This document shows positions 1 to 64,000 of a stretch of 64,000 nucleotides of DNA, one piece after another. The stretch is from an uncultured Chloroflexia bacterium (lineage in GTDB: Bacteria; Chloroflexota; Limnocylindria; Limnocylindrales; CSP1-4), in NCBI GenBank assembly GCA_963849495.1, contig CAWKHN010000015.1:294723-358722 (forward strand), read 5' to 3'. The notes below the pieces were generated by a model that had not been told where the DNA came from, did no database searches, and saw only the letters and a list, made by a program, of their open reading frames with translations. Made by a program: the position numbers and the translations under genes. Position 1 is the first letter of the stretch; each line of letters opens with the position of its first letter.

Positions 1-455
1 AACGCCATCTCGAGCGCCTCCCGCTGGAGGGGCGTGAGCTGCTCGATCGCCGCGCGAACGCCGTCGCGCCGGACGCGCATCCAGGCCTCGTGGTCAACGT
101 CGTCGGCGGCCTCCTCGAACTCGAGATCGACGTCCGCGGTCCGCTTCCGGACGTTCGCCTCGCGGCGGACGAGGTCGATCGCCTTGTGCCGCGCGAGCGA
201 GAACAGCCAGGGCGCCACCGCACCCCGAGCGGCGTCGAAGCGGGCCGCGTCCTTCCAGAGGGCGATGAACACCTCCTGGACGACATCCTGCGCGAACCGC
301 TCGGCGCGCGTGACCTGGTAGGCAAGCGAGTAGATCGGCTTGGAGTAGCGCTCGTACAGCTCCTCCACCGCCCGTTCGTCGCGCTCGACGATGCGCGCGA
401 GGAGCGCGGCGTCCTCGGCGCGACGCTGCGCCTTGGCCTCGTCCGGCTCCGGCAA
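1..455 (-). CDS. ECF-type sigma-70 family RNA polymerase sigma factor (C-terminus runs off the left window edge)
   Basis: Reverse-strand translation gives ...ERFAQDVVQEVFIALWKDAARFDAARGAVAPWLFSLARHKAIDLVRRE...IEQLTPLQREALEMA, i.e. sigma-70 region 2 and region 4 HTH. Start is TTG at 455 preceded by GGGAGGA. The ORF track does not list it because there is no stop inside the window. Confidence 0.8.
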   Translation of the reverse strand, partial: MPEPDEAKAQRRAEDAALLARIVERDERAVEELYERYSKPIYSLAYQVTRAERFAQDVVQEVFIALWKDAARFDAARGAVAPWLFSLARHKAIDLVRREANVRKRTADVDLEFEEAADDVDHEAWMRVRRDGVRAAIEQLTPLQREALEMA

Positions 456-669
456 GCGATCCTCCCTGGCAGCCGGCACGCCCGACGTGGGCACGCCACT
501 CGACCTGCCGTCATCGAAGTCCGCAGGTCTCGCTCCGCGATCATACCCACGGGGAGGGAGCGAGAGGGGCACATGCGGCGTGGGGAGCGCGAATGTCAGG
601 CTGTCCATCGCCCTTGGGTTCGCGCCAGCCGATCGCCCGGATGGGCTCGGGCCGGGTACGATCGGGGCC

Positions 670-1818
670 ATGTTCGGAATGCTGCACGGCGGTCTGCCGC
701 GAATCACGCAGGATGGGGTCGATCTCGACGCGCTCGAGGCGGCCGTGAAGGCGGGCACGACCTCCGCGGAGGCGCTGCACGAGGCGATCGACCGGCTGGT
801 CGCCGAGGTCGTGGCGGCCCAGGTGGACGCCAGCTTGGAGCTCGTCACCGACGGGCAGGTGCGCTGGCCTGATCTCGCGGCCGCCGTGCTGGCAGAGCTT
901 GGGGGGGCGGCGGATACCTCGACGCCGGCGCCGGCATCCGATCCTGGGCCCGCTCCGGCGCCCGCTTCGACGCCCGATCCGGCATCGCCGGCCGATCCAG
1001 CGTCCGCTTCGGCGCCCTCGCCCGCTGAGACGCCCGCCCCCGCGTCGACGCCCGGCGCGTTCCTCGTGGACGCCTGGCGTGCGGCGTCGGCGCTCACCGA
1101 CCACCCCGTTGCCCAGGCCGTGCCGGGCCCGTACTCGCTCGGCCGCCGGAACACAGGCGCGTCCGCCGCACGGCGCCGGGCGCGCACCATGGCCCTCGCG
1201 GACGCGCTGGCCGTCGTGCTCCGCGCGCTCGCCGATGCTGGCTGCCCCATCGTCGTCGTCGAGGAGCCGGCCGCTATCCGGATCGGCACCACCACCGGCG
1301 AGCGCCGCCTGTTCGCCGATGCACATCGCCGGCTGCTCGAGGGGGTCCCGGACCTGCACGCGATGCTTGCGATCTCCGGCGGATCGGCTGCGGACGCCGG
1401 ACCGGAGACCATCTTCGCGGCGCCGTACCGCTCCCACCTGTTCGACCTGATCGCCGGCCCGGACGACTGGAACCTGGTGCGCGCGGCGCCGCCCGATCGG
1501 GGGATCGTCTGCGCCGTGCTGCGCGCGGGCCCCGGCCCGTCCGACGACCAGGCACCGATCCTGGTCTGGGCGGCACAGTACGCGGCGTCCACCGGCTCCC
1601 GCGGCCTCGCACGGGTGGGGCTCGCCAACTCGACCCCGCTCCGCGGCCTGTCCGCCGCCGATGCGCTGACCGCCGCACAGGCCCTCGGCCGAGCCGCCGG
1701 CCTGGCCGCCATGACCCCCGAGGACGCCGTCGCCGCCGGCCTTGACGCCCGCACCTTCGCAAACCGGCCGAGGCCACGGCGCCCCGCGCGCCCGACGCCG
1801 CCTCCCCCCGAGGGTTGA
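670..1818 (+). CDS. hypothetical protein, possible UroD/MetE-like (cobalamin-independent methionine synthase C-terminal-like) fold with a Pro/Ala/Ser-rich low-complexity insert
   Basis: ORF 391..1818. The segment CPIVVVEEPAAIR resembles the IQxDEPA motif of the Meth_synt_2 family; the zinc ligands are not obviously conserved. In-frame ATG at 670. The start is uncertain. Confidence 0.35.
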   Translation: MFGMLHGGLPRITQDGVDLDALEAAVKAGTTSAEALHEAIDRLVAEVVAAQVDASLELVTDGQVRWPDLAAAVLAELGGAADTSTPAPASDPGPAPAPASTPDPASPADPASASAPSPAETPAPASTPGAFLVDAWRAASALTDHPVAQAVPGPYSLGRRNTGASAARRRARTMALADALAVVLRALADAGCPIVVVEEPAAIRIGTTTGERRLFADAHRRLLEGVPDLHAMLAISGGSAADAGPETIFAAPYRSHLFDLIAGPDDWNLVRAAPPDRGIVCAVLRAGPGPSDDQAPILVWAAQYAASTGSRGLARVGLANSTPLRGLSAADALTAAQALGRAAGLAAMTPEDAVAAGLDARTFANRPRPRRPARPTPPPPEG

Positions 1819-1870
1819 TCCGCCGCCGTCCGCTCCGGCCGGCGCCACCCACCAGCACGCGAGGATTGCC

Positions 1871-3127
1871 GTGACCACGTCCTTCTGGCATGGATTTGCC
1901 GACATGCACACCGTCAAGGACGCCGAGGTGGTGATCCGCGACGGCGACGGCGTGTGGGTCACCGACGTCGACGGGCGCCGCTATCTCGATGCGACCGCCG
2001 GGCTCTGGTACGCCAATGTCGGCTTCGGGCGCGGCGAGATCGCCGATGCGGTGGCGGCGCAGCTGCGGCGGCTGTCGGCGTATTCCTCGTTCGGCGGCTA
2101 CACGACGGAGCCGACGGTGCAGCTGGCGGCCCGCCTGGCCGCGATGGCGCCGATCGACGACGCCGTCGTCTTCTTCACCTCCGGTGGCTCGGAATCCATC
2201 GACACGGCTGCCAAGCTCGCGCGCCGGTACTGGGACGTCGTCGGCCGGCCCGAGAAGCGCGTCATCGTGTCGCGCCAGCACAGCTACCACGGCATGGCCG
2301 CCTTCGGGACCTCGCTCGGCGGCATCCCGATCAACGAGGCGGGCTACGGCCCGCTGGTCGGCGACATCGTCCACGTCGGCGTGCACGACGTGGCGGCGAT
2401 CGAGGCCCTGTTCGAGGCGCGGGCAGGCGAGATCGCGGCCTTCATCGCGGAGCCGGTGATCGGCGCGGGCGGCGTGATCCCGCCCAGGGACGGGTACTTC
2501 GCCCGCGTCCAGGAGCTGTGCCGCCGGCACGACATCCTGCTCATCGTCGATGAGGTCATCACCGGGTTCGGACGGACCGGATCCTGGTGGGGGAGCCAGC
2601 GCTATGGGATCCAGCCGGACCTCATCACGTTCGCCAAAGGCGTGACGTCGGGGTACGTGCCGCTGGGCGGCGTGATCGTGGGTCCACGGGTCCGCGCCCC
2701 GTTCTGGGACGACCCGATCCCCGGCGCCATCTTCCGGCACGGCTACACCTACTCCGGCCATGCCGGCGCGTGCGCGGCCGCGATGGCCAACCTCGACATC
2801 CTCGAGCGCGAGGATCTCGTCGGCCGGGTCCGCACCCTGGAACCGGTCCTGGCGGCGGCCCTCGGCCGGCTGGCCGACGCGCCGCTCGTCGGTGAGGTGC
2901 GGACCGTCGGTCTGACCGGCGCCGTCCAGCTCGCCGACGAGGTGCAGGCGGCAAACCCCGGAGCGATCGAGGCGGTCGTTGCCGCGGCTCGCCGCCACGG
3001 CGTCCTCACGCGAGCCGTCCGCGGCGGCGCCCTGCAGGTGTCGCCGGCGTTCGTCATCACGGAGGCCGAGATCTCGACCCTCGCGGATGGCTTCGAGGCC
3101 GCCCTGCGGGAGGTCGCGGCACGCTGA
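1871..3127 (+). CDS. class III (omega) aminotransferase, PLP-dependent
   Basis: ORF 1742..3127 with GTG at 1871 after a GAGGA. The product has the motif layout of aspartate-aminotransferase-fold class III enzymes (LIVDEVITGFGRTGSWWG, TFAKGVTSGYVPLG). Confidence 0.85.
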   Translation: MTTSFWHGFADMHTVKDAEVVIRDGDGVWVTDVDGRRYLDATAGLWYANVGFGRGEIADAVAAQLRRLSAYSSFGGYTTEPTVQLAARLAAMAPIDDAVVFFTSGGSESIDTAAKLARRYWDVVGRPEKRVIVSRQHSYHGMAAFGTSLGGIPINEAGYGPLVGDIVHVGVHDVAAIEALFEARAGEIAAFIAEPVIGAGGVIPPRDGYFARVQELCRRHDILLIVDEVITGFGRTGSWWGSQRYGIQPDLITFAKGVTSGYVPLGGVIVGPRVRAPFWDDPIPGAIFRHGYTYSGHAGACAAAMANLDILEREDLVGRVRTLEPVLAAALGRLADAPLVGEVRTVGLTGAVQLADEVQAANPGAIEAVVAAARRHGVLTRAVRGGALQVSPAFVITEAEISTLADGFEAALREVAAR

Positions 3128-3200
3128 GCCGGGCCGCGGCATCGGCGTAATCCCGATACGCGGGCAGGGACCGACGCCCCTCGCCGACCGTCGCCGACCG

Positions 3201-3315
3201 TGACCCATCAATGTGTCATGGCACGGATCCCCGAGTTCCGGTGGAACCCCGGACTGCGACTTCGTGCCCCGAGCCGAGCGTGGACCGAGTCGCGTTGACA
3301 CCCGTGCGAGTCAGG
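3201..3315. mobile_element. MITE-like element copy 1 (~110 bp) with terminal inverted repeats ATGTGTCA...TGACAC
   Basis: tgacccatcaATGTGTCAtggcacgg...gagccgagcgtggaccgagtcgcgtTGACACccgtgcgagtcaggg. It is homologous over its whole length to 4415..4529. Confidence 0.55.
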
Positions 3316-3324
3316 GCGGCGGGC

Positions 3325-3432
3325 AGCGCCGGGCGCAATCGCGTGGTCAGGGCGACGCGTAGCGCCGGCCGTCATCGCGTGGTCAGCGCGTCGCGCAAAG
3401 CCGGCCGTCATCGGGTGGTTGGCCGGCGCAGC
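3325..3432. repeat. three tandem ~36-38-bp repeats (agcgccggccgtcatcgcgtggtcag...), the last overlapping the 3' end of the XRE gene
   Basis: Direct reading of three consecutive similar units. Confidence 0.7.
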
Positions 3433-4229
3433 AGGCGAGCGGCCGCATCGGCGTAGTCCTCGTAGGCAGCAGCTCGGCGACGAGATCCGAGCAGCGTCGG
3501 CCGCAGCCAGGCGGCGCCACGCTGGGCGGCGTCGACCATTCCCAGCGCCCAGCCAGTCGGCGGTTCCCGAGCGGGATCGGAGAGCCAGGCAGCGACATCG
3601 CCGATTCCGGCAGGGAATGCGCGGACGACGAGATCGCGGTTGTCGGCAAGCCGGTGTCCCAGCGCGACGCTGTCCAATGCGGCGACGAGCACGGCGGATC
3701 GCCGCGGGCTCCAGCCAAGGCGGCGCGCCGCCGTCCATGCCTCTCGCTCGTAGAATGCGACGCTCCGCTGCAGGGCTCCGAAGTCCGGGATCTCCGTCTT
3801 GGTTTCCTCGACCAGGAGCGCGGCATCGGCGGCCCTGAAAGCCAGCAGATCGATCCAGCCACGCGGCGGGTCGTCGCCGAGCGGGACCTCTGTGACCGTC
3901 CGCCATCCGGTCCGCTCGAGCCTGCGGGCGACATATCCAGTCAGCCGGGCGTGGACAGCGTCGCGCTGACGGTATCGATCCGCCAGGTGGCGCGCATCGA
4001 GCTGCAGCGAGGCCCTGATCCCGAGCGCCGCCAGCACCCGCTCCACGGCGAGCAGGTCGAGATGACGTGCGGCGCCCGTCTCGACCCGCCAGATGGTCGC
4101 CTGGGAGGTGCGAGCACGATCCGCGAGCTCCCGCTGCGACCAGCCGATGAGCTGCCGGGCCTCGCGGCCGACGTCCGCCAGATGGGGGGCGAACGCGCGG
4201 CGGCCGAGGTCGATGACTGAAGTTGGCAC
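3408..4229 (-). CDS. XRE-family HTH DNA-binding protein with a C-terminal putative PD-(D/E)XK nuclease-like domain
   Basis: ORF 3408..4718 -. A GTG at 4229 gives VPTSVIDLGRRAFAPHLADVGREARQLIGWSQRELADRARTSQATIWRVETG..., a helix-turn-helix. Downstream, WIDLLAF ... LLVEETKTE matches a D...(D/E)xK pattern. The extended N-terminus in the track is a low-complexity GC artefact. Confidence 0.7.
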   Translation of the reverse strand: MPTSVIDLGRRAFAPHLADVGREARQLIGWSQRELADRARTSQATIWRVETGAARHLDLLAVERVLAALGIRASLQLDARHLADRYRQRDAVHARLTGYVARRLERTGWRTVTEVPLGDDPPRGWIDLLAFRAADAALLVEETKTEIPDFGALQRSVAFYEREAWTAARRLGWSPRRSAVLVAALDSVALGHRLADNRDLVVRAFPAGIGDVAAWLSDPAREPPTGWALGMVDAAQRGAAWLRPTLLGSRRRAAAYEDYADAAARLLRRPTTR

Positions 4230-4295
4230 AGCGCGTGGATACACGAGAACGCTTGTCGGTCCCTTATCCCGGATGGGCGAAACGGGCCACTTTGC

Positions 4296-4420
4296 CGGTC
4301 GTGCCCGGGGTGCACGTGCCGGTCGTGCCGGTCGTGCCGGGGGCTCGTGCCGCCGGTCGTGCCAGGGGCGCTCGTGCCATGGGGCGCTCGTGCCAGGGGC
4401 GCTCGTGCCGGTCGTGACCC
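4296..4420. repeat. iteron-like array: about 10 copies of TCGTGCC(G/A)G in two sub-periodicities directly upstream of the XRE gene
   Basis: ggtcgtgcccgggg tgcacgtgccgg tcgtgccgg tcgtgccggggg ctcgtgccgcc ggtcgtgccagggg cgctcgtgccatgggg cgctcgtgccagggg cgctcgtgccgg tcgtgaccc. Confidence 0.7.
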
Positions 4421-4529
4421 AGATATGTGTCACCAGGCTGGTGTCGCAGCGTGGCTGGAGGTCCGGACGACGACTTCGAGCCCCCAGCCGAGCGTGGGCC
4501 ATGTCTCGATGACACATAGTCGAGTCAGG
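4415..4529. mobile_element. MITE-like element copy 2 with perfect 8-bp terminal inverted repeats ATGTGTCA / TGACACAT
   Basis: tgacccagatATGTGTCAccaggctgg...cagccgagcgtgggccatgtctcgaTGACACATagtcgagtcagg. Same orientation as copy 1. Confidence 0.6.
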
Positions 4530-4798
4530 AAGGGGCCGGAACCCGGGGCGCCGCTCCCGGCGCCCCGGCCGGCGCCCCGGGGCCGCCGCCGCACCACGGC
4601 CACCCGGGTCCCGGCGCCCCGCCACGCCCCCGGCCCCGCGCCGCGCCAGCTGAGCCGCCCCCCGCCGGCGCAACCCGCGGGAGACCCGGTTGCGTCCTCG
4701 GCGCGACGGTGCCACCATCCGGTTTCGTGCCGCGCCGGACCGGACCGGCGCCGCCTCCCAGCGTCGCCACCCCCTCGAAGGGGAAGGAGGTCGTCCCG

Positions 4799-5299
<501 letters not shown>

Positions 5300-5309
5300 G
5301 GAGGACGAC

Positions 5310-7712
5310 GTGACCACCGACGTCCTGGGCACCCCGGTCAAGCGGGTCGAGGACCCGCGCTTCATCAAGGGCGAGGGCCGCTACCTCGACGACATCACGC
5401 TGCAGGGCATGGTCCACATGGCCATCCTGCGCAGCCCCTACGCCAACGCCAACATCAGGTCGATCGACACCAGCGCTGCGAAGTCCGCCCCCGGCGTCCT
5501 CGCGGTCATCGTTGGCGCCGACATCCCGTACAACCCGCTGCCGATGGCCTGGCCCGCCGGCGGCGCGAGCGGCATCACCAACAACGTGAACTCGCCCCGC
5601 GTGCTCGCGACGGACGACGTCAAGTGGACCGGCGAGGGCGTCGCTGCAGTCGTCGCGGAGACGGCGGCCCAGGCGGTCGATGCCGTGGAGCTGATCCGGG
5701 TCGACTGGGAGCCGCTGCCCGCCGTCGTGGATGCGGAGAAGGCGACCCAGCCGGGTGCGCCCCAGCTCCACGAGAACGCCCCCAACAACATCGTGTTCGA
5801 GTGGGCCGTGGGCGACAAGGCCGGCACGGACCAGGCCTTCGCGAACGCCGAGGTCATCGTCCGGCAGCGCCTCGTCAACCAGCGCCTGATCCCGAACCCG
5901 ATGGAGGTCCGGGGCGACATCGGCTGGTACAACCCTGGCACCGACGAGTACACGATCTGGATGTCGAGCCAGACGCCGCACATCCAGCGCCTGCTGCTGT
6001 CGGCCTTCGTGATGGGCATCCCCGAGCACAAGATCCGGTGCATCAGCCCTGACGTGGGCGGAGCCTTCGGGACCAAGATCTTCACCTACGCCGACATGCC
6101 GCTCGTGCTGTTCGCGAGCAAGCTCATCGGCGGCCGGCCCGTCAAGTGGGTCGAGACCCGCCGCGAGAACTACCAGAGCACGATCCACGGCCGGGACCAC
6201 ATCACCTACGTGGAGGTTGCGGCCACCAAGGCGGGCGACGTGACCGGCCTGCGCGTCAAGACGTACGCCAACCTCGGCGGGCGCCTGTCGACGATCGGAC
6301 CCGGCATCCCGACGACGCTCTACGGCCGGATCCTGTCCGGGCCCTACAAGATTCCCAACGTCCACTGCGAGGTTACCGGCGTCTACACCAACACCACCTT
6401 CGTCGACGCGTATCGCGGTGCGGGCCGCCCCGAGGCGACCTACGTCGTGGAGCGGGCGATGGACCTCCTGGCCGACGAGCTGGCCATGGACCCGGCCGAG
6501 GTGCGCCGCCGCAACTTCCTGCCCCCGGACAGCTTCCCGTACGACAACCCGTCAGGGCTGCTGACCGCGGTCAACGGCAGCAAGCTGTACATCGACTCCG
6601 GCAACTACGAGCCGGCGATGGACAAGGCGCTGGGCATGGCCGGCTACGCCGACATGGCCGCGAAGAAGGCCGAGGCGAAGACCCGCGGCAAGCTCCTCGG
6701 CGTCGGCCTGTCCACCTACATCGAGGTGTGCGGCGTCGCCCCCTCCAAGTGGATCGGCGCCGTCGGCGAGGGCTGGGGCGCCGCGATGTGGGAGTCGGCC
6801 AACATCAAGGTCCACCTCACCGGCAAGGTCGTCATCACCGTCGGCACCCAGCCCCAGGGCCAGGGCCACGAGACGACCTACGCCCAGATCATCAGCCACG
6901 AGCTGGGTGTCCCCATGGACGACATCGTCGTCCAGCACTCGGACACCCAGGGCACGCCGTTCGGCTACGGCTCGTACGGCAGCCGGACCTCGAACGTGGG
7001 CACCGGTGCCGCGATCAAGGCGGCCGCCAAGATCCGCGACAAGGCGAAGCGCTACGCGGCCCACATGCTCGAGGCCAACCCCGAGGACATCGAGGTCGAC
7101 GGCGCGAGCTACCGGGTCAAGGGCTCGCCCGACAAGGTCAAGACGATCCAGGAGATCGCGTTCGCCCTGGATCTCGCGTTCGATACCCCCGCAGGCATGG
7201 AGCCGTACCTCGACGAGACGGCCTACCACGACACCCCGAACTGCACGTTCCCGTTCGGCACGCACATCGCGCTGGTCGAGATCGACCAGGAGACCGGCGT
7301 CGTGGACCTCGTCCGCTACGTCGCGGTGGACGATGTCGGCAAGAAGATCAACCCCATGATCGTGGACGGCCAGCTCCACGGCGGCATCGCCCAGGGCATC
7401 GGCCAGGCGCTGTGGGAGGGCGCCGTGTACGGCGATGACGGCCAGCTGCTCAGTGGCTCGATGCTGGACTACGCGCTGCCGCGGGCGTCGTGGCTGCCGG
7501 CCTTCGAGCTGGACGAGACGGTGACCCCGTCGCCGGTCAACCCGCTGGGCGTCAAGGGCGTCGGCGAGGCCGGCTGCATCGCGAGCACCGCCGCGGTCTC
7601 CAACGCCGTCATCGACGCGCTGGGGCCGCTGGGCATCCACCACCTCGACATGCCATACACCGCACAGAAGGTGTGGGGCGCCATCCAGGGCGCGAAGGGA
7701 GGTCAGGCATGA
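5310..7712 (+). CDS. coxL: molybdopterin-binding large subunit of a form-II-type CO dehydrogenase-like enzyme
   Basis: 800 aa. Active-site loop [12 protein letters not shown] (AYRGAGR is the form II / putative-CODH signature). GTG start after GAGGAGGA. Confidence 0.9.
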
Positions 7713-8569
7713 TCCCGGCGGCCTTCGGGTACACCCGCGCCGACAGCGTCGACGACGCGCTCCGCATCCTCGCCTCGGACGAGGGGGCCAAGGTCATCGC
7801 CGGCGGGCAGAGCATCCTGCCCTTGATGAAGCTCCGCCTGGCGAGGGCGGAGACGCTCGTGGACATCGGCCGGCTGGGCGAGCTGCGGGGCGTCGAGCGG
7901 CTCGAGGACGGCCGGCTGGCGGTCGGCGCGCTGACGACGTACGCGGAGCTCATGGACTCCCGGGCGATCCACTACGGCGTGCTGAAGGACGCGCTGCCCA
8001 CCATCGGCGACGTCCAGGTCCGCAACCGCGGCACCGTCGGCGGCGCCGTCGCGCACGCGGACCCGGCCTCGGACCTGCCGGCGGCGCTGCTCGCGCTCGA
8101 TGCCGAGATCGTCGTCCAGTCCGCAGCCGGCACGCGGGTGCTCAAGGCCGATGGCTTCTTCGAGGGCGCGTTCACGACGGGCCTCCGGCACGACGAGCTG
8201 GTCACCCAGGTCCGCCTGCCCGCACCTCTCGACAACGCCGGATCCGCCTATGCCTCGCTCGAGCAGCCGGCCTCCGGCTACGCGATGGTGGGCGTGGCGG
8301 CCGTCGTGATCGTGGGCCCGGGCAACGTGATCGAATGGGCCGGCATCGGCGTGACCGGTGTCTCGGACCACCCGTACCGGGCGACCGAGGTCGAGGAGGC
8401 GCTCGTCGGCAGCGACGGCTCTGCCCCGGCCGTTGCCGCCGCCGCGGCGAAGGTCGTCGGCTCGCGTTCGGTCAACGGCGACATCCACGCCAACCCCGAG
8501 TACCGCGCCGCCATGGCGGTCGTGTACACGCGGCGGGCCATCGAGGCGGCGCTGGCCCGCGTGGGCTGA
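7709..8569 (+). CDS. coxM: CO dehydrogenase medium (FAD-binding) subunit
   Basis: ORF 7490..8569. ATG at 7709 overlaps the coxL stop (ATGA). [21 protein letters not shown]...[15 protein letters not shown] matches the FAD_binding_5 / CO_deh_flav_C layout. Confidence 0.9.
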   Translation: MIPAAFGYTRADSVDDALRILASDEGAKVIAGGQSILPLMKLRLARAETLVDIGRLGELRGVERLEDGRLAVGALTTYAELMDSRAIHYGVLKDALPTIGDVQVRNRGTVGGAVAHADPASDLPAALLALDAEIVVQSAAGTRVLKADGFFEGAFTTGLRHDELVTQVRLPAPLDNAGSAYASLEQPASGYAMVGVAAVVIVGPGNVIEWAGIGVTGVSDHPYRATEVEEALVGSDGSAPAVAAAAAKVVGSRSVNGDIHANPEYRAAMAVVYTRRAIEAALARVG

Positions 8570-8593
8570 CGGCGCGGCGATTCGGAACAGGCG

Positions 8594-9673
8594 GTGCGGC
8601 TCGAGCGAATCGTTCCCGGCCGCCGCGCGCCGGACGGTCTCGTGGGTGCCGTGCTCACCCGCGACCTGTCGGTCGCGGGTGCCCGCTGGTCGAAGGGTCG
8701 GCGGCTGTCCGCGGCCGACCTGGCGGCCTTCGCCGACCTGCCCGACGGTCCGCCGGGGATCACCGGGACCACGGGGATCACGGTCCTGGTCCCGGAGCCC
8801 GTCGACGTCCACGAGGATGACGCCGGTCTCCGGCTCGCCGCGGCGGTCTCCGGCGGCGACCCCGGCCTGACCCCGCGCGGCCCCGTCCAGTCCCGCGTCG
8901 ACCTCGTCGCGGCCGTGCCGGGTGTCGTGGCCGTGCGCGTGGCAGCGCTCGAGCGCGTCAACCGGATCGACCCGCTCGAAGTGTTCACGGTGTTCGATGG
9001 CCAGGTGGTCGGGCCCGGCGACCTCGTCGCGAGCGTCAAGATCGGGCCGCACCTCGTCCGCGAGGAGGTTCTGGCGGCGGGGGAGGGGATCCTGCGGCGG
9101 GGTGGCCCGCTCGTCCGCGTCCGGCCGTTCCGGCCGGTCCGGATCGCCGTGCTGGTCGCGGAGCGCATCGGCGGCGCGGCGAGGGAGCGGTTCGAGGCCT
9201 CGGTGCGGGCCAAGGCCGCGGGCCTGGGGGCGGTCCTCGCGACCATCGACTACGTGCCCGACGATGCCGCGGCCGTGACCGCGGCGCTGGCAACGGCCGT
9301 GGGGAGCGTCCGGCAAAGCGGGCACGCTGCCCGGATCGTGCTCACCGCGGGCGGTGGCAGCACCGATCCGGCCGACCCCTTCTTCGCGGCGGTCGAGGCG
9401 CTGGGCGGCCGGATCGTGCGCCACGGCGTCCCGGCCCACCCGGGGTCGATGCTCTGGCTGGGCCGCGTCGGCCGGGCCGCGATCGTCGGCCTGCCCAGCT
9501 GCGGCGCGTTCTCGAAGGCGACCGCCGCGGACCTGCTCCTGCCGCGCCTCGTTGCCGGAGAGCCCGCGAGCGCGGTCACGGTCGCGCGCCTCGGTCACGG
9601 CGGGATCCTCACCCGCAGCCAGCGCTTCCGGTTCCCGGCCTACGCGCGGGAGCTCGACGCCCCCGACGGCTGA
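8594..9673 (+). CDS. molybdopterin-binding (MoCF-biosynthesis / MoeA-CinA-like) domain protein, cox accessory
   Basis: The C-terminal half (LTAGGGSTDPADPFF...HGVPAHPGSMLWLG...GLPSC) resembles the MoCF_biosynth fold. Placement is between coxM and coxD. Confidence 0.5.
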   Translation: MRLERIVPGRRAPDGLVGAVLTRDLSVAGARWSKGRRLSAADLAAFADLPDGPPGITGTTGITVLVPEPVDVHEDDAGLRLAAAVSGGDPGLTPRGPVQSRVDLVAAVPGVVAVRVAALERVNRIDPLEVFTVFDGQVVGPGDLVASVKIGPHLVREEVLAAGEGILRRGGPLVRVRPFRPVRIAVLVAERIGGAARERFEASVRAKAAGLGAVLATIDYVPDDAAAVTAALATAVGSVRQSGHAARIVLTAGGGSTDPADPFFAAVEALGGRIVRHGVPAHPGSMLWLGRVGRAAIVGLPSCGAFSKATAADLLLPRLVAGEPASAVTVARLGHGGILTRSQRFRFPAYARELDAPDG

Positions 9674-9723
9674 TTCGTCCCCGGCGCCGTGCCGCCGGCC
9701 GCCCTGCTGCCGCGACACGCGTT

Positions 9724-9893
9724 GCTGCCGTGACTCGCGTGGCAGCCTCACCCCTCGCACCACGCCCCACGCGCCACGACTCACGTGGCGAGTCAGGATG
9801 AGGTCCCGGCTGCGGCCTCGAGGCCGAATGTGCCCCTTCAGTGCGCCGCCACGCAGGCTGGGCCGCCGATTTGACACGCCGCGTGAGTCAGGC
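9724..9893. repeat. three palindromic TGACTCA/TGAGTCA-type motifs in the coxM-coxD intergenic region
   Basis: gctgccgtgactcgcgtggcagc (9724-9746); cacgactcacgtggcgagtcagg (9774-9796); cgccgcgtgagtcaggc (9878-9893). Confidence 0.6.
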
Positions 9894-10032
9894 TGTTGGG
9901 GCGAGGACCCGGCGATGACCCGGCGACGCCGCCGCGTGGACCCCGACGCCACCCCACCCCGCCGAGCCCCGCCGAGCCCCGCCGCGCGACGCGATCCGCC
10001 CACATCGCGGCAGCGGTGTAGCATCGCGGGCC

Positions 10033-11004
10033 ATGGGATCAGACCACTCTCTCTCCGCTGCGGGCACGGCCGCGGCCGCCGATCGGACCGAGAACCGCGC
10101 GGAGCGGCCTGAGGCCACGCGCTCCATCGAGGGCCTCCAGGAGGCCTTTCGCGAGCACGGCTACATCGCCGAGCGCTCGCTGGCCACCACGGTGTTCCTC
10201 GCCCTGGAGCTCGCGCGCCCGCTGCTGCTCGAAGGCGAGGCCGGCGTCGGCAAGACGGAGCTCGCGAAGGTCCTCGCGTCGACCCTCGACACGCGCCTCA
10301 TCCGCCTCCAGTGCTACGAGGGCCTGGACGTCAACACCGCCGTGTACGAGTGGAACTACCCGCGCCAGATGCTCGAGATCCGGCTGATGGAGGCCCGCGG
10401 CGAGGTCGCCAAGGCATCGGCCCATGACATCTTCGGCCCCGAGTTCCTGCTCAAGCGCCCGCTCCTCCAGGCGCTCGAGGCGACCGACGGCAACGCCCCG
10501 GTCCTGCTGATCGACGAGATCGATCGCGCGGATGAGGAGTTCGAGGCGTACCTGCTCGAGATCCTGTCCGACTTCCAGGTCACCGTCCCCGAGATCGGTA
10601 CCATCCGCGCCGTCCAGGCGCCGCGCGTCGTGCTCACCTCGAACCGCACCCGCGAGGTCCACGACGCGCTCAAGCGGCGCTGCCTGTACCACTGGATCGA
10701 CTACCCGACGGCCACCAAGGAGTTCGAGATCGTCGCGGCGCGCGTGCCGGACGCCCCGGCCCGGCTGGCCCGCGAGGTCGTCGGCTTCGTCCACCGCCTG
10801 CGCACCGCCGACCTGACCAAGGTGCCCGGTGTCGCAGAGACGCTCGACTGGGCGTCGGCGCTGCTGTCCCTCGGCGCGACGGAGCTGGCGCCTGACCTTG
10901 TCGACGAGACCCTCGGCGTGGTCCTCAAGTACGAGGAGGACATCCGCCAGGTCCAGGGCGCCACGGCGCGCCAGTTCCTGGCCGAGGCCACCGCCCAGGC
11001 ATGA
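10033..11004 (+). CDS. coxD: MoxR-type AAA+ ATPase CoxD (CODH maturation)
   Basis: Walker A GEAGVGKTE and Walker B LLIDEIDRAD are present; overall MoxR layout. Confidence 0.9.
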   Translation: MGSDHSLSAAGTAAAADRTENRAERPEATRSIEGLQEAFREHGYIAERSLATTVFLALELARPLLLEGEAGVGKTELAKVLASTLDTRLIRLQCYEGLDVNTAVYEWNYPRQMLEIRLMEARGEVAKASAHDIFGPEFLLKRPLLQALEATDGNAPVLLIDEIDRADEEFEAYLLEILSDFQVTVPEIGTIRAVQAPRVVLTSNRTREVHDALKRRCLYHWIDYPTATKEFEIVAARVPDAPARLAREVVGFVHRLRTADLTKVPGVAETLDWASALLSLGATELAPDLVDETLGVVLKYEEDIRQVQGATARQFLAEATAQA

Positions 11005-11843
11005 CGCCGGGGCTGGGGGCGGACGCGGACGACACGCGAGCCGGGGCCCGCATCGACCTCCATTGCCACACGCGGGCCAGCTTCGACGGCGTCGCGGACG
11101 CCGCGGCGCTGGTCGCACGGGCCGCGGCCATCGGGCTCCCCACCTGGCGGTCACGGACCACGACACGCTCGACGGCGCCTTCCGTGCCCGGGACGCCGCG
11201 CCGGCGGGGCTCCGGGTGACCCCGGTGACTACCTCTTCCCGGTGGATTCGAACGTGTGGCCGGCGTCCAAGCTCAACGCCGTCACGGACCAATCGCCGGA
11301 CCTCGAGGTGAAGCTGGACACTTCCGGCAACGCGGACGACACGCTCACCGTCCACTGGGACAACGGGATCCTGTCCGATGCGGCGCGGCCATACCGGGAG
11401 CTCCCCACGCTTCAGGGCCTCACGACGCTGGGCACGTACTTCCGGCTGTATGTCCCGGAGCGCAGCCGTCTCGCGACCGTGAACGTGGGGACCGGATCCC
11501 GATCACCTCGCCCTCGGACATGGAAGTTGAGGCCGGTCGCACGGTCATCGCCAACTACCTCAGGATCCCGCCCGGCTCGGCAACGCTCACCTACAGCTGG
11601 ATGAGCCCACACCCAGCGGACCTGGGAGATGACGGCATCACCACCTACCGGCTCACCATCCAGAAGCAGCCGGGTCTGCGCCCGGGACCACTCCACCTCC
11701 GGATCAGCCTCCCGCCCGGAGCGACACGCGTCGACGCCAGTCCCGGCCTGACCCTGGCGGGCGGGACCGCGACCGTGGATACGACCTTCGATCGGGACAT
11801 GGTCGTGGTCATCCGCTACCGCCCCGCCCCGGAGGTGCCGTAG
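11001..11843 (+). pseudogene. gene-decay region: truncated PHP-domain gene N-terminus joined, by frameshifts, to a C-terminal fragment of an unrelated protein
   Basis: 11001.. encodes MTPGLGADADDTRAGARIDLHCHTRASFDGVADAAALVARAAAIGLP (PHP motif DLHCHT). It continues in another frame as LAVTDHDTLDGAFRARDAAPAGLRVTPV. After that, two further frames carry ...NVWPASKLNAVTDQSPDLEVKLD... and ...LTYSWMSPHPADLGDDGITTYRLTIQ...RYRPAPEVP. Confidence 0.5.
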
Positions 11844-11999
11844 CCGGCCCTGACCCAACAGCGCCGGGGACGTTCGGATCGGCCGGCCTCGGGGCTGGGC
11901 CAGAGGAGCAGGCGTGCTTGATCGGACAGATGATGCCGGATGGTCGGCTCCACTCGCGGTTGGTGAGGTTCCTGCCCGTGGGTCGCGCGCCCGTATCCT

Positions 12000-12407
12000 G
12001 TGGGCGTGGTTGCGCGGATGGTGCGAGTCGTGCGAGATCCCCGTCCCCGGGCACTGTCATGGCTCCCGGCTGCCGCGTGGGCCACGGGGATCTTCATCGC
12101 CTCCGCACAGGCGAACCTGCGGTTTGTGCCGGACGAGACCCTCGACTTCGTCGTCCGCAAGATCGGCCACATGGGGGTGTTCGGGATCCTGTTGCTTCTC
12201 CTGTGGTGGGCGCTGGCCACGACGACGGGCTGGCGCCGGCCGTGGGCGTGGGCATTCGTGCTCACGGTCCTCTACGCGGCGAGCGACGAGTGGCACCAGG
12301 GGTTCACGGCGGGGCGGCACCCGGCCGTCCTCGATGTCGGGATCGATGCGACAGGCGCGCTGATCGCGCTGGCGGCGGTCGGGCTGATCCTTGCCCGCCG
12401 CGCCTGA
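12000..12407 (+). CDS. VanZ-like family membrane protein
   Basis: 135 aa, multi-TM. SDEWHQGFTAGRHPAVLDVGIDATG is the VanZ signature region. The start could also be the GTG at 12030. Confidence 0.6.
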   Translation: MGVVARMVRVVRDPRPRALSWLPAAAWATGIFIASAQANLRFVPDETLDFVVRKIGHMGVFGILLLLLWWALATTTGWRRPWAWAFVLTVLYAASDEWHQGFTAGRHPAVLDVGIDATGALIALAAVGLILARRA

Positions 12408-12437
12408 CGGGATCACTACCTAGACCCGATCGAACCT

Positions 12438-12460
12438 GCTGACTCACGCAGCATGAGTCG
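12438..12460. repeat. palindrome CTGACTCA-n7-TGAGTCGG (member of the dispersed motif family)
   Basis: ctgactcacgcagcatgagtcgg. Confidence 0.6.
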
Positions 12461-12640
12461 GCCCAGGATCCGCCCCGGTCAGCCCCCGGTCAGCGCCGGG
12501 TCTGTGCCGAGGCCGACCCGGCTCGGCGGCCGGGCCGTCGGGACGGGACCTCCCGAGCGCGACCCCCGCGCCGCTGGACTACCCTGTGCGCCATGCGTGA
12601 GATGCGGCGTGCCTGAGATCTGCGAGCCGGGGCGGACGGC

Positions 12641-14029
12641 GTGACCGCCCCCGGGCCCGCCATCCTCCTCGCCCCCACGGGCGAGGCCATCGACGGCCGG
12701 CGGCTGCTGGCCGAGGCGGTCGGGTTCGGGCGGGCGCTGCGGACCGCGGGCCTTCAGGTGGATCTCGTCGCGGCGATCGACTTCGCGCGCGCCCTGGGGC
12801 TCGTCGACGTGGGCGAGCGAGCGACGGTCAAGGACGCGGGGGCGGCCGTGTTCGTGCGCCGCCGGGACGATCGCGAGACGTACGACCGCGTGTTCGACCT
12901 GTTCTGGCGGCGGCGCGGCCGCCAGCTGGCCCGGCCGCGCATCGATCCGACGGCGGCGCCCGACGCGGACCGCGAGGAGGGCGAGCCGGGCGCGACGGAC
13001 GAGCCGGGCGACGGCACCGAGGCCACCATGACGGAGCTCGCCCGGATGGGCATTCAGGTGGCGACCGATGCCGATGAGGGCGGCGAGATCGAGGGGGCGA
13101 CCATCTCGCCCGATGCCTACTCGCGCGGGGAGGTCCTCCGCCACCGTGACTTCGACCGGATGACGGCCGCCGAGCTGCGCGATGCCGAGCGCTTCGTGGA
13201 CCTGCTGCGCCCGAGGCTGGAGCGGCGCAAGACGCGTCGCCAGGAGCTGCACCCGCACGGCCGGCGCCTGGCGGCCCGCGCGATGTTCCGCCGCAACCTC
13301 GCCACCGGCGAGCTCACGGAATGGGTGTGGCGGCGGCAGGTTCGGGAGCCGCGCCAGCTCGTGGTGCTGTGCGACATCTCGGGCTCCATGGAACGCCATG
13401 CGCGCCTGCTGCTCCGGTTCATCCAGGCGCTCGCGCGGACCAACGAGGTGCGCACGGAGTCGTTCGTGTTCGGCACCCGGCTGACGCGGGTGACCCGGCT
13501 GCTCAAGGACCGCAACCGGGACCGGGCGCTGGAGCGGGTGGCCGATTCCGTCAACGACTGGGCGGGCGGCACCCGGATCGGGGAGTCGTTCCGCGACTTC
13601 AACCACCGCTGGGCGCGGCGCACGCTGCGGACCTCCGGGGTGGTGATCGTCGTGTCGGACGGCTGGGATCGCGGCGACCCGGCGCTGGTGGCCGCGGAGA
13701 CCGCCCGCCTGCGGCGCAACTGCCATCGCCTGGTGTGGCTCAACCCGCTGGCGTCGGCCCCGGGCTACCTGCCGCTCGCCGCCGGCATGAAGGCCGCCTA
13801 CCCGTACATCGACGACTTCCTGCCCGCCGGCACGCTCGGCTCGCTCGAGCGGCTGGGGGAGGTCCTTGCGGGCGCATCGCAGGGGACCGCGCGCAGGGGA
13901 TCGGCGGTCACCCACGCTGCGACCGTGGCCCCGTCGCTGGGCCTGTTTGCGCCGGAATCGGAGGCTCCGCGCGCGCTCGACGCGGCCCCCGGCGAAGCGG
14001 ACGACGCACGCGCCCGCCCCCTCACCTGA
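12641..14029 (+). CDS. coxE: VWA-domain protein CoxE (CODH maturation)
   Basis: 462 aa. LVVLCDISGSMERHARLL is the VWA_CoxE MIDAS-type motif. GTG start. Confidence 0.85.
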   Translation: MTAPGPAILLAPTGEAIDGRRLLAEAVGFGRALRTAGLQVDLVAAIDFARALGLVDVGERATVKDAGAAVFVRRRDDRETYDRVFDLFWRRRGRQLARPRIDPTAAPDADREEGEPGATDEPGDGTEATMTELARMGIQVATDADEGGEIEGATISPDAYSRGEVLRHRDFDRMTAAELRDAERFVDLLRPRLERRKTRRQELHPHGRRLAARAMFRRNLATGELTEWVWRRQVREPRQLVVLCDISGSMERHARLLLRFIQALARTNEVRTESFVFGTRLTRVTRLLKDRNRDRALERVADSVNDWAGGTRIGESFRDFNHRWARRTLRTSGVVIVVSDGWDRGDPALVAAETARLRRNCHRLVWLNPLASAPGYLPLAAGMKAAYPYIDDFLPAGTLGSLERLGEVLAGASQGTARRGSAVTHAATVAPSLGLFAPESEAPRALDAAPGEADDARARPLT

Positions 14030-14080
14030 CGCCCGAGAATCGACCCCGCAACACACGACCCCGCGAAGCCGGAGGACACG

Positions 14081-15268
14081 ATGCAGGAGCTGCTGGAGAC
14101 GCTGGACCGATGGCGCGCCGAGGACGTGGGCGTCGGCCGCGCGGTCGTGGTCCGGACGTTCGGCAGCGCCCCGCGGCCGGAGGGCGCCGTCCTTCTCGTG
14201 ACCGACGACGGCCGTCTGGCCGGCTCCGTGTCCGGCGGCTGCGTGGAAGGAGCGGCGGCCGAGGAGATCCATGTCGCGCGCGCGACCGGCCGGGAGCGGG
14301 TGATCCGCTACGGGATCAGCGACGAGCAGGCGTGGGACGTGGGGCTCGCCTGCGGCGGCACGATCGACGTCCTGGTCTCTCCCTGGGTGCCGGAGGTCGC
14401 GGCTGCGGCCGCCCGCGAGACGCGCGATGGCCTGGGCGACGGGCGCGCGATCGTGACGCCGCTGCCGGCCGATGCGCCGCCTCCGACGTTCGGCGCGCAC
14501 GCGCCGGGGCAGGGGAGCGAGCCGTCTTCGCCGCTCGTCGTGCACGACGACGGGCACCTGGACGGGTCGCTGGGCGATCCCGATGCCGATGCGGCGCTCG
14601 TCGCGGCAGCCCGCGATGCGCTGGCCCACGGCGTGTCGCGCACGGTCGAGATCGGCGGGCGCCAGCTGTTCGTCGAGGCGTATCCGATCCGGCCGCGACT
14701 GGTCGTCGTGGGGGCGGTCGAGGTGTCCCGGTTCCTGGTCCGGCTCGCGAAGGAGCTGGGCTACGAGACGGTGGTGATCGACGGGCGGGCGGCGTTCGCC
14801 ACGGAGGCCCGCTTCCCGGACGTGGACCGGCTGATCGTCGGCTGGCCGGACGAGGTGGCCGACGATATCGGGCTCGGACCGGCCGACGCGGTTGCGGTCC
14901 TCACCCACGACGTGAAGTTCGACGAACCGGCGATCGTCGCGGCGCTGGCCCGGGGCTGCCGCTATGTCGGCGCGGTCGGGTCGCGCAAGACGCAGGCGGA
15001 CCGGCGGGCGAGGTTGCTCGAGGCGGGCGTCGCGCCCGAGGACCTGGACCGGCTGCGGGGGCCGATCGGGCTCGATCTCGGCGGGCGGCTGCCGTCCGAG
15101 ACGGCGCTCGCGATCCTGGCCGAGATCGTCGCGGAACGGAGAGCCGGCACGGGGCGGCCGATGCGGGAGCTGGCCCGGGCTCGGGAAGCGGCTGCCGCGA
15201 CGGGTTCGGCGGCGGGCCCCACGGCGGCGGACACCGCGACAGCCACCGGCCCCGCGGTGGCCGGGTGA
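14081..15268 (+). CDS. coxI: XdhC/CoxI-family molybdenum cofactor insertion chaperone
   Basis: N-terminal XdhC_CoxI domain (RAVVVRTFGSAPRPEGAVLLVTDDGRLAGSVSGGCVE) plus a C-terminal Rossmann-like domain (VVVGAVEVSRFLVRLAKELGY). Confidence 0.85.
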   Translation: MQELLETLDRWRAEDVGVGRAVVVRTFGSAPRPEGAVLLVTDDGRLAGSVSGGCVEGAAAEEIHVARATGRERVIRYGISDEQAWDVGLACGGTIDVLVSPWVPEVAAAAARETRDGLGDGRAIVTPLPADAPPPTFGAHAPGQGSEPSSPLVVHDDGHLDGSLGDPDADAALVAAARDALAHGVSRTVEIGGRQLFVEAYPIRPRLVVVGAVEVSRFLVRLAKELGYETVVIDGRAAFATEARFPDVDRLIVGWPDEVADDIGLGPADAVAVLTHDVKFDEPAIVAALARGCRYVGAVGSRKTQADRRARLLEAGVAPEDLDRLRGPIGLDLGGRLPSETALAILAEIVAERRAGTGRPMRELARAREAAAATGSAAGPTAADTATATGPAVAG

Positions 15269-15909
15269 AGGTCGTCGCGATCGTCCTCGCCGCAGGCGCC
15301 AGCCGGCGCTTCGGATCGCCCAAGCTGCTCGCACCGCTCGACGGCCGGCCGCTGCTCCAGCACGTGCTCGACACCGTCGCGATGGCCAGGCTCGAGGACG
15401 TCGTCGTGGTCCTGGGCGACGAAGCTGTTGCCATCGAGGCGGCGATCGGCTGGCGCGGCGAGCGCCGGGTCGTCAACCCGAGGCCGCAGGACGGCCTGTC
15501 GAGCTCGCTGCGCGTGGGGCTGGACGCGGCGGCCGAGGATCCCGAGGTCGATGCCGTGCTCGTCGTGCTGGGCGATCAGCCGTGGCTCCGTCCGGAGGTC
15601 GTGGCCGAAGTGCTGGACGCCGCGACCGCCGGGACCGCCGTGACCGATGCCGCACTGCCGCCGGCCGACCCGGCGCCACCCCGGCCGATCATCCGCGTCC
15701 GGTACGCGGACGACGATGCGCCCAACCCGGTGCTCTTCCGGCGGACCGGGTGGGCGCTGGCGGCGGGTCTCGAGGGCGACCGCGGCTTCGGACCGTTGCT
15801 CGCCCGCCACCCGGACCTCGTGGAGGAGGTGCGCATCGGCGGCCGGAACCCCGACGTCGATACCCCGGCCGACCTCCCGATCGATCCGTCGACGGCGAGG
15901 CTGTCGTGA
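15265..15909 (+). CDS. mocA: MobA-like NTP transferase, probable CTP:molybdopterin cytidylyltransferase (MocA-like)
   Basis: GTG at 15265 overlaps the preceding stop (GTGA). VVAIVLAAGASRRFGSPKLLAPLDGRPLL is the nucleotidyltransferase N-terminal motif. The product is hidden inside the long ORF 13321..15909. Confidence 0.8.
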   Translation: MKVVAIVLAAGASRRFGSPKLLAPLDGRPLLQHVLDTVAMARLEDVVVVLGDEAVAIEAAIGWRGERRVVNPRPQDGLSSSLRVGLDAAAEDPEVDAVLVVLGDQPWLRPEVVAEVLDAATAGTAVTDAALPPADPAPPRPIIRVRYADDDAPNPVLFRRTGWALAAGLEGDRGFGPLLARHPDLVEEVRIGGRNPDVDTPADLPIDPSTARLS

Positions 15910-16766
15910 GCATCGACCCGCGATCGGCCCCCGCCGGGGACCTCGAGACCGCGTGGGCCGAGCGCGTCCGCGCCAACCGGGAGCAGGCCGAGCGGGTGCG
16001 CGAGGTCCAGGCGGGCGATTTCTACGCCCCGGTGTCGGCGACGTTCGTCGCGGATCCGCGACGGACCGGCGAGCCGGCGCTCACGCTGCTGCGGGAGATG
16101 GCCGGTGCCGGGGAGACGTGGCTGGACATCGGTGCCGGCGCGGGACGCTACGCCCTGCCGCTCGCGCTGATCGTGCATCACGTGATCGCCGTCGAGCCGT
16201 CGCCCGGGATGCGCCGGGCGCTCCGGTTGGGCCTGTCGGAGCACGGGATCACGAACGTCCGGGTGATCGCCGGCGCGTGGCCGGGCGCGCTGGCGCAGCT
16301 GGGCCCGCCGCCCGTGGCGGACGTCGCCCTCATCGCCCACGTTGGCTACGACATCGAGGCGATCGGCCCATTCCTCGACGCGATGGAGGCGGCGACCGGC
16401 GATCGGTGCGTCGCCGTGCTCACCGATCGCAGCCCGGCAGCGGTCGCGGATCCGTTCTGGCCGATCGTCCACGGCGAGGCGCGCGTGCCGCTCCCGGCCC
16501 TGCCCGAGCTGCTGGCGATCCTCCACGCCCGCGGTCGCGAGACCGAGGTGGAGCGCGTCGAGCGCCCTGCCCGGACGTTCGAGTCCCCGCAGACGCTGGC
16601 CGCGTTCCTGCGTCGCCAGCTGTTCATCGCCGAGGCCAGCGAGAAGGACGAGCGGTTCCGGGCCGGCGTGCGCGATCTGACGGTGGTGCGGGACGGGGGC
16701 TGGACGCTCGCGGATCCGCCTGCGGGCGTGATCGGCGTCGTCACCTGGCGTCCAGGGCCCGGCTGA
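15906..16766 (+). CDS. class I SAM-dependent methyltransferase, translationally coupled to mocA
   Basis: GTG at 15906 overlaps the mocA stop (GTGA). LDIGAGAGRYALPLA is SAM-binding motif I. The product is hidden inside ORF 14964..16766. Confidence 0.7.
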   Translation: MSIDPRSAPAGDLETAWAERVRANREQAERVREVQAGDFYAPVSATFVADPRRTGEPALTLLREMAGAGETWLDIGAGAGRYALPLALIVHHVIAVEPSPGMRRALRLGLSEHGITNVRVIAGAWPGALAQLGPPPVADVALIAHVGYDIEAIGPFLDAMEAATGDRCVAVLTDRSPAAVADPFWPIVHGEARVPLPALPELLAILHARGRETEVERVERPARTFESPQTLAAFLRRQLFIAEASEKDERFRAGVRDLTVVRDGGWTLADPPAGVIGVVTWRPGPG

Positions 16767-16840
16767 GGGCGGGGCCGGGCGGCTCGCCAGAGCGGCCTCC
16801 GGTGCGCGTGCCGAAACCTTGGTGAACCTCGGTTGACGGC

Positions 16841-16875
16841 TTTCGGATCGCGCGCGGATACTTTGGTCTCGCCAG
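16841..16875 (+). promoter_or_regulatory. candidate sigma-70-like promoter for the form I cox operon (TTGACG-n18-GATACT)
   Basis: ggTTGACGgctttcggatcgcgcgcgGATACTttgg, about 140 nt upstream of the coxM ATG. The RBS AAGGAGGG precedes the ATG at 17016. Confidence 0.3.
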
Positions 16876-17015
16876 AACCCCAACGTCCCCCAGCGCGACC
16901 GTGGCCGACGGTGACGGTCGCAACCCGATCGTCATGGCAACGCCGAGCCCGTCCCCCTGGGCCGGGCCCGACATCGGCTCCGCGCCCCAGGTGCGGAAAG
17001 GAGGGTTGGCAGCGC

Positions 17016-17888
17016 ATGATTCCCGGCCAGTTCGAGTACGTCCGTCCGGCGTCGCTGGATGAGGCGTTGCGCATCCTCAAGGAGCGCGAGGGGGAGGCGA
17101 AGATCCTCTCCGGGGGCTACAGCCTCATCCCTCTCATGAAGCTCCGGCTGGCACAGCCGGCCCTGCTGGTGGACATCCAGGCGGTCGGCGGTCTCAACGG
17201 CATCACGCGCACCGACACCGAGTGGCGGATCGGCGGCCGGACCACCCATCGGGCGATCCTCGAGAACGACGAGCTGACGGCCGGGCTCCCCATCGTCCAC
17301 GACGCGGCCGGTGGCATCGGCGACCCGCAGGTTCGCAACTGGGGAACGATCGGCGGCTCCTGCGCGCACGCGGACCCGGGCTCGGACTGGCCGGCCGTCC
17401 TGCTGTCCCTCGGCGCCTCGTTCGTGTGCCGCAGCGCGGACGGTGAGCGCGTGCTCCCGGCGCGCGGCTTCTTCCTGGACACGTTCCAGACCGGCATCGA
17501 GCCCACCGAGGTCCTCACCGAGGTGCGCATCCCGCGCGCCGCGGCGCACACCGGTTCCGCCTACGTCAAGCTGGAGCGGCGGGCCGGCGACTTCGCGACG
17601 GTCGGTGCCGCGGCCGTGCTCACGCTCGGTGGTGACGGCCGGATCGCCGCGGCGGGCATGGCGCTGACCGCCGTCGCGGACGCACCGTTCGCGGCAACGG
17701 ACGCCGAGGCGGCCCTGGTCGGGGAGGAGCCGGGCGAGGACACCTTCAAGACCGCGGCGGCCGCCGCATCGGCCCAGGCCCGTCCGGTGGCCGACAGCCA
17801 CGGCCCGGCCGATTACAAGCTGGCGATGGTCCGCGAGATCACGGTCAGGGCCCTGCGCCTGGCCGCGTCCCGGGCGCAGGACGCGTGA
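17016..17888 (+). CDS. coxM: CO dehydrogenase medium (FAD) subunit, form I cluster
   Basis: ORF 16833..17888. ATG at 17016 after [31 protein letters not shown]...[14 protein letters not shown]. Confidence 0.9.
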
Positions 17889-17901
17889 GAGGAGCGGATC
17901 G

Positions 17902-18408
17902 ATGAGCACCCAGCACATCTCGGTCACCGTCAACGGGGTGGCCCGCGAGGCCGACGTCGAGCCCCGCCTCCTGCTCGTCCACCTCCTCCGCGACGTGTTC
18001 GGTCTCACCGGCACGCACACCGGGTGCGACACGAGCAACTGCGGCGCCTGCACCATCCACGTGGACGGCCGGAGCGCGAAGTCGTGCACGATGCTGGCCG
18101 TCCAGGCGAGCGGCGCCTCGATCACCACGATCGAGGGCATGGAGCAGGGCGGCAAGCTTCACCCGCTCCAGCAGGCGTTCTGGGACCAGCACGGCCTCCA
18201 GTGCGGTTTCTGCACGCCGGGCATGATCATGGAGTCGGCCTGGATGCTGGCCCAGAACCCGGATCCCTCCGAGCAGGAGATCCGCGAGGGGATCGCCGGC
18301 AACCTGTGCCGGTGCACCGGCTACGTGAACATCGTCAAGGCGATCCAGCAGGGTGCCGCCGAGCTCCGGGCCGACACGGCCACGGGTGCCGGCGCGGCGT
18401 CCGCCTGA
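17902..18408 (+). CDS. coxS: CO dehydrogenase small (2Fe-2S) subunit, form I cluster
   Basis: [15 protein letters not shown] and [10 protein letters not shown]...CRCTGY. Confidence 0.9.
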
Positions 18409-18425
18409 GCCCCGAAGGAGACGAG

Positions 18426-20795
18426 ATGACGGAGGCGCAGGCACTCACGACGACCGCAGAGGTCTCGGGGATGGGTCACTCGATGAAGCGCAAGGAGGAC
18501 CCGCGCTTCATCCGGGGTCAGGGCGAGTACATCGAGGACGTCGTCCTGCCGAACATGGTCTGGATGGACATCGTCCGCAGCCCGTACGCCCACGCGAAGA
18601 TCAAGTCGATCGACGCCAGCGAGGCCCTGGCCATGCCGGGCGTGCTCGCGGTGATCACCGGCAAGGACCTCGAGAAGGCCGGTCTCCACTGGATGCCGAC
18701 CCTCGCCGGCGACAAGCAGATGGTGCTGCCGGTGGACACGGTGATGTACCAGGCCCAGGAGGTGGCGGCCGTCATCGCGACGACCCGCTACCAGGCGGCC
18801 GATGCGATCCAGGCGGTCCTCGTGGACTACGAGCCGCTGCCGGTGGTCGTCGATCCGTTCAAGGCGCTGCTGCCGGACGCGCCGGTGCTCCGCCCGGATC
18901 GCGGGCCGGACAAGGCCACCAACCATATCTGGCACTGGGAGTCGGGCGACAAGGACGCGACCGATGCGGCTCTCGCCGCATCGGACAAGGTCGTCCCGAT
19001 CGACGTCTACATCCCGCGCATCCACGTCTCGTCGATCGAGACCTGTGGCTGCATCGCGGACTGGAACCCCGTCCGCGCCCATCTCGACTTCCACGTCACG
19101 AGCCAGGCGGCGCACGTCTACCGGACGGTCATCAGCCTGGTCTCGGGCATCCCCGAATCGAGCATCCGGGTCAAGACGCACGACATCGGCGGCGGGTTCG
19201 GCGGCAAGGTGCCGGTCTACCCGGGTTATGTCATCGCGATCGTGGCCTCGCTGACGCTGGGGCGGCCGGTCAAGTGGATCGAGGACCGGTCCGAGAACCT
19301 GCAGGCCGATTCGTTCGCCCGTGACTACCACATCCACGCGGAGATGGGCCTCAGCAACGAGGGCCAGATCAACGGCCTGCGGGTCAAGACGCTCGCGGAC
19401 CACGGCTACACCGACGCGGCCGCCGATCCCTCGAAGTTCCCGGCCGGCCTGTTCAACGTGATCACCGGCTCCTACGACATGCCCACCGCGTTCGTCGAGG
19501 TGGACGCCGCCTACACCAACAAGCCGCCCGGCGGCGTCGCCTACCGCTGCTCGTTCCGCGTGACCGAGGCGGTCCACACCATCGAGCGGCTCGTCGACCA
19601 GGCGGCCCGCGAGATCGGCATGGACCCGGCTGCGTTCCGGATGAAGAACTTCATCCGGAAGGACCAGTTCCCGTACCACACGCCGACCGGCTGGGAGTAC
19701 GACTCGGGCGACTACCACACGGCACTGCAGAAGGCGCTGGACACGATCGGCTACGACGACCTGCGCAAGGAGCAGGCGGAGAAGCGCGCCCGCGGCGAGC
19801 TGATGGGCATCGGCATCTCGTCGTTCACGGAGATCGTCGGCGCCGGCCCGTCCCACGACTTCGACATCATCGGCATCAAGATGTTCGACTCGGCCGAGCT
19901 CCGGGTGCACCCGACCGGCTCGGCGATCCTCCGGCTCGGCGTCCAGAGCCAGGGCCAGGGCCATGAGACCACCTACGCGCAGATCGTCGCCGAGGAGCTC
20001 GGCATTCCGGCCTCGAAGGTGACGGTCGAGGAGGGCGATACGGACACCGCGCCGTACGGCCTCGGCACCTATGCCTCCCGGTCCACGCCGGTCGCCGGCG
20101 CGGCCACCGCCATCGCTGCGCGCAAGATCCGCGAGAAGACCCGCCACCTGGCCGCGCACCTGCTCGAGTGCTCGCCCAACGACCTCGAGTGGACGAACGG
20201 CAAGTGGAGCGTCACCGGCTCGCCGGACCGCTTCAAGACCATCGCGGAGCTTGCCTTCGCGGCCTACACCAATCATCCCGAGGGGATGGAGGCCGGCCTC
20301 GAGGCGGTCGACTACTACGACCCGCCCAACCTGACCTTCCCGTTCGGCAGCTACATCTGCGTCGTGGACATCGACAAGGGCACGGGGCAGGTGAAGATCC
20401 GGCGCTTCGTCGCGATCGATGACTGCGGCAACATCATCAACCCGATGATCGTGGACGGGCAGATCCACGGCGGCCTGACGATGGGCATGGCCCCGTCGCT
20501 GTACGAGGAGATCTCGTACGACGAGCAGGGCAACAACCTCGCCGGGACGTTCATGGACTACCTGCTGCCGACGGCGATGGAGACACCGTCCTGGGAGACC
20601 GGCAAGACGACCACCCCCTCGCCGCACCATCCGCTGGGCGCGAAGGGAGTGGGGGAGTCTGCGACCGTCGGCGCCCCGCCCGCCATCGCCAATGCCGTCG
20701 TGGACGCGCTCGCCCATCTCGGCGTCACCAACGTGGACATCCCGATCACGCCCCAGAAGGTGTGGCGGATCCTCCACGACAAGGGCGTGGTCTGA
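18426..20795 (+). CDS. coxL: aerobic CO dehydrogenase large subunit, form I (Mo-Cu type)
   Basis: ATG at 18426 after GAAGGAG. Active-site loop GGVAYRCSFRVTEA carries the form I VAYRCSFR signature; the Cys is the Cu ligand. Confidence 0.9.
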   Translation: MTEAQALTTTAEVSGMGHSMKRKEDPRFIRGQGEYIEDVVLPNMVWMDIVRSPYAHAKIKSIDASEALAMPGVLAVITGKDLEKAGLHWMPTLAGDKQMVLPVDTVMYQAQEVAAVIATTRYQAADAIQAVLVDYEPLPVVVDPFKALLPDAPVLRPDRGPDKATNHIWHWESGDKDATDAALAASDKVVPIDVYIPRIHVSSIETCGCIADWNPVRAHLDFHVTSQAAHVYRTVISLVSGIPESSIRVKTHDIGGGFGGKVPVYPGYVIAIVASLTLGRPVKWIEDRSENLQADSFARDYHIHAEMGLSNEGQINGLRVKTLADHGYTDAAADPSKFPAGLFNVITGSYDMPTAFVEVDAAYTNKPPGGVAYRCSFRVTEAVHTIERLVDQAAREIGMDPAAFRMKNFIRKDQFPYHTPTGWEYDSGDYHTALQKALDTIGYDDLRKEQAEKRARGELMGIGISSFTEIVGAGPSHDFDIIGIKMFDSAELRVHPTGSAILRLGVQSQGQGHETTYAQIVAEELGIPASKVTVEEGDTDTAPYGLGTYASRSTPVAGAATAIAARKIREKTRHLAAHLLECSPNDLEWTNGKWSVTGSPDRFKTIAELAFAAYTNHPEGMEAGLEAVDYYDPPNLTFPFGSYICVVDIDKGTGQVKIRRFVAIDDCGNIINPMIVDGQIHGGLTMGMAPSLYEEISYDEQGNNLAGTFMDYLLPTAMETPSWETGKTTTPSPHHPLGAKGVGESATVGAPPAIANAVVDALAHLGVTNVDIPITPQKVWRILHDKGVV

Positions 20796-20799
20796 GGCC

Positions 20800-21903
20800 A
20801 TGCCCGGACGAAGCCTGTTCCGACGCGTCGCCGAGCTCGAGGCCGCCGGGGGGACGTTCGCGGTCGCCACCGTGGTGGCGGTCCAGCGGCCGACCTCCGC
20901 CCGGCCCGGCGCGAGCGGCATCGTCCACCCGGATGGCACGATCGAGGGCTGGGTCGGCGGCAGCTGCGCCCAGCCCGTCGTCGTCCGCGAGGCCCTGCGG
21001 GCGCTCGTCGACGGTCATCCGCGCCTGCTCCGCCTCTCGAAGTCGGCACCGGCCGAGGGCCGGCGGGGGGACGGGGTGGTCGAGCTCGTGATGACCTGCC
21101 ACTCGGGGGGCACCCTGGAGATCTACGTGGAACCGCATCTTCCGGCGCCCTCGCTGTGGGTCGCCGGCACGACGCCCATCATCGGCGCGCTCGTCGCGCT
21201 GGGCTCGGCGACCGGCTGGCGCGTGTCGGTGTTCGACCCGATCGCCGACGTCGACGCCTTCCCGGACGCGGAGCGCGTCTCGACCGACACCGCCCTCGGG
21301 CGGATCGATCCGGAGCTCTCCCCATACGTGGTCGTGGCGACGCAGGGGATCTGGGATGAGGAGGCGGTGGCCGCCGCGTTGCGCCGCGAGGTCTCGTACG
21401 TTGGCCTGGTTGCCTCGCCGACGCGCGCGAGCGTGGTGCGGACGTGGCTGCGCGAGGAGGCGGGCATCCCCGAGGAGCGGCTGGCCGCGCTGCGGGCCCC
21501 GGCCGGTCTCGACCTGGGTGCCGAGACGCCCGAGGAGATCGCGCTCTCGATCCTCGCGGAGCTCGTCCAGGTGCGTCGTGGCCGGGCGCCGTTCATCGCA
21601 AAGCCGGGGCCGGCCACGCTCGTCGGGGAGGCGGCGGCCGTCGCGCCGCTGCAGCCCGTCGTCGACGACATCGTGCTGCTCGATCCGGTGTGCGGGATGA
21701 CGGTCGATCGCGCCCATGCCCGGCATCTCGCCGAGCACGAGGGCACGGTCTACGCGTTCTGCTCGATGGGCTGCCGCACGGCGTTCATCAAGGAGCCCGG
21801 CGCGTACGTCACCGCCGCGTCCAGCGGCGGTCCATCGGGTGCTGCCGTGTCCGAGGAGGGCTCGTCCGGCGGCGACTCGTCCACGTCCACCACAGGGGCC
21901 TGA
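20800..21903 (+). CDS. coxF: XdhC/CoxF-family cofactor-insertion protein fused to a C-terminal YHS/TRASH metal-binding domain
   Basis: ORF 20692..21903 with ATG at 20800. The N-terminus is XdhC_CoxI-like (FAVATVVAVQRPTSARPGASGIVHPDGTIEGWVGGSCAQ) and a Rossmann domain follows. The C-terminus reads DPVCGMTVDRAHARHLAEHEGTVYAFCSMGCRTAF, a YHS-type Cys motif. Confidence 0.8.
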   Translation: MPGRSLFRRVAELEAAGGTFAVATVVAVQRPTSARPGASGIVHPDGTIEGWVGGSCAQPVVVREALRALVDGHPRLLRLSKSAPAEGRRGDGVVELVMTCHSGGTLEIYVEPHLPAPSLWVAGTTPIIGALVALGSATGWRVSVFDPIADVDAFPDAERVSTDTALGRIDPELSPYVVVATQGIWDEEAVAAALRREVSYVGLVASPTRASVVRTWLREEAGIPEERLAALRAPAGLDLGAETPEEIALSILAELVQVRRGRAPFIAKPGPATLVGEAAAVAPLQPVVDDIVLLDPVCGMTVDRAHARHLAEHEGTVYAFCSMGCRTAFIKEPGAYVTAASSGGPSGAAVSEEGSSGGDSSTSTTGA

Positions 21904-21926
21904 TCGGCCCAGCCTCGGAGGCCTCG

Positions 21927-22370
21927 ATGCAGTTTCAGGGCACCGTCCAGATTGCCGCGCCACGTGACCGGGTGTGGGCATTCCTCATGGATCCCGACCA
22001 GGTCGGCGGATGCGGACCGGGCGTCGAGTCCATCGAGGTGATCGATGCCGATCACTTCAAGGCGAAGGCAAAGGTGGGCGTCGGGTTCATCTCCGCGCGC
22101 TTCGTCGTGGAGATGACCGTGGCCGAGCGCAACGAGCCCGACCTCGCGATCCTCAAGGCGCACGGGCAGGCGCCGGGATCGGCCGTCGATGCCACGGCGA
22201 ACATGAAGCTCTCCGGCCCCCCGGAAGGCCCGACCACCATGGACTGGTCCGCCGATGTGCTGATCGCCGGGACGCTGGCGTCGGTGGGTGCGCGGATGAT
22301 CGAGGGAACGGCCAACAAGATGATCGGCCAGACCTTCGAGTGCATCCGCTCCAAGCTCGAGGCCGGCTGA
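21927..22370 (+). CDS. coxG: CoxG (SRPBCC-fold) CO dehydrogenase subunit G
   Basis: 147 aa. MQFQGTVQIAAPRDRVWAFLMDPDQVGGCGPGVESIEV is the typical CoxG N-terminus. It is hidden in the long ORF 21444..22370. Confidence 0.8.
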   Translation: MQFQGTVQIAAPRDRVWAFLMDPDQVGGCGPGVESIEVIDADHFKAKAKVGVGFISARFVVEMTVAERNEPDLAILKAHGQAPGSAVDATANMKLSGPPEGPTTMDWSADVLIAGTLASVGARMIEGTANKMIGQTFECIRSKLEAG

Positions 22371-22518
22371 GGGGCCATCCGGCGGCCCGCGGTCCCGGCC
22401 ACTCGTCGCCCTCGCCCTCGCCGCGACTCACGTTGGGGTCAATGGGCCTCCCGCCGAGCGTGGCTCGCTGCCGCAACCTTGACCTCGCGGGTCGACCTGA
22501 GCGCGCCGCACCTCCGCC

Positions 22519-22543
22519 TGACCCACACACGTGTCAATCGGCG
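22519..22543. repeat. left flank repeat of the VapBC cassette (tgacccacacACGTGTCAATCGGCG)
   Basis: Shares A(C/T)GTGTCAATCGGCG with 23308-23322, and the tgaccca...aYgtgtca head with the MITE-like elements at 3201 and 4415. Confidence 0.5.
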
Positions 22544-22610
22544 CCCGTGCCCTCGTGCGCCAAGGTCGGTTGTAGGTCCGGGGGGATCGGGCGTCAGAGC
22601 CGCCGTTGGC

Positions 22611-23072
22611 TCAGACGCCAATGACCTCGATCTGATCGCGCGACAACCCGGCGGCCTCGCGGAGCAGATCCATGTCGTCGGGGTCGGACGTGAGGATCAC
22701 AGCCGCACCTGCGGCCACAGCCTCCGCCATGACGATCGCGTCGACCGCGGACGGTGGCCGGTCGCCCTTCCGACGCCGACCCGACGTCCGCCGGAGATCC
22801 CACGCACGGGCGCGCAGGATCCCGGCCTGGCGGGCGCGCTCGGGGGTGAGCGGCAGTTCCTCGTCGACACTCCCGATGACTCCGTCGATCATTGCGTGGT
22901 CAGGCCGGTCGGTCACCACCTCGGCAAGCACAGCCGACGGGATCGCCACCTGGCGTCCCTCGGTGCGGGCGCGCGCGAGGACAGCACGGGCATCACGATT
23001 GCCGTCAGCGATCGCCGAGATCCCGCCCGAGTCCAGCAGGAGTGCGCCTCGGCTGACTGCTACCTCGGCCAA
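22611..23072 (-). CDS. vapC: PIN-domain ribonuclease toxin
   Basis: TTG start overlapping the vapB stop. ...LLDSGG... with conserved acidic residues. Confidence 0.75.
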   Translation of the reverse strand: MAEVAVSRGALLLDSGGISAIADGNRDARAVLARARTEGRQVAIPSAVLAEVVTDRPDHAMIDGVIGSVDEELPLTPERARQAGILRARAWDLRRTSGRRRKGDRPPSAVDAIVMAEAVAAGAAVILTSDPDDMDLLREAAGLSRDQIEVIGV

Positions 23073-23281
23073 GGCGTCTGGTCGATGCGATGCCGGACCT
23101 CGTCAGGGATGGGACCGTAGACCGCGGACAGGTCGCGCTCGAGGTCGACCAAGCGATCATGCTGGAGCGCCCGCCCGAGAGCCTCGTCGAGATAGCGCGA
23201 GAACCCGCGCTCACCGACTCGCGCCTTGGCCTCGCGGACCCGGTCCGGGTTGAGGGTGGTGGAGAACTTCGCCGTGGTCAT
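23060..23281 (-). CDS. vapB: antitoxin of the VapBC pair
   Basis: 73-aa protein immediately upstream of, and overlapping, the PIN gene. Confidence 0.7.
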   Translation of the reverse strand: MTTAKFSTTLNPDRVREAKARVGERGFSRYLDEALGRALQHDRLVDLERDLSAVYGPIPDEVRHRIDQTPWPR

Positions 23282-23287
23282 GGCGCT

Positions 23288-23308
23288 ATCCTACTGCGGG
23301 TAGGATAC
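23288..23308 (-). promoter_or_regulatory. perfect palindrome TATCCTAC-tgcgg-GTAGGATA abutting the vapB start; probable autoregulatory operator overlapping a TAGGAT -10 box (leaderless mRNA)
   Basis: tatcctactgcgggtaggata lies 6 bp from the vapB ATG. Confidence 0.45.
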
Positions 23309-23461
23309 ATGTCAATCGGCGGGACCTACCAACCGTCCTTGATGCACATGCCCGTGCCACGCGGGACTGCTGAGCCGCGCGCAGACCACCGTTAGGCCCG
23401 TTCCCTCGTTGGTCCGCGGTGTCGTCGCCCAGCAGATGCCCGCGGTGCCGGTGCGCCGGGG

Positions 23462-23710
23462 TCAGGCGTCCTGGAACACGGTCCAATGGGAGACGTGCTC
23501 GAGCGCCTCATCCACGGTCCGCTCGACCTCGACCTGCGCCGTCGGGTAGCCGGCCTCCCGCAGGAGGGCCTGGACCCTCGCGGCCGCCTCCGGCCCGCCG
23601 GGGCAGCATCCGGACTGCTCGACCTCGTCGCGCGCATGCTCGAAGGCCCGGACGAAGTCGGGATCGCTCCACGGGATGAGCCTGGCCTTGATGTGCATCG
23701 TGGTGGTCAT
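23462..23710 (-). CDS. small hypothetical protein (82 aa)
   Basis: C-terminal segment of ORF 23462..24586. ATG at 23710 preceded by GGAGG. Sequence MTTTMHIKARLIPWSDPDF...CCPGG... Confidence 0.5.
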   Translation of the reverse strand: MTTTMHIKARLIPWSDPDFVRAFEHARDEVEQSGCCPGGPEAAARVQALLREAGYPTAQVEVERTVDEALEHVSHWTVFQDA

Positions 23711-23815
23711 CTCGACAACCTCCAGCCTCCATTCTCTGCGCGGTGAGCCACGGAGGGCAGGGCCGGAGGGCCCGCGGTCGTCACGAAGGGCCCGCAGCGT
23801 GCCAGACTGAACGGC

Positions 23816-24454
23816 ATGGAACGGCTTCACACGGTCATCGGACCCGTCGCAACCAACGTCTACGTGCTCGCGGACCCCGCTTCGCGCGAGGCGATCGCGA
23901 TCGACACGGCCACCCCGTCGCTGGCGTGGATCACGGGCGCGCTCGAGGAGCGCGGCTGGACGCTCAAGCTGATCGTGAGCACCCACGGACACTGGGATCA
24001 CATCGGCGATAACGCCGCGCTCGCCGAGCACACCGGCGCCCCGATCGCGGTCCACCCCGACGACCGCTATCGGCTGATCGATCCGAAGCCGCTCTACGCC
24101 CCGTTCCCGATCGTCCCGTCGGTTCCGGCGGTCGACCTGGCCGAGGGCGGCGAGATCCGTTTCGGCGAGATCCGGCTGCGCGTGCTCCACACGCCCGGCC
24201 ACACGGAGGGCTCGGTCTGCCTGCTCGCGTACGACGAGGGCCTGCTGTTCAGCGGCGACACGCTGTTCACCGGCGGATGGGGCCGGGTGGACTTCCCCGG
24301 CGGCTCGGCGGAGGCCATGGCCGAGTCGATCGCCCGCCTGGCCGCGATGGAGGATCACCTCCGCGTGTTCCCGGGTCACGGGGCGGCGACCACGATCGGG
24401 CGTGAGCGGGCCTGGATGGACCTGGTCCGCCGTGAGGGCCGCCTCCTGCTCTGA
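23816..24454 (+). CDS. MBL-fold metallo-hydrolase
   Basis: HGHWDHIG metal-binding motif. 212 aa. Confidence 0.85.
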   Translation: MERLHTVIGPVATNVYVLADPASREAIAIDTATPSLAWITGALEERGWTLKLIVSTHGHWDHIGDNAALAEHTGAPIAVHPDDRYRLIDPKPLYAPFPIVPSVPAVDLAEGGEIRFGEIRLRVLHTPGHTEGSVCLLAYDEGLLFSGDTLFTGGWGRVDFPGGSAEAMAESIARLAAMEDHLRVFPGHGAATTIGRERAWMDLVRREGRLLL

Positions 24455-24743
24455 CCAGCGACGGGCCTCTGGTCGCCAACGCTGCCTTGGGTCGGGGCGG
24501 CTCCCACCGGACCGCATGCCACCCGCTGACTCAGCCGGCGCATCAGGAGGCGACCCCGGCTGGGGCGCTCGGCGCTCCAGGGCCACTATTTCGTCACTCG
24601 GTTGCGGCCTGGTCGTGCCGCTGACGCGCCACGTGAGTCACGAGAGATCGGCCGGCACGCCGCCGCCGCCAGCGGGGAGCCGGAGCACGCCGCCGGAGGG
24701 ACCGGCACCCGCCACCGCTCCCCCCAACGGCCGCAGGCCCCCC

Positions 24744-25424
24744 TCAGCCCCCTCGGCGATATCGAGCCTCGAGGACCGCCGTTCCGTGCACCGCGGCCCC
24801 GGCGAGCGCGCTCCGGACCGCCGCGGCCCGGGGCGTTCCCGGGAGCCCAAGCGGAGCCGCGAGCGCGTACAGCGTGAACACGTAGCGGTGGTCGCCGGAG
24901 GGCGGGCACGGGCCGCCCCAGCCCAGGCGCCCGAAGTCGTTGAACCCCTGGCGCGGGGAATCCGGGGAGGCCGAGATCCCCAACGGCAGCGCGCCGCTCA
25001 GCGAGCCTGAGACATCGAGGACCAGCCAGTGCACGAAGCCGCTCGCATCGGGGTCGTCCACGACGAGCACCAGGGCAGCCGTGCCCACCGGGACGCCGTC
25101 CCACTCGAGGTCCGGCGAGACGTCCTCGCCGTCGCACGTGAACCGCCGGGGGATCGAGCCACCGGCGACGAAGGCGGACGAGGAAAGGGTGAACGCGGGC
25201 ATGGTCGCCTCCTGGGTAGCGGACGGGGCGGGGGATGGGGTGCCGGGCGGGGCGGACACGGGACCGGCCGTCGACGCCGTCACGCCGGGCGAGGTCGCGG
25301 CTGGAGGGACGATGGACGGCACGGGAGGCGTCACGGTCGAGGGCGCAGGCGCGCACCCGGTGAGGACCAGGGCAATCACCACGGCAGTGACGATCAGCCG
25401 ATTCCGGCCAATCGATCGCTCCAT
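24744..25424 (-). CDS. YbhB/YbcL (PEBP) family lipoprotein
   Basis: Signal peptide plus lipobox (VLTGC). The PEBP core reads FTCDGEDVSPDLEWDGVP...DPDASGFVHWLVLD...GPCPPSGDHRYVFTLYAL. Confidence 0.8.
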   Translation of the reverse strand: MERSIGRNRLIVTAVVIALVLTGCAPAPSTVTPPVPSIVPPAATSPGVTASTAGPVSAPPGTPSPAPSATQEATMPAFTLSSSAFVAGGSIPRRFTCDGEDVSPDLEWDGVPVGTAALVLVVDDPDASGFVHWLVLDVSGSLSGALPLGISASPDSPRQGFNDFGRLGWGGPCPPSGDHRYVFTLYALAAPLGLPGTPRAAAVRSALAGAAVHGTAVLEARYRRGG

Positions 25425-25432
25425 GGTAGCCG

Positions 25433-26515
25433 TCAGCCGGCGTCCGGCTGATCGCCCGTGGGCCGCCAGCCATCCGGCGCCGCGTGCTCGAGCGGGCGCC
25501 CGTACGCCCGCCAGCGCCGCGCGACGAGGAAGCCGAGGCCCTCGTAGAGCTGCAGCGCCCCGGTGGGGTTGGACCCATCGACCCCGAGCCAGGCCTGGTC
25601 CATGCCCTTCGCGCGCAGCACACGGAACGAGGCCGTGCACAGTGACTTGGCCACGCCCCGGCCGCGCCAACGACGGCGCACCGAGACGTGCTCGAGCCAG
25701 CCGCGACGGATGCCGAGCGCCTCGTTCTCGGCCGCGTAGATGGCGTTCATCACCACGCCCGCGACCTCGTCGCCGTCCCAGGCCACGCACCACAGCGAGG
25801 TGTCGACGTCCGGCCCCTCGAACGTGGTGACGAAGTCCCCCTCGGTCGCCTGGCGGTGGCCCCAGTGATCCCGGAACGCTTCCTCGTCGGCATCGAAGAT
25901 CGCGCGGTGCAGGTCCGGCGTCACGGGCCGGAGGTCCAGGCCGGCCGGCAGCGGACGATCCGGCAGGGAGCCGCTGATCGGTCGCCGCATCTCGAACCCG
26001 TAGCGGATCGGGACGTAGCCCTCGGCGGCGAGCAGGGCCAGCTCGCCCTGCTCGACGTCCAGCGCATAGCTGCGCAGCTCGCGGGGACCCGGGCGAGGGT
26101 CTCCTGCCGCCTCGGCGGCCAGCCGCGAGCGTGTGGCCCGGGCCAGGGCGGTGCCGATCCCCCGACGGCGATGCTCGGGCACGACGGCGCCCCACGTCTC
26201 GCACACGAGAGCACCGCCACGCTCGACGCGGTAGCCCATGGCGAACCCGGCAGCCCGGCCGTCGACCTCGGCGACGAGCACGTCCCGCCCCAACTCGAAG
26301 GCCTCGAGCGGGTCGTACTCGGCCGCAAGGCTGTCGCCGGATCGGACCTCGTCGATCCCGTCCGCCCGCCGCGCCCGGTTGACCATGTCCGCCAGGACGT
26401 CCCAGTCGCCGGGGACGGCGAGGCGGAACGTGAGCCCCGCGATGGCAGGGGCGTCGGGAGTGTTCATGGGGCGAATGATGGACTCGGAGACGACGGCCGG
26501 CGTGAGGTGGGTCAT
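25433..26515 (-). CDS. tandem-GNAT N-acetyltransferase (mycothiol-synthase MshD-like architecture)
   Basis: Two GNAT cores (EHRRRGIGTALA...; VRRRWRGRGVAKSL). The start is uncertain (26515 or 26467). Confidence 0.7.
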   Translation of the reverse strand: MTHLTPAVVSESIIRPMNTPDAPAIAGLTFRLAVPGDWDVLADMVNRARRADGIDEVRSGDSLAAEYDPLEAFELGRDVLVAEVDGRAAGFAMGYRVERGGALVCETWGAVVPEHRRRGIGTALARATRSRLAAEAAGDPRPGPRELRSYALDVEQGELALLAAEGYVPIRYGFEMRRPISGSLPDRPLPAGLDLRPVTPDLHRAIFDADEEAFRDHWGHRQATEGDFVTTFEGPDVDTSLWCVAWDGDEVAGVVMNAIYAAENEALGIRRGWLEHVSVRRRWRGRGVAKSLCTASFRVLRAKGMDQAWLGVDGSNPTGALQLYEGLGFLVARRWRAYGRPLEHAAPDGWRPTGDQPDAG

Positions 26516-26529
26516 GGGTCTGCTCCCGT

Positions 26530-27681
26530 TCATCGCTCGTTCCCGTACTTTGCGGCCATGTGGCGGCTCGATGCCTGGGAGATCGCCTTCCACCGGCGCC
26601 GCTCGGCCTCCTGGAGCAGGCGGTCGCCGGACCGGGCGACGTGCGCCGCCTCCTTCTCCAGCTTTCGATGGCTTGCCAGCCGGTCCGGGGTCAACCGGCC
26701 ATCGGCCAGGGCGGCCCGAACCTCGCAGCCCGGCTCTCCCTCGTGGCGGCAGTCGGTGAACCGGCAGCCGGCGGCCAGGTCGGCGATGTCGGCGAACGCC
26801 GGATCGAGTCCCTCGGCCGCACCGGCAACACCCAGCGAGCGAATGCCGGGGGTGTCGATCAGGAGCGCACCGCCGGGGAGCCGGACCAGCTCGCGATGCG
26901 TGGTGGTGTGGCGGCCGCGCGAGTCGGTGTCGCGGACGGCGCTCGTTCGCTGCCGCTCGTGGCCCACCAGCGCGTTGACGAGCGTGGACTTGCCCGCGCC
27001 CGACGAGCCCAGCACGACGGCCGTCCGGCCGGGTACCAGGTGATCGCGCGCGAGGGCGCTCACGCCGTCACCGGTCAGAGCGGACACCGCCAGGACGCTG
27101 ACCCCGGGGGCCACGGCCTCCGCCGCGACGCGGAGCCCGTCGATGTCCACGGCGAGGTCGGCCTTGTTGAGCAGGACCACCGGCGTGGCGCCGCCGCTGA
27201 ACGCGACCGCGATGTACCGCTCCAGGCGCCGCAGATTGAAGTCGTTGTCCAGGCCCGCGACGACGAGCGCCACGTCCACGTTCGCGGCGAGCACCTGCTC
27301 GTCGACGGCGTGGCCGTCCTCCGCTCCCCTTCGGAACACCGTCCGGCGGGGCAGGATCGCGTGGATCACCGTGGATCCCGCGTCGGACTGGTCGACTGCC
27401 GACACGGTACTGACGACCCAGTCGCCGACGGCCGGGAGGTCGGCCGGACCGAGTGCCATGTGGCGAAGTCGGCCGGACACGACGGCGTTGCGGTCGCCGT
27501 CCGGCGTGGCCAGCACCCAGGCGTCGCGATGGGCGGCGATGACCCGGGCCGGCCATCGCTCCGGGTCCGAGAACGGCTCGAAGGAGGCGGCCCAGCCCGG
27601 GTCCCAGCCGAGGCCGGACAGCGCGTGGTTCGGGACGGTGACCTCCGATGAGGCTCCGCCCGGGGTCGAGAGACGGTCCAT
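26530..27681 (-). CDS. rsgA: ribosome small-subunit-dependent GTPase A
   Basis: Circularly permuted GTPase motifs (VLLNKADL before GSSGAGKSTLVNAL) and a C-terminal Zn finger (CRFTDCRHEGEPGC). Confidence 0.85.
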   Translation of the reverse strand: MDRLSTPGGASSEVTVPNHALSGLGWDPGWAASFEPFSDPERWPARVIAAHRDAWVLATPDGDRNAVVSGRLRHMALGPADLPAVGDWVVSTVSAVDQSDAGSTVIHAILPRRTVFRRGAEDGHAVDEQVLAANVDVALVVAGLDNDFNLRRLERYIAVAFSGGATPVVLLNKADLAVDIDGLRVAAEAVAPGVSVLAVSALTGDGVSALARDHLVPGRTAVVLGSSGAGKSTLVNALVGHERQRTSAVRDTDSRGRHTTTHRELVRLPGGALLIDTPGIRSLGVAGAAEGLDPAFADIADLAAGCRFTDCRHEGEPGCEVRAALADGRLTPDRLASHRKLEKEAAHVARSGDRLLQEAERRRWKAISQASSRHMAAKYGNER

Positions 27682-27682
27682 C

Positions 27683-28486
27683 TCAGCCCACCCGCTTGAG
27701 CTTGCCGGTGCGCTTCGCATAGCGCTCGGCGCGCCCGAATGCCCACAACCCGGCCGGGATGAGCACGGCGCCCATCACCAGCAGCGGCAGGATGTCGCCG
27801 ACCAGTGCCGTCACGGACGTCCCGTCGAGCAGCCCGCCTCGGACGCCGTCGAGGACGTACGTTGCTGGTGACAGGTGCGAGACCGCCTGCATCCACCCGG
27901 GCAGCACGCTCACCGGGTAGTAGACGCCGGAGACCAGCAGCAGACACGACTGCAGGACGAAGGTCATCTGCGCGCCGCGCTCCACGTAGAGCAGGGGCAG
28001 GATGGCGGCCATCATGCCGATGCCCACGAAGCTGAACGAGCCGAGCGCGATGAACACCACCGCGGTCGCCAGGTTCATCGCCCCGGGGTTGAGCTGCGGG
28101 AAGAACAGCACCAGCACGACGAGCATCGCCGCCGTGTGCACGAGCCCGTACGCCATCGCGTACAGGCACGAGCCCAGCAGCTGCGTCCAGCGCCGGACGG
28201 GCGCCATCATCGTGTACTCGAGCGTGCCCTCCCATCGCTCCACGGCGATCGTCTCCGCGATCCACGAGAACACGACGGACAGGTAGTTCCAGAACACGGC
28301 CCCGACGATGAGCGTGAGAAGCAGACGGTCGTCACCCGCCGCGGCGCCGATCAGCGAGATCGACAGCGCACCGGCGACGGAGTAGACGAGGAACGCCACC
28401 TCCCAACCCCAGTAGCGGCGGGTGAGGAAGAAGTTGCGCTCGACGAAGGCGTACGACGCCTTCAGCTCCTGCGCGAGGAGAGCCAA
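27683..28486 (-). CDS. ABC-2 type transporter permease
   Basis: 267 aa, six predicted TM segments, ABC2_membrane-like. Confidence 0.8.
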   Translation of the reverse strand: MALLAQELKASYAFVERNFFLTRRYWGWEVAFLVYSVAGALSISLIGAAAGDDRLLLTLIVGAVFWNYLSVVFSWIAETIAVERWEGTLEYTMMAPVRRWTQLLGSCLYAMAYGLVHTAAMLVVLVLFFPQLNPGAMNLATAVVFIALGSFSFVGIGMMAAILPLLYVERGAQMTFVLQSCLLLVSGVYYPVSVLPGWMQAVSHLSPATYVLDGVRGGLLDGTSVTALVGDILPLLVMGAVLIPAGLWAFGRAERYAKRTGKLKRVG

Positions 28487-28525
28487 CGGAGTGTCCCTTT
28501 CGGATGGGGCCCCCGCCCCGACCGG

Positions 28526-28714
28526 TCAGCCGGTCGGAACGGGGGAGGTGCGTCGGTCGTCGGCGAGCCGCTCTCCGAGCCGGATGAGCGACGCGCCGAT
28601 GCGATGCCGGATGGGTCGGCCGGGCTGGCGGAACAGCCGCTCGGCCGCGATTCGCTCTCGCTCGAGCGCCTGGCGCTCGAGGATGGCGATGAGCTGGCGA
28701 TCGATGTGCCGCAT
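28526..28714 (-). CDS. small hypothetical protein (62 aa) between the ABC ATPase and the permease
   Basis: ATG at 28714 preceded by GGAGG. MRHIDRQLIAILERQALERERIAAERLF... Confidence 0.35.
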   Translation of the reverse strand: MRHIDRQLIAILERQALERERIAAERLFRQPGRPIRHRIGASLIRLGERLADDRRTSPVPTG

Positions 28715-28731
28715 GGCACACCTCCTTTCTG

Positions 28732-29688
28732 TCAGTTGTCGGTGTCGTCGTCGGTCTCGACGTCCTCGTCGAGCGAACGGCCGGTATAGGTCATGAACAC
28801 GGCCTCCAGCGTGGGCGGCTGCCCGTGACGCTCGGCCACGAGCTGCTTGAGCCCCTCGGGGCTGTCCTCGGCCACCACGCGCCCCTGATCGAGGATCGTG
28901 ATGCGGCTGCACAGGCGCTCGGCCTCGGCCAGGTCGTGGGTGGTGAGGACGATCGTCGCGTCGTGCGCGGCGTTGACCTCCTCCACGAACGCCTGGACGT
29001 CGAGCTTGCTGCGCGGATCGAGGCCCGTCGTCGGCTCGTCGAGGAGCAGCAGCGTCGGGCTCGTCAGCAGGGCTCGCGCGATCGCGACCTTCTGCTGCAT
29101 CCCCCGGCTCATCTGCTCCACCGGGCGGCCGAGGCGGCTCTCCGCGATGCCCAGCCGGGCGAGGATCGCCGTGGCCTCTCGCCGTGCCAGACGGGCATCG
29201 AGTCCGTACAGGCGGGCGGCGAACAGGAGGTTCTCCATCGGGCTGAGCTTCTTGAAGAAGGCCGCGTCCACGCTCACCCGGTTGATGAGCCGCTTCACGG
29301 CGAGCTCGTCACGCACGAGGTCGTGGCCGAAGACCTCCACCCGCCCCTCGTCCAGGGTCAGCAACCCCGACACGAGGCGGATGAGGGTCGACTTGCCGGA
29401 GCCGTTCGCCCCCAGGATCCCGTGGATCGCGCCGCGCTCCAGGCGGAGCGAGACGTCCTCGATCGCGATGACGGGAGGCTTGCGGCGGTCGACCTTGAAA
29501 CGCTTGGTGACGTGCTCGACGAGGAGCGCCGGCGGGCCGGCCGGGGTCCGGGGCGAGGGGACCGTCAGGTCCCCCGCGTCCGGGGCGGCCGGGATCCGCG
29601 CGGCGGACGCGCGACCGGCGAGGGGGGCCGGCAGCGGGCTCGACGTCGGGGTGGTCGTCTTCGGTTCGGGCGCGAGGGTGGTGGTCAC
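28732..29688 (-). CDS. ABC transporter ATP-binding protein (DrrA-like)
   Basis: Walker A GANGSGKST, signature MSRGMQQKV, Walker B LLLLDEPTTGLD. The low-complexity N-terminal extension in the track is probably untranslated; I chose a GTG near 29688. Confidence 0.8.
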   Translation of the reverse strand: MTTTLAPEPKTTTPTSSPLPAPLAGRASAARIPAAPDAGDLTVPSPRTPAGPPALLVEHVTKRFKVDRRKPPVIAIEDVSLRLERGAIHGILGANGSGKSTLIRLVSGLLTLDEGRVEVFGHDLVRDELAVKRLINRVSVDAAFFKKLSPMENLLFAARLYGLDARLARREATAILARLGIAESRLGRPVEQMSRGMQQKVAIARALLTSPTLLLLDEPTTGLDPRSKLDVQAFVEEVNAAHDATIVLTTHDLAEAERLCSRITILDQGRVVAEDSPEGLKQLVAERHGQPPTLEAVFMTYTGRSLDEDVETDDDTDN

Positions 29689-30059
29689 GGGACCCTCCTG
29701 CGGTGATGGGTGGCTCGGGTGGGTGAGCCGGACCGCGGTGTCCCGGACATGGGACGAGCCGCGGACCCGGAATGCGGGGGGCCGGCGGCTCGTGTGGTCG
29801 AGGCGGGCACGAAGGTGCCCGAGAATCACGTGAGCCGCGGACCCGGTGGGCCCACGGCTCGGCGGTCGCTCCTGGGGCTGAAGCCCCGCGTCCTACCTGC
29901 TGGTGGGCACACCTCTCCCGCTGACAGCGCCGATGAGCGCCGCTTTGCGCGGGTAGAAGACTGCGTTCTTCACCATGGGGCGTACCGCCTCCGGTAACAG
30001 GACGTGCCGAGCGACCTGCTCGACCGCGGCGGAGTCTACGCGCACGGGAGCCGCCTCGT

Positions 30060-30095
30060 CAACAGCACGTGGACGACCTGACCCACGTCCTGTTG
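30060..30095. promoter_or_regulatory. 13-bp inverted repeat (caacagcacgtgg ... ccacgtcctgttg) upstream of the DUF2975 / HTH pair
   Basis: Direct reading; 1 mismatch, 11-nt loop. Confidence 0.35.
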
Positions 30096-30161
30096 GCCAT
30101 GACGCCGCCGGGTGCCGATTGGCCTATTGACAGTCGAGCGAAAGCAATCGACACTCGATAG

Positions 30162-30638
30162 ATGCACACGCTCGCAACGCGGCTTCTCCGGGTCGCTCTT
30201 GTCGCCCTCCTGCTCGGAACCGTGCTCGCCCAGGTGCTCCTGACCGTATACGCATCCGAGGTCGGGACGAGATTTCCCGAAGTCGCCTACCTCGTCATCC
30301 CGTACTCGGTGGCCGCCATCCTGTTCATCGGATGCGGCCAGGTGGCGCTGCTCGTCGTCTGGCGGCTGCTGTCGCTGGTCGACGACGGGGTCATCTTCAC
30401 TCGCCGCGCCGTGCGCTGGGTCGACGTCGTCATGGCCTGCGCGGCGGTCGCCACGGTCCTGACCGCGGGCGTGTTGATCCACATGCTCAGCTTCGTCCCT
30501 GGTGGCGGCGGACCGATGATCTACTACCTGGCTGTCTGCATCGCCGGCGGGCTGGCGTTCATGCTCCTGATGATCGTCATGCGAGGCTTGCTCGAGTCGG
30601 CGATCGCCGACCGCACCGAGCTCGACGAGGTGATCTGA
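30162..30638 (+). CDS. DUF2975-type membrane protein
   Basis: 158 aa, 4 TM. Coupled (ATGA) to the small HTH regulator that follows; this pairing is conserved in Firmicutes and Actinobacteria. Confidence 0.7.
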   Translation: MHTLATRLLRVALVALLLGTVLAQVLLTVYASEVGTRFPEVAYLVIPYSVAAILFIGCGQVALLVVWRLLSLVDDGVIFTRRAVRWVDVVMACAAVATVLTAGVLIHMLSFVPGGGGPMIYYLAVCIAGGLAFMLLMIVMRGLLESAIADRTELDEVI

Positions 30639-30853
30639 TGGCCCTCGTCGTCGAGCTCGACGTCATGCTCGCCCGACGCAAGATGTCCGTGGGCGATTTT
30701 GCCAACGAGGTCGGCATCACGCCGGCGAACGTCGCCGTCCTGAAGAACGGACGCGCCCGAGCCATCCGGTTCACCACCCTGGACTCGATCTGCCGGGTGC
30801 TCGATTGCCAGCCGGGTGACATCCTCCGGTGGACCGTCGACCCGCCCGCCTAG
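30638..30853 (+). CDS. HTH XRE-family (YozG-like) transcriptional regulator
   Basis: 71 aa: MALVVELDVMLARRKMSVGDFANEVGITPANVAVLKNGRARAIRFTTLDSICRVLDCQPGDIL. Confidence 0.8.
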   Translation: MALVVELDVMLARRKMSVGDFANEVGITPANVAVLKNGRARAIRFTTLDSICRVLDCQPGDILRWTVDPPA

Positions 30854-30941
30854 CGGGCGGATGCTCTGGACCGTTTGTACGGCGTGACAAGCCCGGCCGA
30901 CCTGGCCATGGCCGTGTTCGCCCCGCGCGTCGACCTTTGGG

Positions 30942-31514
30942 TCACGCCCGGCGTCGCATCACCACGCGTGGGGTGCCGGCCGCGGCCTTGGACGTGGTCC
31001 GGGCCGCAACCGAGAACCCGGCCCGCTCGAACATCGATGCCGTGCCCGTGTAGACCGAGGCCGACGAGATCCGGCCGCCGCTGGTCGCGACCGGGTAGCC
31101 CTCGAGCAGGGTTGCACCGTGATCACGGGCGTATTCGACGGCCGCGTCGAGCAGTGCGCTCGCGATCCCGCTCCGCCGCGCCGTCCTCGCCACGACGAAG
31201 CAGTTGACGACCCACACTCCTTCCCCGGGGAGCTGCGGGATCGTTCGCGACCGGCCCAGCCGCCCGAACTCCTCGCGCGGACCCAGACCGACCCAGCCCA
31301 CGGCCGCGCCGTCCCGGAGCGCCACCAGCCCGGGGGCCGGATCGCGATCCACCAGCGCCCGCAGCGAGTCACGGTTGTCGTCGGCCGTGGTGTTCGACCA
31401 GTTCGATCCGGGCTTGCGCCAGAACTGGCACCAGCACCACTTCGGGTCGCCGCCTGCGGCGAACAGCTCGGCGAGCGCGGGCCAGACATCGGGCGAGGCG
31501 GGGACGATCTCCAT
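30942..31514 (-). CDS. GNAT family N-acetyltransferase
   Basis: 190 aa with CWCQFWR and a GNAT core (VVNCFVVARTARRSGIASALL). Confidence 0.7.
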   Translation of the reverse strand: MEIVPASPDVWPALAELFAAGGDPKWCWCQFWRKPGSNWSNTTADDNRDSLRALVDRDPAPGLVALRDGAAVGWVGLGPREEFGRLGRSRTIPQLPGEGVWVVNCFVVARTARRSGIASALLDAAVEYARDHGATLLEGYPVATSGGRISSASVYTGTASMFERAGFSVAARTTSKAAAGTPRVVMRRRA

Positions 31515-31579
31515 GCGGGACAGGGTAGGCCGTGAGTCCGGCCCCCGGTGCCGCCTCTCGACGGACGTGCGAGCCCCCC

Positions 31580-31975
31580 CTACGTCAGCATGTCGATCGA
31601 CGCGGTCGGGACGATCCCGTCGAGGCTGCGCGCCAGATCCTCGTCCAGGGTGATGAACGCGTCCGCCTGCAGCTGGGTCAGCGCAACGTACTCGGCGTCG
31701 TAGGTCGAGGCCCATCCCAGCTGGTCCGCCACGTCCCAGGCGCGGCGCCGGAGCACGGCGTCGCCGAGAAGCCTGATCGACATCCGCCCGATGTGCGCGA
31801 GGTGGTCACGCGCGACGTCGGCCTCGATCTCGCCCCGCTGGGCGGCCTCGTGCAGGGCCGAGAGCACCTGGGAGCGCAGGAGCGTCGGAGAGAGGAGCTC
31901 GTGCCCGCCCGGGATCTCGATCCCCGCGCTCGCCAGGTGCAGAACGGCGCTGGCGTCGACGACGAACCTGGTCAT
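31580..31975 (-). CDS. orphan PIN-domain (VapC-like) protein
   Basis: MTRFVVDASAV...TYDAEYVALTQ...FITLDEDL. ATG at 31975 after GAGGT. No antitoxin-sized ORF in the 150 bp upstream. Confidence 0.7.
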   Translation of the reverse strand: MTRFVVDASAVLHLASAGIEIPGGHELLSPTLLRSQVLSALHEAAQRGEIEADVARDHLAHIGRMSIRLLGDAVLRRRAWDVADQLGWASTYDAEYVALTQLQADAFITLDEDLARSLDGIVPTASIDMLT

Positions 31976-32129
31976 CGGGTACCTCGGGTGCGGTGCGAAG
32001 GAACGCGACAACACTACCTCTGCGTGCCTTCGCGCTCGCCTGGACGGCCAACCCGGGCGGTCGCCAGCCGCCTATCCTTGTCGTGATCGCCGTCGTCTCG
32101 TCCGCGCCGGTCCACAGGGAGGAATCCGC

Positions 32130-32534
32130 ATGCTGCGCCGGATGCTCGCCATCGGTCTCATCGCGCTGAGCGTCGTCGCATGCGGGGGGTCAACGGCAAC
32201 GCCATCGCCATCGGCCGCTGCGTCGGTCGCGCCGACCCTGACGCCGACCCTGACGCCGACCGAGCAGCCCACGACGGCGTCGACGACGATGACCGCGATC
32301 TGCAACGCGATCGGGGTGCGCAAGACGCCCTCGACGACGGGCGGGCTGGTGGCCCGCGTCAACAACGGGGCGACGGTCCACGCTGTCAATACGGTGACCG
32401 GCGATGCGTACACGGTGGGGGCCTGCGGCACGGGCGGCACCACATGGCTCGAGATCGACGAGATCAACGGCAAGACGGTCCAGTCGATGTATGGCGTGCC
32501 GTCCGTCTACTCCGCGGCCGGGCTGTTCCAGTAG
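32130..32534 (+). CDS. lipoprotein with a C-terminal SH3b-like domain
   Basis: Signal peptide plus lipobox (LSVVACGG) and a Thr/Pro-rich linker. GATVHAVNTVTGDAYTVGACGTGGTTWLEID resembles bacterial SH3. Confidence 0.6.
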   Translation: MLRRMLAIGLIALSVVACGGSTATPSPSAAASVAPTLTPTLTPTEQPTTASTTMTAICNAIGVRKTPSTTGGLVARVNNGATVHAVNTVTGDAYTVGACGTGGTTWLEIDEINGKTVQSMYGVPSVYSAAGLFQ

Positions 32535-32580
32535 GGGCTCGCCCGCGCACGGTTGTCCACCGGGGCGGTAGCCTCTCACC

Positions 32581-33510
32581 GTGACCCAGGAGAGCCGGCC
32601 GGAGGCCGTTCCGCTGCCCAGCGCGTGGGCGGCTCCATGGCGCGCGGAACCCGCCAGTCCGCGCTCGATCGTGGAGCTGCTGGCTGCCGGCGTGCTGGAC
32701 ACGGAGCTCGCGGCGCTGCTGTGGCTCCTGGTCGAGGCGCGGCTGCCGATCGTCGTCGCCGGGCCCTTCGGTGCCGGGCGCACGACGCTCCTGACCGCGC
32801 TGCTCGACTTCCTGCCCGCCGATGCGCGGCCCGTGCCGCTCGCCGGCGCGGAGGAGGACTTCGACTGGCTCCCCGAGGCGCCCGAGCTTGGCTGGCGCCG
32901 CGAGCGGACCGGCGCGGCGCGCGGTCGCGGTGCTGCGGCCAGCCCGGGCAACACGGTGCTCATGGTGCGGGAGCTGGGCGGGCGGCCCCCTGCGGGCACG
33001 TGGGGTCCGCGGGCCCGGATCGTCATCAGGGCGCTCGCGGTCGGGTACGGCATGGCGGCGACGATGATCGCGGGAGGCCTCGAGGACGTGTTCGCCACGC
33101 TGCACGCCGCACCAGTGAGCGCGGACGACGACGAGCTGGCCCGGCTCGGGCTCGTGCTCGTGGTGAACGCGTTCCCCGACGAGACGGCGAGCCGCGAACC
33201 GCGCCGCCGGGTGGTCGCGGCCCACTACGTGCGCCCGGTCGTCCGCGACGCGCACGGCCACGTCCAGAGACTGCCCCCGGCCGTTCTGGCCGCGCACGAG
33301 CCGCGGACCGACCGCCTCGAGCACTTCGCCTGGGGGATCGTGGGCGAGCTGGCCGGCCGAACCGGGCGCCCGTCGATCGACTTCGAGCGCGAGCAGGCGC
33401 AGCGGGCCGGCTACCTCGCGGGGCTGGTCGCGGGCGGGATCAGCGACCCGGACGACGTGCGAGCCGCGATCGCCGGCTACCGGGGCACCGAGGGCGATCG
33501 GCCGGCCTGA
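32581..33510 (+). CDS. CpaF/TadA (T2SSE/VirB11)-family ATPase homologue with a degenerate Walker A (probable pseudo-ATPase)
   Basis: ELAALLWLLVEARLPIVVAGPFGAGRTTLLTAL aligns to the CpaF LNIVVSGGTGSGKTTLLNAL block, but the Walker A Lys is Arg. LMVRELGG aligns to the Walker B region (IIVGEVRG). The His-box region (GYGMAATMIAGG) lacks the His. Confidence 0.6.
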   Translation: MTQESRPEAVPLPSAWAAPWRAEPASPRSIVELLAAGVLDTELAALLWLLVEARLPIVVAGPFGAGRTTLLTALLDFLPADARPVPLAGAEEDFDWLPEAPELGWRRERTGAARGRGAAASPGNTVLMVRELGGRPPAGTWGPRARIVIRALAVGYGMAATMIAGGLEDVFATLHAAPVSADDDELARLGLVLVVNAFPDETASREPRRRVVAAHYVRPVVRDAHGHVQRLPPAVLAAHEPRTDRLEHFAWGIVGELAGRTGRPSIDFEREQAQRAGYLAGLVAGGISDPDDVRAAIAGYRGTEGDRPA

Positions 33511-33711
33511 CGGACGGGGCCGTGAGGCCGGGGACCGGCTCCCGTTTCCGAGGTCCGCGCCCGCGGGCGGCGGGCTGCTCGCGTGCCTGTTGTGCACCGT
33601 GACCCGATCGAGCGCCACGGCGGTCTCGTGTCGTACAGTTCCGGCCGGGCGCGGCCCGACCTGACCCACATGGGCCGGGTTGCCGGTCGCGCGGTTCACA
33701 GGGAGGTGCGC

Positions 33712-34203
33712 ATGCTCCAGTTGTTCCTCGTCCTTCACGTCCTGGGCGCGATCGCGGTGTTCGGCCCGACGTTCGCGTTTCCGCTGATCGCGAGACACGC
33801 CAGTAGGGAGCCGCAGCACGGGCACTTCGCGGCCGTCGTGACCGACGCCATCGAGCGCCGGATCGTCATCCCGGGCGCGATCGTCCAGGGGATCACGGGC
33901 GTTGCGCTGATCCTGGTGCTCGGCCTGAACCTCACCGACCCGGCGTGGCGATGGCTGATCCTGGGTATCGTGCTGTACCTGATCGCGGTCGCGTACGCCG
34001 TCTTCGTCCAGGCACCCGCGTCGGAGAAGATGGTTCACCTGACGGCCGGCGGGCCGCCCGCCGGGGCACCGCCTGCGGGGGCACCCGCCGGTCCGCCCCC
34101 GGAGCTCGTCGCGACCGCGAAGAAGCTCCAGCAGGGTGGAATGTTCCTGAGCGTCATGATCGTGGCGATCGTGATCCTGATGGTGACGAAGCCCATGGGA
34201 TGA
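33712..34203 (+). CDS. DUF2269-like membrane protein
   Basis: ATG at 33712 after GGGAGG. 4 TM segments and a Pro/Ala-rich loop. Confidence 0.55.
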   Translation: MLQLFLVLHVLGAIAVFGPTFAFPLIARHASREPQHGHFAAVVTDAIERRIVIPGAIVQGITGVALILVLGLNLTDPAWRWLILGIVLYLIAVAYAVFVQAPASEKMVHLTAGGPPAGAPPAGAPAGPPPELVATAKKLQQGGMFLSVMIVAIVILMVTKPMG

Positions 34204-34501
34204 GGCCGCCGGATGCGGTCGACCGCGGTCGAGCGCGGTCGGACGGGGAACCCGTCCGACCGCCCGGCCCGCCGGACAGGCGGCCGGTCGGCCCGCCGGC
34301 GCGGGCCATGCAGCCCCCGAACCCTGACCGCCGGCCCGGTCGGGGGCGCCCTTCTGCCCTCGCAATCGTGGATCTCCTGCGTCAACCTTGACGGGCGGCC
34401 CGGCCTCGTGGCCGGGCGGTCCCGTAGCGGCCGGCTCGTCCTCGCCTGGTCCGGCCGCGCGCGGCTACCATCTGTCCGACACCCGCAGGAGACCGTTTCC
34501 G

Positions 34502-35905
34502 ATGCCCAACGTCGCCACCTCGATCGCCGACCTCCTCACCCGGCTCTCCGGGATCGCCCACATCGAGGGTGATCGCCTGCTCATCGACGATGAGGCGAGG
34601 TTCCGGTCCGAGGCTGCGGCCGACCTCGCATGGACCGCGGCCTTCACCGAGGACGACCCGACCGCGGAGGCGGTCCGCTGGATCGTCTGGGAGGCGAGCC
34701 AGGCGCTGGGCGCCCGGTCGTCGAGCATCGAGGACCTGTACCGGGCCCGGGGTCGCGGCGAGATCCACGGGTTCACCGTCCCGGCGATCAACATCCGCGC
34801 CCAGACGTTCGACATGGCGCGCACCCTGTATCAGACGGCCGCCCGCGCCGACGTCGGCACCGTGATCTTCGAGCTTGCCCGGAGCGAGCAGACGTACACC
34901 TACCAGCGGCCGATGGACTACGCGACGTCCGTGCTCGCGGGCGCGATCGCGGCCGGGTGGACGCACCCGGTGTTCATCCAGGGCGATCACTACCAGTTCA
35001 ACGCCAAGAAGTACGCGGCGGACCCGGAGGCGATGACCGAGGAGATCCGGCGTGCCTGCCGCCTCGCGATCGACGCCGGCTACCACAACATCGACATCGA
35101 CAGTTCCACCCTGGTCGACCTCTCGCAGCCGAACCTGGATCTCGAGCAGCGCGAGAACTACACCCGCGCGGCGGAGCTGACGGCGCTCATCCGCACACTC
35201 GAGACCGATGGCGTGACCGTCAGCGTGGGCGGCGAGATCGGCGAGGTCGGCAAGCAGAACTCCACGCCCGACGAGCTCAAGGCATACCTGGACGGCTACA
35301 ACCGTGAGCTCGCCGCGCGCGCCCCGGGCGCCACGGGCCTGTCCAAGGTCAGCGTCCAGACCGGGACCTCGCACGGCGGTGTCCCGCTCCCCGACGGCGG
35401 CGTGGCCGAGGTCAAGCTGGACTTCGAGGTGCTCCGCGAGCTGGGCGAGATCGCCCGGTCCTACGGCGCGGCAGGCGCGGTCCAGCACGGTGCCTCGACG
35501 CTCCCGGACGAGCTGTTCCATCACTTCCCGGCCGTCGAGACGGCGGAGATCCACCTCGCCACGGGGTTCCAGAACCTGCTCTACGACCATCCCGCATTCC
35601 CCGCCGCGCTCACGGCGGAGATCGACGAGTGGTGCCGCCAGAACGCGGCGAACGAGCGCAAGGCCGGCCAGACGGAGGAGCAGTTCCTGTACACGACGCG
35701 CAAGAAGACGATCGGGCCGTTCAAGCGCCGGCTGTGGGAGCTCGAGACCAGGGACGAGATCCTGGCCGCGCAGGGGGCCAAGGTCGCCTACCTGTTCTCG
35801 GCCCTGGGCGTGAACGGGTCGATGGAGATGCTGGAGCGCTACGTCCGGCCCGTGCCGGTCGTGCGGCCCATCCCCGAGACCCTGCGCGCCGCGGTCGCCG
35901 GCTGA
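34502..35905 (+). CDS. class II fructose-bisphosphate aldolase family protein (long ~470-aa form)
   Basis: ...IQGDHYQF... and ...HGASTLPDELF... metal- and substrate-binding blocks. ATG at 34502. Confidence 0.75.
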   Translation: MPNVATSIADLLTRLSGIAHIEGDRLLIDDEARFRSEAAADLAWTAAFTEDDPTAEAVRWIVWEASQALGARSSSIEDLYRARGRGEIHGFTVPAINIRAQTFDMARTLYQTAARADVGTVIFELARSEQTYTYQRPMDYATSVLAGAIAAGWTHPVFIQGDHYQFNAKKYAADPEAMTEEIRRACRLAIDAGYHNIDIDSSTLVDLSQPNLDLEQRENYTRAAELTALIRTLETDGVTVSVGGEIGEVGKQNSTPDELKAYLDGYNRELAARAPGATGLSKVSVQTGTSHGGVPLPDGGVAEVKLDFEVLRELGEIARSYGAAGAVQHGASTLPDELFHHFPAVETAEIHLATGFQNLLYDHPAFPAALTAEIDEWCRQNAANERKAGQTEEQFLYTTRKKTIGPFKRRLWELETRDEILAAQGAKVAYLFSALGVNGSMEMLERYVRPVPVVRPIPETLRAAVAG

Positions 35906-35906
35906 C

Positions 35907-36482
35907 GTGGCGGACGGCCCTGGACGAATTCTCGCGCCCGAGCCCGAGGAGCCGTACCGGGTCACCATCCGTCTCGAGGCCCCCGGCGACGAGCCGTCAG
36001 TCCGCGCGGTCGAGGAAGCGGCCTTCCCCGGTCCCGAGGAGGCGGACACCGTCGACCGGATCCGGCGGGAGGCGCCGCCGGGCTGGCACTCCCTGGTCGC
36101 CGTCGACGAGGCGCAGCACATGGTCGGCCACCTGTTGCTGTCGCCATGCCCCGTCCTCGACGACGACGGAGCACGGGTGGCGGAGGTGCTTGCGATCGGG
36201 CCGGTGGCCGTCCTGCCCGACGTCCAGTCCCGTGGCATCGGCTCCGCGCTGATGGCCGCCGCAACGAGCCTCGCGATTGCGCGGGCGGTGCCGGCGGTGG
36301 TGCTGCTCGGGCACCCGTCCTACTACCCGCGGTTCGGGTTCACGCCCGCGCGAGCGATGGGCCTGGAGCCACCCGCACAGGCATGGCCGGACGACGCGTG
36401 GCTGGCCCGGCGGCTGCCGGCCTGGACCGATGACGTCCGTGGCACCGTGCGCTATCCGGAGGCGTTCGGGCCGCTCGCGTGA
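35907..36482 (+). CDS. GNAT family N-acetyltransferase
   Basis: VQSRGIGSALMAAA core motif. Confidence 0.75.
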   Translation: MADGPGRILAPEPEEPYRVTIRLEAPGDEPSVRAVEEAAFPGPEEADTVDRIRREAPPGWHSLVAVDEAQHMVGHLLLSPCPVLDDDGARVAEVLAIGPVAVLPDVQSRGIGSALMAAATSLAIARAVPAVVLLGHPSYYPRFGFTPARAMGLEPPAQAWPDDAWLARRLPAWTDDVRGTVRYPEAFGPLA

Positions 36483-36498
36483 TCGAGGAGGGAGCCGA

Positions 36499-37449
36499 AT
36501 GACGGTCGAGGCCGACAACGTCCCGCGCGGCGAGCTCGCCGACGAGCTCGTGCGCGCGATGCAGCGCGTCCCGGACCTGGCCGGCCGGCCGCTGACGCTC
36601 ACGGCCCTGTCCGGGGGGATCACGAACCGCAACTTCCTGGTCCAGAGTCAGGGGCTCCCGGACCGTTTCGTGATCCGACTGGCCGGCAACGACACGCATC
36701 TGCTGGGGATCAGCCGCGAGATCGAGCATGCGGCCACCGTCGCGGCCGCCGGTGTCGGCGTGGGGCCCGAGGTCGTCGCCTTCCTGCGGCCCGAGGGGTA
36801 CCTGGTGACCCGGTTCATCGCGGGCACGCCCATCGCGGAGCTGGACATCCACCACCCGGGGACCATCGCGCGCGTGGCGGATTCGATCCGGCGGGTTCAC
36901 GAAGGGCCCGCGATCCCGGGCCTGTTCGTTCCGCTCCGGCTCGTCGAGGTGTACCGGGCGCTGGCCCACGATCGCGGCGTGCCGATCCCGCCCGAGTTCT
37001 CGCTGGCACAGGCGATCGGCCGGCGGATCGAGCTGGCGCTGATCGGCAGCCCGCTGGAGCTGCGTCCCTGCCACAACGACTTCCTGCCCGGCAACCTGAT
37101 CGACGATGGCTCCCGGATGCGGATCGTGGACTGGGAATATGCCGGCATGGGCGACCCGTTCTTCGATCTCGGCAACTTCAGCATCAACAACGGGCTCTCG
37201 GTGGATGAGGACGCGGCGTTCCTTGCCGCCTACGACGGCGTGCCGGCGCGCGCCGACCGCCTCGCCCGCCTCGTGCTGTTCCGCGTCGTGTCCGACTTCC
37301 GGGAGGCGATGTGGGCGGTTCTCCAGCAGGCGGTCAGCAACCTGGACGTCGACTTCATGGCCTATACCGCCGACCACTTCGAGCGGCTCCTTGGGAACGC
37401 CGCGACGCCGCAATTCGAACGTGCCCTGCGCGAGGTCGCCGGCGACTGA
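36499..37449 (+). CDS. aminoglycoside/choline-kinase-type phosphotransferase (APH family)
   Basis: ATG at 36499 after GGAGGGAG. Brenner motif LRPCHNDFLPGNLI and the DWEYAG catalytic loop. Confidence 0.8.
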   Translation: MTVEADNVPRGELADELVRAMQRVPDLAGRPLTLTALSGGITNRNFLVQSQGLPDRFVIRLAGNDTHLLGISREIEHAATVAAAGVGVGPEVVAFLRPEGYLVTRFIAGTPIAELDIHHPGTIARVADSIRRVHEGPAIPGLFVPLRLVEVYRALAHDRGVPIPPEFSLAQAIGRRIELALIGSPLELRPCHNDFLPGNLIDDGSRMRIVDWEYAGMGDPFFDLGNFSINNGLSVDEDAAFLAAYDGVPARADRLARLVLFRVVSDFREAMWAVLQQAVSNLDVDFMAYTADHFERLLGNAATPQFERALREVAGD

Positions 37450-37542
37450 CTGTGGGCCGCGTCACCGCTCCGCCGCGCCCAGCCGAGGCGACGTGAGGGC
37501 GGACGATCGATCGATCGCCCTGCTCGCGGTAGGCTTCGCTTC

Positions 37543-38661
37543 GTGCAGCCTGAGCCACCGCCCGACGTCCAGCCGGAGCCCCCGTTCGACGCCCAGCCAG
37601 AGCCTCCGCCCGACGCTCCGCGCGAGCCATCTCCGGCTCCGGATCCGGGCCTCCTCACGACGGCGACGCGGCTTCTCGTCGCCCTGACCGTCCTGGCGCT
37701 CGGCGCGATCCTCGTTACGGCCGGGTTGCCGGCTGTGCTCGCACCCGCCTCACCGGGGCCAGGTGGTGGGTCGCCGGCCGCCACCGTGTCCGGAGCGCCC
37801 GCTTCGCCGTCTGCCGGTGCGGGCGGCGGGTCCATCGGTCCGTCGGCCTTGCCGTCGGGGGCCGATCCGGTCCTGGTCGGTGCCGGCGACATCGTCAGCT
37901 GCGACGGGACCGATGACAAGGCCACGGCCGCCCTCGTCGAGCGGACGCCCGGCATCGTGTTCACGCTGGGTGACAACACGTACGACGAGGGCACGGGCGC
38001 CCAGTTCCAGGACTGCTATGGGCCCAACTGGGGCCGCTTCCTGGACCGGACCCGGTTCGCGGTCGCCGGCAACCACGACTACCTGACCGATCACGGCGCC
38101 CCGTTCAAGGCGTACTTCGGGTCGGCGGCCGTGCGCGACGGTGTCACCTGGTTCTCCGAGGACGTGGGCACCTGGCACGTGATCGTGCTCGACGCGAACT
38201 GCGCGGAGCTGACCGGCGGCTGTGGGCCGGACTCCCCGGAGGTGCAGTGGCTGCGCGCCGACCTCGCCGCCAGCACGGCCCGCTGCACGGTTGCCCTGTG
38301 GCATCAGCCGCGGTTCAGCAGCGGGTTGCATGGCAACGACCCGGCCGTCGGTCCCTTCTGGGACGCCCTGTACGCGGCGGGCGCGGACCTGGTGCTCAAC
38401 GGCCATGATCACGACTACGAGCGGTTCGCGCCCCAGAGCCCCTCGGGGGCGGCGGATCCGTCGCACGGGATCACGGAGATGGTCGTCGGGACGGGCGGTG
38501 CCCCGCTCCGTGCGTTCGGACCGGAGATCGCGAACGACGTCGTGCGGTCCAGCTTCGCGCACGGGGTCGTCGTCCTGACCCTCCACCCGTCGGGCTGGAG
38601 CTTCCAGTTCGTGTCCACGGACGGATCGTTCGGCGACCAGGGCCGGGGCACCTGCCACTGA
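37543..38661 (+). CDS. membrane-anchored or secreted calcineurin-like metallophosphoesterase
   Basis: GDNTYDEG, GNHDY, GHDHDYERF motifs. The N-terminus carries (QPEPPPD)x3 from a 24-nt tandem repeat, followed by a TM segment. Confidence 0.8.
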   Translation: MQPEPPPDVQPEPPFDAQPEPPPDAPREPSPAPDPGLLTTATRLLVALTVLALGAILVTAGLPAVLAPASPGPGGGSPAATVSGAPASPSAGAGGGSIGPSALPSGADPVLVGAGDIVSCDGTDDKATAALVERTPGIVFTLGDNTYDEGTGAQFQDCYGPNWGRFLDRTRFAVAGNHDYLTDHGAPFKAYFGSAAVRDGVTWFSEDVGTWHVIVLDANCAELTGGCGPDSPEVQWLRADLAASTARCTVALWHQPRFSSGLHGNDPAVGPFWDALYAAGADLVLNGHDHDYERFAPQSPSGAADPSHGITEMVVGTGGAPLRAFGPEIANDVVRSSFAHGVVVLTLHPSGWSFQFVSTDGSFGDQGRGTCH

Positions 38662-38765
38662 CGGCGGGACGGTCCGACGGCGGGACGGTTGCGGCCGCCG
38701 GATCGGCCCTCCGGCCGCCGGATCGGCCCGATACCCTTCGTCGAGCGAGGTGAGACCCTGACGAG

Positions 38766-41228
38766 GTGGCAGCAGTGACCGAGCATGCACGGGCGGTCGT
38801 CATCGGCGGTGGCGTGGGCGGAACATCCATCGCGTACCACCTTGCGGAGCTGGGCTGGACGGACATCGTCCTGCTCGACCGCGCCGAGCTGACCTCCGGG
38901 TCCACGTTCCACAGTGCCGGTCTGGTGGGTCAGCTCCGGAGCTCCGTCACCCTGACCCGGATGATGATGTACGGGGTGGATCTCTACCGCCGGCTGGCGG
39001 CCGAGACGGGCGTCGACCCCTCCTGGCACGAGGTGGGCTCGCTCCGTCTCGCGTCCACGACCGCACGCTTCGAGGAGCTGCAGCGGCAGGCGGGCTGGGC
39101 GAAGACGTTCGGGCTCCCGCTGGAGCTGATCTCGGCCCGGGAGGCACGTGATCGCTTTCCGCTGATGACCCTCGACGGCGTACTGGGCGCCGTCTGGCTG
39201 CCGACGGACGGCTGGCTGGACCCGTCCAATCTCGCGTTCGCGATGGCGGCCGGCGCCCGCAAGAGGGGGGCCCGGATCCTCAACCACCACCGGGTCGTCG
39301 CGATCGGCGTGACCGGCGGACGCGTGACGGGCGTGGACGTCGAGCACGACGGCGAGCGCTTCACGATCGAGGCCGACGTGGTCGTCAACGCCGGTGGCAT
39401 GTACGCCCCCGAGATCGGCCGCATGGCCGGCGTGACCATCCCGATCATCCCCATGGCCCACCAGTACCTGCTGACCGGGCGCATCGAGGGGGTGGCTCCC
39501 GGCCTGCCGCAGCTGCGCGACCCGGACAACCTGGTCTACTTCCGCGAGGAGGTCGGCGGTTTGTGCATGGGCGGCTACGAGCGCAACCCCGCGCCATGGT
39601 CCCTGGACGGGATCCCGGCCGACTTCAACCACCGGCTGCTGGACCCGGATTGGCCGCGGTTCGAGGAGATCATGAGCGGTGCCATCCGGCGCGTGCCCGC
39701 GATCGCGGACGCGGAGGTGACCCGGATGATCAACGGGCCGGAGGCGTTCACCCCCGACAACGAGTTCATCCTGGGCGAGAGCGACGCGCGCGGGTTCTTC
39801 GTCGCGGCCGGGTTCTGTGCCCACGGCATCGCGGGTGCGGGCGGCATCGGGCAGCAGGTCGCAACCTGGATCGTCGAGGGCGAGCCGCAGCTCGACCTGT
39901 GGAAGATGGACATCCGCAGGTTCGGGCCGCAGTACCGGAGCCGGGCCTACACCCTGGCCCGGAGCTACGAGAACTACGCCACCTACTACGACATCCACTA
40001 CCCGAACGAGGAGCGCGCGGCGGGGCGGCCCCTCCGCGTCTCCCCGACGTATTCGCGGCTCCGCGACCTGGGCGCGGCGTTCGGGGAGAAGTCCGGCTGG
40101 GAGCGTCCCAACTGGTTCGAGGGCAATGCGGCGGGCGCCGGCGTGGCCGACGAGGCGGTCCTCGAGGCGCTGCGCCCGCGCGGCTGGGCCGGGCAGCACT
40201 GGAGCCCCGCGATCGGGGCAGAGGCGCTGGCCACCCGGACCACGGCCTCCCTGTTCGACGAGACCTCGTTCGCGAAGATCGAGGTGGCCGGTCCGGGCGC
40301 CGTGGCGCTCCTGGGGTGGCTGTGCTCGAACGACATCGACCGCGAGGTGGGCTCGGTCACCTACACCCAGCTGCTCAACCGCCGCGGCGGCATCGAGTGC
40401 GACCTGACGGTCACCCGCACGGCACCCGACCGCTTCCTGCTCGTGACGGGGACGGCGTTCGGGAACCACGACCTGTCCTGGATCCGGAAGCATGCCCCGG
40501 ACGACGGCAGCGTGATCATCGGCGACGTGACCTCGTCGCGCGTGTGCTTCGGCCTGTGGGGCCCCCGCGCCCGTGACATCCTGGCGGCCACGACACCCGA
40601 TGACGTCTCCGACGCGGCGATCCCGTATCTCAGCGCGCGCCAGGTCACCGTGGGCTCCGTCCCGGTGCTCGCGATCCGGGTCACCTACGTCGGCGAGCTG
40701 GGCTGGGAGCTGTATGCGCCCAGCGAGTACGGCGCGACGCTGTGGGACACGCTGTGGGCGGCCGGCCGGCCGCACGGGCTGGTCGCCGGCGGCTATCGCG
40801 CGATCGACGCGCTGCGGCTGGAGAAGGGCTACCGCGCCTGGGCCTTCGACATCACGCCCGAGGAGACCCCGTACGAGGCCGGCCTCGGCTTCGCGGTCCG
40901 GCTCGACAAGGGCGACTTCCTCGGCCGGGACGCGCTGGTCGCCGCGAAGGCCTCGGGACCGCGCAAGCGGCTGCGGTGCCTGGCCCTGGACGACCCCCGA
41001 TCGGTGTGCCTGGGCAATGAGCCGGTTCGCATCGATGGCCGGATCGTCGGACGGGTCACGTCCGGGGGCTACGGCTTTGCCGTGGGGCGGAGCATCGCCT
41101 TCGCGTACCTGCCCCCCGAGGTCCCGATCGGCGCGCGCGGCGATGTCGACGTGTTCGGGACCTGGACCGGGTTCGAGGTCGTCCGGGACCCGCTGTACGA
41201 TCGGGCCGGAGAGCGGGTTCGCGCGTAG
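38766..41228 (+). CDS. FAD-dependent oxidoreductase fused to a GcvT-like aminomethyltransferase domain (dimethylglycine/sarcosine dehydrogenase family)
   Basis: N-terminal VVIGGGVGGTSIAYHLAE dinucleotide fold and a C-terminal GcvT domain. Confidence 0.85.
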   Translation: MAAVTEHARAVVIGGGVGGTSIAYHLAELGWTDIVLLDRAELTSGSTFHSAGLVGQLRSSVTLTRMMMYGVDLYRRLAAETGVDPSWHEVGSLRLASTTARFEELQRQAGWAKTFGLPLELISAREARDRFPLMTLDGVLGAVWLPTDGWLDPSNLAFAMAAGARKRGARILNHHRVVAIGVTGGRVTGVDVEHDGERFTIEADVVVNAGGMYAPEIGRMAGVTIPIIPMAHQYLLTGRIEGVAPGLPQLRDPDNLVYFREEVGGLCMGGYERNPAPWSLDGIPADFNHRLLDPDWPRFEEIMSGAIRRVPAIADAEVTRMINGPEAFTPDNEFILGESDARGFFVAAGFCAHGIAGAGGIGQQVATWIVEGEPQLDLWKMDIRRFGPQYRSRAYTLARSYENYATYYDIHYPNEERAAGRPLRVSPTYSRLRDLGAAFGEKSGWERPNWFEGNAAGAGVADEAVLEALRPRGWAGQHWSPAIGAEALATRTTASLFDETSFAKIEVAGPGAVALLGWLCSNDIDREVGSVTYTQLLNRRGGIECDLTVTRTAPDRFLLVTGTAFGNHDLSWIRKHAPDDGSVIIGDVTSSRVCFGLWGPRARDILAATTPDDVSDAAIPYLSARQVTVGSVPVLAIRVTYVGELGWELYAPSEYGATLWDTLWAAGRPHGLVAGGYRAIDALRLEKGYRAWAFDITPEETPYEAGLGFAVRLDKGDFLGRDALVAAKASGPRKRLRCLALDDPRSVCLGNEPVRIDGRIVGRVTSGGYGFAVGRSIAFAYLPPEVPIGARGDVDVFGTWTGFEVVRDPLYDRAGERVRA

Positions 41229-41246
41229 CGCGGCATCATCGTCGCG

Positions 41247-42086
41247 ATGACAGCCCCGGATCACGGACCCGACTGGTCCGCCTCACTGGCCCGCGTCCCC
41301 GAGACGCAGCTGCGGCAATGGCTCGCGTTCGCGCTCGAGGCCTGCGACGTCGCCGACGAGATCGCTCTCCGCCACTTCCGCCGGGACATCGTCATCGAGC
41401 GCAAGCCGGACCGCTCGTTCGTGACCGCGGCCGACCAGGGGATCGAGCGCGAGATTCGGGGCCGGATCGCCGCGCGCTACCCGGAGCACGGCCTCATCGG
41501 GGAGGAGTACGGGACCGAGGCGGTCGGGGCGGCGACCCGCTGGTACATCGATCCCATCGACGGCACCCACAACTTCATCCGCGGCGTGCCGCTGTTCGGG
41601 ACGCTGCTCGCGGTGGAGCACGAGGGAGAGCTGCAGGTGGGCGTCATCTCCGCGCCCGCGATGCGCGAGCGCTGGTTCGCCTACCGGGGTGGGGGAGCCT
41701 GGGAGCGTGGCCTGGACGGCGAGCGCCGGATCCACGTCTCCCGCGTGGCGGCGCTCGAGGATGCGCAGCTCGTCTACGGCGGCGGCCGCGACAACGTGGC
41801 GTCGGGCCTGATGCCGGGCTTCGACGCGCTGCTCGGGTCCGCCTGGCGCGAGCGAGGTTTCGGCGACTTCTGGGGCTACGCGCTGGTCGCCGAGGGTGCG
41901 GCCGAGGCGATGCTGGAGACCGGCATGCACAGCTGGGACCTGGCCGCGCCGCTGGTGCTGATCGAGGAGGCCGGCGGTCGGGTCACCGACGTCAACGGGG
42001 AGCGGCGGATCGACACGCCGTCATTCGTGGGTTCCAACGGCCTGCTCCACGACGAGATCCTCGGCCGGCTGCGCCTGCCGGGCTGA
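41247..42086 (+). CDS. inositol monophosphatase family / histidinol-phosphatase
   Basis: WYIDPIDGTHNF and WDLAAP motifs. Confidence 0.85.
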   Translation: MTAPDHGPDWSASLARVPETQLRQWLAFALEACDVADEIALRHFRRDIVIERKPDRSFVTAADQGIEREIRGRIAARYPEHGLIGEEYGTEAVGAATRWYIDPIDGTHNFIRGVPLFGTLLAVEHEGELQVGVISAPAMRERWFAYRGGGAWERGLDGERRIHVSRVAALEDAQLVYGGGRDNVASGLMPGFDALLGSAWRERGFGDFWGYALVAEGAAEAMLETGMHSWDLAAPLVLIEEAGGRVTDVNGERRIDTPSFVGSNGLLHDEILGRLRLPG

Positions 42087-42140
42087 CGAGCGCCGGCGGC
42101 GTGTGACGGGTTCCCCGGTCCTGCGTCACCCCGGGCGCGC

Positions 42141-43463
42141 TCAGGTGCCGGCGGCGTCCAGTGCCTGCTCGATGACCAGGAGGGCCTGGTCGACCTCCTC
42201 GGCCGTCGTGACCAGCGGCGGGATGATGCGGATCACGTTGACGTAGGTGCCGGCGGTCAGCAGCAGCAGCCGGCGGTCGAACGCCTCCTTCTGGACGCGC
42301 TTCGTGAGCTCCGGGTTCGGCACCCGTCCATCGCCCTCGCCCGGCTTCACGAACTCCAGCGCCACCATCAGGCCGAGGCCGCGCACGTTGCCCACCTGGG
42401 CCCTGCCGGCGCAGATCCGGCCGAGGCCGTCGAGGAGCTGTGCTCCGCGGTCGCGCGCGTTGGCGACGAGACGCTCGTCCTCGATGACGTCGAGGGTCGC
42501 CAGCGCGGCCGCACACGAGACGACGTTGCCGCCGTAGGTGCCGCCGTGCGACCCGGGCGGCATCCGGTCCAGGATCTCCCGCCGGGCGATGATCCCCGAC
42601 AGCGGCATGCCCGACGCGATGCCCTTGGCCATGACCAGGATGTCCGGCTCCACGTCCCAGTGCCGGACCGCGAACAGCTCGCCGGTCCGCCCGAACCCCG
42701 TCTGGACCTCGTCCGCGATGAGCAGGATGCCGTGCGAGGCGGTGATCTCGCGCAGGCGGGGCAGAAACCCGGGCGGCGGCACGATGTAGCCGCCTTCGCC
42801 GATCACGGGCTCCACGATGATCGCCGCGACCTTGTCCGGGTACACCAGCTGGTGGAACAGGAGGTCCAGCTGGGCCTCCCAGTCGCAGGTGCAGGCCGCC
42901 GGGTCGTGGGCGCCGCCCGCCGCGCGGTAGCAGTACGGGTAGCTGGCGTGGTACACGGACCCCGGCAGGGGCTCGAACGCCCCGCGGTAGACATCCTTGG
43001 CCGCCGTCAGCGCCATCGTCTGTGCGGTCCGGCCGTGGAATCCGTAGCGGAACGCGATGATCGCCGGCCGGCCGGTCGCGACCCGGGCAAGCTTCACCGC
43101 GGCCTCGACCGCCTCCGCCCCGGAGTTGGACAGGAACGCGCTCCAGGGCCCGCCCGGCAGCAGGTGCGTCAGCCGCTCGTACAGCCGCAGCCCGGGCTCG
43201 TGATACATGATGTTCTGCTGGCCGTGGAGGAGCTTCGCCGCCTGTGCCTGGATGGCGGCGACGACCCGTGGATGGGCGTGCCCCGTATTGGTGACACCGA
43301 TCCCGGAGGTGTAATCGAGGTAGCGGTCGCCCTCGGGCGTCACCAGCCAGCTGCCCTCGCCGTGATCGACCAGCAGGTTGGTGATCCGGCTCCAGACCGG
43401 GGGCACGACCGAGCGGTCGGGCAGGGGAGCGGCAGCCGGAGATGCCGGCGCGGTATCGACCAT
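42141..43463 (-). CDS. class III aminotransferase (GabT / putrescine aminotransferase-like)
   Basis: LIADEVQTGFGRTG and VMAKGIASG motifs. It is the last gene of the pot operon strand. Confidence 0.85.
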   Translation of the reverse strand: MVDTAPASPAAAPLPDRSVVPPVWSRITNLLVDHGEGSWLVTPEGDRYLDYTSGIGVTNTGHAHPRVVAAIQAQAAKLLHGQQNIMYHEPGLRLYERLTHLLPGGPWSAFLSNSGAEAVEAAVKLARVATGRPAIIAFRYGFHGRTAQTMALTAAKDVYRGAFEPLPGSVYHASYPYCYRAAGGAHDPAACTCDWEAQLDLLFHQLVYPDKVAAIIVEPVIGEGGYIVPPPGFLPRLREITASHGILLIADEVQTGFGRTGELFAVRHWDVEPDILVMAKGIASGMPLSGIIARREILDRMPPGSHGGTYGGNVVSCAAALATLDVIEDERLVANARDRGAQLLDGLGRICAGRAQVGNVRGLGLMVALEFVKPGEGDGRVPNPELTKRVQKEAFDRRLLLLTAGTYVNVIRIIPPLVTTAEEVDQALLVIEQALDAAGT

Positions 43464-43479
43464 GGAAGCCTCCGTGGGG

Positions 43480-44358
43480 CTAGCGGATCCGGACGGCCTG
43501 CCCGGAGCGGAGCGATGTGAGCGCGACCAGTCCGACGGCGCCCAGGAACACGATCGAGCCCACGACGTTGATCTGGACCGGCAGCGCGTTGCGCTGGATG
43601 GAGTACACCCAGATCGGGAACGTGTTGGTCGTGCCCGAGACGAAGTTCGTGATCACGAAGTCGTCGATCGACAGGCTGAACGCCAGCAGCCCGGCCGCCA
43701 TGATGCCGGGGAAGATCAGCGGGAAGGTGACCTTCCAGAACGTCGTCAGCTCGTTCGCGCCCAGGTCCATCGCCGCCTCCTCGAGACGCCGGTCGAACCC
43801 GGCCACGCGCGCTTTCACGGTCACGACCACGTAGCTGATGTTGAACATGATGTGGGCGATCACGATCGTGACGAACCCTGTCGGGTAGAGCAGCGGCACG
43901 GTGCCCGCGAGCGGGGGCAGGGCGGTCGCCACGAACAGGGTCAGCAGGCTGGCCCCCATGACGATCTCGGGAGTCGCCATGGGCAGGAAGATGAGCCCGT
44001 TGAGCGGGCCGCGGCCGCGGAACTGGTAGCGGGTCAGGGCGAGTCCGATCAACGTGCCCAGGAGCGTGGCCACGATCGTGGACACGACCGCCACCGTGAG
44101 GCTGATCCGGACCGAGTCACCGAGGCCGGGCCAGTCGAGCGGGTGCAGCCAGCCGTCGATCGAGAACTCGTTCCAGATGTAGTTGAACTTGCCCGCGGGC
44201 TTGTTGAACGAGAACACGATCATGACCGCGATCGGGATCAGCAGGTACCCGATCGCGAGGGTCGTGAACAGCGGCAGCAGGTAGCGGTCGATCCGCTGCC
44301 ACACCGGCTGCGGAGGTCGGGCGGCGGGAGCGTCCGAGGCGCGGACAGGCGTCGACAT
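43480..44358 (-). CDS. potC: spermidine/putrescine ABC transporter permease
   Basis: ABC TM1 permease with the EAA-like loop. Confidence 0.85.
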   Translation of the reverse strand: MSTPVRASDAPAARPPQPVWQRIDRYLLPLFTTLAIGYLLIPIAVMIVFSFNKPAGKFNYIWNEFSIDGWLHPLDWPGLGDSVRISLTVAVVSTIVATLLGTLIGLALTRYQFRGRGPLNGLIFLPMATPEIVMGASLLTLFVATALPPLAGTVPLLYPTGFVTIVIAHIMFNISYVVVTVKARVAGFDRRLEEAAMDLGANELTTFWKVTFPLIFPGIMAAGLLAFSLSIDDFVITNFVSGTTNTFPIWVYSIQRNALPVQINVVGSIVFLGAVGLVALTSLRSGQAVRIR

Positions 44359-45248
44359 CAGCCGGTCAGCGCCTCGGTACCCAGCAGCCGGGCGTAGATC
44401 GCCACCGCCGCCAGGATCGCCGCCATGAGGATGAACGACAGGGCCGACCCGACCGGGTAGTCATTCTGGAGCAGCAGCCGGTTCTGGATCACGTTCCCGA
44501 TCATCTGCGTCTTCGGAGTGCCCAGCAGCTCGGCGTTGATGTAGTCGCCCATGGCCGGGATGAACGTGAGCAGCGACCCGGCGAACACGCCCGGCAGGGC
44601 CAGCGGGATCGTCACCCGGCGGAAGGCGGCCCAGCGCCCGGCGTACAGGTCAGAGGCCGCCTCGAGCAGTCGCGGATCGATCTTCTCGAGCGCGACGTAC
44701 AAGGGCAGGATCATGAACGGGAGGAAGTTGTAGGTGAGGCCGGCCACCTGTGCAATCGGGGTGCTGGTCAGGCTGAAGGTCCCGGGCAGGATGTGGAGGA
44801 TGTGCTTCATCGGCCCCAGGACCGGACCCTCGTCGCCGAGCAGGATCTTCCACGAGATCGTGCGGATGAGGAAGCTGGTGAAGAACGGGGCGATCACCAG
44901 GAACAGGACCAGGTTCTTGTAGCGGCCGCCGCGGATCGCGATGGTGTACGCAACCGGGAACCCGATCACGAACGTGAACACCGTCGCGAGCCCGCCATAG
45001 GTGATGGAGTTGAGGAACTGCGGTCCGAACCTCGTGAGCGCCGTCACGTATGCGTCCGGCGTGCCGGTCATCTGGAAGCCCGTCACGATCGACCCCGTGG
45101 AGATCGAGTACGTGAACATCTGGAGGATGGGCAGCACGTAGAACACGACCAGCCACAGCAGGCCGGGAGCCATGAGCAGCCACGGCACGGCCCGGTTGAA
45201 ACGGTGTCGCAGGCCGGGCCCGGGCGGCCCGGCCGGAGCTGCCGTCAT
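44358..45248 (-). CDS. potB: spermidine/putrescine ABC transporter permease
   Basis: ABC TM1 permease. Shares its stop/start base with potC. Confidence 0.85.
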   Translation of the reverse strand: MTAAPAGPPGPGLRHRFNRAVPWLLMAPGLLWLVVFYVLPILQMFTYSISTGSIVTGFQMTGTPDAYVTALTRFGPQFLNSITYGGLATVFTFVIGFPVAYTIAIRGGRYKNLVLFLVIAPFFTSFLIRTISWKILLGDEGPVLGPMKHILHILPGTFSLTSTPIAQVAGLTYNFLPFMILPLYVALEKIDPRLLEAASDLYAGRWAAFRRVTIPLALPGVFAGSLLTFIPAMGDYINAELLGTPKTQMIGNVIQNRLLLQNDYPVGSALSFILMAAILAAVAIYARLLGTEALTG

Positions 45249-45293
45249 CGCCTCGTCTCCCTCATCAACGTTCGGTTCGGGCGCCCGGTCCGT

Positions 45294-46547
45294 CTAGGTG
45301 CCGGACAGGTCGGCGTACAGGCTGTTGAGCTGCGTCTCCTGCTCGGTGCTCAGCGCCTCGTAGTTGTGCTGCTTGGCGACAACGTCTGCGGGCGGGAACA
45401 GCAGCGGGTTGGTGGAGGCCCCGGGATCGAGCTTCTCGATCTCGGCCTCGATCCCCTTCACCGGGGAGATGTAGTACACGTAGTCGGCGATCTGGGCGGC
45501 GATCACGGGGTCATAGACCCAGTTCATCATCAGCTCGGCCGTGTACACATTGGCCGCTCCCTTGGGGATGAGCATGTTGTCCGTCCAGATCATCACCCCC
45601 TCCTCGGGAACGATGAACCTGTCGTCCGCGCTGCCCGATGACGCGAGATCGCCGGACCACACGAACGCCGCCCAGGTCTTCCCCTGGGCGAAATCGCTCA
45701 GGTACTCGTTGCCGGTGAACCGGAGGCCCTTGGCGACCAGCGGCTTGATGTCGTCGTGGACCGCCTGCAGGTTGGCGTCGGTGACGGTGGCCGGGTCCGG
45801 GTTGATGCCCAGCTTGAGCATCCCCAGGCCGAACGTGTCGCGCGCCTCGGACAGGAACGTCACCTTGTTGGACGGCATGTCCCACAGGTCGGCAATCTTG
45901 GTCGGCTCCGCGATCTTGTTCTCGGCCAGGGTCTTGGCGTTGTAGCCCACGCCGGTCATGCCCGACTGCCACGGGTAGTGGTAGTCATTGCCCGGGTCCC
46001 AGGGCTGGTTTCGCAGGGGGTCGCGCAGGTTGGTCACACAGTTGGGCACGAAGGTCTGTTCGATCTTCTCGGCCCAGCCGTTGGCGACCACCTTGGCCGC
46101 CATCCAGTCGGTGATCACGATCAGGTCCCAGCCCGTGGACAGGCCCGCGACCAGCGCCGGGGTGATCGTCTGGACGAACGACGAGTTGTCGGAGATCTTC
46201 TCCTCGTAGTCGACGTCCACGCTGTACTTCTTCTTGAACTCCTCGAGCGTCGGCGAGGATCCCGGCGAGTACTCGCCGGCGTCGCCGGCGGCCCCGGCGA
46301 GGTCGATATAGGCCGGCCAGTTCGCGAACTTCAGCGGCCCGGTGATGGCCGGCGGGGTGGGCGGCGCGGTCGGGGGTGCCGGGGTGGCGTTCGGGGCCAC
46401 GGACGGGGGTGCTGTGGGCGCCACGCTCGGAGAGGGCGTGGCCTTGGTTCCGGTGCACGCCGCGAGGAACGCAGAGACACCGGCGAGGGCGGTGCCCTTG
46501 AGGACCGTCCGGCGTGAGACGGGTGCTGTCAGGTAATCCCGGGCCAT
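45294..46547 (-). CDS. potD: polyamine ABC transporter substrate-binding lipoprotein (Tat signal)
   Basis: ATG at 46547 after GGAGGAAA. SRRTVLKGTALAGVSAFLAAC is a twin-arginine signal plus lipobox. Confidence 0.85.
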   Translation of the reverse strand: MARDYLTAPVSRRTVLKGTALAGVSAFLAACTGTKATPSPSVAPTAPPSVAPNATPAPPTAPPTPPAITGPLKFANWPAYIDLAGAAGDAGEYSPGSSPTLEEFKKKYSVDVDYEEKISDNSSFVQTITPALVAGLSTGWDLIVITDWMAAKVVANGWAEKIEQTFVPNCVTNLRDPLRNQPWDPGNDYHYPWQSGMTGVGYNAKTLAENKIAEPTKIADLWDMPSNKVTFLSEARDTFGLGMLKLGINPDPATVTDANLQAVHDDIKPLVAKGLRFTGNEYLSDFAQGKTWAAFVWSGDLASSGSADDRFIVPEEGVMIWTDNMLIPKGAANVYTAELMMNWVYDPVIAAQIADYVYYISPVKGIEAEIEKLDPGASTNPLLFPPADVVAKQHNYEALSTEQETQLNSLYADLSGT

Positions 46548-46560
46548 TGCGTTTCCTCCG

Positions 46561-47685
46561 TCACTCGGCCGCCGACACCGCGGCCTCTGGGGTTGACTCG
46601 ACCACGAACGTGTGATCAGGGGACCAGGTGAGGTGCACCGCGTCCCCGTGAGCCCACAGCTCCTCCCGCGTGGTGCGAGCGACATTCTGTTCGTACACCG
46701 TGATGCTGGTGCCGCCGCGGGTCTCGATCTGGTACTGCGTGCTGACGCCGAGATACGAGGCGTCCCGTACGACGCCCTCCAGGTGGTTCGCGCCCTCGGG
46801 AGCCGGATCGGCGTCGTGGTGGATCCGGATCTTCTCGGGCCGCACGCCCACATCCACCCGGGTCATGCCCTGCACCAGCGCGCGCGGCACGCGGACGCGC
46901 GTGTCGTCGCCGAGCCGGACCAGCGCGTAGTCGTCGGCGGTGCCGTCGACGGTTCCCGTCAGCAGGTTGCTGACGCCGAGGAATCCGGCGACGAAGCGCG
47001 TCTCCGGGTGCTCGTACAGGGTCTCCGGATCGCCGAGCTGCTCGTAATGGCCCTTGTTCATCACGGCGATGCGATCGGACATCGTCATCGCCTCCTCCTG
47101 GTCGTGGGTCACGTAGATGAACGTGATCCCGACCTCGCGCTGGATGCGCTTGAGCTCCACCTGCATCTGCTTGCGCAGCTTGAGGTCGAGCGCGCCCAGC
47201 GGCTCGTCGAGCAGCAGCACGGCAGGCCGGTTGATCAGGGCGCGGGCGAGGGCCACCCGCTGCGCCTGCCCGCCGGAGATTTGGTTCGGCTTGCGCCGCT
47301 CGAAGCCCGGCAGCTCGACGAGCTTCAGCATGTCCGTGACGCGGGACTTGATCTCGTCCTTCTTCACCCCGGACCGGTGGAGCCCGAACGCGACGTTCTC
47401 GTAGATGCTCAGGTGCGGGAACAGGCCGTAGTTCTGGAACACCGTGTTCACGTTGCGCCGGTAGGGCGGCCGCCAGGTGACGTCCTCGCCCTGGAGCTCG
47501 ATCCTGCCCGACGTCGGCTGCTCGAACCCGCCGATCATCCGCAGGGTCGTCGTCTTGCCGCACCCGGAGGGCCCCAGCAGGCTGAAGAACTCGCCGTCCA
47601 CGACCTCGAGGTCGATGTGGTCGACGGCATAAAGATCCCCGAAGACCTTGGAGACCTGGACCAGCCGGACGTCGACGTCGTGCAC
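46561..47685 (-). CDS. potA: polyamine ABC transporter ATP-binding protein
   Basis: Walker A GPSGCGKTT, signature ISGGQAQRV, Walker B LLLDEPLGALD. GTG at 47685. Confidence 0.85.
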   Translation of the reverse strand: MHDVDVRLVQVSKVFGDLYAVDHIDLEVVDGEFFSLLGPSGCGKTTTLRMIGGFEQPTSGRIELQGEDVTWRPPYRRNVNTVFQNYGLFPHLSIYENVAFGLHRSGVKKDEIKSRVTDMLKLVELPGFERRKPNQISGGQAQRVALARALINRPAVLLLDEPLGALDLKLRKQMQVELKRIQREVGITFIYVTHDQEEAMTMSDRIAVMNKGHYEQLGDPETLYEHPETRFVAGFLGVSNLLTGTVDGTADDYALVRLGDDTRVRVPRALVQGMTRVDVGVRPEKIRIHHDADPAPEGANHLEGVVRDASYLGVSTQYQIETRGGTSITVYEQNVARTTREELWAHGDAVHLTWSPDHTFVVESTPEAAVSAAE

Positions 47686-48044
47686 GGTAGACGCTGCTCC
47701 TGCGTGTGGGCGGGCGAGGCGGCGTGCCGGGCGGGACGGACCGGCTGCAAGCGCGACGCTACAGGTCCTGCGAGCGTCGGCGTGCGAACCATAGGTCTGG
47801 CGCCGCCGGGGTGTCAAGGAAACAATATCGCATCACCGGCCGACGTTGGGTTCGAATCTCGTTCGATCCCGAGCCGAACCCGTGCCGAATCGCACGGAGA
47901 CGGGCTCATGGCATGGGACGCGCAACCGGACCGCCGGAAGTTGGCCGGCCCGCCGGGGGCGTGCTGGCCGGGGCCCGGGTAGGATATCGACGCCCCGCGT
48001 GTCGGAAATCGGCGGGTGCTGGTGACAGGAGCGAGACACCCCCG

Positions 48045-49121
48045 ATGAGCGCTATCTCCGAAGCCACGGTCCTCGACGCCCTCCGCACCGTTCAGGAGCC
48101 CGAGCTGGGCGGCGACCTGGTGACGCGGAACATGGTCAAGGACCTCACGATCGACGGCGCCAACGTCGCGTTCACGATCGAGCTCACGACACCGGCCTGC
48201 CCGCTCAAGGACCAGATCGAGGCCGAGGTCCGCGCGGCGCTGGCACCGCTCGGGGTCGAGGGCATCGCCATCACCTGGGGCGCCACCGTGCGGCGGGCCA
48301 CCCCGCGTGCGGCCGAGCAGCTCGTCCCCGGCGTCAAGAACGTGATCGCCGTGGCGTCCGGCAAGGGCGGCGTCGGCAAGAGCACCGTCAGCGTCAACCT
48401 TGCCGTCGCCCTGGCGAGAGCGGGCGCCACCGTGGGTTTGCTCGATGCCGATATCACCGGTCCCAACATCCCGATGATGCTGGGCGTCGAGGGCCAGCCG
48501 ACGTCGAGCGCGAACAACAAGATCATCCCGCTCGAGCGGTACGGCGTGAAGGTGATCTCGATCCAGTTCTTCGTCCCCGAGGGCCAGCCGATCGTGTGGC
48601 GCGGTCCGCTCATCGGCGGCGCCATCCAGCAGTTCCTGCGCGACGTCGAGTGGGGCGAGCTCGACTACCTCGTCGTGGATCTGCCGCCCGGCACCTCGGA
48701 CGCGCAGCTGACGCTCGCGCAGGCGGTGCCGATCAGCGGCACGGTGCTCGTGACGACCCCGCAGGACGTGGCGCTCTCGGATGTCGCCAAGGCACTGGCC
48801 ATGCTCCAGCGCCTGAACGTTCCCGTGATCGGCATGGTCGAGAACATGAGCGCGTTCGTCTGCCCGCACTGCGGTGAGGCGACCGAGATCTTCGGGCGGG
48901 GCGGCGGCGAGCGGTTCGCGCGGGAGCACCAGCTCGACTTCCTGGGCAAGATCCCGCTCGACATCACCGTCCGGCAGGGCGGCGACGTGGGCGTGCCCGC
49001 GGTCGCGCAGCGCGAGCCGGGTCCGGCCGCCCAGGCGCTCGAGACGATGGCGGGCCTGGTTGCGGCACGGATGAGCGTTCGCGCCGAGACGACGCAGCAA
49101 CCCGTGCTCTCGATCTCGTAG
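48045..49121 (+). CDS. apbC: Mrp/ApbC/NBP35 Fe-S cluster carrier ATPase
   Basis: N-terminal DUF59 domain, deviant Walker A ASGKGGVGKST, and CPHC motif. Confidence 0.9.
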   Translation: MSAISEATVLDALRTVQEPELGGDLVTRNMVKDLTIDGANVAFTIELTTPACPLKDQIEAEVRAALAPLGVEGIAITWGATVRRATPRAAEQLVPGVKNVIAVASGKGGVGKSTVSVNLAVALARAGATVGLLDADITGPNIPMMLGVEGQPTSSANNKIIPLERYGVKVISIQFFVPEGQPIVWRGPLIGGAIQQFLRDVEWGELDYLVVDLPPGTSDAQLTLAQAVPISGTVLVTTPQDVALSDVAKALAMLQRLNVPVIGMVENMSAFVCPHCGEATEIFGRGGGERFAREHQLDFLGKIPLDITVRQGGDVGVPAVAQREPGPAAQALETMAGLVAARMSVRAETTQQPVLSIS

Positions 49122-49248
49122 GCCGGCCGGCGCGCCGCGGCCGCGGCCTCCTGGCCCCGATGTCGGCCCCGTCCTGTCCGCATGGTCGGCGGTCAGCGAC
49201 ATCCCACGGGCTGATCGTCGGCATCCAGCCGACTGTAGGATCCGTCTC

Positions 49249-49965
49249 GTGAGCCAGGCCCGCCCGTCCGCCGATCCCGCCGCGCTGCGCGCGGCGCTCG
49301 AGCGGATGCCCCTGTTTCGCGACCTCGGCGCGGCGGATCTCTCGATCCTCACCGGGACGGTCCGCACGCATCGCTACCGGCGCGGCGAGGTCATCTTCCA
49401 CCAGGGCGACCCGGGTGATGCCCTGTACATCATCCTCACCGGGCGCGTGAAGATCTCGAGCCCGTCCGAGACCGGCGTCGAGGCGATCCTCGCCACGCTG
49501 CGGCCGGGCGAGTTCTTCGGGGCCCTGGCGCTGCTCGACGGTGCCCCGCGGAGCGCATCGGCCACGGCCGTATCGGCCAGCGAGGCGCTCATCCTGCCGC
49601 GGGACCGGTTCCGGCAGCTGGTGAACGACGTCCCCGCGATCCGGGACCACGTGTTCGAGGAGCTGGCCCGGGAGCTGCGCCGGCTTACCACCCACGTGGA
49701 GGAGCTGCACTTCCTGGACATCGCGGGCCGGCTCGCGGCGCGGCTGGCACGGATGGCCGAGGAGCACGGCACGCCCGGTGACGACGGCGAGATCCGGCTC
49801 GATGGGCCGATCACACAGAGTGAGCTCGCCGCGATGGTCGGCAGCACCCGGCAGAGTGTGAACAAGCTGCTGGGCTACCTGATCGACGACCGGCTGATCC
49901 GGATCGAGCGGGACGCGATCGTGATCCAGGACGTCGCCGGACTTCACCGGGCGGCCCGCCGCTAG
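49249..49965 (+). CDS. Crp/Fnr family transcriptional regulator
   Basis: cNMP-binding domain plus a C-terminal HTH (TQSELAAMVGSTRQSVNKLLGYL). Confidence 0.85.
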   Translation: MSQARPSADPAALRAALERMPLFRDLGAADLSILTGTVRTHRYRRGEVIFHQGDPGDALYIILTGRVKISSPSETGVEAILATLRPGEFFGALALLDGAPRSASATAVSASEALILPRDRFRQLVNDVPAIRDHVFEELARELRRLTTHVEELHFLDIAGRLAARLARMAEEHGTPGDDGEIRLDGPITQSELAAMVGSTRQSVNKLLGYLIDDRLIRIERDAIVIQDVAGLHRAARR

Positions 49966-50152
49966 GCTCCCGAATCGCTGATCTCGGGGTGTTTGACCGC
50001 AGGGTCAGGAGCGCATCCGGCACACGTGGCTGGGTCCCCGAGCCGCCGGGTGACAACCGCACTCCTGCACGCCGTATCGCGCACCTGGGTGGGTCACGGG
50101 GCCGGGCGCAGGATTGGGTCCGCGCGCCTCCGCAACCAGCGAGCGACGCGGC

Positions 50153-51424
50153 TCATGCGTCGGTGGTTGCCCCGGATCTGCGCAGGACCTCGAGCAGGAC
50201 GGCAGCCGCAGCAATCGCGGCGCGGTCGGCGCTCTGGGGGCCGCGCAGGAATGCCAGCCGCCGTTCCCCGTGCGACCCGTCGGGAGTCGAGATGCCGACG
50301 TCGACCGTCGTGTCATCGCTCGCGGCGAACGCAGTGATCGCGAGACCGACATCGGCGCCGGCCGCCAGACGTGCGCGCACGGCTTCGGCCACGGCTTCGG
50401 CCACGGCTTCGGCCGCATTCTCCGAGCCCCGGGTCGTCGCCGGAAGCGATGGTCCGGCAGCACCCCCCGGTGTCGTCGCCAGGACCTCGGCGCGGGCAAG
50501 GGCCGGCAGGCCGCGCAGCAGGCCCACCAGCGCACCGCTCGTCCCTCGCTCCACCGTGGCGAGGGTCCAGCCGCGTTCGCCCAGCGCCGATCCCAGGGCA
50601 TCGGCCCAGGTCGTCCCGCCACGGGCCCAGACGTGATCGGCGAGGCTCGCCATCACGGTGGCCTCCGCCTCATCCGCAAGCTCCGCCGCGGAACGGCCAC
50701 CTTCGGCGCGGGCAGAGATTCGGACGTCCACGGCCTCGTGGCGTGCGTACGTGGCCACGATCGGGTTGGTCGCTCGCAACAGCTCGTCGCCGAGGTGCTC
50801 CGCCACCTGCGATTCCCCGATCCCGGTGAGACGGAAGGTCCGCACGTCGGTGTCGGTCCCGACACCTCTCGCCGCCAGCCTGGGCAGCACGCGGCCCGTC
50901 CACATCGGCCGCATCTCGCGCGGCGGCCCGGGGAGCGCCACGATCACCCGCCCGTCCGGCCGGTCGACCCACCAGCCGGGTGCCGTGCCGTTCGGGTTCG
51001 GCAGCAGGGTGGCGGACGGGATGATCCACGCCTGCTTCACGTTGGTCGAGGGGAACGGCTGGTGGCGCCGCTCCCAGAGTCGCTTCAGCCAGTCGAGCGT
51101 CGCCGCATCGATGCTGACCTGCTCCCCGCAGACGGCCGCGACCGCCTCCCGGGTGAGATCGTCCGGCGTCGGACCCAGACCGCCCGTGGTGATCACGAGA
51201 TCCGCGCGCTCCAGCGCCGCTCGCAGCGCCTCGACGACCACCGTCAGGTCGTCGGGCAGGCTGGACGTCCGGCCGACGGCGACACCGTGGGCAACGAGGG
51301 AGCGCGCCAGGTCGCCGCTGTTCGTGTCGAGCGTTTCGCCGACGGTCAGCTCCGTGCCGATGGCGAGGAGTTCCGCGGTCAGGATGGTGCGGGCGGTGGC
51401 GGCGATGTCGGAAGCGTCGGGCAT
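50153..51424 (-). CDS. cinA: competence/damage-inducible protein CinA
   Basis: N-terminal MoCF_biosynth domain plus a C-terminal CinA domain. Contains the AEAVx3 repeat. Confidence 0.85.
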   Translation of the reverse strand: MPDASDIAATARTILTAELLAIGTELTVGETLDTNSGDLARSLVAHGVAVGRTSSLPDDLTVVVEALRAALERADLVITTGGLGPTPDDLTREAVAAVCGEQVSIDAATLDWLKRLWERRHQPFPSTNVKQAWIIPSATLLPNPNGTAPGWWVDRPDGRVIVALPGPPREMRPMWTGRVLPRLAARGVGTDTDVRTFRLTGIGESQVAEHLGDELLRATNPIVATYARHEAVDVRISARAEGGRSAAELADEAEATVMASLADHVWARGGTTWADALGSALGERGWTLATVERGTSGALVGLLRGLPALARAEVLATTPGGAAGPSLPATTRGSENAAEAVAEAVAEAVRARLAAGADVGLAITAFAASDDTTVDVGISTPDGSHGERRLAFLRGPQSADRAAIAAAAVLLEVLRRSGATTDA

Positions 51425-51962
51425 CCACGCAGCGTAGCGAACCGCGCCTCATGGCGCGGGCGCATGCCCAGCGCGGGAGCAATCCCGGCGTCCCGCGTCG
51501 GCATTCCCGCACCCCGCACCACTTCCGATCCGGCCGTCGTTGGCGTCTCGGTCGGTCCCGGCGCTTGTCATCCACCACGCTCCGTGGTGGAAGTCAGGGT
51601 TCTGTCACCGTCCACGGCGTCCGGCGAACTGCTCCACGCACGGGGACGCCGGCTGATCCCGTCTCAACCGGAGCGTTGACCGCGCCGCTGCGGACTACCA
51701 CCAACCGACGTGGTATCTGACAGGGGATCAGGGTGTCGAGTCGGTTAGCACCACACCGCCTGGTATCTGGCAGAACCGGGACCACGAACCGGGGGACGGC
51801 CCCCCCTCGGCGCCGGCGACGACCCCGCCGCGGTCCAGCGACCGCGCGGCCCAAGCGCACCGGGCGACGGCCGCCCGCGGCGCTGGCGATGACCCGCCGC
51901 GGCCCAACGGCGCCGGCGACGAGGCGCCGCTGCGTTGGGCGACGACCCGGCCCCAGAGCACC

Positions 51963-52916
51963 TTGCCGGTCCGCGGCCGCTGGCGTACCGGTGGCCGCTG
52001 CTATGATTCGGGCTGTCCGCCGACGCTGCCCAACACCTTTCCCGGAGGACGACCACTGGATCCAGACGAGCAGGCTTCCGAAACCGAGCGTCCCGCCGCC
52101 GATCCCGGACACGCCGCGCGCGGCGACGCTCCGCCGGGGCTTCGCGCCCAGCTCGGCGCCACGAAAGCGGCCGTCCTGGCATTGCTGCGCGCGCACGTCG
52201 ACCTGGCGAAGGCCGAGGCCGACCAGATCAAGGGCGAGGTGGCCCGGGCGGCCCTGTTCGCAGGCATCGCGTTCGCCTGCCTGTTCCTGCTCGGGTTCCT
52301 GCTGCCGATTGGCCTGATCCTGTTCACCGGGGAGTGGGTGTTCGGATCGATCGGGTGGGGCCTGCTCCACGGCACGGAGATGCTCATCGCGATTGCCGTT
52401 CTTGCCGTTCTGCTGGCGCTTCGGACCAGGGGCATGCTCATGGATCTGTTGATCGCGACGGTCATCGGGCTGGTCGCCTCCGTGATCCTGGGACCGAACC
52501 TGCCGAACGAGCTGTGGCGGCGGCTCGGTGACGCCCTCAACCTGGGCGACGCCGCCTGGCGACCGCTGGCATCGGGCACCCTGGCCATGGCCGTCGTCGG
52601 TGGGCTTGTTGGAGTGCTGCTGGGTGCCCGGGCGGGTGGCGGCGGACCGGCCGTTGGCGGCCTCGTCGCCGGCGCCGTGCTCGGGGCGTCGATTGGCGCG
52701 TTCTCGGCCATCACCTTCGGCTGGCGGGTCGGTGTCGCACTGGGTGTGGCCATCGGGCTGGCCGCGTGGCCGATCCTCATGGGTGTGACAGCGGCCCGCG
52801 CAGGCATCGACACCGATGCCCTCAAAGCGCGTTTCTGGCCACAGACGACTATCGACACCACGAAGGAGACGATCGAGTGGGCGAAGGCACGATCGCCGCT
52901 CGGGCCGACGTCCTAG
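51963..52916 (+). CDS. actinobacterial holin-X (phage holin family) membrane protein
   Basis: ALLRAHVDLAKAEADQIKGEVARAALFAGIAFACLFLLGFLL is the characteristic holin-X N-terminal region, followed by multiple TM segments. The start is uncertain. Confidence 0.5.
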   Translation: MPVRGRWRTGGRCYDSGCPPTLPNTFPGGRPLDPDEQASETERPAADPGHAARGDAPPGLRAQLGATKAAVLALLRAHVDLAKAEADQIKGEVARAALFAGIAFACLFLLGFLLPIGLILFTGEWVFGSIGWGLLHGTEMLIAIAVLAVLLALRTRGMLMDLLIATVIGLVASVILGPNLPNELWRRLGDALNLGDAAWRPLASGTLAMAVVGGLVGVLLGARAGGGGPAVGGLVAGAVLGASIGAFSAITFGWRVGVALGVAIGLAAWPILMGVTAARAGIDTDALKARFWPQTTIDTTKETIEWAKARSPLGPTS

Positions 52917-53515
52917 CGGCGCGAGCCGCCCTGGACGACGAGCTCGAACGGCTCGAAGCATCGGCCCGCGCGGCCGTGGACATCCCGGCGAAGGTGCGAC
53001 GCAACCCGGTCAGGACTGCGGGCCTGGCGGCCGGCGCGGTCTTCCTGTTCGCGGGAGGCCCAGCGAAGGTGCTGCGCGGCGCCCGGAACGCGATCTTCGG
53101 CAAGCCGGATCCGCTCCCGAAGTCGATGCTGCCCAAGGAGATCGACAAGGCGCTCGGCGAGCTGGGAGACGACGGGAAGCGCGTCCGGGGCACGATCGAG
53201 CGCGAGTTCGCCGCGTACCTCAAGGACAAGGCCCCGGAGCGCAAGGAACGGGGCCTTGGCGCGGTTGCCGCGTTGCTCCTCGCATCGGCAGGCAAGCCCG
53301 TTGTGCAGCGCTATGGCCGGCAGCTCGTGGAGCAGCTGTTCTCACCGGACGGTCCAGGATTCGCGGCCCAGCTGGACAAGGTTCGCGCGCGGCGCGCTGG
53401 ACGCGACGGCGAGACGACGGACCGGGACACGGGCGGGGCGGCCCCCACGCCGACGAGCCCCACGACGACGAGCCCCGGGGCCCCGAAGGCCGGCCCGTCG
53501 GACGGCGCCGCATAG
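52877..53515 (+). CDS. DUF3618-like coiled-coil protein (holin-X partner)
   Basis: GTG at 52877 after AAGGAG overlaps the upstream gene. Its last 12 codons lie inside the 142-bp repeat. Confidence 0.5.
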   Translation: MGEGTIAARADVLAARAALDDELERLEASARAAVDIPAKVRRNPVRTAGLAAGAVFLFAGGPAKVLRGARNAIFGKPDPLPKSMLPKEIDKALGELGDDGKRVRGTIEREFAAYLKDKAPERKERGLGAVAALLLASAGKPVVQRYGRQLVEQLFSPDGPGFAAQLDKVRARRAGRDGETTDRDTGGAAPTPTSPTTTSPGAPKAGPSDGAA

Positions 53516-53620
53516 CCGACGTCCCGGCGCCGCGCACGGGGACCCCTGCCGGTCGGCGCTGGTAGGCGAGGTCGGGGTCGAACCGACACGTTCCTCACGG
53601 AGCACCGGCTCCCAAGGCCG
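53479..53620. repeat. 142-bp direct repeat, copy 1 (contains a tRNA-like T-arm/acceptor/ACCA fragment on the minus strand)
   Basis: Matches 56963..57104 with 2 mismatches. The reverse complement of 53560-53589 is GTGTCGGTTCGACCCCGACCTCGCCTACCA. Confidence 0.85.
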
Positions 53621-54073
53621 AAACGGGCCTGACTGGCCGAAACGGGCCTGACGGCAGGTATATCGATGCACCCCGCTGCAGCAGATCGGCACGCAATTGG
53701 CGAAGCGAGCCGCGCGCCGGCGGACGCATGACAAGTCGTAATGACAGAACGCTGTTGGACCCGCACGGTGCTGGCGAGTGGCAAGACGCCTGCCATTTCA
53801 TCCTTCGCGCCGCGCGCAGGATGTCGACGGTTCGGTCGTTCGGGGGCGATCGCGGGCGACATAAGGAACAGACGCCAATGGGCTCTGGCGAGGTGGTCGC
53901 TGCGTCAACCAGCGGCAGACCGTCTGCAGGATTGGGCGGCTCCCGGTGGGGCGTCCACGTGGCCGTGCCGGCAGACAGCCCCACGTTCGAGAAGCATCCG
54001 CGGCTGACCGCCTGCCTCGGGGCTTCGGAGAACCGCCTGCGGGCCGCGCTCGACATGCTCGCGGTGGCACGGG

Positions 54074-56461
54074 ATGGAGCAGCCGGCGAGGGCGAGGATC
54101 GCGCAGGGGCGGGACGTGGCAACGCAGGTTGAACCGCAGATGGACGCCAACTCGGAGGCCCGCTACCGGGGCCTGCTCGAGGCGGCCCCCGACGCGATGG
54201 TCGTGGTCAACCAGCGCGGCGAGATCGTCCTGCTCAACGTCCAGGCCGAGAAGCAGTTCGGCTACAGCCGCGATGAGCTCCTCGGGCAGCCCATCACGAA
54301 CATCATCCCGGAAGGCTTCGCCGAGCGGATCATCGCCGACGACCTGCGCTCGGCGGCCGACGCCCTGGCCCAGGTCATCGGCACCGGGATCGAGCTCGTC
54401 GCCCGCCGACGGGACGGCACCGAGTTCCCGATCGAGATCATGCTCAGCCCCCTCGAGAGCGCCGAGGGGATCCTCGTCACGGCAGCCATCCGTGACATCA
54501 GCGCGCGGCAGGCGGCGGAGGAAGAGCTGCGTCGCACTTCCTCGTATCTCGAGAACCTGATCGACTACGCGAACGCGCCGATCATCGTGTGGGACCCCGA
54601 CCAGCGGATCACGCGGTTCAACCATGCGTTCGAGCGGCTGACGCAACGTCGGGCGGACGAGGTCCTGGGTCAGCAGCTGGGCATGCTGTTCCCCGATCAG
54701 TCTCGCGCGGAGTCGCTCGCGAGGATCGAGCTCGCTGTCCGGGGCACGGGCCTGGAGAGCCACGAGATCCCGATCCTTCGCGCGGACGGTGATGTGCGGG
54801 CCGTCCTGTGGAGCTCGGCGAACATCTATGACACGCCGAGTGGTGGCGGGCTCCTCGCCGTCATCGCGCAGGGCCAGGACATCACGGCGAGCCGAAAGGC
54901 CGAGTGGCATGTCGTCCAGGCCGAGGCCCGCTACCGGGGCCTGCTCGAGGCGGCCCCCGACGCGATGGTCGTGGTCAACCAGCGCGGCGAGATCGTCCTG
55001 CTCAACGTCCAGGCCGAGAAGCAGTTCGGCTACAGCCGCGATGAGCTCCTCGGGCAGCCCATCACGAACATCATCCCGGAAGGCTTCGCCGAGCGGATCA
55101 TCGCCGACGACCTGCGCTCGGCGGCCGACGCCCTGGCCCAGGTCATCGGCACCGGGATCGAGCTCGTCGCCCGCCGACGGGACGGCACCGAGTTCCCGAT
55201 CGAGATCATGCTCAGCCCCCTCGAGAGCGCCGAGGGGATCCTCGTCACGGCAGCCATCCGTGACATCAGCGCGCGGCGGGCGGCGGAGGAGGCCCGCTTC
55301 GTCGAGAAGGAGCTCGCCGTCGTCACCCTGAACAGCATCAGTGACGCCGTGATCAGCGTGGATATGTCCGGCGGGGTCACGCTTCTCAACCTCGTCGCCG
55401 AGACGATGACCGGCTGGTCGTCACGGGAGGCAGCGGGTCGACCCGTCGCCGACGTGCTCCGCGTCCTGGATGCGACGACGCGCGAGAGCGTCGCGATTCC
55501 AACGGAGGCCGCAGTCCGAAACGACCGCACCGAGCATCTTCCGTCGGGCTGCCTCCTCATCCGCCGCGATGGCCACGAGATCGCCATCGCCGACTCGGTA
55601 TCACCGCTCCACGACCGCGACGATAACGTCATAGGCGCGGTGATCGTCGCTCGCGACGAGAGCGTGGCACGCGAGATGGCGAGGCGAGTACGCGCCGTCG
55701 GTGACGAGCTCGAACGGAGTAACCGGGAGCTGGACGACTTCGCGGCGATCGCGTCGCATGACCTGCAGGAGCCGCTTCGGAAAATTCGGGCATTCGGGGA
55801 TCGGCTCGCCGAGCATTCCACGAGCGCGCTCGACGAGGAGGCTCGGGACTACCTCCGGAGAATGACGGATGCCGCCGGCAGGATGCAGACCTTGATCGCC
55901 GACCTCCTGGAGTACTCACAGGTGACGATCCGACCTGAGCCGCCGCAGCCGGTGGATCTGGGCCAGGTCGTCGCCGAGGTGCTCTCCGACCTCGACGAGG
56001 GCATCCGGTCGAGACATGGGAGCGTGATCGTCGGTCGGCTTCCCACCGTGTCGGCAAGCCCTCTGCAGATGCGCCAGCTGTTCCAGAACCTGATCGCAAA
56101 CGCCCTCAAGTTTCATCCGGACGGTGTTGCCCCGGAAGTGCACGTGGACGCGACCGCGCGCGACGATGGCGCAGGAGCAGGAGAGCGCCGCCATGGCTCT
56201 CCGGTCTGGGCGATCTCCGTGAGCGACAACGGGATTGGCTTCAGCGAGAAGTACGCCGAGCGGATCTTTGCGCCGTTCCAGCGCCTCAACGGACGTCAGA
56301 CCTTCGAGGGCGCGGGGATGGGCCTGGCAATCTGCCGCCGGATCGTGACCCTGCGTGGAGGGACGATCACCGCCACGTCACACCCTGGCGCAGGCGCCAC
56401 GTTCGTCGTCACGCTTCCCGGCATCCCGCCGGGCGCCGCCGCAAGCGGACCTGCGGGATGA
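54074..56461 (+). CDS. multi-PAS sensor histidine kinase (PAS x ~4, HisKA, HATPase_c)
   Basis: HisKA H-box IASHDLQEPLRKI. HATPase motifs DNGIGF and GAGMGLAICRRIV. Confidence 0.85.
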   Translation: MEQPARARIAQGRDVATQVEPQMDANSEARYRGLLEAAPDAMVVVNQRGEIVLLNVQAEKQFGYSRDELLGQPITNIIPEGFAERIIADDLRSAADALAQVIGTGIELVARRRDGTEFPIEIMLSPLESAEGILVTAAIRDISARQAAEEELRRTSSYLENLIDYANAPIIVWDPDQRITRFNHAFERLTQRRADEVLGQQLGMLFPDQSRAESLARIELAVRGTGLESHEIPILRADGDVRAVLWSSANIYDTPSGGGLLAVIAQGQDITASRKAEWHVVQAEARYRGLLEAAPDAMVVVNQRGEIVLLNVQAEKQFGYSRDELLGQPITNIIPEGFAERIIADDLRSAADALAQVIGTGIELVARRRDGTEFPIEIMLSPLESAEGILVTAAIRDISARRAAEEARFVEKELAVVTLNSISDAVISVDMSGGVTLLNLVAETMTGWSSREAAGRPVADVLRVLDATTRESVAIPTEAAVRNDRTEHLPSGCLLIRRDGHEIAIADSVSPLHDRDDNVIGAVIVARDESVAREMARRVRAVGDELERSNRELDDFAAIASHDLQEPLRKIRAFGDRLAEHSTSALDEEARDYLRRMTDAAGRMQTLIADLLEYSQVTIRPEPPQPVDLGQVVAEVLSDLDEGIRSRHGSVIVGRLPTVSASPLQMRQLFQNLIANALKFHPDGVAPEVHVDATARDDGAGAGERRHGSPVWAISVSDNGIGFSEKYAERIFAPFQRLNGRQTFEGAGMGLAICRRIVTLRGGTITATSHPGAGATFVVTLPGIPPGAAASGPAG

Positions 56462-56913
56462 GGCGCACCCCGGGGGCAGGCATCCTGTGTGTCGAGGACG
56501 ACTCCGACGATCGCCTGCTCGTCGAGATGGCGCACCGCGACAGCGGCGTCGTCAACCAGCTGGAATTCGTTGCCGACAGCGACGAGGCCCTCGAGTATCT
56601 GCGCCGTGTCGGCCGCTACGCGGATCGGGCCGGAAAGGACCAGCCCGGGATCATCCTGCTCGACCTGAACCTGCCGGGGACGGACGGCCGTGAAACCCTC
56701 GTGATCCTCAAGGCAGACCCTACATTGCGGCGCATCCCCGTGATTGTCCTGACAACCTCGTCGGCCCGGCGTGACATCGCCGCGAGCTATGACAATGGCG
56801 CCAACTCCTACATCGTCAAGCCCACGGCATTCGCCGGCCTTGTCCGTCTCTTCGAGCGCCTGTGCGACTACTGGTTCGAGATCGGGTCGCTGCCGCCGGA
56901 GGCCGGAACGTGA
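56458..56913 (+). CDS. single-domain CheY-like response regulator
   Basis: Receiver domain with ...ILLDLNLPGTDG... and KP (IVKPTAF). ATGA overlap with the kinase stop. Confidence 0.85.
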   Translation: MRRTPGAGILCVEDDSDDRLLVEMAHRDSGVVNQLEFVADSDEALEYLRRVGRYADRAGKDQPGIILLDLNLPGTDGRETLVILKADPTLRRIPVIVLTTSSARRDIAASYDNGANSYIVKPTAFAGLVRLFERLCDYWFEIGSLPPEAGT

Positions 56914-56962
56914 AAGCGCCATCACCCGCCCGACTAGCGGGTGCGCCGCGTCATCAGGCCGC

Positions 56963-57104
56963 GGCCCCGAAGGCCGGCCCGTCGGACGGCGCCGCATAGC
57001 CGACGTCCCGGCGCCGCGCACGGGGACCCCTGCCGGTCGGCGCTGGTAGGCGAGGTCGGGGTCGAACCGACACGTTCCTCACGGAACACCGGCTCCTAAG
57101 GCCG
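56963..57104. repeat. 142-bp direct repeat, copy 2
   Basis: See copy 1. Confidence 0.85.
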
Positions 57105-57208
57105 GCGCGTCTGCCATTTCGCCACTCGCCCGAGAGGGAGTCTAGCGCTCGGGACCCGCTGGGCCCCGCCCCCGGTGCTGCGCGAACCCGCGAACGAAGG
57201 CGTGCCTT

Positions 57209-58429
57209 CTAGGCTCCTCCGGACGCACCGGCGACCTGCCGCCCGGCAAGCCAGACCGAGGCGATGCGGTCGGGGAGCGTGTCGAGCGCGTAGGGGTCAC
57301 CGTCCACGACGACGAAGTCGGCCAGCTTGCCGGGCTCGATCGTGCCCCGCTTTCCGTCCACGCCCATGAGCTGGGCCGCGCTCCGTGTCGTCGCCTCCAG
57401 GACGGCGCCGGGCGACATGCCCAGCCCGGCCATCAGCGCCAGCTCCCGGAGGTTCTGGCCGTGGGGCGTGACCCCCGTGTCGGTGCCCATGGCGATTCGG
57501 ACCCCGGCCTCGATCGCGCGGCGGACGGCCGTGCGGTGCTGGTCGATCGTGGCGCGGGCCTTCTCGATCACGTTGGGCGCGATCGTGGCCCCGGCCTCGG
57601 CCGCATCGATCACGCCCTGCGGAGCGACGAGCGTCGGTACCAGCCAGGTGCCCTTCCGGAGCATGAGCTCGATGCCCTCCTCGTCGAGGAAGATCCCGTG
57701 CTCGATCGAGCGGATGCCGGACCGCACGGCGTTCTTGATGCCGTCGGCCGCCTGCGCGTGGGCCATCACGAACATTCCTGCGGCGGTCGCCTCCTCGACG
57801 AGCACGTCGAGCTCGGCGGGGCGGAAGTGGGCATGGGACGGATCGTCACGCGGGGAGGACACGCCGCCCGACGTCGCGACCTTGACCACGTCGGCACCGT
57901 CTCGATGGAGCTCGCGGATCTTGCGCCGCATCTCGTCGGGGCCGTCCACGATCGCGCTGGGCATGCCCGGGTAGGCGTTCAGCAGCGGGATGTCCACGCC
58001 CGACACGTACCAGTCGTCGCCGTGGCCGCCGGTCTGGCTGAGCATCGTGAGGCTGATCTGCATCCTCGGCCCGGGGATCAGCCCGGTCTCAACGGCCTCC
58101 TTGATGCCGAGGTCTGCCCCGCCCGCGTCGCGGATGGAGGTGATCCCGGACCGGAGCGTCGTCGCGAGGTTGCGCGCTGCCACGTAGAAGCGGAGGGAGA
58201 AGGGCTGGTTCGCCATTCGCCAGGCGTCGACGCTGTCGAGCACGACGTGGACGTGCGTGTCGAAGAAGCCCGGGAGCAGCGTCCGGCCGCCGAGATCGAC
58301 CTCCTCGTCGCCGTCCAGCCGCGGGCCGACGTCGACGATGCGACCGTCCTCGACGCTGACATCGGCGGGACCCGGATCCGTGCCCGTGCCGTCGAACACC
58401 GAACCGCCGCGAAAGACCGTGCGCGTCAT
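57209..58429 (-). CDS. amidohydrolase family metal-dependent hydrolase
   Basis: HVHV metal-binding block near the N-terminus, and MGTDTG / LADFVVVDGDP C-terminal motifs. Confidence 0.8.
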   Translation of the reverse strand: MTRTVFRGGSVFDGTGTDPGPADVSVEDGRIVDVGPRLDGDEEVDLGGRTLLPGFFDTHVHVVLDSVDAWRMANQPFSLRFYVAARNLATTLRSGITSIRDAGGADLGIKEAVETGLIPGPRMQISLTMLSQTGGHGDDWYVSGVDIPLLNAYPGMPSAIVDGPDEMRRKIRELHRDGADVVKVATSGGVSSPRDDPSHAHFRPAELDVLVEEATAAGMFVMAHAQAADGIKNAVRSGIRSIEHGIFLDEEGIELMLRKGTWLVPTLVAPQGVIDAAEAGATIAPNVIEKARATIDQHRTAVRRAIEAGVRIAMGTDTGVTPHGQNLRELALMAGLGMSPGAVLEATTRSAAQLMGVDGKRGTIEPGKLADFVVVDGDPYALDTLPDRIASVWLAGRQVAGASGGA

Positions 58430-58535
58430 GGCGCCTCCCTGATGATCGCTGAGCAACCCAGTCTACGAGCGTGCCCCGCGATCCGCGATGCGTCGGGCTC
58501 CGCCCCCGCCGGCCGACCCACCCTATACTCGCCCG

Positions 58536-60038
58536 GCGATGAATGTGACCGCCACCCCTGCCCCCAAGAGCTCCATCCTCCTCGAGATCGAGGTTCCGGC
58601 CGACCGCCTGGACCGCGCCGTGCGCGAGGCCGTCCAGCGCCTGTCGCGCCGGACGCGCGTCGCCGGCTTCCGGCCCGGCAAGGCCCCGAGACCGATCCTC
58701 GAGCGCGTCCTCGGCCCCGGCGCGGTGCTGGACGAGGCCGTCGAGCACCTGGTCCAGGACGCGTACCGCGAGGCCCTCGTCGAGCAGGCGCTCGTCCCGC
58801 TCACGAACGCGGACGTCGAGGTGGTCCAGGCCGAGGAGGGCAAGCCCCTCGTGTTCAAGGCGACCATTCAGGTGCGGCCGGAGATCGAGCTCGGCGACTA
58901 CAAGGACTTCAAGTTCGGCCCCGAGATCGAGACGGTCGACGACGCCAAGGTGGACAAGGTCGTCGAGGAGCTGCGGGACCAGAACGCGACCCTTGCGGCG
59001 GTCGAGGACCGCGGGGCTCGCAACGGTGACTGGGCGGTCATCGGCTTCGTGGGCACCCGCGAGGGTGAGCCGTTCGACGGCGGCACGAGCGACCGGATGC
59101 CCCTGATCCTCGGCGAGGAGCGGCTCATCCCGGGCTTCGAGGCCAACCTGCTGGGCCTGGAGCCGGGCCAGTCCACCGAGTTCGACATCACGTTCCCGGA
59201 CGACTATGCCGAGCAGACCCTGGCCGGCACGCAGGCACACTTCGCAGTCGACCTCAAGGAGCTTCGCGAGAAGGTCATGCCGGTGCTGGACGACGCGTTC
59301 GCCCAGAACATGGGCGAGTACGCGGACCTGGCGGCCCTGCGGGCGGAGATCGGGGAGAGGCTGCGGCGCAACGCGCTCGACCACGCCCGTCATGAGTTCG
59401 CGGACCGGATCATCGAGTACGCCGTCTCCAACTCGACCATCGACCTGCCGGACGTCCTGGTGGACCAGGAGGTCGAGGTGATGCACGACGAGTTCCGGGC
59501 GACGCTCGCCCGGCAGGGCATCGCCGAGCCCGCCTACCTCAAGGCCACGAACCAGACGGAGGCGGAGCTCCACACCGAGTTCCGGCCCCGCGCCGAGCAC
59601 CGCACGAAGGTGCTGCTGGCCCTCTCGAAGATCGCGGAGGCCGAAGGGATCAGCGTCCCCGAGGCGGACGTCGAGGCCGAGATCGACCGGGCCCGCTCCC
59701 GGTACCAGGACCCGAAGACGGTGCGCTACTTCGAGTCTGACCGGGGCCGCAGCTTCATCCGCAGCTCGCTCCGGCGCACCCGCGTGATCGAGGGGCTCGT
59801 GGACGCGTGGCTGGCGGCCCACCCCGAGCACCCGCCGCTGCCGCACCTCGAGGACGATGCACCCTCCGCCGTCGACGGGCCCCAGGCCGCAGCCTCGGCA
59901 GCCATCGGTGCCACCGACCCGGGCTCACTGCCGGGGCACTCCCACGAGGATCACGTTCACGACCACGACCACGACCACGGCGACGCCGATGACGCGGTCG
60001 GGGCCGAGACCTCCGGCGGCGGCGCTGCACGCCGCTAG
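58536..60038 (+). CDS. tig: trigger factor
   Basis: N-terminal ribosome-binding motif (GFRPGKAPR), PPIase and C-domain layout. An unusual His/Asp-rich C-terminal tail. Confidence 0.9.
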   Translation, partial: AMNVTATPAPKSSILLEIEVPADRLDRAVREAVQRLSRRTRVAGFRPGKAPRPILERVLGPGAVLDEAVEHLVQDAYREALVEQALVPLTNADVEVVQAEEGKPLVFKATIQVRPEIELGDYKDFKFGPEIETVDDAKVDKVVEELRDQNATLAAVEDRGARNGDWAVIGFVGTREGEPFDGGTSDRMPLILGEERLIPGFEANLLGLEPGQSTEFDITFPDDYAEQTLAGTQAHFAVDLKELREKVMPVLDDAFAQNMGEYADLAALRAEIGERLRRNALDHARHEFADRIIEYAVSNSTIDLPDVLVDQEVEVMHDEFRATLARQGIAEPAYLKATNQTEAELHTEFRPRAEHRTKVLLALSKIAEAEGISVPEADVEAEIDRARSRYQDPKTVRYFESDRGRSFIRSSLRRTRVIEGLVDAWLAAHPEHPPLPHLEDDAPSAVDGPQAAASAAIGATDPGSLPGHSHEDHVHDHDHDHGDADDAVGAETSGGGAARR

Positions 60039-60080
60039 CGTCACCTGTCCGTGCCCGATCGAACCCAGGGGAGACCCACG

Positions 60081-60764
60081 ATGCTCGTCCCGATGGTCAT
60101 CGAATCCACCAGCCGCGGTGAGCGCGCGTACGACATCTACTCGCGCCTGCTCCGTGAGCGGATCATCTTCCTCGGGGACGCGATCGACGACCATCTCGCG
60201 AACCTCGTGATCGCGCAGCTGCTGTTCCTCGAATCCGAGGATCCCGAGAAGGACATCAGCCTGTACGTCAACTCGCCCGGCGGCGTCGTGACCAGCGGGC
60301 TGGCGATCTACGACACGATGCAGTACCTGCGCGCCCCGGTGAGCACCATCTGCATCGGCATGGCGGCGTCGATGGCGGCGGTCCTGCTCTCGGCCGGTGC
60401 GAAGGGCAAGCGCTACGCGCTGCCGCACAGCCGGATCATGATCCACCAGGGCTCGGGTGGCTTCCGCGGCAATGCCGCGGACGCCGTGATCCAGATGAAG
60501 GAGTGGGAGTACCTGGTCCAGGTGAACCACGAGATCCTGGCGCGACACACCGGCCAGCCGCTCGAGAAGGTCGTCCACGACACCGATCGGGACTATTTCA
60601 TGGGTCCCGAGCAGGCCAAGGACTATGGCATCATCGACGCGGTGTACACGCTGACCGGCGATTCCCTCATCGCGCAGGCGCACGACGCGGGGTTGACGGG
60701 CGGCGAGGGCCCCAGTGTCACGGACCCGGGCTCTTCCGACCCCGGGCCTGCGACGGACCGCTAG
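60081..60764 (+). CDS. clpP: ATP-dependent Clp protease proteolytic subunit
   Basis: Catalytic triad context: GMAASMAA (Ser), HQGSGG (His). C-terminal ~35-aa extension. Confidence 0.9.
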
Positions 60765-60776
60765 GCCGAGGACGAC

Positions 60777-62093
60777 GTGCCGGTGACCACGACGGGCGGC
60801 TCGAAGGGAACGAAGGTTCCCTACCGCTGCTCCTTCTGCGGAAAGAGCCAGGAACAGGTTCGCAAGCTCATCGCGGGCCAGGGTGTCTATATCTGCGATG
60901 AGTGCATCAACCTGTGCCAGGAGATCATCGAGGAGGAGATGCTGGACGCGCCCAAGCCGCGTCCGGCCCAGCAGAAGCTCCCCAACCCCCGGCAGATCAC
61001 CGTCTCGCTCGACCAGTACGTGATCGCCCAGGACAAGGCGAAGAAGGTCCTGGCAGTCGCCGTCTACAACCACTACAAGCGCATCAACGCCGGTTCGACG
61101 GTCGACGACGTGGAGCTCCAGAAGTCGAACGTGCTGCTCGTGGGTCCCACGGGCTCCGGCAAGACGCTCCTGGCCCAGACGCTGGCCCGGATCCTCGATG
61201 TCCCGTTCTGCATCGCGGACGCCACCTCGCTCACCGAGGCCGGCTACGTCGGTGAGGACGTCGAGAACATCCTGCTGCGCCTGATCCAGGCCGCGGACTT
61301 CGACGTTGCCCGGGCCCAGCGCGGGATCATCTACATCGACGAGATCGACAAGATCGCCCGCAAGGCGGACAACCCGTCGATCACCCGTGACGTCTCGGGC
61401 GAGGGCGTCCAGCAGGCCCTGCTCAAGATCCTCGAGGGCACCGTTGCCAACGTGCCGCCGCAGGGTGGCCGGAAGCATCCGCACCAGGACTTCATCCAGA
61501 TCGACACCACGAACATCCTGTTCATCTGCGGCGGGGCGTTCGACGGGCTGGAGAAGATCGTCGAGGAGCGGGTGGGGAAGCGCTCGATCGGCTTCGGGGC
61601 CGATGGCGCCATGTCCCGCACGGACAAGGCGAAGATCATCGAGAAGCTGATGCCGGAGGATCTGCTCAAGTTCGGGCTGATCCCGGAGTTCATCGGCCGG
61701 CTGCCCGTGATCGTTACGCTCTCACCGCTGACCGTGGACGACCTGATGCGGGTCCTCGTGGAGCCGAAGAACGCCGTCACCCGCCAGTTCCAGAAGTTCC
61801 TCCAGCTCGACAAGGTGGAGCTGGTGTTCACGGACGGAGCGCTGCAGGCGGCCGCCGAAGTGGCGCTCGATCGCAAGACCGGTGCGCGGGCCCTGCGCTC
61901 CATCGTGGAGGAGGCGCTGCTCGAGGTGATGTACGACATCCCCGAGCGCACCGACGTGCGGAAGTGCCTGATCATCGAGGAGACGATCCGCACCGGCCGC
62001 GCGCCCCTGCTCCTGACCAAGTCGGACGTGGACAAGGGCGTCGACGAGACGAACTACGAGGAGTGGCTCTCGGCCCAGGGCGCGAGCGCCTAG
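60777..62093 (+). CDS. clpX: ATP-dependent Clp protease ATP-binding subunit ClpX
   Basis: Zn-finger CSFCGKSQ...CDEC, Walker A GPTGSGKT, Walker [10 protein letters not shown]. Confidence 0.9.
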
Positions 62094-62380
62094 CCGCCCA
62101 CGGGGCGCGGCCGGCGCATCTCGGCCCACGACCGCTCGTCGCCACTGTGCCCTCGTGGCCAGGTACCCGGAGGTCTTCGCCGCACGATTCCCGGGATCGT
62201 CACTCGCGTGGGCTCGCACTCTTACGGTTGGGCCCGACCCGCCGGCAGAGCCCGGCCTGGTGTGGTGCGACATAGCCGCCACGCGCGTCTTCGCCTGGAG
62301 GCGGTAGCGCCCGACGCCGACAGACGCGGCCGACGCATGGCGCGGACGGGCGACTCGACGCGCGGCCCCCTCCGTGGTCG

Positions 62381-62734
62381 TCAGCCCGTCTGGAACAGCC
62401 GCAGGACGAGCAGCGAGAGGATCACGCCTCCGATGCCGACCGCCAGCCCCCGTCGCCCCGCCAGGCGGTCCCAGAAGCGGACGACCGGGAGGATGAGCAG
62501 CGCGATCGCACCGTAGAGCAGGTGGAGCGCGTCGTTGGGCCGGCCGCCGCCGATGAGGATGACGAGCCCGGTCGCGGCCCCGATGGCGACCACCCCGATC
62601 GCAGCCAGGATCGCGCGGTCACGGGCGAACCTGACCGGGCGATGCGTGACCGCCCCGATCACCACGACAAGCGCAACAGCGACACCGCCGGCCGCGACCA
62701 GGATCGCGAGGAGTCGGTGAACATCGGCGAGCAT
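62381..62734 (-). CDS. hypothetical small membrane protein
   Basis: 3-4 hydrophobic segments. The start is uncertain. Confidence 0.35.
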   Translation of the reverse strand: MLADVHRLLAILVAAGGVAVALVVVIGAVTHRPVRFARDRAILAAIGVVAIGAATGLVILIGGGRPNDALHLLYGAIALLILPVVRFWDRLAGRRGLAVGIGGVILSLLVLRLFQTG

Positions 62735-62889
62735 CAAGCGGTTCCCTTCGGCCGGCGTCAGACGTCCGGCCTCGTGCCCGAGACCGGTCCGGAGCGCGGC
62801 CAGAGCCCGGCAGCGTCCTGCTGGGCGCATCCCCGGTAAACTGCAGTCGCCCTGCCGGGTAGGATGGGCGCTCGACCACGCAGGAGGCG

Positions 62890-63768
62890 ATGATAGACCG
62901 CGCGACCGCGTCCCCCGCGGCCCCCACGCCAGCCTCGCGACCGAACGGGCCGCGACCGCAGTCGTCGCGGGGGCGCTCCCCGAGACGGCGCTCGCCGTCC
63001 GGCTGGAAGCTGCTCCTGGGCTACGTCGCGGTTTCCGGCGCGATCATCGCGGCCCTTGCCGTCGCAGGCGTCGCGGTCGGGGCGTCGGCTCCCTCGCAGG
63101 ATCCCGTTGTCGGGCCTGCCGTCACGGTTGCGGCCCGCGGCGAGGGACTGTTCCTGACCAGCTGCGCATCGTGTCACGGAATGCAGGGCGCGGGTACCGC
63201 GAACGGTCCCGACATCCGGTCCGCGGGCGCCGCTCTCGCCGACTTCGTGCTCCGGACCGGAAGGATGCCGCTCGCGGACCCGGCCGCGCCGATGGAGCGC
63301 GGCACCCCGCAGTTCGACGACGTGGACATCCAGGCGCTGGTGGCGTACGTCGCGTCGCTCGGACAGGGCCCCGCGATCCCGGACGTCGTCGTCACCGGGG
63401 CCGAGACGAGCCGGGGCCGGGCGCTGTTCGTGGCCAACTGCGCCGCGTGTCACGGTCCGGCAGGCGGTGGCGGGGCGGTCGGTGGCGGTTTCATCGCACC
63501 TGCCCTGACCAGTGCCGATCCCACAACGGTGGGCGAGGCCGTGGTCACCGGCCCCGGCCCCATGCCCCGGTTCTCATTTTCGCCGACCGAGCTGAACGAC
63601 CTGGCCGGCTACGTCCAGTTCCTGCGCAACGCGCCGCACCCCGGCGGAGCGACAGGCCCGGCGGTCGGGCCGGTGACCGAAGGTTTCGTATCCGCCCTGG
63701 CGCTGCTCGCCCTGCTCCTGGTCGCGCGCTGGGTCGCGGTTCGGCGCGAGCGGGGGAATTCGGAATGA
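62890..63768 (+). CDS. qcrC: diheme cytochrome c (bc1 complex cytochrome c subunit QcrC-like)
   Basis: Two CxxCH motifs (CASCHG, CAACHG) plus a C-terminal TM anchor. AGGAGG RBS. Confidence 0.8.
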   Translation: MIDRATASPAAPTPASRPNGPRPQSSRGRSPRRRSPSGWKLLLGYVAVSGAIIAALAVAGVAVGASAPSQDPVVGPAVTVAARGEGLFLTSCASCHGMQGAGTANGPDIRSAGAALADFVLRTGRMPLADPAAPMERGTPQFDDVDIQALVAYVASLGQGPAIPDVVVTGAETSRGRALFVANCAACHGPAGGGGAVGGGFIAPALTSADPTTVGEAVVTGPGPMPRFSFSPTELNDLAGYVQFLRNAPHPGGATGPAVGPVTEGFVSALALLALLLVARWVAVRRERGNSE

Positions 63769-64000
63769 GCGAGCAACCCAGGGACACGCGGCGGGTCGAG
63801 CGAACGATCGGGCTCGTGTTCATGGTGTCGGCAGCCGCCGGCGTGGCCCTCCTCGGCGTCTACCTCGCGGGCGGCCAGACGCAGATCGAGGCGGTCCTGC
63901 TGGCGACGTGCCTTGGGGGAATCGGCATCGGGATCATCTCCTGGTCGCAGTGGCTCCTCCCCAACGCCCTGCGCACGGAGGAGCGCCACCCCGTCGCAGC
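63767..64000 (+). CDS. qcrA: ubiquinol-cytochrome c reductase Rieske iron-sulfur subunit, N-terminal part (runs off the window)
   Basis: ATGA overlap with qcrC. The N-terminal TM region is typical of actinobacterial QcrA; gene order qcrC-qcrA. Confidence 0.6.

Follow-up and report, generated by a model that had tools for sequence, protein, structure and literature searches.

A putative integrase-less sensor-kinase islet in the tRNA-Leu(TAG) gene of an uncultured soil Chloroflexota bacterium

Introduction

Among the actinomycete elements with long blocks of identity to tRNA genes, SLP1 uses tRNA-Tyr (~112 bp) and pSAM2 uses tRNA-Pro (58 bp), and elements of this type, 11-17 kb in size, encode int, xis, replication and transfer functions. 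In Dehalococcoides, McMurdie et al. in 2011 reportedly described islands at the 3' end of the tmRNA gene, with repeats of ~20 nt and a site-specific recombinase of their own, which are said to carry adaptive cargo and to recur at the same site across strains. Dehalococcoides, a member of the Chloroflexota, carries ssrA-specific genomic islands (PMC3146451). More generally, tDNA islands are defined in Islander by an intact tDNA together with a displaced, co-oriented 3' fragment; 3' fragments accompany 3760 of its 3919 islands, about half use an anticodon-centred site, and the classes of crossover sublocation include anticodon-centred and T-stem ones (PMC4383910). CIMEs, by definition, are decayed ICE/IME remnants that keep attL and attR (PMC5704250).

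Here, we describe a pair of 142-bp direct repeats within a 64,000-nt stretch of DNA (the window), which we read, with a probability of about 70%, as the ends of a 3.34-kb islet (53621-56962) inserted in the 3' part of a chromosomal tRNA-Leu(TAG) gene of a Limnocylindria-type Chloroflexota bacterium by the steps proposed below. The islet carries a sensor kinase and, judging from sequence comparison, was probably acquired horizontally by its host, an uncultured soil bacterium. An intact tRNA-Leu(TAG) gene accompanied by a displaced 3' fragment is the standard signature of an island in a tRNA gene, and the results lend support to the view in an initial annotation of this DNA that att-type boundaries at a tRNA 3' end bracket an inserted cassette. 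The features are collected in Table 1, and related loci are designated by L numbers.

The islet resembles the islands catalogued by Islander and TIGER (Hudson, Lau and Williams; PMC4383910) in having a regenerated tRNA at one end and a co-oriented 3' fragment at the other, a boundary at the anticodon stem, cargo unrelated to the tRNA, relatives whose orthologous site does not hold it, and evidence of horizontal origin. Unlike those islands it is very small (3.3 kb), its identity block takes in 81 nt beyond the tRNA and so reaches the 3' end of a chromosomal gene, and it has no integrase gene, so that Islander's own filter would reject it. As in the CIMEs of the streptococcal ICESt1/ICESt3 family, it is flanked by putative att sites (the 142-nt repeats), has no integration or transfer genes, shows internal deletions and would plausibly be mobilizable only by the recombinase of another element; it differs from them in lying in a different phylum, in targeting tRNA-Leu and in that no ICE/IME ancestor or partner was found, three related islands having neither integrase nor conjugation genes. 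The ssrA islands of Dehalococcoides share with it the phylum, the location at the 3' end of a small structured RNA gene and direct repeats of that end, but here the target is tRNA-Leu(TAG), the repeat measures 142 nt and there is no recombinase. With SLP1 and pSAM2 it has in common a high-GC host and an identity block that covers the tRNA from its anticodon region to the 3' end and continues past it, whereas it lacks their int and xis, replication and transfer functions and falls short of their 11-17 kb.

Table 1. Positions of the features of the islet and its flanks, numbered from the first nucleotide of the window
Feature	Position	Strand	Basis or remark
Left flank: conserved hypothetical protein gene, 212 aa	52877-53515	+	Exact match to P0241
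Direct repeat copy 1, attR-like end	53479-53620	-	Repeat comparison
Copy 1 flank portion	53479-53559		81 nt chromosomal flank
GC-rich hairpin	53524-53562	.	Between flank-gene stop and tRNA 3' end; second copy 57008-57046
Copy 1 displaced tRNA-Leu 3' fragment	53560-53620	-	61 nt
19-nt tandem duplication (GGCCGAAACGGGCCTGACT x1.9)	53616-53652	.	Straddles copy 1/islet junction
Non-coding island leader, contains palindrome-like ATGACAAGTCGTAATGAC	53681-53877	+	Alignment A2, blastn
PAS-EAL gene remnant, first 59 codons; remainder deleted	53878-54054	+	BLASTP, blastn collinearity
PAS x4 - HisKA - HATPase histidine kinase	54074-56461	+	Pfam
Exact 355-nt internal kinase repeat, encodes PAS domain	54155-54509 and 54923-55277	+	Repeat comparison
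Single-domain CheY-like response regulator	56458-56913	+	Pfam PF00072
RR-GAF gene, first few codons only, truncated	56910-56927	+	Local alignments
Direct repeat copy 2, attL-like end	56963-57104	-	Repeat comparison, alignment A3
Copy 2 flank duplicate	56963-57043		81 nt
Copy 2 tRNA portion	57044-57104		3' 61 nt of functional-looking tRNA
Complete tRNA-Leu(TAG) gene, proposed integration target	57044-57131	-	ARAGORN, Rfam RF00005
Right flank: amidohydrolase gene, then tig, clpP, clpX	57209-58456 (amidohydrolase)	-	Pfam

The tRNA gene and its displaced 3' end

The tRNA-Leu(TAG) gene scores 53.4 bits against RF00005 (E 1e-9; gathering score 29) and is the sole tRNA or Rfam match in the window. 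Its acceptor 5' strand, D arm and first anticodon-stem base are supplied by 57105-57131, directly beyond copy 2, while copy 1 gives no ARAGORN tRNA call and no Rfam match even at E<=1. The initial annotation had taken the repeats for orphan tRNA-like relics with no matching 5' tRNA half, which proved wrong for copy 2: one repeat belongs to a functional-looking tRNA-Leu(TAG), the other is its displaced 3' fragment, and the intact matching tRNA that the annotation suggested seeking in the genome lies at the locus itself (57044-57131). The same annotation would have dismissed the site as simply a tRNA had a covariance model found a full one; RF00005 finds one at copy 2, which strengthens the integration-site reading, because intact tDNA and a displaced 3' fragment are what define tDNA islands (PMC4383910).

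The two copies of the repeat, whose previously annotated extent and divergence were confirmed by repeat comparison, are each 142 nt long, lie 3484 nt apart and differ by 2 mismatches (copy 1/copy 2: 53602 g/57086 a and 53613 c/57097 t), and no third copy of the unit exists in the 64-kb window. Each is composed of 61 nt from the 3' part of tRNA-Leu and 81 nt of downstream flank. The T arm, acceptor strand and CCA noted earlier are present, but the full extent had been underestimated, as the 61-nt part spans anticodon-stem base 2, the anticodon loop, the long variable arm, the T arm, the acceptor 3' strand and CCA. In alignment A3, identity begins at the second base of the anticodon-stem 5' strand, and the displaced fragment is co-oriented with the tRNA. 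Both substitutions reside in copy 1, where they change the anticodon from TAG to TGG and introduce a mismatch in the variable-arm stem; as the copy 2 tRNA sequence equals that of the tRNAs of L062, L118, L121 and L213, copy 1 is the derived copy, and these changes suggest that its fragment is already decaying. With just 2 of 142 positions different, the label of 'ancient' remnant does not fit.

The 81-nt non-tRNA part has no counterpart among 160 related loci; it is unalignable in L062 and L118 and ~85% identical in L213. A REP or other dispersed intergenic repeat is rejected, since there are two copies in 64 kb and the 81-nt part is missing from the 160 related loci. A search of metagenome contigs with the junction 42-mer gave 0 matches. 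The GC-rich hairpin that separates the flank-gene stop from the tRNA 3' end has a ViennaRNA MFE of -23.8 kcal/mol for the + strand and -23.0 for the - strand; it may act as a bidirectional terminator, and a search for the T-run terminator consensus gave no match. The tandem duplication that had been annotated after copy 1 is recovered by TRF (period 19, 1.9 copies, 100% matches). Its first 5 nt are the final 5 nt of copy 1, and it occurs once in the window and is not kept in L202 or L203.

On the left, the 212-aa flank gene ends inside copy 1, which takes in its final 12 codons, as had been annotated, together with its stop (53513-53515). The accompanying label 'DUF3618' finds no backing, as the product has no Pfam match at E<=5 and no PHROG match, and 120 homologues are likewise without any precomputed Pfam domain; the gene shows synteny with cinA and a holin-X-like gene in Limnocylindria loci. 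On the right, the amidohydrolase has orthologues of 89-91% aa identity in L062, L118 and L213.

Gene content of the islet

The islet appears to be a deletion-reduced derivative of a signalling island of ~8 kb, with a cargo of PAS-EAL, PAS-rich protein, RR-PAS-HK, RR and RR-GAF genes. Its leader is 76-81% identical (blastn) to sequence in L202 and L203, the only matches to the leader pattern among 213 loci. The PAS-EAL remnant that follows aligns with the product of L202 4187-6217 at 58% identity over 59 aa (BLASTP, E 8e-10). The kinase, whose deposited start is at 54140 (773 aa; P0002 is 100% identical), matches the PAS-rich gene of L202 and L203 over aa 1-392 (85-86%) and the C-terminus of their RR-PAS-HK gene over aa 409-781 (83-88%), a pattern pointing to the in-frame joining here of what the related islands have as two distinct genes. 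The response regulator overlaps the kinase stop by 4 nt and has homologues of 81-89% aa identity in Limnocylindria. An RR-GAF gene follows the regulator in all relatives (downstream in L202-L211), and local alignments to L202, L204 and L209 stop at 56915-56926. A further 35 nt (56928-56962) lie between the RR-GAF remnant and copy 2. With a GC content of 0.680 against a window mean of 0.713, the islet is among the lowest 5% of equal-sized windows, a mild deviation.

The initial annotation saw no integrase in the cassette, and Pfam and PHROGs bear this out: searches of all spare ORFs (Pfam E<=5, PHROGs E<=1) returned no integrase, transposase or other recombinase from the islet, the same two databases gave no int, xis, relaxase or transfer genes, and none of the 40 GC3-supported ORFs of the window encodes a recombinase. 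An IS element or composite transposon is rejected, with no transposase and a flanking repeat that is 142 nt long and tRNA-derived; there are no terminal inverted repeats among the repeat pairs listed. A prophage or phage satellite is also rejected, the single PHROGs match being weak (E 0.025) and to a family of unknown function. The tRNA 3' 30-mer and the island leader have 0 matches in IMG/VR.

Related islands and empty sites

Homologous islands with the same non-coding leader are found in L202, where the island lies 3' of the same tRNA, and in L203, where it adjoins a degenerate tRNA 3' remnant; both are Limnocylindria lineages more distant from the window. The tRNA of L202 is oppositely oriented, and its displaced remnant, of 30 nt, lies against the start of tig, whereas the far-side flank in L203, as in the window, is the flank gene. 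As the far-side flank of L202 differs, the insertion sites have nothing but the tRNA segment in common. Junctions vary, the L202 remnant beginning at the T stem and not at the anticodon stem, and the ~60 nt by the crossover point (53621-53680) are not conserved among the three islands, which would count against a shared functional attP arm, where conservation is expected. Among the called genes of L202 and L203 (16-20 kb, the far end of the L203 island lying outside its locus), there are no conjugation genes and, but for one rve transposase in L203 ~4 kb beyond RR-GAF, the last gene of the signalling cluster, no genes for an integrase, a transposase or any other recombinase.

Between the window and these two loci, the island is 84-91% identical in nucleotides and 83-88% in amino acids, whereas core proteins of the window and L202 share 69% (tig), 65-69% (cinA), 48% (flank gene) and 41% (holin-like gene) aa identity. 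Because island identity far exceeds core-gene identity, horizontal spread of the island is indicated. The relatives without the kinase/receiver pair, a comparison that the initial annotation had advised, bear on the same point: three of the nearest, L213, L118 and L212, have an uninterrupted site with no kinase and no repeat, the distance from flank-gene stop to tRNA in such empty sites being about 20-50 nt (22 nt in L213, 46 nt in L212). The flank gene and amidohydrolase of the window are 82% and 89% identical (aa) to those of L213, and 79% and 91% to those of L118.

It could be argued that the kinase/regulator cluster is ancestral and vertically inherited, that the 'empty' relatives have lost it and that the repeats are a by-product of a tRNA-flipping inversion in part of the clade, in which both tRNA orientations are indeed common; inverting an L202-type arrangement of tRNA, island and remnant does give the gene order of the window and L203. 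However, core genes place L118, L213 and L212 far nearer to the window than L202, yet these three have no island; the island, at 83-88% aa identity to L202 and L203, surpasses even the conserved chaperone tig (69%); an inversion cannot make a direct duplication of 81 nt of flank; and the fragment copy is absent from 78 of 78 complete metagenomic contexts of this tRNA. Vertical descent is thus disfavoured, and we consider it very improbable.

The sequence comes from one assembly, in which it lies on a single MAG contig of 508,549 nt, and the flank gene, the kinase and the regulator are each known from one assembled contig. That the assembly joined island-bearing with empty haplotypes into a chimera, or collapsed or duplicated a repeat, might also seem to be suggested by the suspiciously exact 355-nt repeat inside the kinase. 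This PAS repeat pair is, however, also found in L202, L203 and L204 (99.7% identical within L203, 96.8% within L202 and ~91% between genomes), and the order remnant, leader, island, tRNA recurs in L202. The two differences between the repeat copies are disruptive and confined to the non-functional copy, as would be expected. A Logan contig from another, short-read set (L081) reproduces the junction from regulator to copy 2, though not that from copy 1 to islet, and breaks inside the repeat, as a true repeat should. An assembly artefact can hence be given hardly any credence.

Formation of the islet

An islet inserted in the tRNA-Leu(TAG) gene would have copy 2 as the regenerated 3' portion of the working tRNA and copy 1 as the displaced 3' fragment, which is the topology produced when a circular form integrates across the 3' segment of the tRNA by a single (Campbell-type) crossover. 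With its boundary at the anticodon stem's 5' edge, the repeat falls at one of the canonical tyrosine integrase sublocations. Because the element encodes no integrase, the recombinase would have been lost, or be supplied in trans as for a cis-mobilizable element; site-specific catalysis is putative, and no recombinase was found in the islet, the window or the related islands. An identity block of 142 nt, with 81 nt beyond the tRNA, exceeds the usual length and calls for a secondary event. Since the 81-nt flank is lineage-specific, the last event would have recombined two copies of the same locus, not a foreign attP, and would not have been the primary integration. In it, flank, fragment and islet, as far as the start of RR-GAF, may have been imprecisely excised as a circle of 3,484 bp that then re-inserted into an empty site, or it may have been an equivalent unequal exchange.

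That no site-specific recombinase was ever involved, with homologous or illegitimate recombination by the host building the whole structure, is a further explanation, and one we regard as unlikely though deserving attention. Either a circular or transformed fragment would have undergone RecA-mediated Campbell insertion, the tRNA segment and flank serving as portable homology, or flank, fragment and islet would have been duplicated in tandem, followed by deletion between the tRNA-derived repeats, in a lineage that already had a longer island. Integrase is absent from the three related islands as well as from the window, and the 81 nt of lineage-specific flank in the repeat are explicable only by recombining two copies of the locus. 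The junction-proximal 60 nt vary between islands and the junction positions of the window and L202 differ; in addition, three further deletions or fusions in the islet imply that illegitimate recombination has been active here, and the kinase-internal PAS repeats show ongoing gene conversion. Against this, the related islands lie 3' of the same tRNA with different far-side flanks (tig in L202, the flank gene in the window and L203), and because of this difference the homology they share is limited to ~30-60 nt of tRNA, a short stretch for RecA to drive insertion efficiently from one lineage to another. Moreover, the boundaries fall exactly at the edge of the anticodon stem in the window and of the T stem in L202, two canonical integrase sublocations, and the orientation, with the 3' fragment co-oriented with the tRNA, is canonical too.

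Conclusions

Insertion of an island at the 3' end of a tRNA gene is of a well-known kind, met here without an integrase gene; in Limnocylindria, the ~8-kb signalling island would spread horizontally among lineages, always landing directly 3' of tRNA-Leu(TAG).

The tRNA-Leu(TAG) locus and its empty sites

The kinase and response regulator module is bounded by direct repeats of 142 nt that lie 3,484 nt apart and differ at two positions, the unit occurring exactly twice in the 64-kb window. Their coordinates, length and mismatches are as the initial annotation gave them, as are the 19-nt tandem duplication beside copy 1 and the last 12 codons of the upstream 212-aa gene (identical to database protein P0241) that open this copy. 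The name DUF3618 given to that gene is not supported, with no Pfam match at E<=5 and a recorded Pfam domain in 0 of its 120 best homologues; its protein ends in a repetitive Pro/Thr-rich tail of varying length among homologues, encoded by a 15-nt tandem repeat (CCCCACGACGACGAG x2.3) just ahead of copy 1.

Both copies had been read as tRNA 3′ fragments with no matching 5′ half, which fails for copy 2, since the adjoining 27 nt past 57104 provide the 5′ part, namely the first anticodon-stem base, the D arm and the acceptor 5′ strand. The intact tRNA that matches the fragment is found at the locus itself, as a complete tRNA-Leu(TAG) gene scoring 53.4 bits with the Rfam tRNA model (gathering score 29), and no other tRNA or Rfam family match occurs within the 64-kb window. 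Each copy consists of 61 nt of tRNA, running from the second anticodon-stem base through the anticodon loop, long variable arm, T arm and acceptor strand to an encoded CCA, and of 81 nt from beyond the tRNA 3′ end. Copy 1 was considered as a cryptic tRNA and rejected, with no ARAGORN call and no Rfam match even at E<=1; its sequence marks it as a truncated tRNA fragment. Both mismatches are changes in copy 1, one converting the anticodon from TAG to TGG and the other breaking the variable-arm stem, and four relatives have tRNA-Leu(TAG) genes identical to the 3′ half of copy 2. A REP or other generic repeat is ruled out by a count of only two copies in the window and by a flank part that is missing from relatives.

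Gene order at the locus is kept across the clade (cinA, holin-X-like gene, 212-aa gene, tRNA-Leu(TAG), in some cases the amidohydrolase, then tig, clpP and clpX), and the flanking amidohydrolase places the host among high-GC Chloroflexota of the Limnocylindria/'Limnocylindrales' type. Of the closest relatives, three (L213, L118 and L212) lack the kinase/receiver pair and have an uninterrupted site, where the tRNA converges on the 212-aa gene. Removing one repeat copy and the insert from the window gives exactly this architecture (alignment A3): to the right, copy 2 continues like the empty sites into the 5′ half of the tRNA; to the left, copy 1 continues like them into the 212-aa gene; each departs from them at the repeat boundary. 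Exact-protein searches for sister strains returned no record for the amidohydrolase, the deposited kinase protein (P0002) or a 134-aa ORF and one assembled contig each for the kinase, regulator and flank gene; no same-species empty site was obtained. An exact-match search of JGI metagenomes for the flank/tRNA junction gave 0 matches. It is unlikely that the repeats were created in assembly, as the copies differ in the way expected of a functional and a decaying copy, the architecture recurs in a second genome (L202, below) and an independent Logan short-read contig (L081) has the same junction of regulator and copy 2 and breaks off within the repeat, although the junction of copy 1 with the islet is known from a single assembly.

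Several other features of the locus and its surroundings were recorded. Across Limnocylindria the tRNA-Leu(TAG) gene lies in either orientation with the 212-aa gene and tig as its neighbours, one orientation being seen in L083, L090, L094, L102, L202 and others and the other in the window, L118, L212 and L213; the inverted part appears limited to a tRNA-carrying segment of ~100-200 nt. Only the window, L062, L118 and L213 have the amidohydrolase gene separating tig from the 5′ end of the tRNA, and it is therefore taken as a second lineage-specific insertion at the locus; in other relatives tig is 140-500 nt from the tRNA. The tig gene of L212 is split into several frames, probably by long-read indel errors rather than as a pseudogene, and gene calls from such assemblies should be read with care. 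Elsewhere, the window carries two paralogous clusters of the molybdenum-hydroxylase type (CO dehydrogenase / xanthine dehydrogenase), with 2Fe-2S, Mo-cofactor-binding and FAD subunits, and accessory genes between them.

Features of the islet, its host locus and the loci compared
Locus	Feature	Position or extent	Strand	Remarks
Window	Molybdenum-hydroxylase-type clusters	4709-9673; 16833-21903
Window	AAA (CoxD-like), VWA CoxE-like and XdhC accessory genes	10033-15268
Window	212-aa gene	52877-53515
Window	15-nt tandem repeat	53443-53476
Window	Repeat copy 1	53479-53620
Window	19-nt tandem duplication	53616-53652		TRF, period 19, 100% matches
Window	Spacer	53621-54073		453 nt
Window	Leader	53681-53877
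Window	D-arm-like motif	53786-53800		ctgccatttc, matches 57111-57120
Window	PAS-EAL remnant	53878-54054		first 59 codons
Window	PAS-encoding pair	54155-54509; 54923-55277
Window	Repeat copy 2	56963-57104
Window	tRNA-Leu(TAG)	57044-57131	minus	ARAGORN, complete
Window	Amidohydrolase gene	57209-58456
L202	Leader	about 3990-4186
L202	PAS-encoding pair	6574-6941; 7342-7718
L203	Leader	177-378
L203	PAS-encoding pair	2678-3031; 3446-3799
L203	rve-family (IS-type) transposase and 767-aa RHS/YD-repeat protein	12023-15835		about 4-8 kb past RR-GAF
L208	tRNA-Ser(TGA)	3130-3198
L209	tRNA-Ser(TGA)	3252-3337		then dnaJ and trpE/G/D
L213	Empty site	stop to tRNA 3′ end, 22 nt		aa identity to window: flank gene 82%, amidohydrolase 89%
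L118	Empty site	stop to tRNA 3′ end, about 50 nt		aa identity: flank gene 79%, amidohydrolase 91%, tig 85%
L212	Empty site	stop to tRNA 3′ end, 46 nt		aa identity: flank gene 81%
L212	tig	8830-10372		tblastn pieces 8879-9274, 9309-9623, 9713-10156
L062	Slot 3′ of tRNA	11343-13230		unannotated ~1.6-kb ORF (~540 aa)
L121/L157	Slot 3′ of tRNA	about 3.9 kb		487-aa membrane protein and 574-aa putative diguanylate cyclase (by eye from sequence)
L133	Slot 3′ of tRNA	about 3.1 kb		two small ORFs

Related islands and horizontal spread

The 3.34-kb insert codes for a kinase (PAS x4-HisKA-HATPase) and a CheY-like regulator. The kinase has no close full-length homologue, the listed matches besides itself being multi-PAS proteins of at most 53% identity; regulator homologues in Limnocylindria are 81-89% identical, and it was through their genomic contexts, not kinase homologues, that related islands were reached. 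In L202, a 331-kb MAG contig, a ~8-kb cluster lies directly 3′ of an intact tRNA-Leu(TAG), between it and tig, and encodes PAS-EAL, a PAS-rich protein, a response regulator-PAS-histidine kinase protein (RR-PAS-HK), a response regulator (RR) and RR-GAF. At its far end, 35 nt ahead of the tig start, stands a 30-nt tRNA-Leu 3′ remnant that matches at 25/31 positions, including CTCGCCTACCA; an empty-site relative of L202 for fixing the island ends was not present among the fetched loci. L203, from the same sample but a different lineage, has the C-terminus and stop of a 212-aa-gene homologue, a degenerate remnant (...CCGCCTACCA) and then the non-coding leader and signalling cluster of L202. Past this cluster L203 carries transposase and RHS/YD-repeat genes, and its island, whose far end the fetched locus does not include, may be a larger, composite one.

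The leader contains ATGACnnGTCGTnATGAC and, among 213 fetched loci, has counterparts besides that of the window only in L202 and L203. Ahead of the first gene of the island it holds a near-palindrome, ATGACAAGTCGTAATGAC, and it is a candidate operator or promoter region. No sigma-70 consensus was seen in it, and neither sigma-70 promoters nor intrinsic terminators scored beyond shuffled expectation when the region was scanned; in IMG/VR, neither the leader nor the tRNA 3′ 30-mer had a match. A D-arm-like motif within the leader was rejected as a relic of the missing 5′ half, because the leader is common to L202 and L203 and the motif has diverged there (alignment A2).

The identities of island and core genes point to horizontal, tRNA-directed spread. 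Between L202 and the window, core proteins are 69% (tig), 65-69% (cinA), 48% (212-aa gene) and 41% (holin-like gene) identical, whereas the islands share 84-91% of nucleotides and 83-88% of protein sequence, and the island is missing from relatives much closer to the window than L202. The tRNA of L202 has the opposite orientation to that of the window, and its displaced remnant lies against tig, whereas the window and L203 have the remnant next to the 212-aa gene; the tRNA segment is therefore the only sequence common to the insertion sites. Vertical descent with losses and an inversion is disfavoured by this contrast of core and island identity and by the duplication of the flank. In other relatives the slot 3′ of tRNA-Leu(TAG) holds varied, unrelated cargo without repeats, which makes it a general hot spot of gene gain. 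The closest regulator homologues (81-89% aa, in L208 and L209) belong to an HK-RR-RR-GAF cluster directly upstream of tRNA-Ser(TGA), and this tRNA-Ser(TGA)-dnaJ-trpEGD locus may be the native chromosomal home of the signalling module.

Reduction of the cargo

Compared with the islands of L202 and L203, the sequence of the islet is that of a cluster shortened by three deletions. The first cut the PAS-EAL gene to its 5′ end, the second joined the PAS-rich gene and the C-terminal half of RR-PAS-HK in one reading frame, giving the present kinase, and the third ended RR-GAF after a few codons. An integrase pseudogene was looked for in the spacer ahead of the kinase and none was found, part of this spacer being the PAS-EAL remnant. 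Within the kinase gene, two PAS-encoding segments share an exact 355-nt stretch with abrupt boundaries; the corresponding pairs are 99.7% (L203) and 96.8% (L202) identical within their genomes, and the segments are only about 91% identical between genomes, a pattern suggestive of concerted evolution, by gene conversion, between PAS repeats that are not adjacent. The GC content of the islet, 0.680, falls in the lowest 5% of equal-sized windows, a mild deviation.

Origin of the islet

The topology of the locus is that of a regenerated tRNA gene, an island and a displaced, co-oriented 3′ fragment, the signature used by island finders (PMC4383910), and the suggestion that the repeats are att-type boundaries of a cassette insertion is supported. 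The repeat boundary falls at the anticodon stem, one of two canonical sublocations in the Islander classes (PMC4383910). The structure probably arose by insertion of a circular form through a single crossover across the tRNA segment; the enzyme would be an integrase since lost or acting in trans, as in the CIME concept (PMC5704250). The islet encodes no integrase, as already noted from its sequence, and no transposase or other recombinase; there is no recombinase among the 40 coding-potential-supported ORFs of the window, nor among the called genes of L202 and L203 except the rve transposase ~4 kb past RR-GAF in L203.

The repeats had been regarded as an ancient, orphan att remnant. Copy 2, however, is part of a complete tRNA gene, and with only two differences in 142 nt the last event must be recent. 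The 81-nt extension could not be aligned with L062 or L118 and reaches only about 85% identity in L213; as it is the lineage's own flank, the island-side copy must derive from the same locus. In the simplest routes, imprecise excision joining 53479 to 56962 could have produced a 3,484-bp circle, which would also account for the loss of RR-GAF, and this circle would then have re-inserted into an empty site by site-specific or homologous recombination, or else an equivalent unequal exchange took place.

An origin through RecA or illegitimate recombination only, with no integrase at any stage, is plausible, at roughly one chance in five by our estimate; it would fit the lack of a visible recombinase, the 60 nt beside the junction that are not conserved between islands and the L202 remnant, which begins at the T stem and not at the anticodon stem. 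About as probable is a broader reading, in which Limnocylindria would hold a family of integrase-free signalling cassettes (leader, then PAS-EAL, PAS-HK, RR and RR-GAF modules) that target tRNA-Leu(TAG) and move between lineages by its 3′ segment alone as attachment sequence. Catalysis would fall to an unlinked chromosomal recombinase acting in trans or to homologous recombination by the host; the tRNA would be a standing docking site for exchange of sensory modules, and the 19-nt tandem repeat and conserved palindromic leader would be the binding sites of recombinase or regulator.

Relation to known elements and significance

The islet has every structural feature of a tDNA-integrated genomic island of the Islander type except the integrase gene, and because this defining gene is missing we do not file it as a full island of that type. 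Judged by its sequence, it is an integrase-less, decayed or cis-mobilizable-type islet, a kind already well known, and its structure matches that of a CIME. Within the same phylum, the nearest analogue described is the group of ssrA islands of Dehalococcoides (PMC3146451). A REP element, an IS or composite transposon and a prophage are each excluded for the islet. The Dehalococcoides islands reportedly carry their own recombinase and have short repeats, unlike the islet.

Its value is descriptive and will not surprise a mobile-element specialist; it is a cleanly resolved case in an understudied, uncultured lineage, and led to a small family of related signalling islands. In the class Limnocylindria mobile elements are hardly described, a full-text literature search on genomic islands of the group giving only two papers, and elements of this type would be overlooked by island finders that filter on integrases. 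The reach of the att-like repeat into the neighbouring gene dates the last event to within this lineage. Were a trans-acting recombinase identified, the tRNA-Leu(TAG) site and the 142-bp att could offer a natural landing pad for genetics in the group. The islet illustrates how small tRNA-linked elements carry signalling modules, both two-component and c-di-GMP, from one uncultured soil member of the Limnocylindria (Chloroflexota) to another.

Follow-up and report, generated by a model that had tools for sequence, protein, structure and literature searches.

The window analysed here, a 64-kb stretch of DNA (64,000 nucleotides), carries on its forward strand a small signalling cluster centred on a cytoplasmic sensor histidine kinase of 795 aa (54074..56461), which was delimited using the open reading frame (ORF) list, Pfam and NCBIfam. 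The public annotation of this protein (P0002) starts at M23 (54140) and its 773 aa are 100% identical to the ORF. A 27-aa leader is followed by the domains PAS_A, PAS_B, PAS_A', PAS_D, HisKA and HATPase_c, in that order. Pfam recognises four PAS domains (PF00989, 196.7 bits in four stretches) and NCBIfam the sensory box model TIGR00229 (265.7 bits, also in four stretches), both above cut-off, and the Pfam matches to HisKA (residues 553-616) and HATPase_c (663-782) are accompanied by the H-box motif 'ASHDLQEPLRK'. By sequence, then, this is a HisKA-class sensor histidine kinase. The start of a single-domain response regulator (56458..56913, forward strand, 151 aa), consisting of a REC domain only, overlaps the kinase stop codon.

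We compared the locus across six lineages, namely the window itself, L001 (a Chloroflexia MAG), L161 (an ENA contig), L162, L163 and L043. Upstream of the kinase lies the remnant of a PAS-EAL gene (53709..54071, forward strand), recognised by comparison with L001 and L161, where the PAS-EAL gene precedes the first kinase gene (HK1); the upstream region and the N-terminal coding part are preserved in the window, and approximately 2.1 kb of the gene body has been deleted. The kinase and response regulator pair is bracketed by two 146-nt direct repeats on the forward strand (53475..53620 and 56959..57104), which differ at two positions (98% identical). In the left copy, the last 41 nt of the ORF at 52766-53515 are followed by a spacer of 44 nt and then by 61 nt from the 3' part of tRNA-Leu, with an anticodon mutation (TAG to TGG). 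The right copy extends over the 3' 61 nt of an intact tRNA-Leu (anticodon TAG, found by ARAGORN at 57044..57131 on the reverse strand). The signalling cluster sits directly 3' of this tRNA-Leu in the window and in L001, and these are the only two cases of such a link, since tRNA scans of L002, L043, L005, L075 and L161-L163 found no tRNA. Direct repeats of this tRNA type on either side of a segment are the mark of a tRNA-targeted integrative element or genomic island. However, no integrase or recombinase was found within the bracketed 3.5 kb, which holds just the EAL-gene remnant, the kinase and the response regulator. An integrative-element reading is possible but not simply reconciled with this, nor with the fact that the orientation is inverted in L001.

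In sequence, PAS_A comes closest to the heme-PAS domain of FixL, with E = 3e-15. The heme-ligating histidine of FixL ('SRHDSY') nevertheless aligns with an isoleucine of PAS_A ('AERIIADD'), and a check of the PAS_A translation for His, Cys and Trp found none of them. We therefore rejected a FixL/DosP-type heme PAS, which lacks its proximal histidine here and whose NCBIfam equivalog models score far under their cut-offs (DosP, 152 vs 857; FixL, 183 vs 850), as well as a LOV-type flavin PAS, for which the adduct-forming cysteine is missing. Together, PAS_A and PAS_B match the DosP model over its PAS-A/PAS-B region, and PAS_B alone gives a weak match to DosP PAS-B. A protein search with PAS_B alone yielded short fragments only (<=240 aa), none of them another A-B-A' protein; it did show that B-type PAS domains can be found elsewhere as the last PAS ahead of HisKA.

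Base-by-base comparison of the kinase ORF resolved a 368-nt direct repeat on the forward strand, one arm forming the first copy of PAS_A (54155..54522, residues 28-150) and the other the second copy, PAS_A' (54923..55290, residues 284-406). The arms are offset by exactly 768 nt, or 256 codons, just as the initial annotation had it. Between them lies the PAS_B unit (54523..54922, residues 151-283), a different type of PAS that is not homogenised with its neighbours; the description of this intervening domain as distantly related was also borne out (27% identity over 79 aa, E = 0.002). PAS_A and PAS_B together make up the 768-nt period (2 x 384). Identity begins at 54155/54923 and runs without interruption for 355 nt (54155-54509), third codon positions included, up to the sole mismatch at 54510 (CAG/CGG, giving Q146/R402), after which 12 further bases match as far as 54522/55290. 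Outside both ends matching drops to random level. At the protein level the repeat thus comprises 123 aa with one substitution, residues 28-145 being the same as 284-401 (118 aa) and 147-150 the same as 403-406 (AAEE); from 151/407 onward the sequences are unrelated (EELRRTSSY... vs ARFVEKELA...). The single-base difference noted in the initial annotation is therefore real, but the extent given there, approximately 405 nt or 135 aa reaching 54559/55327, is too great, and the stretch of residues equated there (28-162 and 284-418) is 12 residues too long. Only one other high-identity repeat occurs in the 64-kb window, and the match between the arms lies far above chance.

Two copies that differ at 1 nt in 368 might suggest that one PAS domain was copied lately and has not yet diverged, and a very recent segmental duplication had indeed been proposed. 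The comparison with relatives tells against this. The PAS_A-PAS_B-PAS_A' arrangement at the same 768-nt offset is present in the independently assembled L001 and L161, which are colinear with the window by blastn at approximately 8-10% nucleotide divergence, and the leader, PAS_B, the flanks and the B-to-A' junction ('VVQA|EARYRG') are common to all three at approximately 90% nucleotide identity. Nor does the repeat have the form of a simple tandem duplication, as the identical nucleotides occupy only 368 of the 768 in each period and PAS_B is not duplicated. The copies in L001 and L161 are near-identical too, each genome having its own lineage-specific substitutions. Since the two-copy layout is found in relatives and the copies are alike within each genome and unlike those of other genomes, the duplication itself is old, and we regard a recent one as highly improbable.

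To describe how the copies relate to one another, we built a distance matrix and a neighbour-joining tree of 15 PAS_A units from the six lineages. In 6/6 lineages the PAS_A copies group by genome. Within genomes, the copies differ at 1 of 368 positions in the window, 11 in L001, 0 in L161, 19 in L162, 0 between A1 and A2 of L163 and 0-1 in L043, compared with 29-84 of 368 between lineages. Comparison of the window, L001 and L161 gives 29-30 sites at which the genomes differ consistently while both copies within a genome agree, and a screen of the PAS_A sites of these three for positional orthology found none in support of it. In L001, the differences that remain between the copies lie mostly at both edges of the tract.

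Near-perfect identity, or even the second copy itself, could also have been made by an assembler or by ambiguously mapped reads. Exact repeats that exceed short-read length are a known hazard, consensus polishing could overstate repeat identity in any single assembly, and the terminus of the L162 contig falls inside the repeat, so that the assembly risk raised in the initial annotation was a reasonable concern. A spurious duplication is another matter: the multi-copy structure recurs in six independent assemblies from different projects, and the degree of identity varies among them (0, 1, 11 or 19 differences), which indicates that the copies were resolved separately. Moreover, the ORF of the window is intact and in frame, the PAS-PAS linker lengths are canonical and the window belongs to a contig of approximately 508 kb. 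We consider an artefact unlikely.

PAS_A domains might likewise be kept alike by selection on the protein, or by convergence, with no exchange of DNA, given that purifying selection acts on them and that both probably respond to one and the same signal. However, 10-16 of the 29-30 sites that are shared within and fixed between genomes, a third to just over half, are in synonymous codons, and the third positions in the window are exact over the 355-nt run. Therefore, homogenisation acts at the DNA level and not through protein-level convergence. Furthermore, PAS_A is 90-92% identical between genomes and PAS_B, which is not homogenised, 92%; the two diverge at the same rate, and PAS_A is therefore not unusually conserved. 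An origin by protein-level selection is, in our judgement, extremely unlikely.

A further explanation would be that duplications arose in parallel, or that horizontally acquired PAS_A cassettes replaced copies, in each lineage separately. In favour of this, PAS_A-type units are found widely and are frequently amplified, and the B-to-A' linker of L162 and L163 is different. As to unit number, the window, L001 and L161 have A-B-A' and L162 has ..B-A-B-A, while L163 has A-B-A'-A'' (its third copy at approximately 90% identity, 47 nt different) and L043 has four exact 384-nt tandem PAS_A units. L162 and L163 share the A-B-A' layout at an offset of 747 nt, with a shorter B-to-A' linker and a homogenised tract that reaches into the upstream flank. 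A-B-A' ancestry is accordingly less certain for these two, and an independent duplication there is possible. For the window, L001 and L161, with their orthologous flanks, parallel origin would require the same insertion point, frame and 768-nt offset three times over, and replacement of exactly the homologous segment by the other copy amounts to gene conversion in effect. Parallel origin is, on this evidence, very unlikely. We conclude that the PAS_A copies most probably evolve in concert through intragenic gene conversion, noting that repeated replacement by other routes would give the same pattern. Both the recombination mechanism and the selection discussed below are inferred from the sequence patterns that we observed.

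The comparison also bears on the origin of the kinase itself. Blastn colinearity and junction alignments against L001 and L161 revealed that 1124 nt, corresponding to the HisKA-HATPase of HK1 and the REC domain of the adjacent hybrid kinase HK2, are absent at a point (55285..55293, forward strand) where the HK1 sensor array ends and continues in frame into the linker preceding PAS_D of HK2. This junction, which in the window genome also sets where the repeat stops on its 3' side, sits in a short homology, GAGGA(A/G)GC(G/C)CT, and the fusion keeps the 27-residue PAS-to-PAS linker length. REC-PAS_D-HisKA-HATPase exists as its own gene in L001, L161, L162, L043 and L002, and a REC-only response regulator follows HK2 in all relatives. 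Because the outgroups keep REC-PAS_D-HK separate, the direction of change is a deletion in the window. From these alignments, the window kinase is itself derived, an in-frame deletion having joined the HK1 array to the PAS-kinase core of HK2; with this deletion at the short linker homology, a kinase core and a receiver domain were lost.

Taken together, these patterns suggest the following course of events. A-B-A' is the ancestral arrangement in a clade of Chloroflexia-like bacteria, and the DNA identity of its outer domains is most probably upheld by recurrent non-reciprocal homologous recombination, that is, gene conversion, between the direct repeats. The homogenised tract is confined to the homologous stretch, from the PAS N-cap (EARYRG) to the linker after the PAS domain, and PAS_B and the flanks therefore evolve normally. 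Unequal exchange through the same homology would account for the differing numbers of A and A-B units across related genomes. The earlier suggestion of a recombination hot spot able to expand and contract the array agrees well with this, given that the copies appear to have recombined in every lineage and that unit numbers differ among lineages. Exchange between the two copies would delete exactly 256 codons, in frame. As A-B-A' has been kept in several lineages despite this route to its loss, we infer selection for the full array. Whether the identity of the PAS_A copies is itself functional, and more than a neutral consequence of recombination, is more doubtful, and we think it improbable in either of two forms. 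The copies may need to remain identical in order to work as a matched pair around PAS_B, for example in a pseudo-symmetric PAS-PAS interaction or in the cooperative sensing of one ligand; alternatively, the 368-nt repeats may act as a high-frequency switch, in which in-frame gain and loss of the 256-codon A-B unit would give rise to subpopulations with arrays of different length, in a manner resembling phase variation.

The locus is a clear example of concerted evolution within one gene, although such cases have precedents. The nucleotide-level evidence, from several independent genomes, indicates that sensor-domain arrays of bacterial histidine kinases can evolve in concert; therefore, near-identical domains in such proteins are not proof of recent duplication, and domain phylogenies of multi-PAS proteins can mislead. 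With A-B-A', B-A-B-A, A-B-A-A and four tandem A units among its forms, the locus offers a naturally replicated system in which to follow the homogenisation, expansion and contraction of modules, as well as a natural fusion that merged HK1 and the REC-gated HK2 into one kinase and argues for a functional link between both kinases. In practical terms, the region is hazardous for assembly and is likely to be polymorphic in length.

Our literature search found no account of PAS domains that evolve in concert within one kinase, and the survey of Wang & Chen 2018 (PMC6053082), which has 26 genes evolving in this concerted way, lists no signalling-domain case. The closest parallel among whole genes is tufA/tufB (PMC6053082), for which, across several lineages, paralogues within a genome are closer than orthologues between genomes, homogenisation extends to synonymous sites and recurrent gene conversion is invoked, as here. 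Unlike genes of the tufA/tufB type, which are whole genes and usually far apart, both copies at our locus lie in a single ORF, as domains offset by 768 nt with a non-homogenised domain between them and a tract of only approximately 370 nt. Intragenic repeat homogenisation is also a feature of repeat-bearing bacterial surface proteins, a case similar to that of spider silk spidroins. In spidroins (PMC3933166), as in the kinase, recombination homogenises the repeats of one ORF, and relatives differ in how many repeats they have; the spidroin repeats are, however, structural and arranged head to tail, whereas those of the kinase are folded sensor domains, interspersed as A-B-A', in a cytoplasmic signalling enzyme. 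The PAS modules of FixL and DosP (PDB 1y28, 1dp6, 9cmf) are similar to PAS_A in sequence, yet PAS_A falls outside these families. As background on PAS_A arrays, we scanned soil metagenomes by the peptide EFPIEIM alone, which recovers relatives of approximately 60% identity that are not orthologues. The 'PAS domain S-box' kinases found in this way carry the same PAS_A-type unit (EFPIEIM, approximately 60% aa identity), 128 aa long with a 384-nt period, in arrays of 2-7 units per locus, adjacent units being 85-94% identical in many loci. These arrays are mostly pure tandem A, with a mean identity of 82% within and 77% between loci, whereas in the window's clade two units are 97-100% identical across an unrelated one. 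Finally, the joining of what in relatives are the adjacent genes for HK1 and the hybrid HK2 into one ORF resembles the 'Rosetta stone' domain fusions of two-component systems, and the event can here be traced to the nucleotide: 1124 nt were deleted at a short homology in the linker.

The initial annotation had described an exact duplication of about 405 bp, giving a histidine kinase two identical 135-aa PAS domains. The repeat is real and lies inside the kinase ORF (54074-56461, + strand; 795 aa), which encodes a 27-aa leader with no predicted membrane region, four PAS domains, HisKA and HATPase_c, and whose stop codon is overlapped by the start of a REC-only response regulator gene (56458-56913). 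Its extent had been set slightly too generously. Base-by-base comparison placed the start of identity at 54155/54923, an offset of 768 nt between the direct copies, with an exact match over 355 nt, a sole mismatch at 54510 (CAG/CGG, Q146/R402) and 12 more matching bases up to 54522/55290; beyond the repeat ends, matching is at random level. In all, the repeat measures 368 nt, which corresponds to 123 aa with a single substitution. Between the two copies, PAS_A and PAS_A', sits PAS_B (54523-54922), a different type of PAS with 27% identity to PAS_A across 79 aa. Each unit is 128 aa long, so that 768 equals 2 x 384 nt. This repeat is one of only two of high identity within the 64-kb window.

We searched for relatives by a scan using one genome per species, which found L001, a MAG labelled uncultured Chloroflexia with approximately 90% nucleotide identity to the window at this locus. 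It carries the same order of leader, PAS_A, PAS_B and PAS_A', with its own internal repeat likewise offset by 768 nt. Searched against proteins, the A-B-A' portion yielded three further lineages, for which the DNA was retrieved: L161 (A-B-A'; 385 nt exact, offset 768), L163 (A-B-A'-A''; 399 nt with one mismatch, offset 747, and a third copy at ~90%) and L162, whose contig begins within the array (..B-A-B-A; at least 669 nt at 97.3% identity, offset 747). In L043, a Chloroflexia MAG more distant than L001, an HK1-like gene holds four exact tandem PAS_A units without PAS_B (4987-6513; 384-nt period, 100% across 1143 nt), reflecting either very recent amplification or complete homogenisation. An assembly artefact, although possible for any single assembly, is unlikely given six assemblies and the graded identity between copies.

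The 15 PAS_A units were aligned without gaps over 368 positions, differences were counted and a neighbour-joining tree was built. Within genomes, the copies differ at 1 position in the window, 11 in L001, none in L161, 19 in L162, none between A1 and A2 of L163 (47 to A3) and 0-1 in L043; units from different lineages differ at 29-84 of 368. In the tree, the copies clustered by genome in every case. A site-pattern analysis of the three closest genomes (window, L001 and L161) found 29-30 sites common to both copies inside a genome and fixed between genomes, and 0 sites supporting positional orthology (A1 with A1, A2 with A2). The copies might have been kept alike by convergence at the protein level, but 10-16 of these 29-30 shared changes lie in codons that stay synonymous, which excludes this explanation. 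Between genomes PAS_A diverges as fast as PAS_B (90-92% versus 92% identity), and the window, L001 and L161 share orthologous leader, PAS_B and B-to-A' junction sequences. Grouping of the copies by genome, with orthologous flanks and junction, argues that the duplication predates the divergence of these three genomes and that the copies were homogenised independently in each. The residual differences in L001 are mostly at both edges of the tract, as expected if conversion tracts seldom reach the limits of homology. A recent duplication, one of the two readings first proposed from the sequence, is ruled out since the relatives share the two-copy array; the alternative, a recombination hot spot, is supported by the variable unit number in relatives and by homogenisation of the copies in each genome.

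Direct repeats that are identical over ~370 nt would readily recombine by homology. A non-reciprocal outcome would homogenise the PAS_A copies, whereas a reciprocal or unequal one would delete or duplicate the 768-nt A-B unit; at 256 codons, either change would preserve the reading frame. The series A-B-A', B-A-B-A, A-B-A-A'' and four tandem A fits such a recombination model. That three or more lineages have kept A-B-A', although it could be shortened in this way, suggests selection for the complete array. Among 80 soil metagenome loci (L081-L160), 307 PAS_A-type units were recognised by the motif EFPIEIM, with 2-7 at each locus, frequently as tandem arrays of 384-nt period whose neighbouring units are 85-94% identical; mean identity was 82% within a locus versus 77% between loci. 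PAS_A-type units are thus commonly amplified, and the window's clade is the extreme end of this tendency. At some soil loci, units at a 768-nt offset are more similar than those at 384 nt, which hints at two-unit higher-order repeats.

The kinase that carries the array differs from those of the relatives. In L001 and L161 the gene order is EAL protein, HK1 (A-B-A'-HisKA-HATPase), HK2 (REC-PAS_D-HisKA-HATPase), REC-only regulator and REC-GAF protein; L162 and L043 have an additional REC-only gene between HK1 and HK2, and L002, another relative, has HK2 and the regulator. Compared with all of these, the window loses colinearity where PAS_A' ends and regains it in the linker preceding PAS_D, and 1124 nt present in L001 (7218-8341) and L161 (7173-8296) are absent. 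The junction (55285-55293) lies in short linker homology, GAGGA(A/G)GC(G/C)CT, and in L161 the two junction sites match exactly over 11 nt. The product is in frame, with a PAS-to-PAS linker of 27 residues, the length of the A-to-B linker. On this comparison, the window kinase is a derived in-frame fusion of HK1 and the REC-gated hybrid HK2 by a 1124-nt deletion. The deletion cost HK1 its kinase core and HK2 its receiver domain, which places the A-B-A' array directly on the HK2 kinase. It also determines where the window's repeat stops on the 3' side; in L161 identity continues for 10 nt more. Of a PAS-EAL gene (c-di-GMP phosphodiesterase-type), the window retains only the sequence upstream of the gene and the part encoding the N-terminus (53709-54071), ~2.1 kb having been deleted relative to L001 (3557-5725) and L161 (3612-6011). 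The REC-GAF gene found 3' of the regulator in L001, L161 and L162 is absent from the window.

The kinase-regulator pair is bracketed by a 146-nt direct repeat (53475-53620 and 56959-57104; 2 mismatches, spacing 3484 nt). Each copy joins the last 41 nt of an ORF (52766-53515), through a spacer of 44 nt, to 61 nt from the 3' part of tRNA-Leu(TAG) (57044-57131, - strand); in the left copy the tRNA fragment has its anticodon altered to TGG. The segment enclosed by the copies encodes no integrase. A perfect 19-nt tandem, GGCCGAAACGGGCCTGACT (1.9 copies; 53616-53652), is located precisely where the left copy ends on its inner side and may be a trace of how the junction arose. The arrangement looks like an att-like scar of insertion or rearrangement at the tRNA. 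The larger cluster of L001 is likewise 3' of tRNA-Leu(TAG), but there cluster and tRNA form a block inverted against both its flanks, on the trigger-factor side as well as on the 48-53 kb side (window 48073-62014 versus L001:1-15328); the flanks of L161 differ. An amidohydrolase gene (57209-58456, - strand), between the tRNA and the trigger-factor gene in the window, is missing from L001. Elsewhere, 4810-8220 and 17315-20002, about 13.1 kb apart, share several stretches of 70-74% identity and are probably paralogous gene clusters; 2430-2580 forms a 151-nt inverted pair with 42682-42832 (72% complementarity).

The best resemblance of PAS_A is to the FixL heme-PAS domain (E = 3e-15), and A and B together are similar to the PAS-A/PAS-B region of DosP. 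However, the heme-ligating histidine is replaced by isoleucine, the PAS_A sequence contains no His, Cys or Trp, and the kinase scores far below the FixL and DosP equivalog cut-offs. PAS_A was therefore rejected as a FixL/DosP-type heme sensor and, having no Cys, as a LOV domain.

Bacterial gene pairs such as tuf are well-known examples of concerted evolution by gene conversion. Our literature search found no description of it for PAS domains within one kinase. A systematic survey found concerted evolution to be rare (26 genes), with no signalling-domain case listed (PMC6053082), and tandem structural repeats are known to be homogenised within genes (PMC3933166). The matter would gain weight only if the cell were shown to make use of the identity or of the variation in length; the homogenisation of the PAS_A copies is a real feature, probably produced by a known mechanism rather than a new one.
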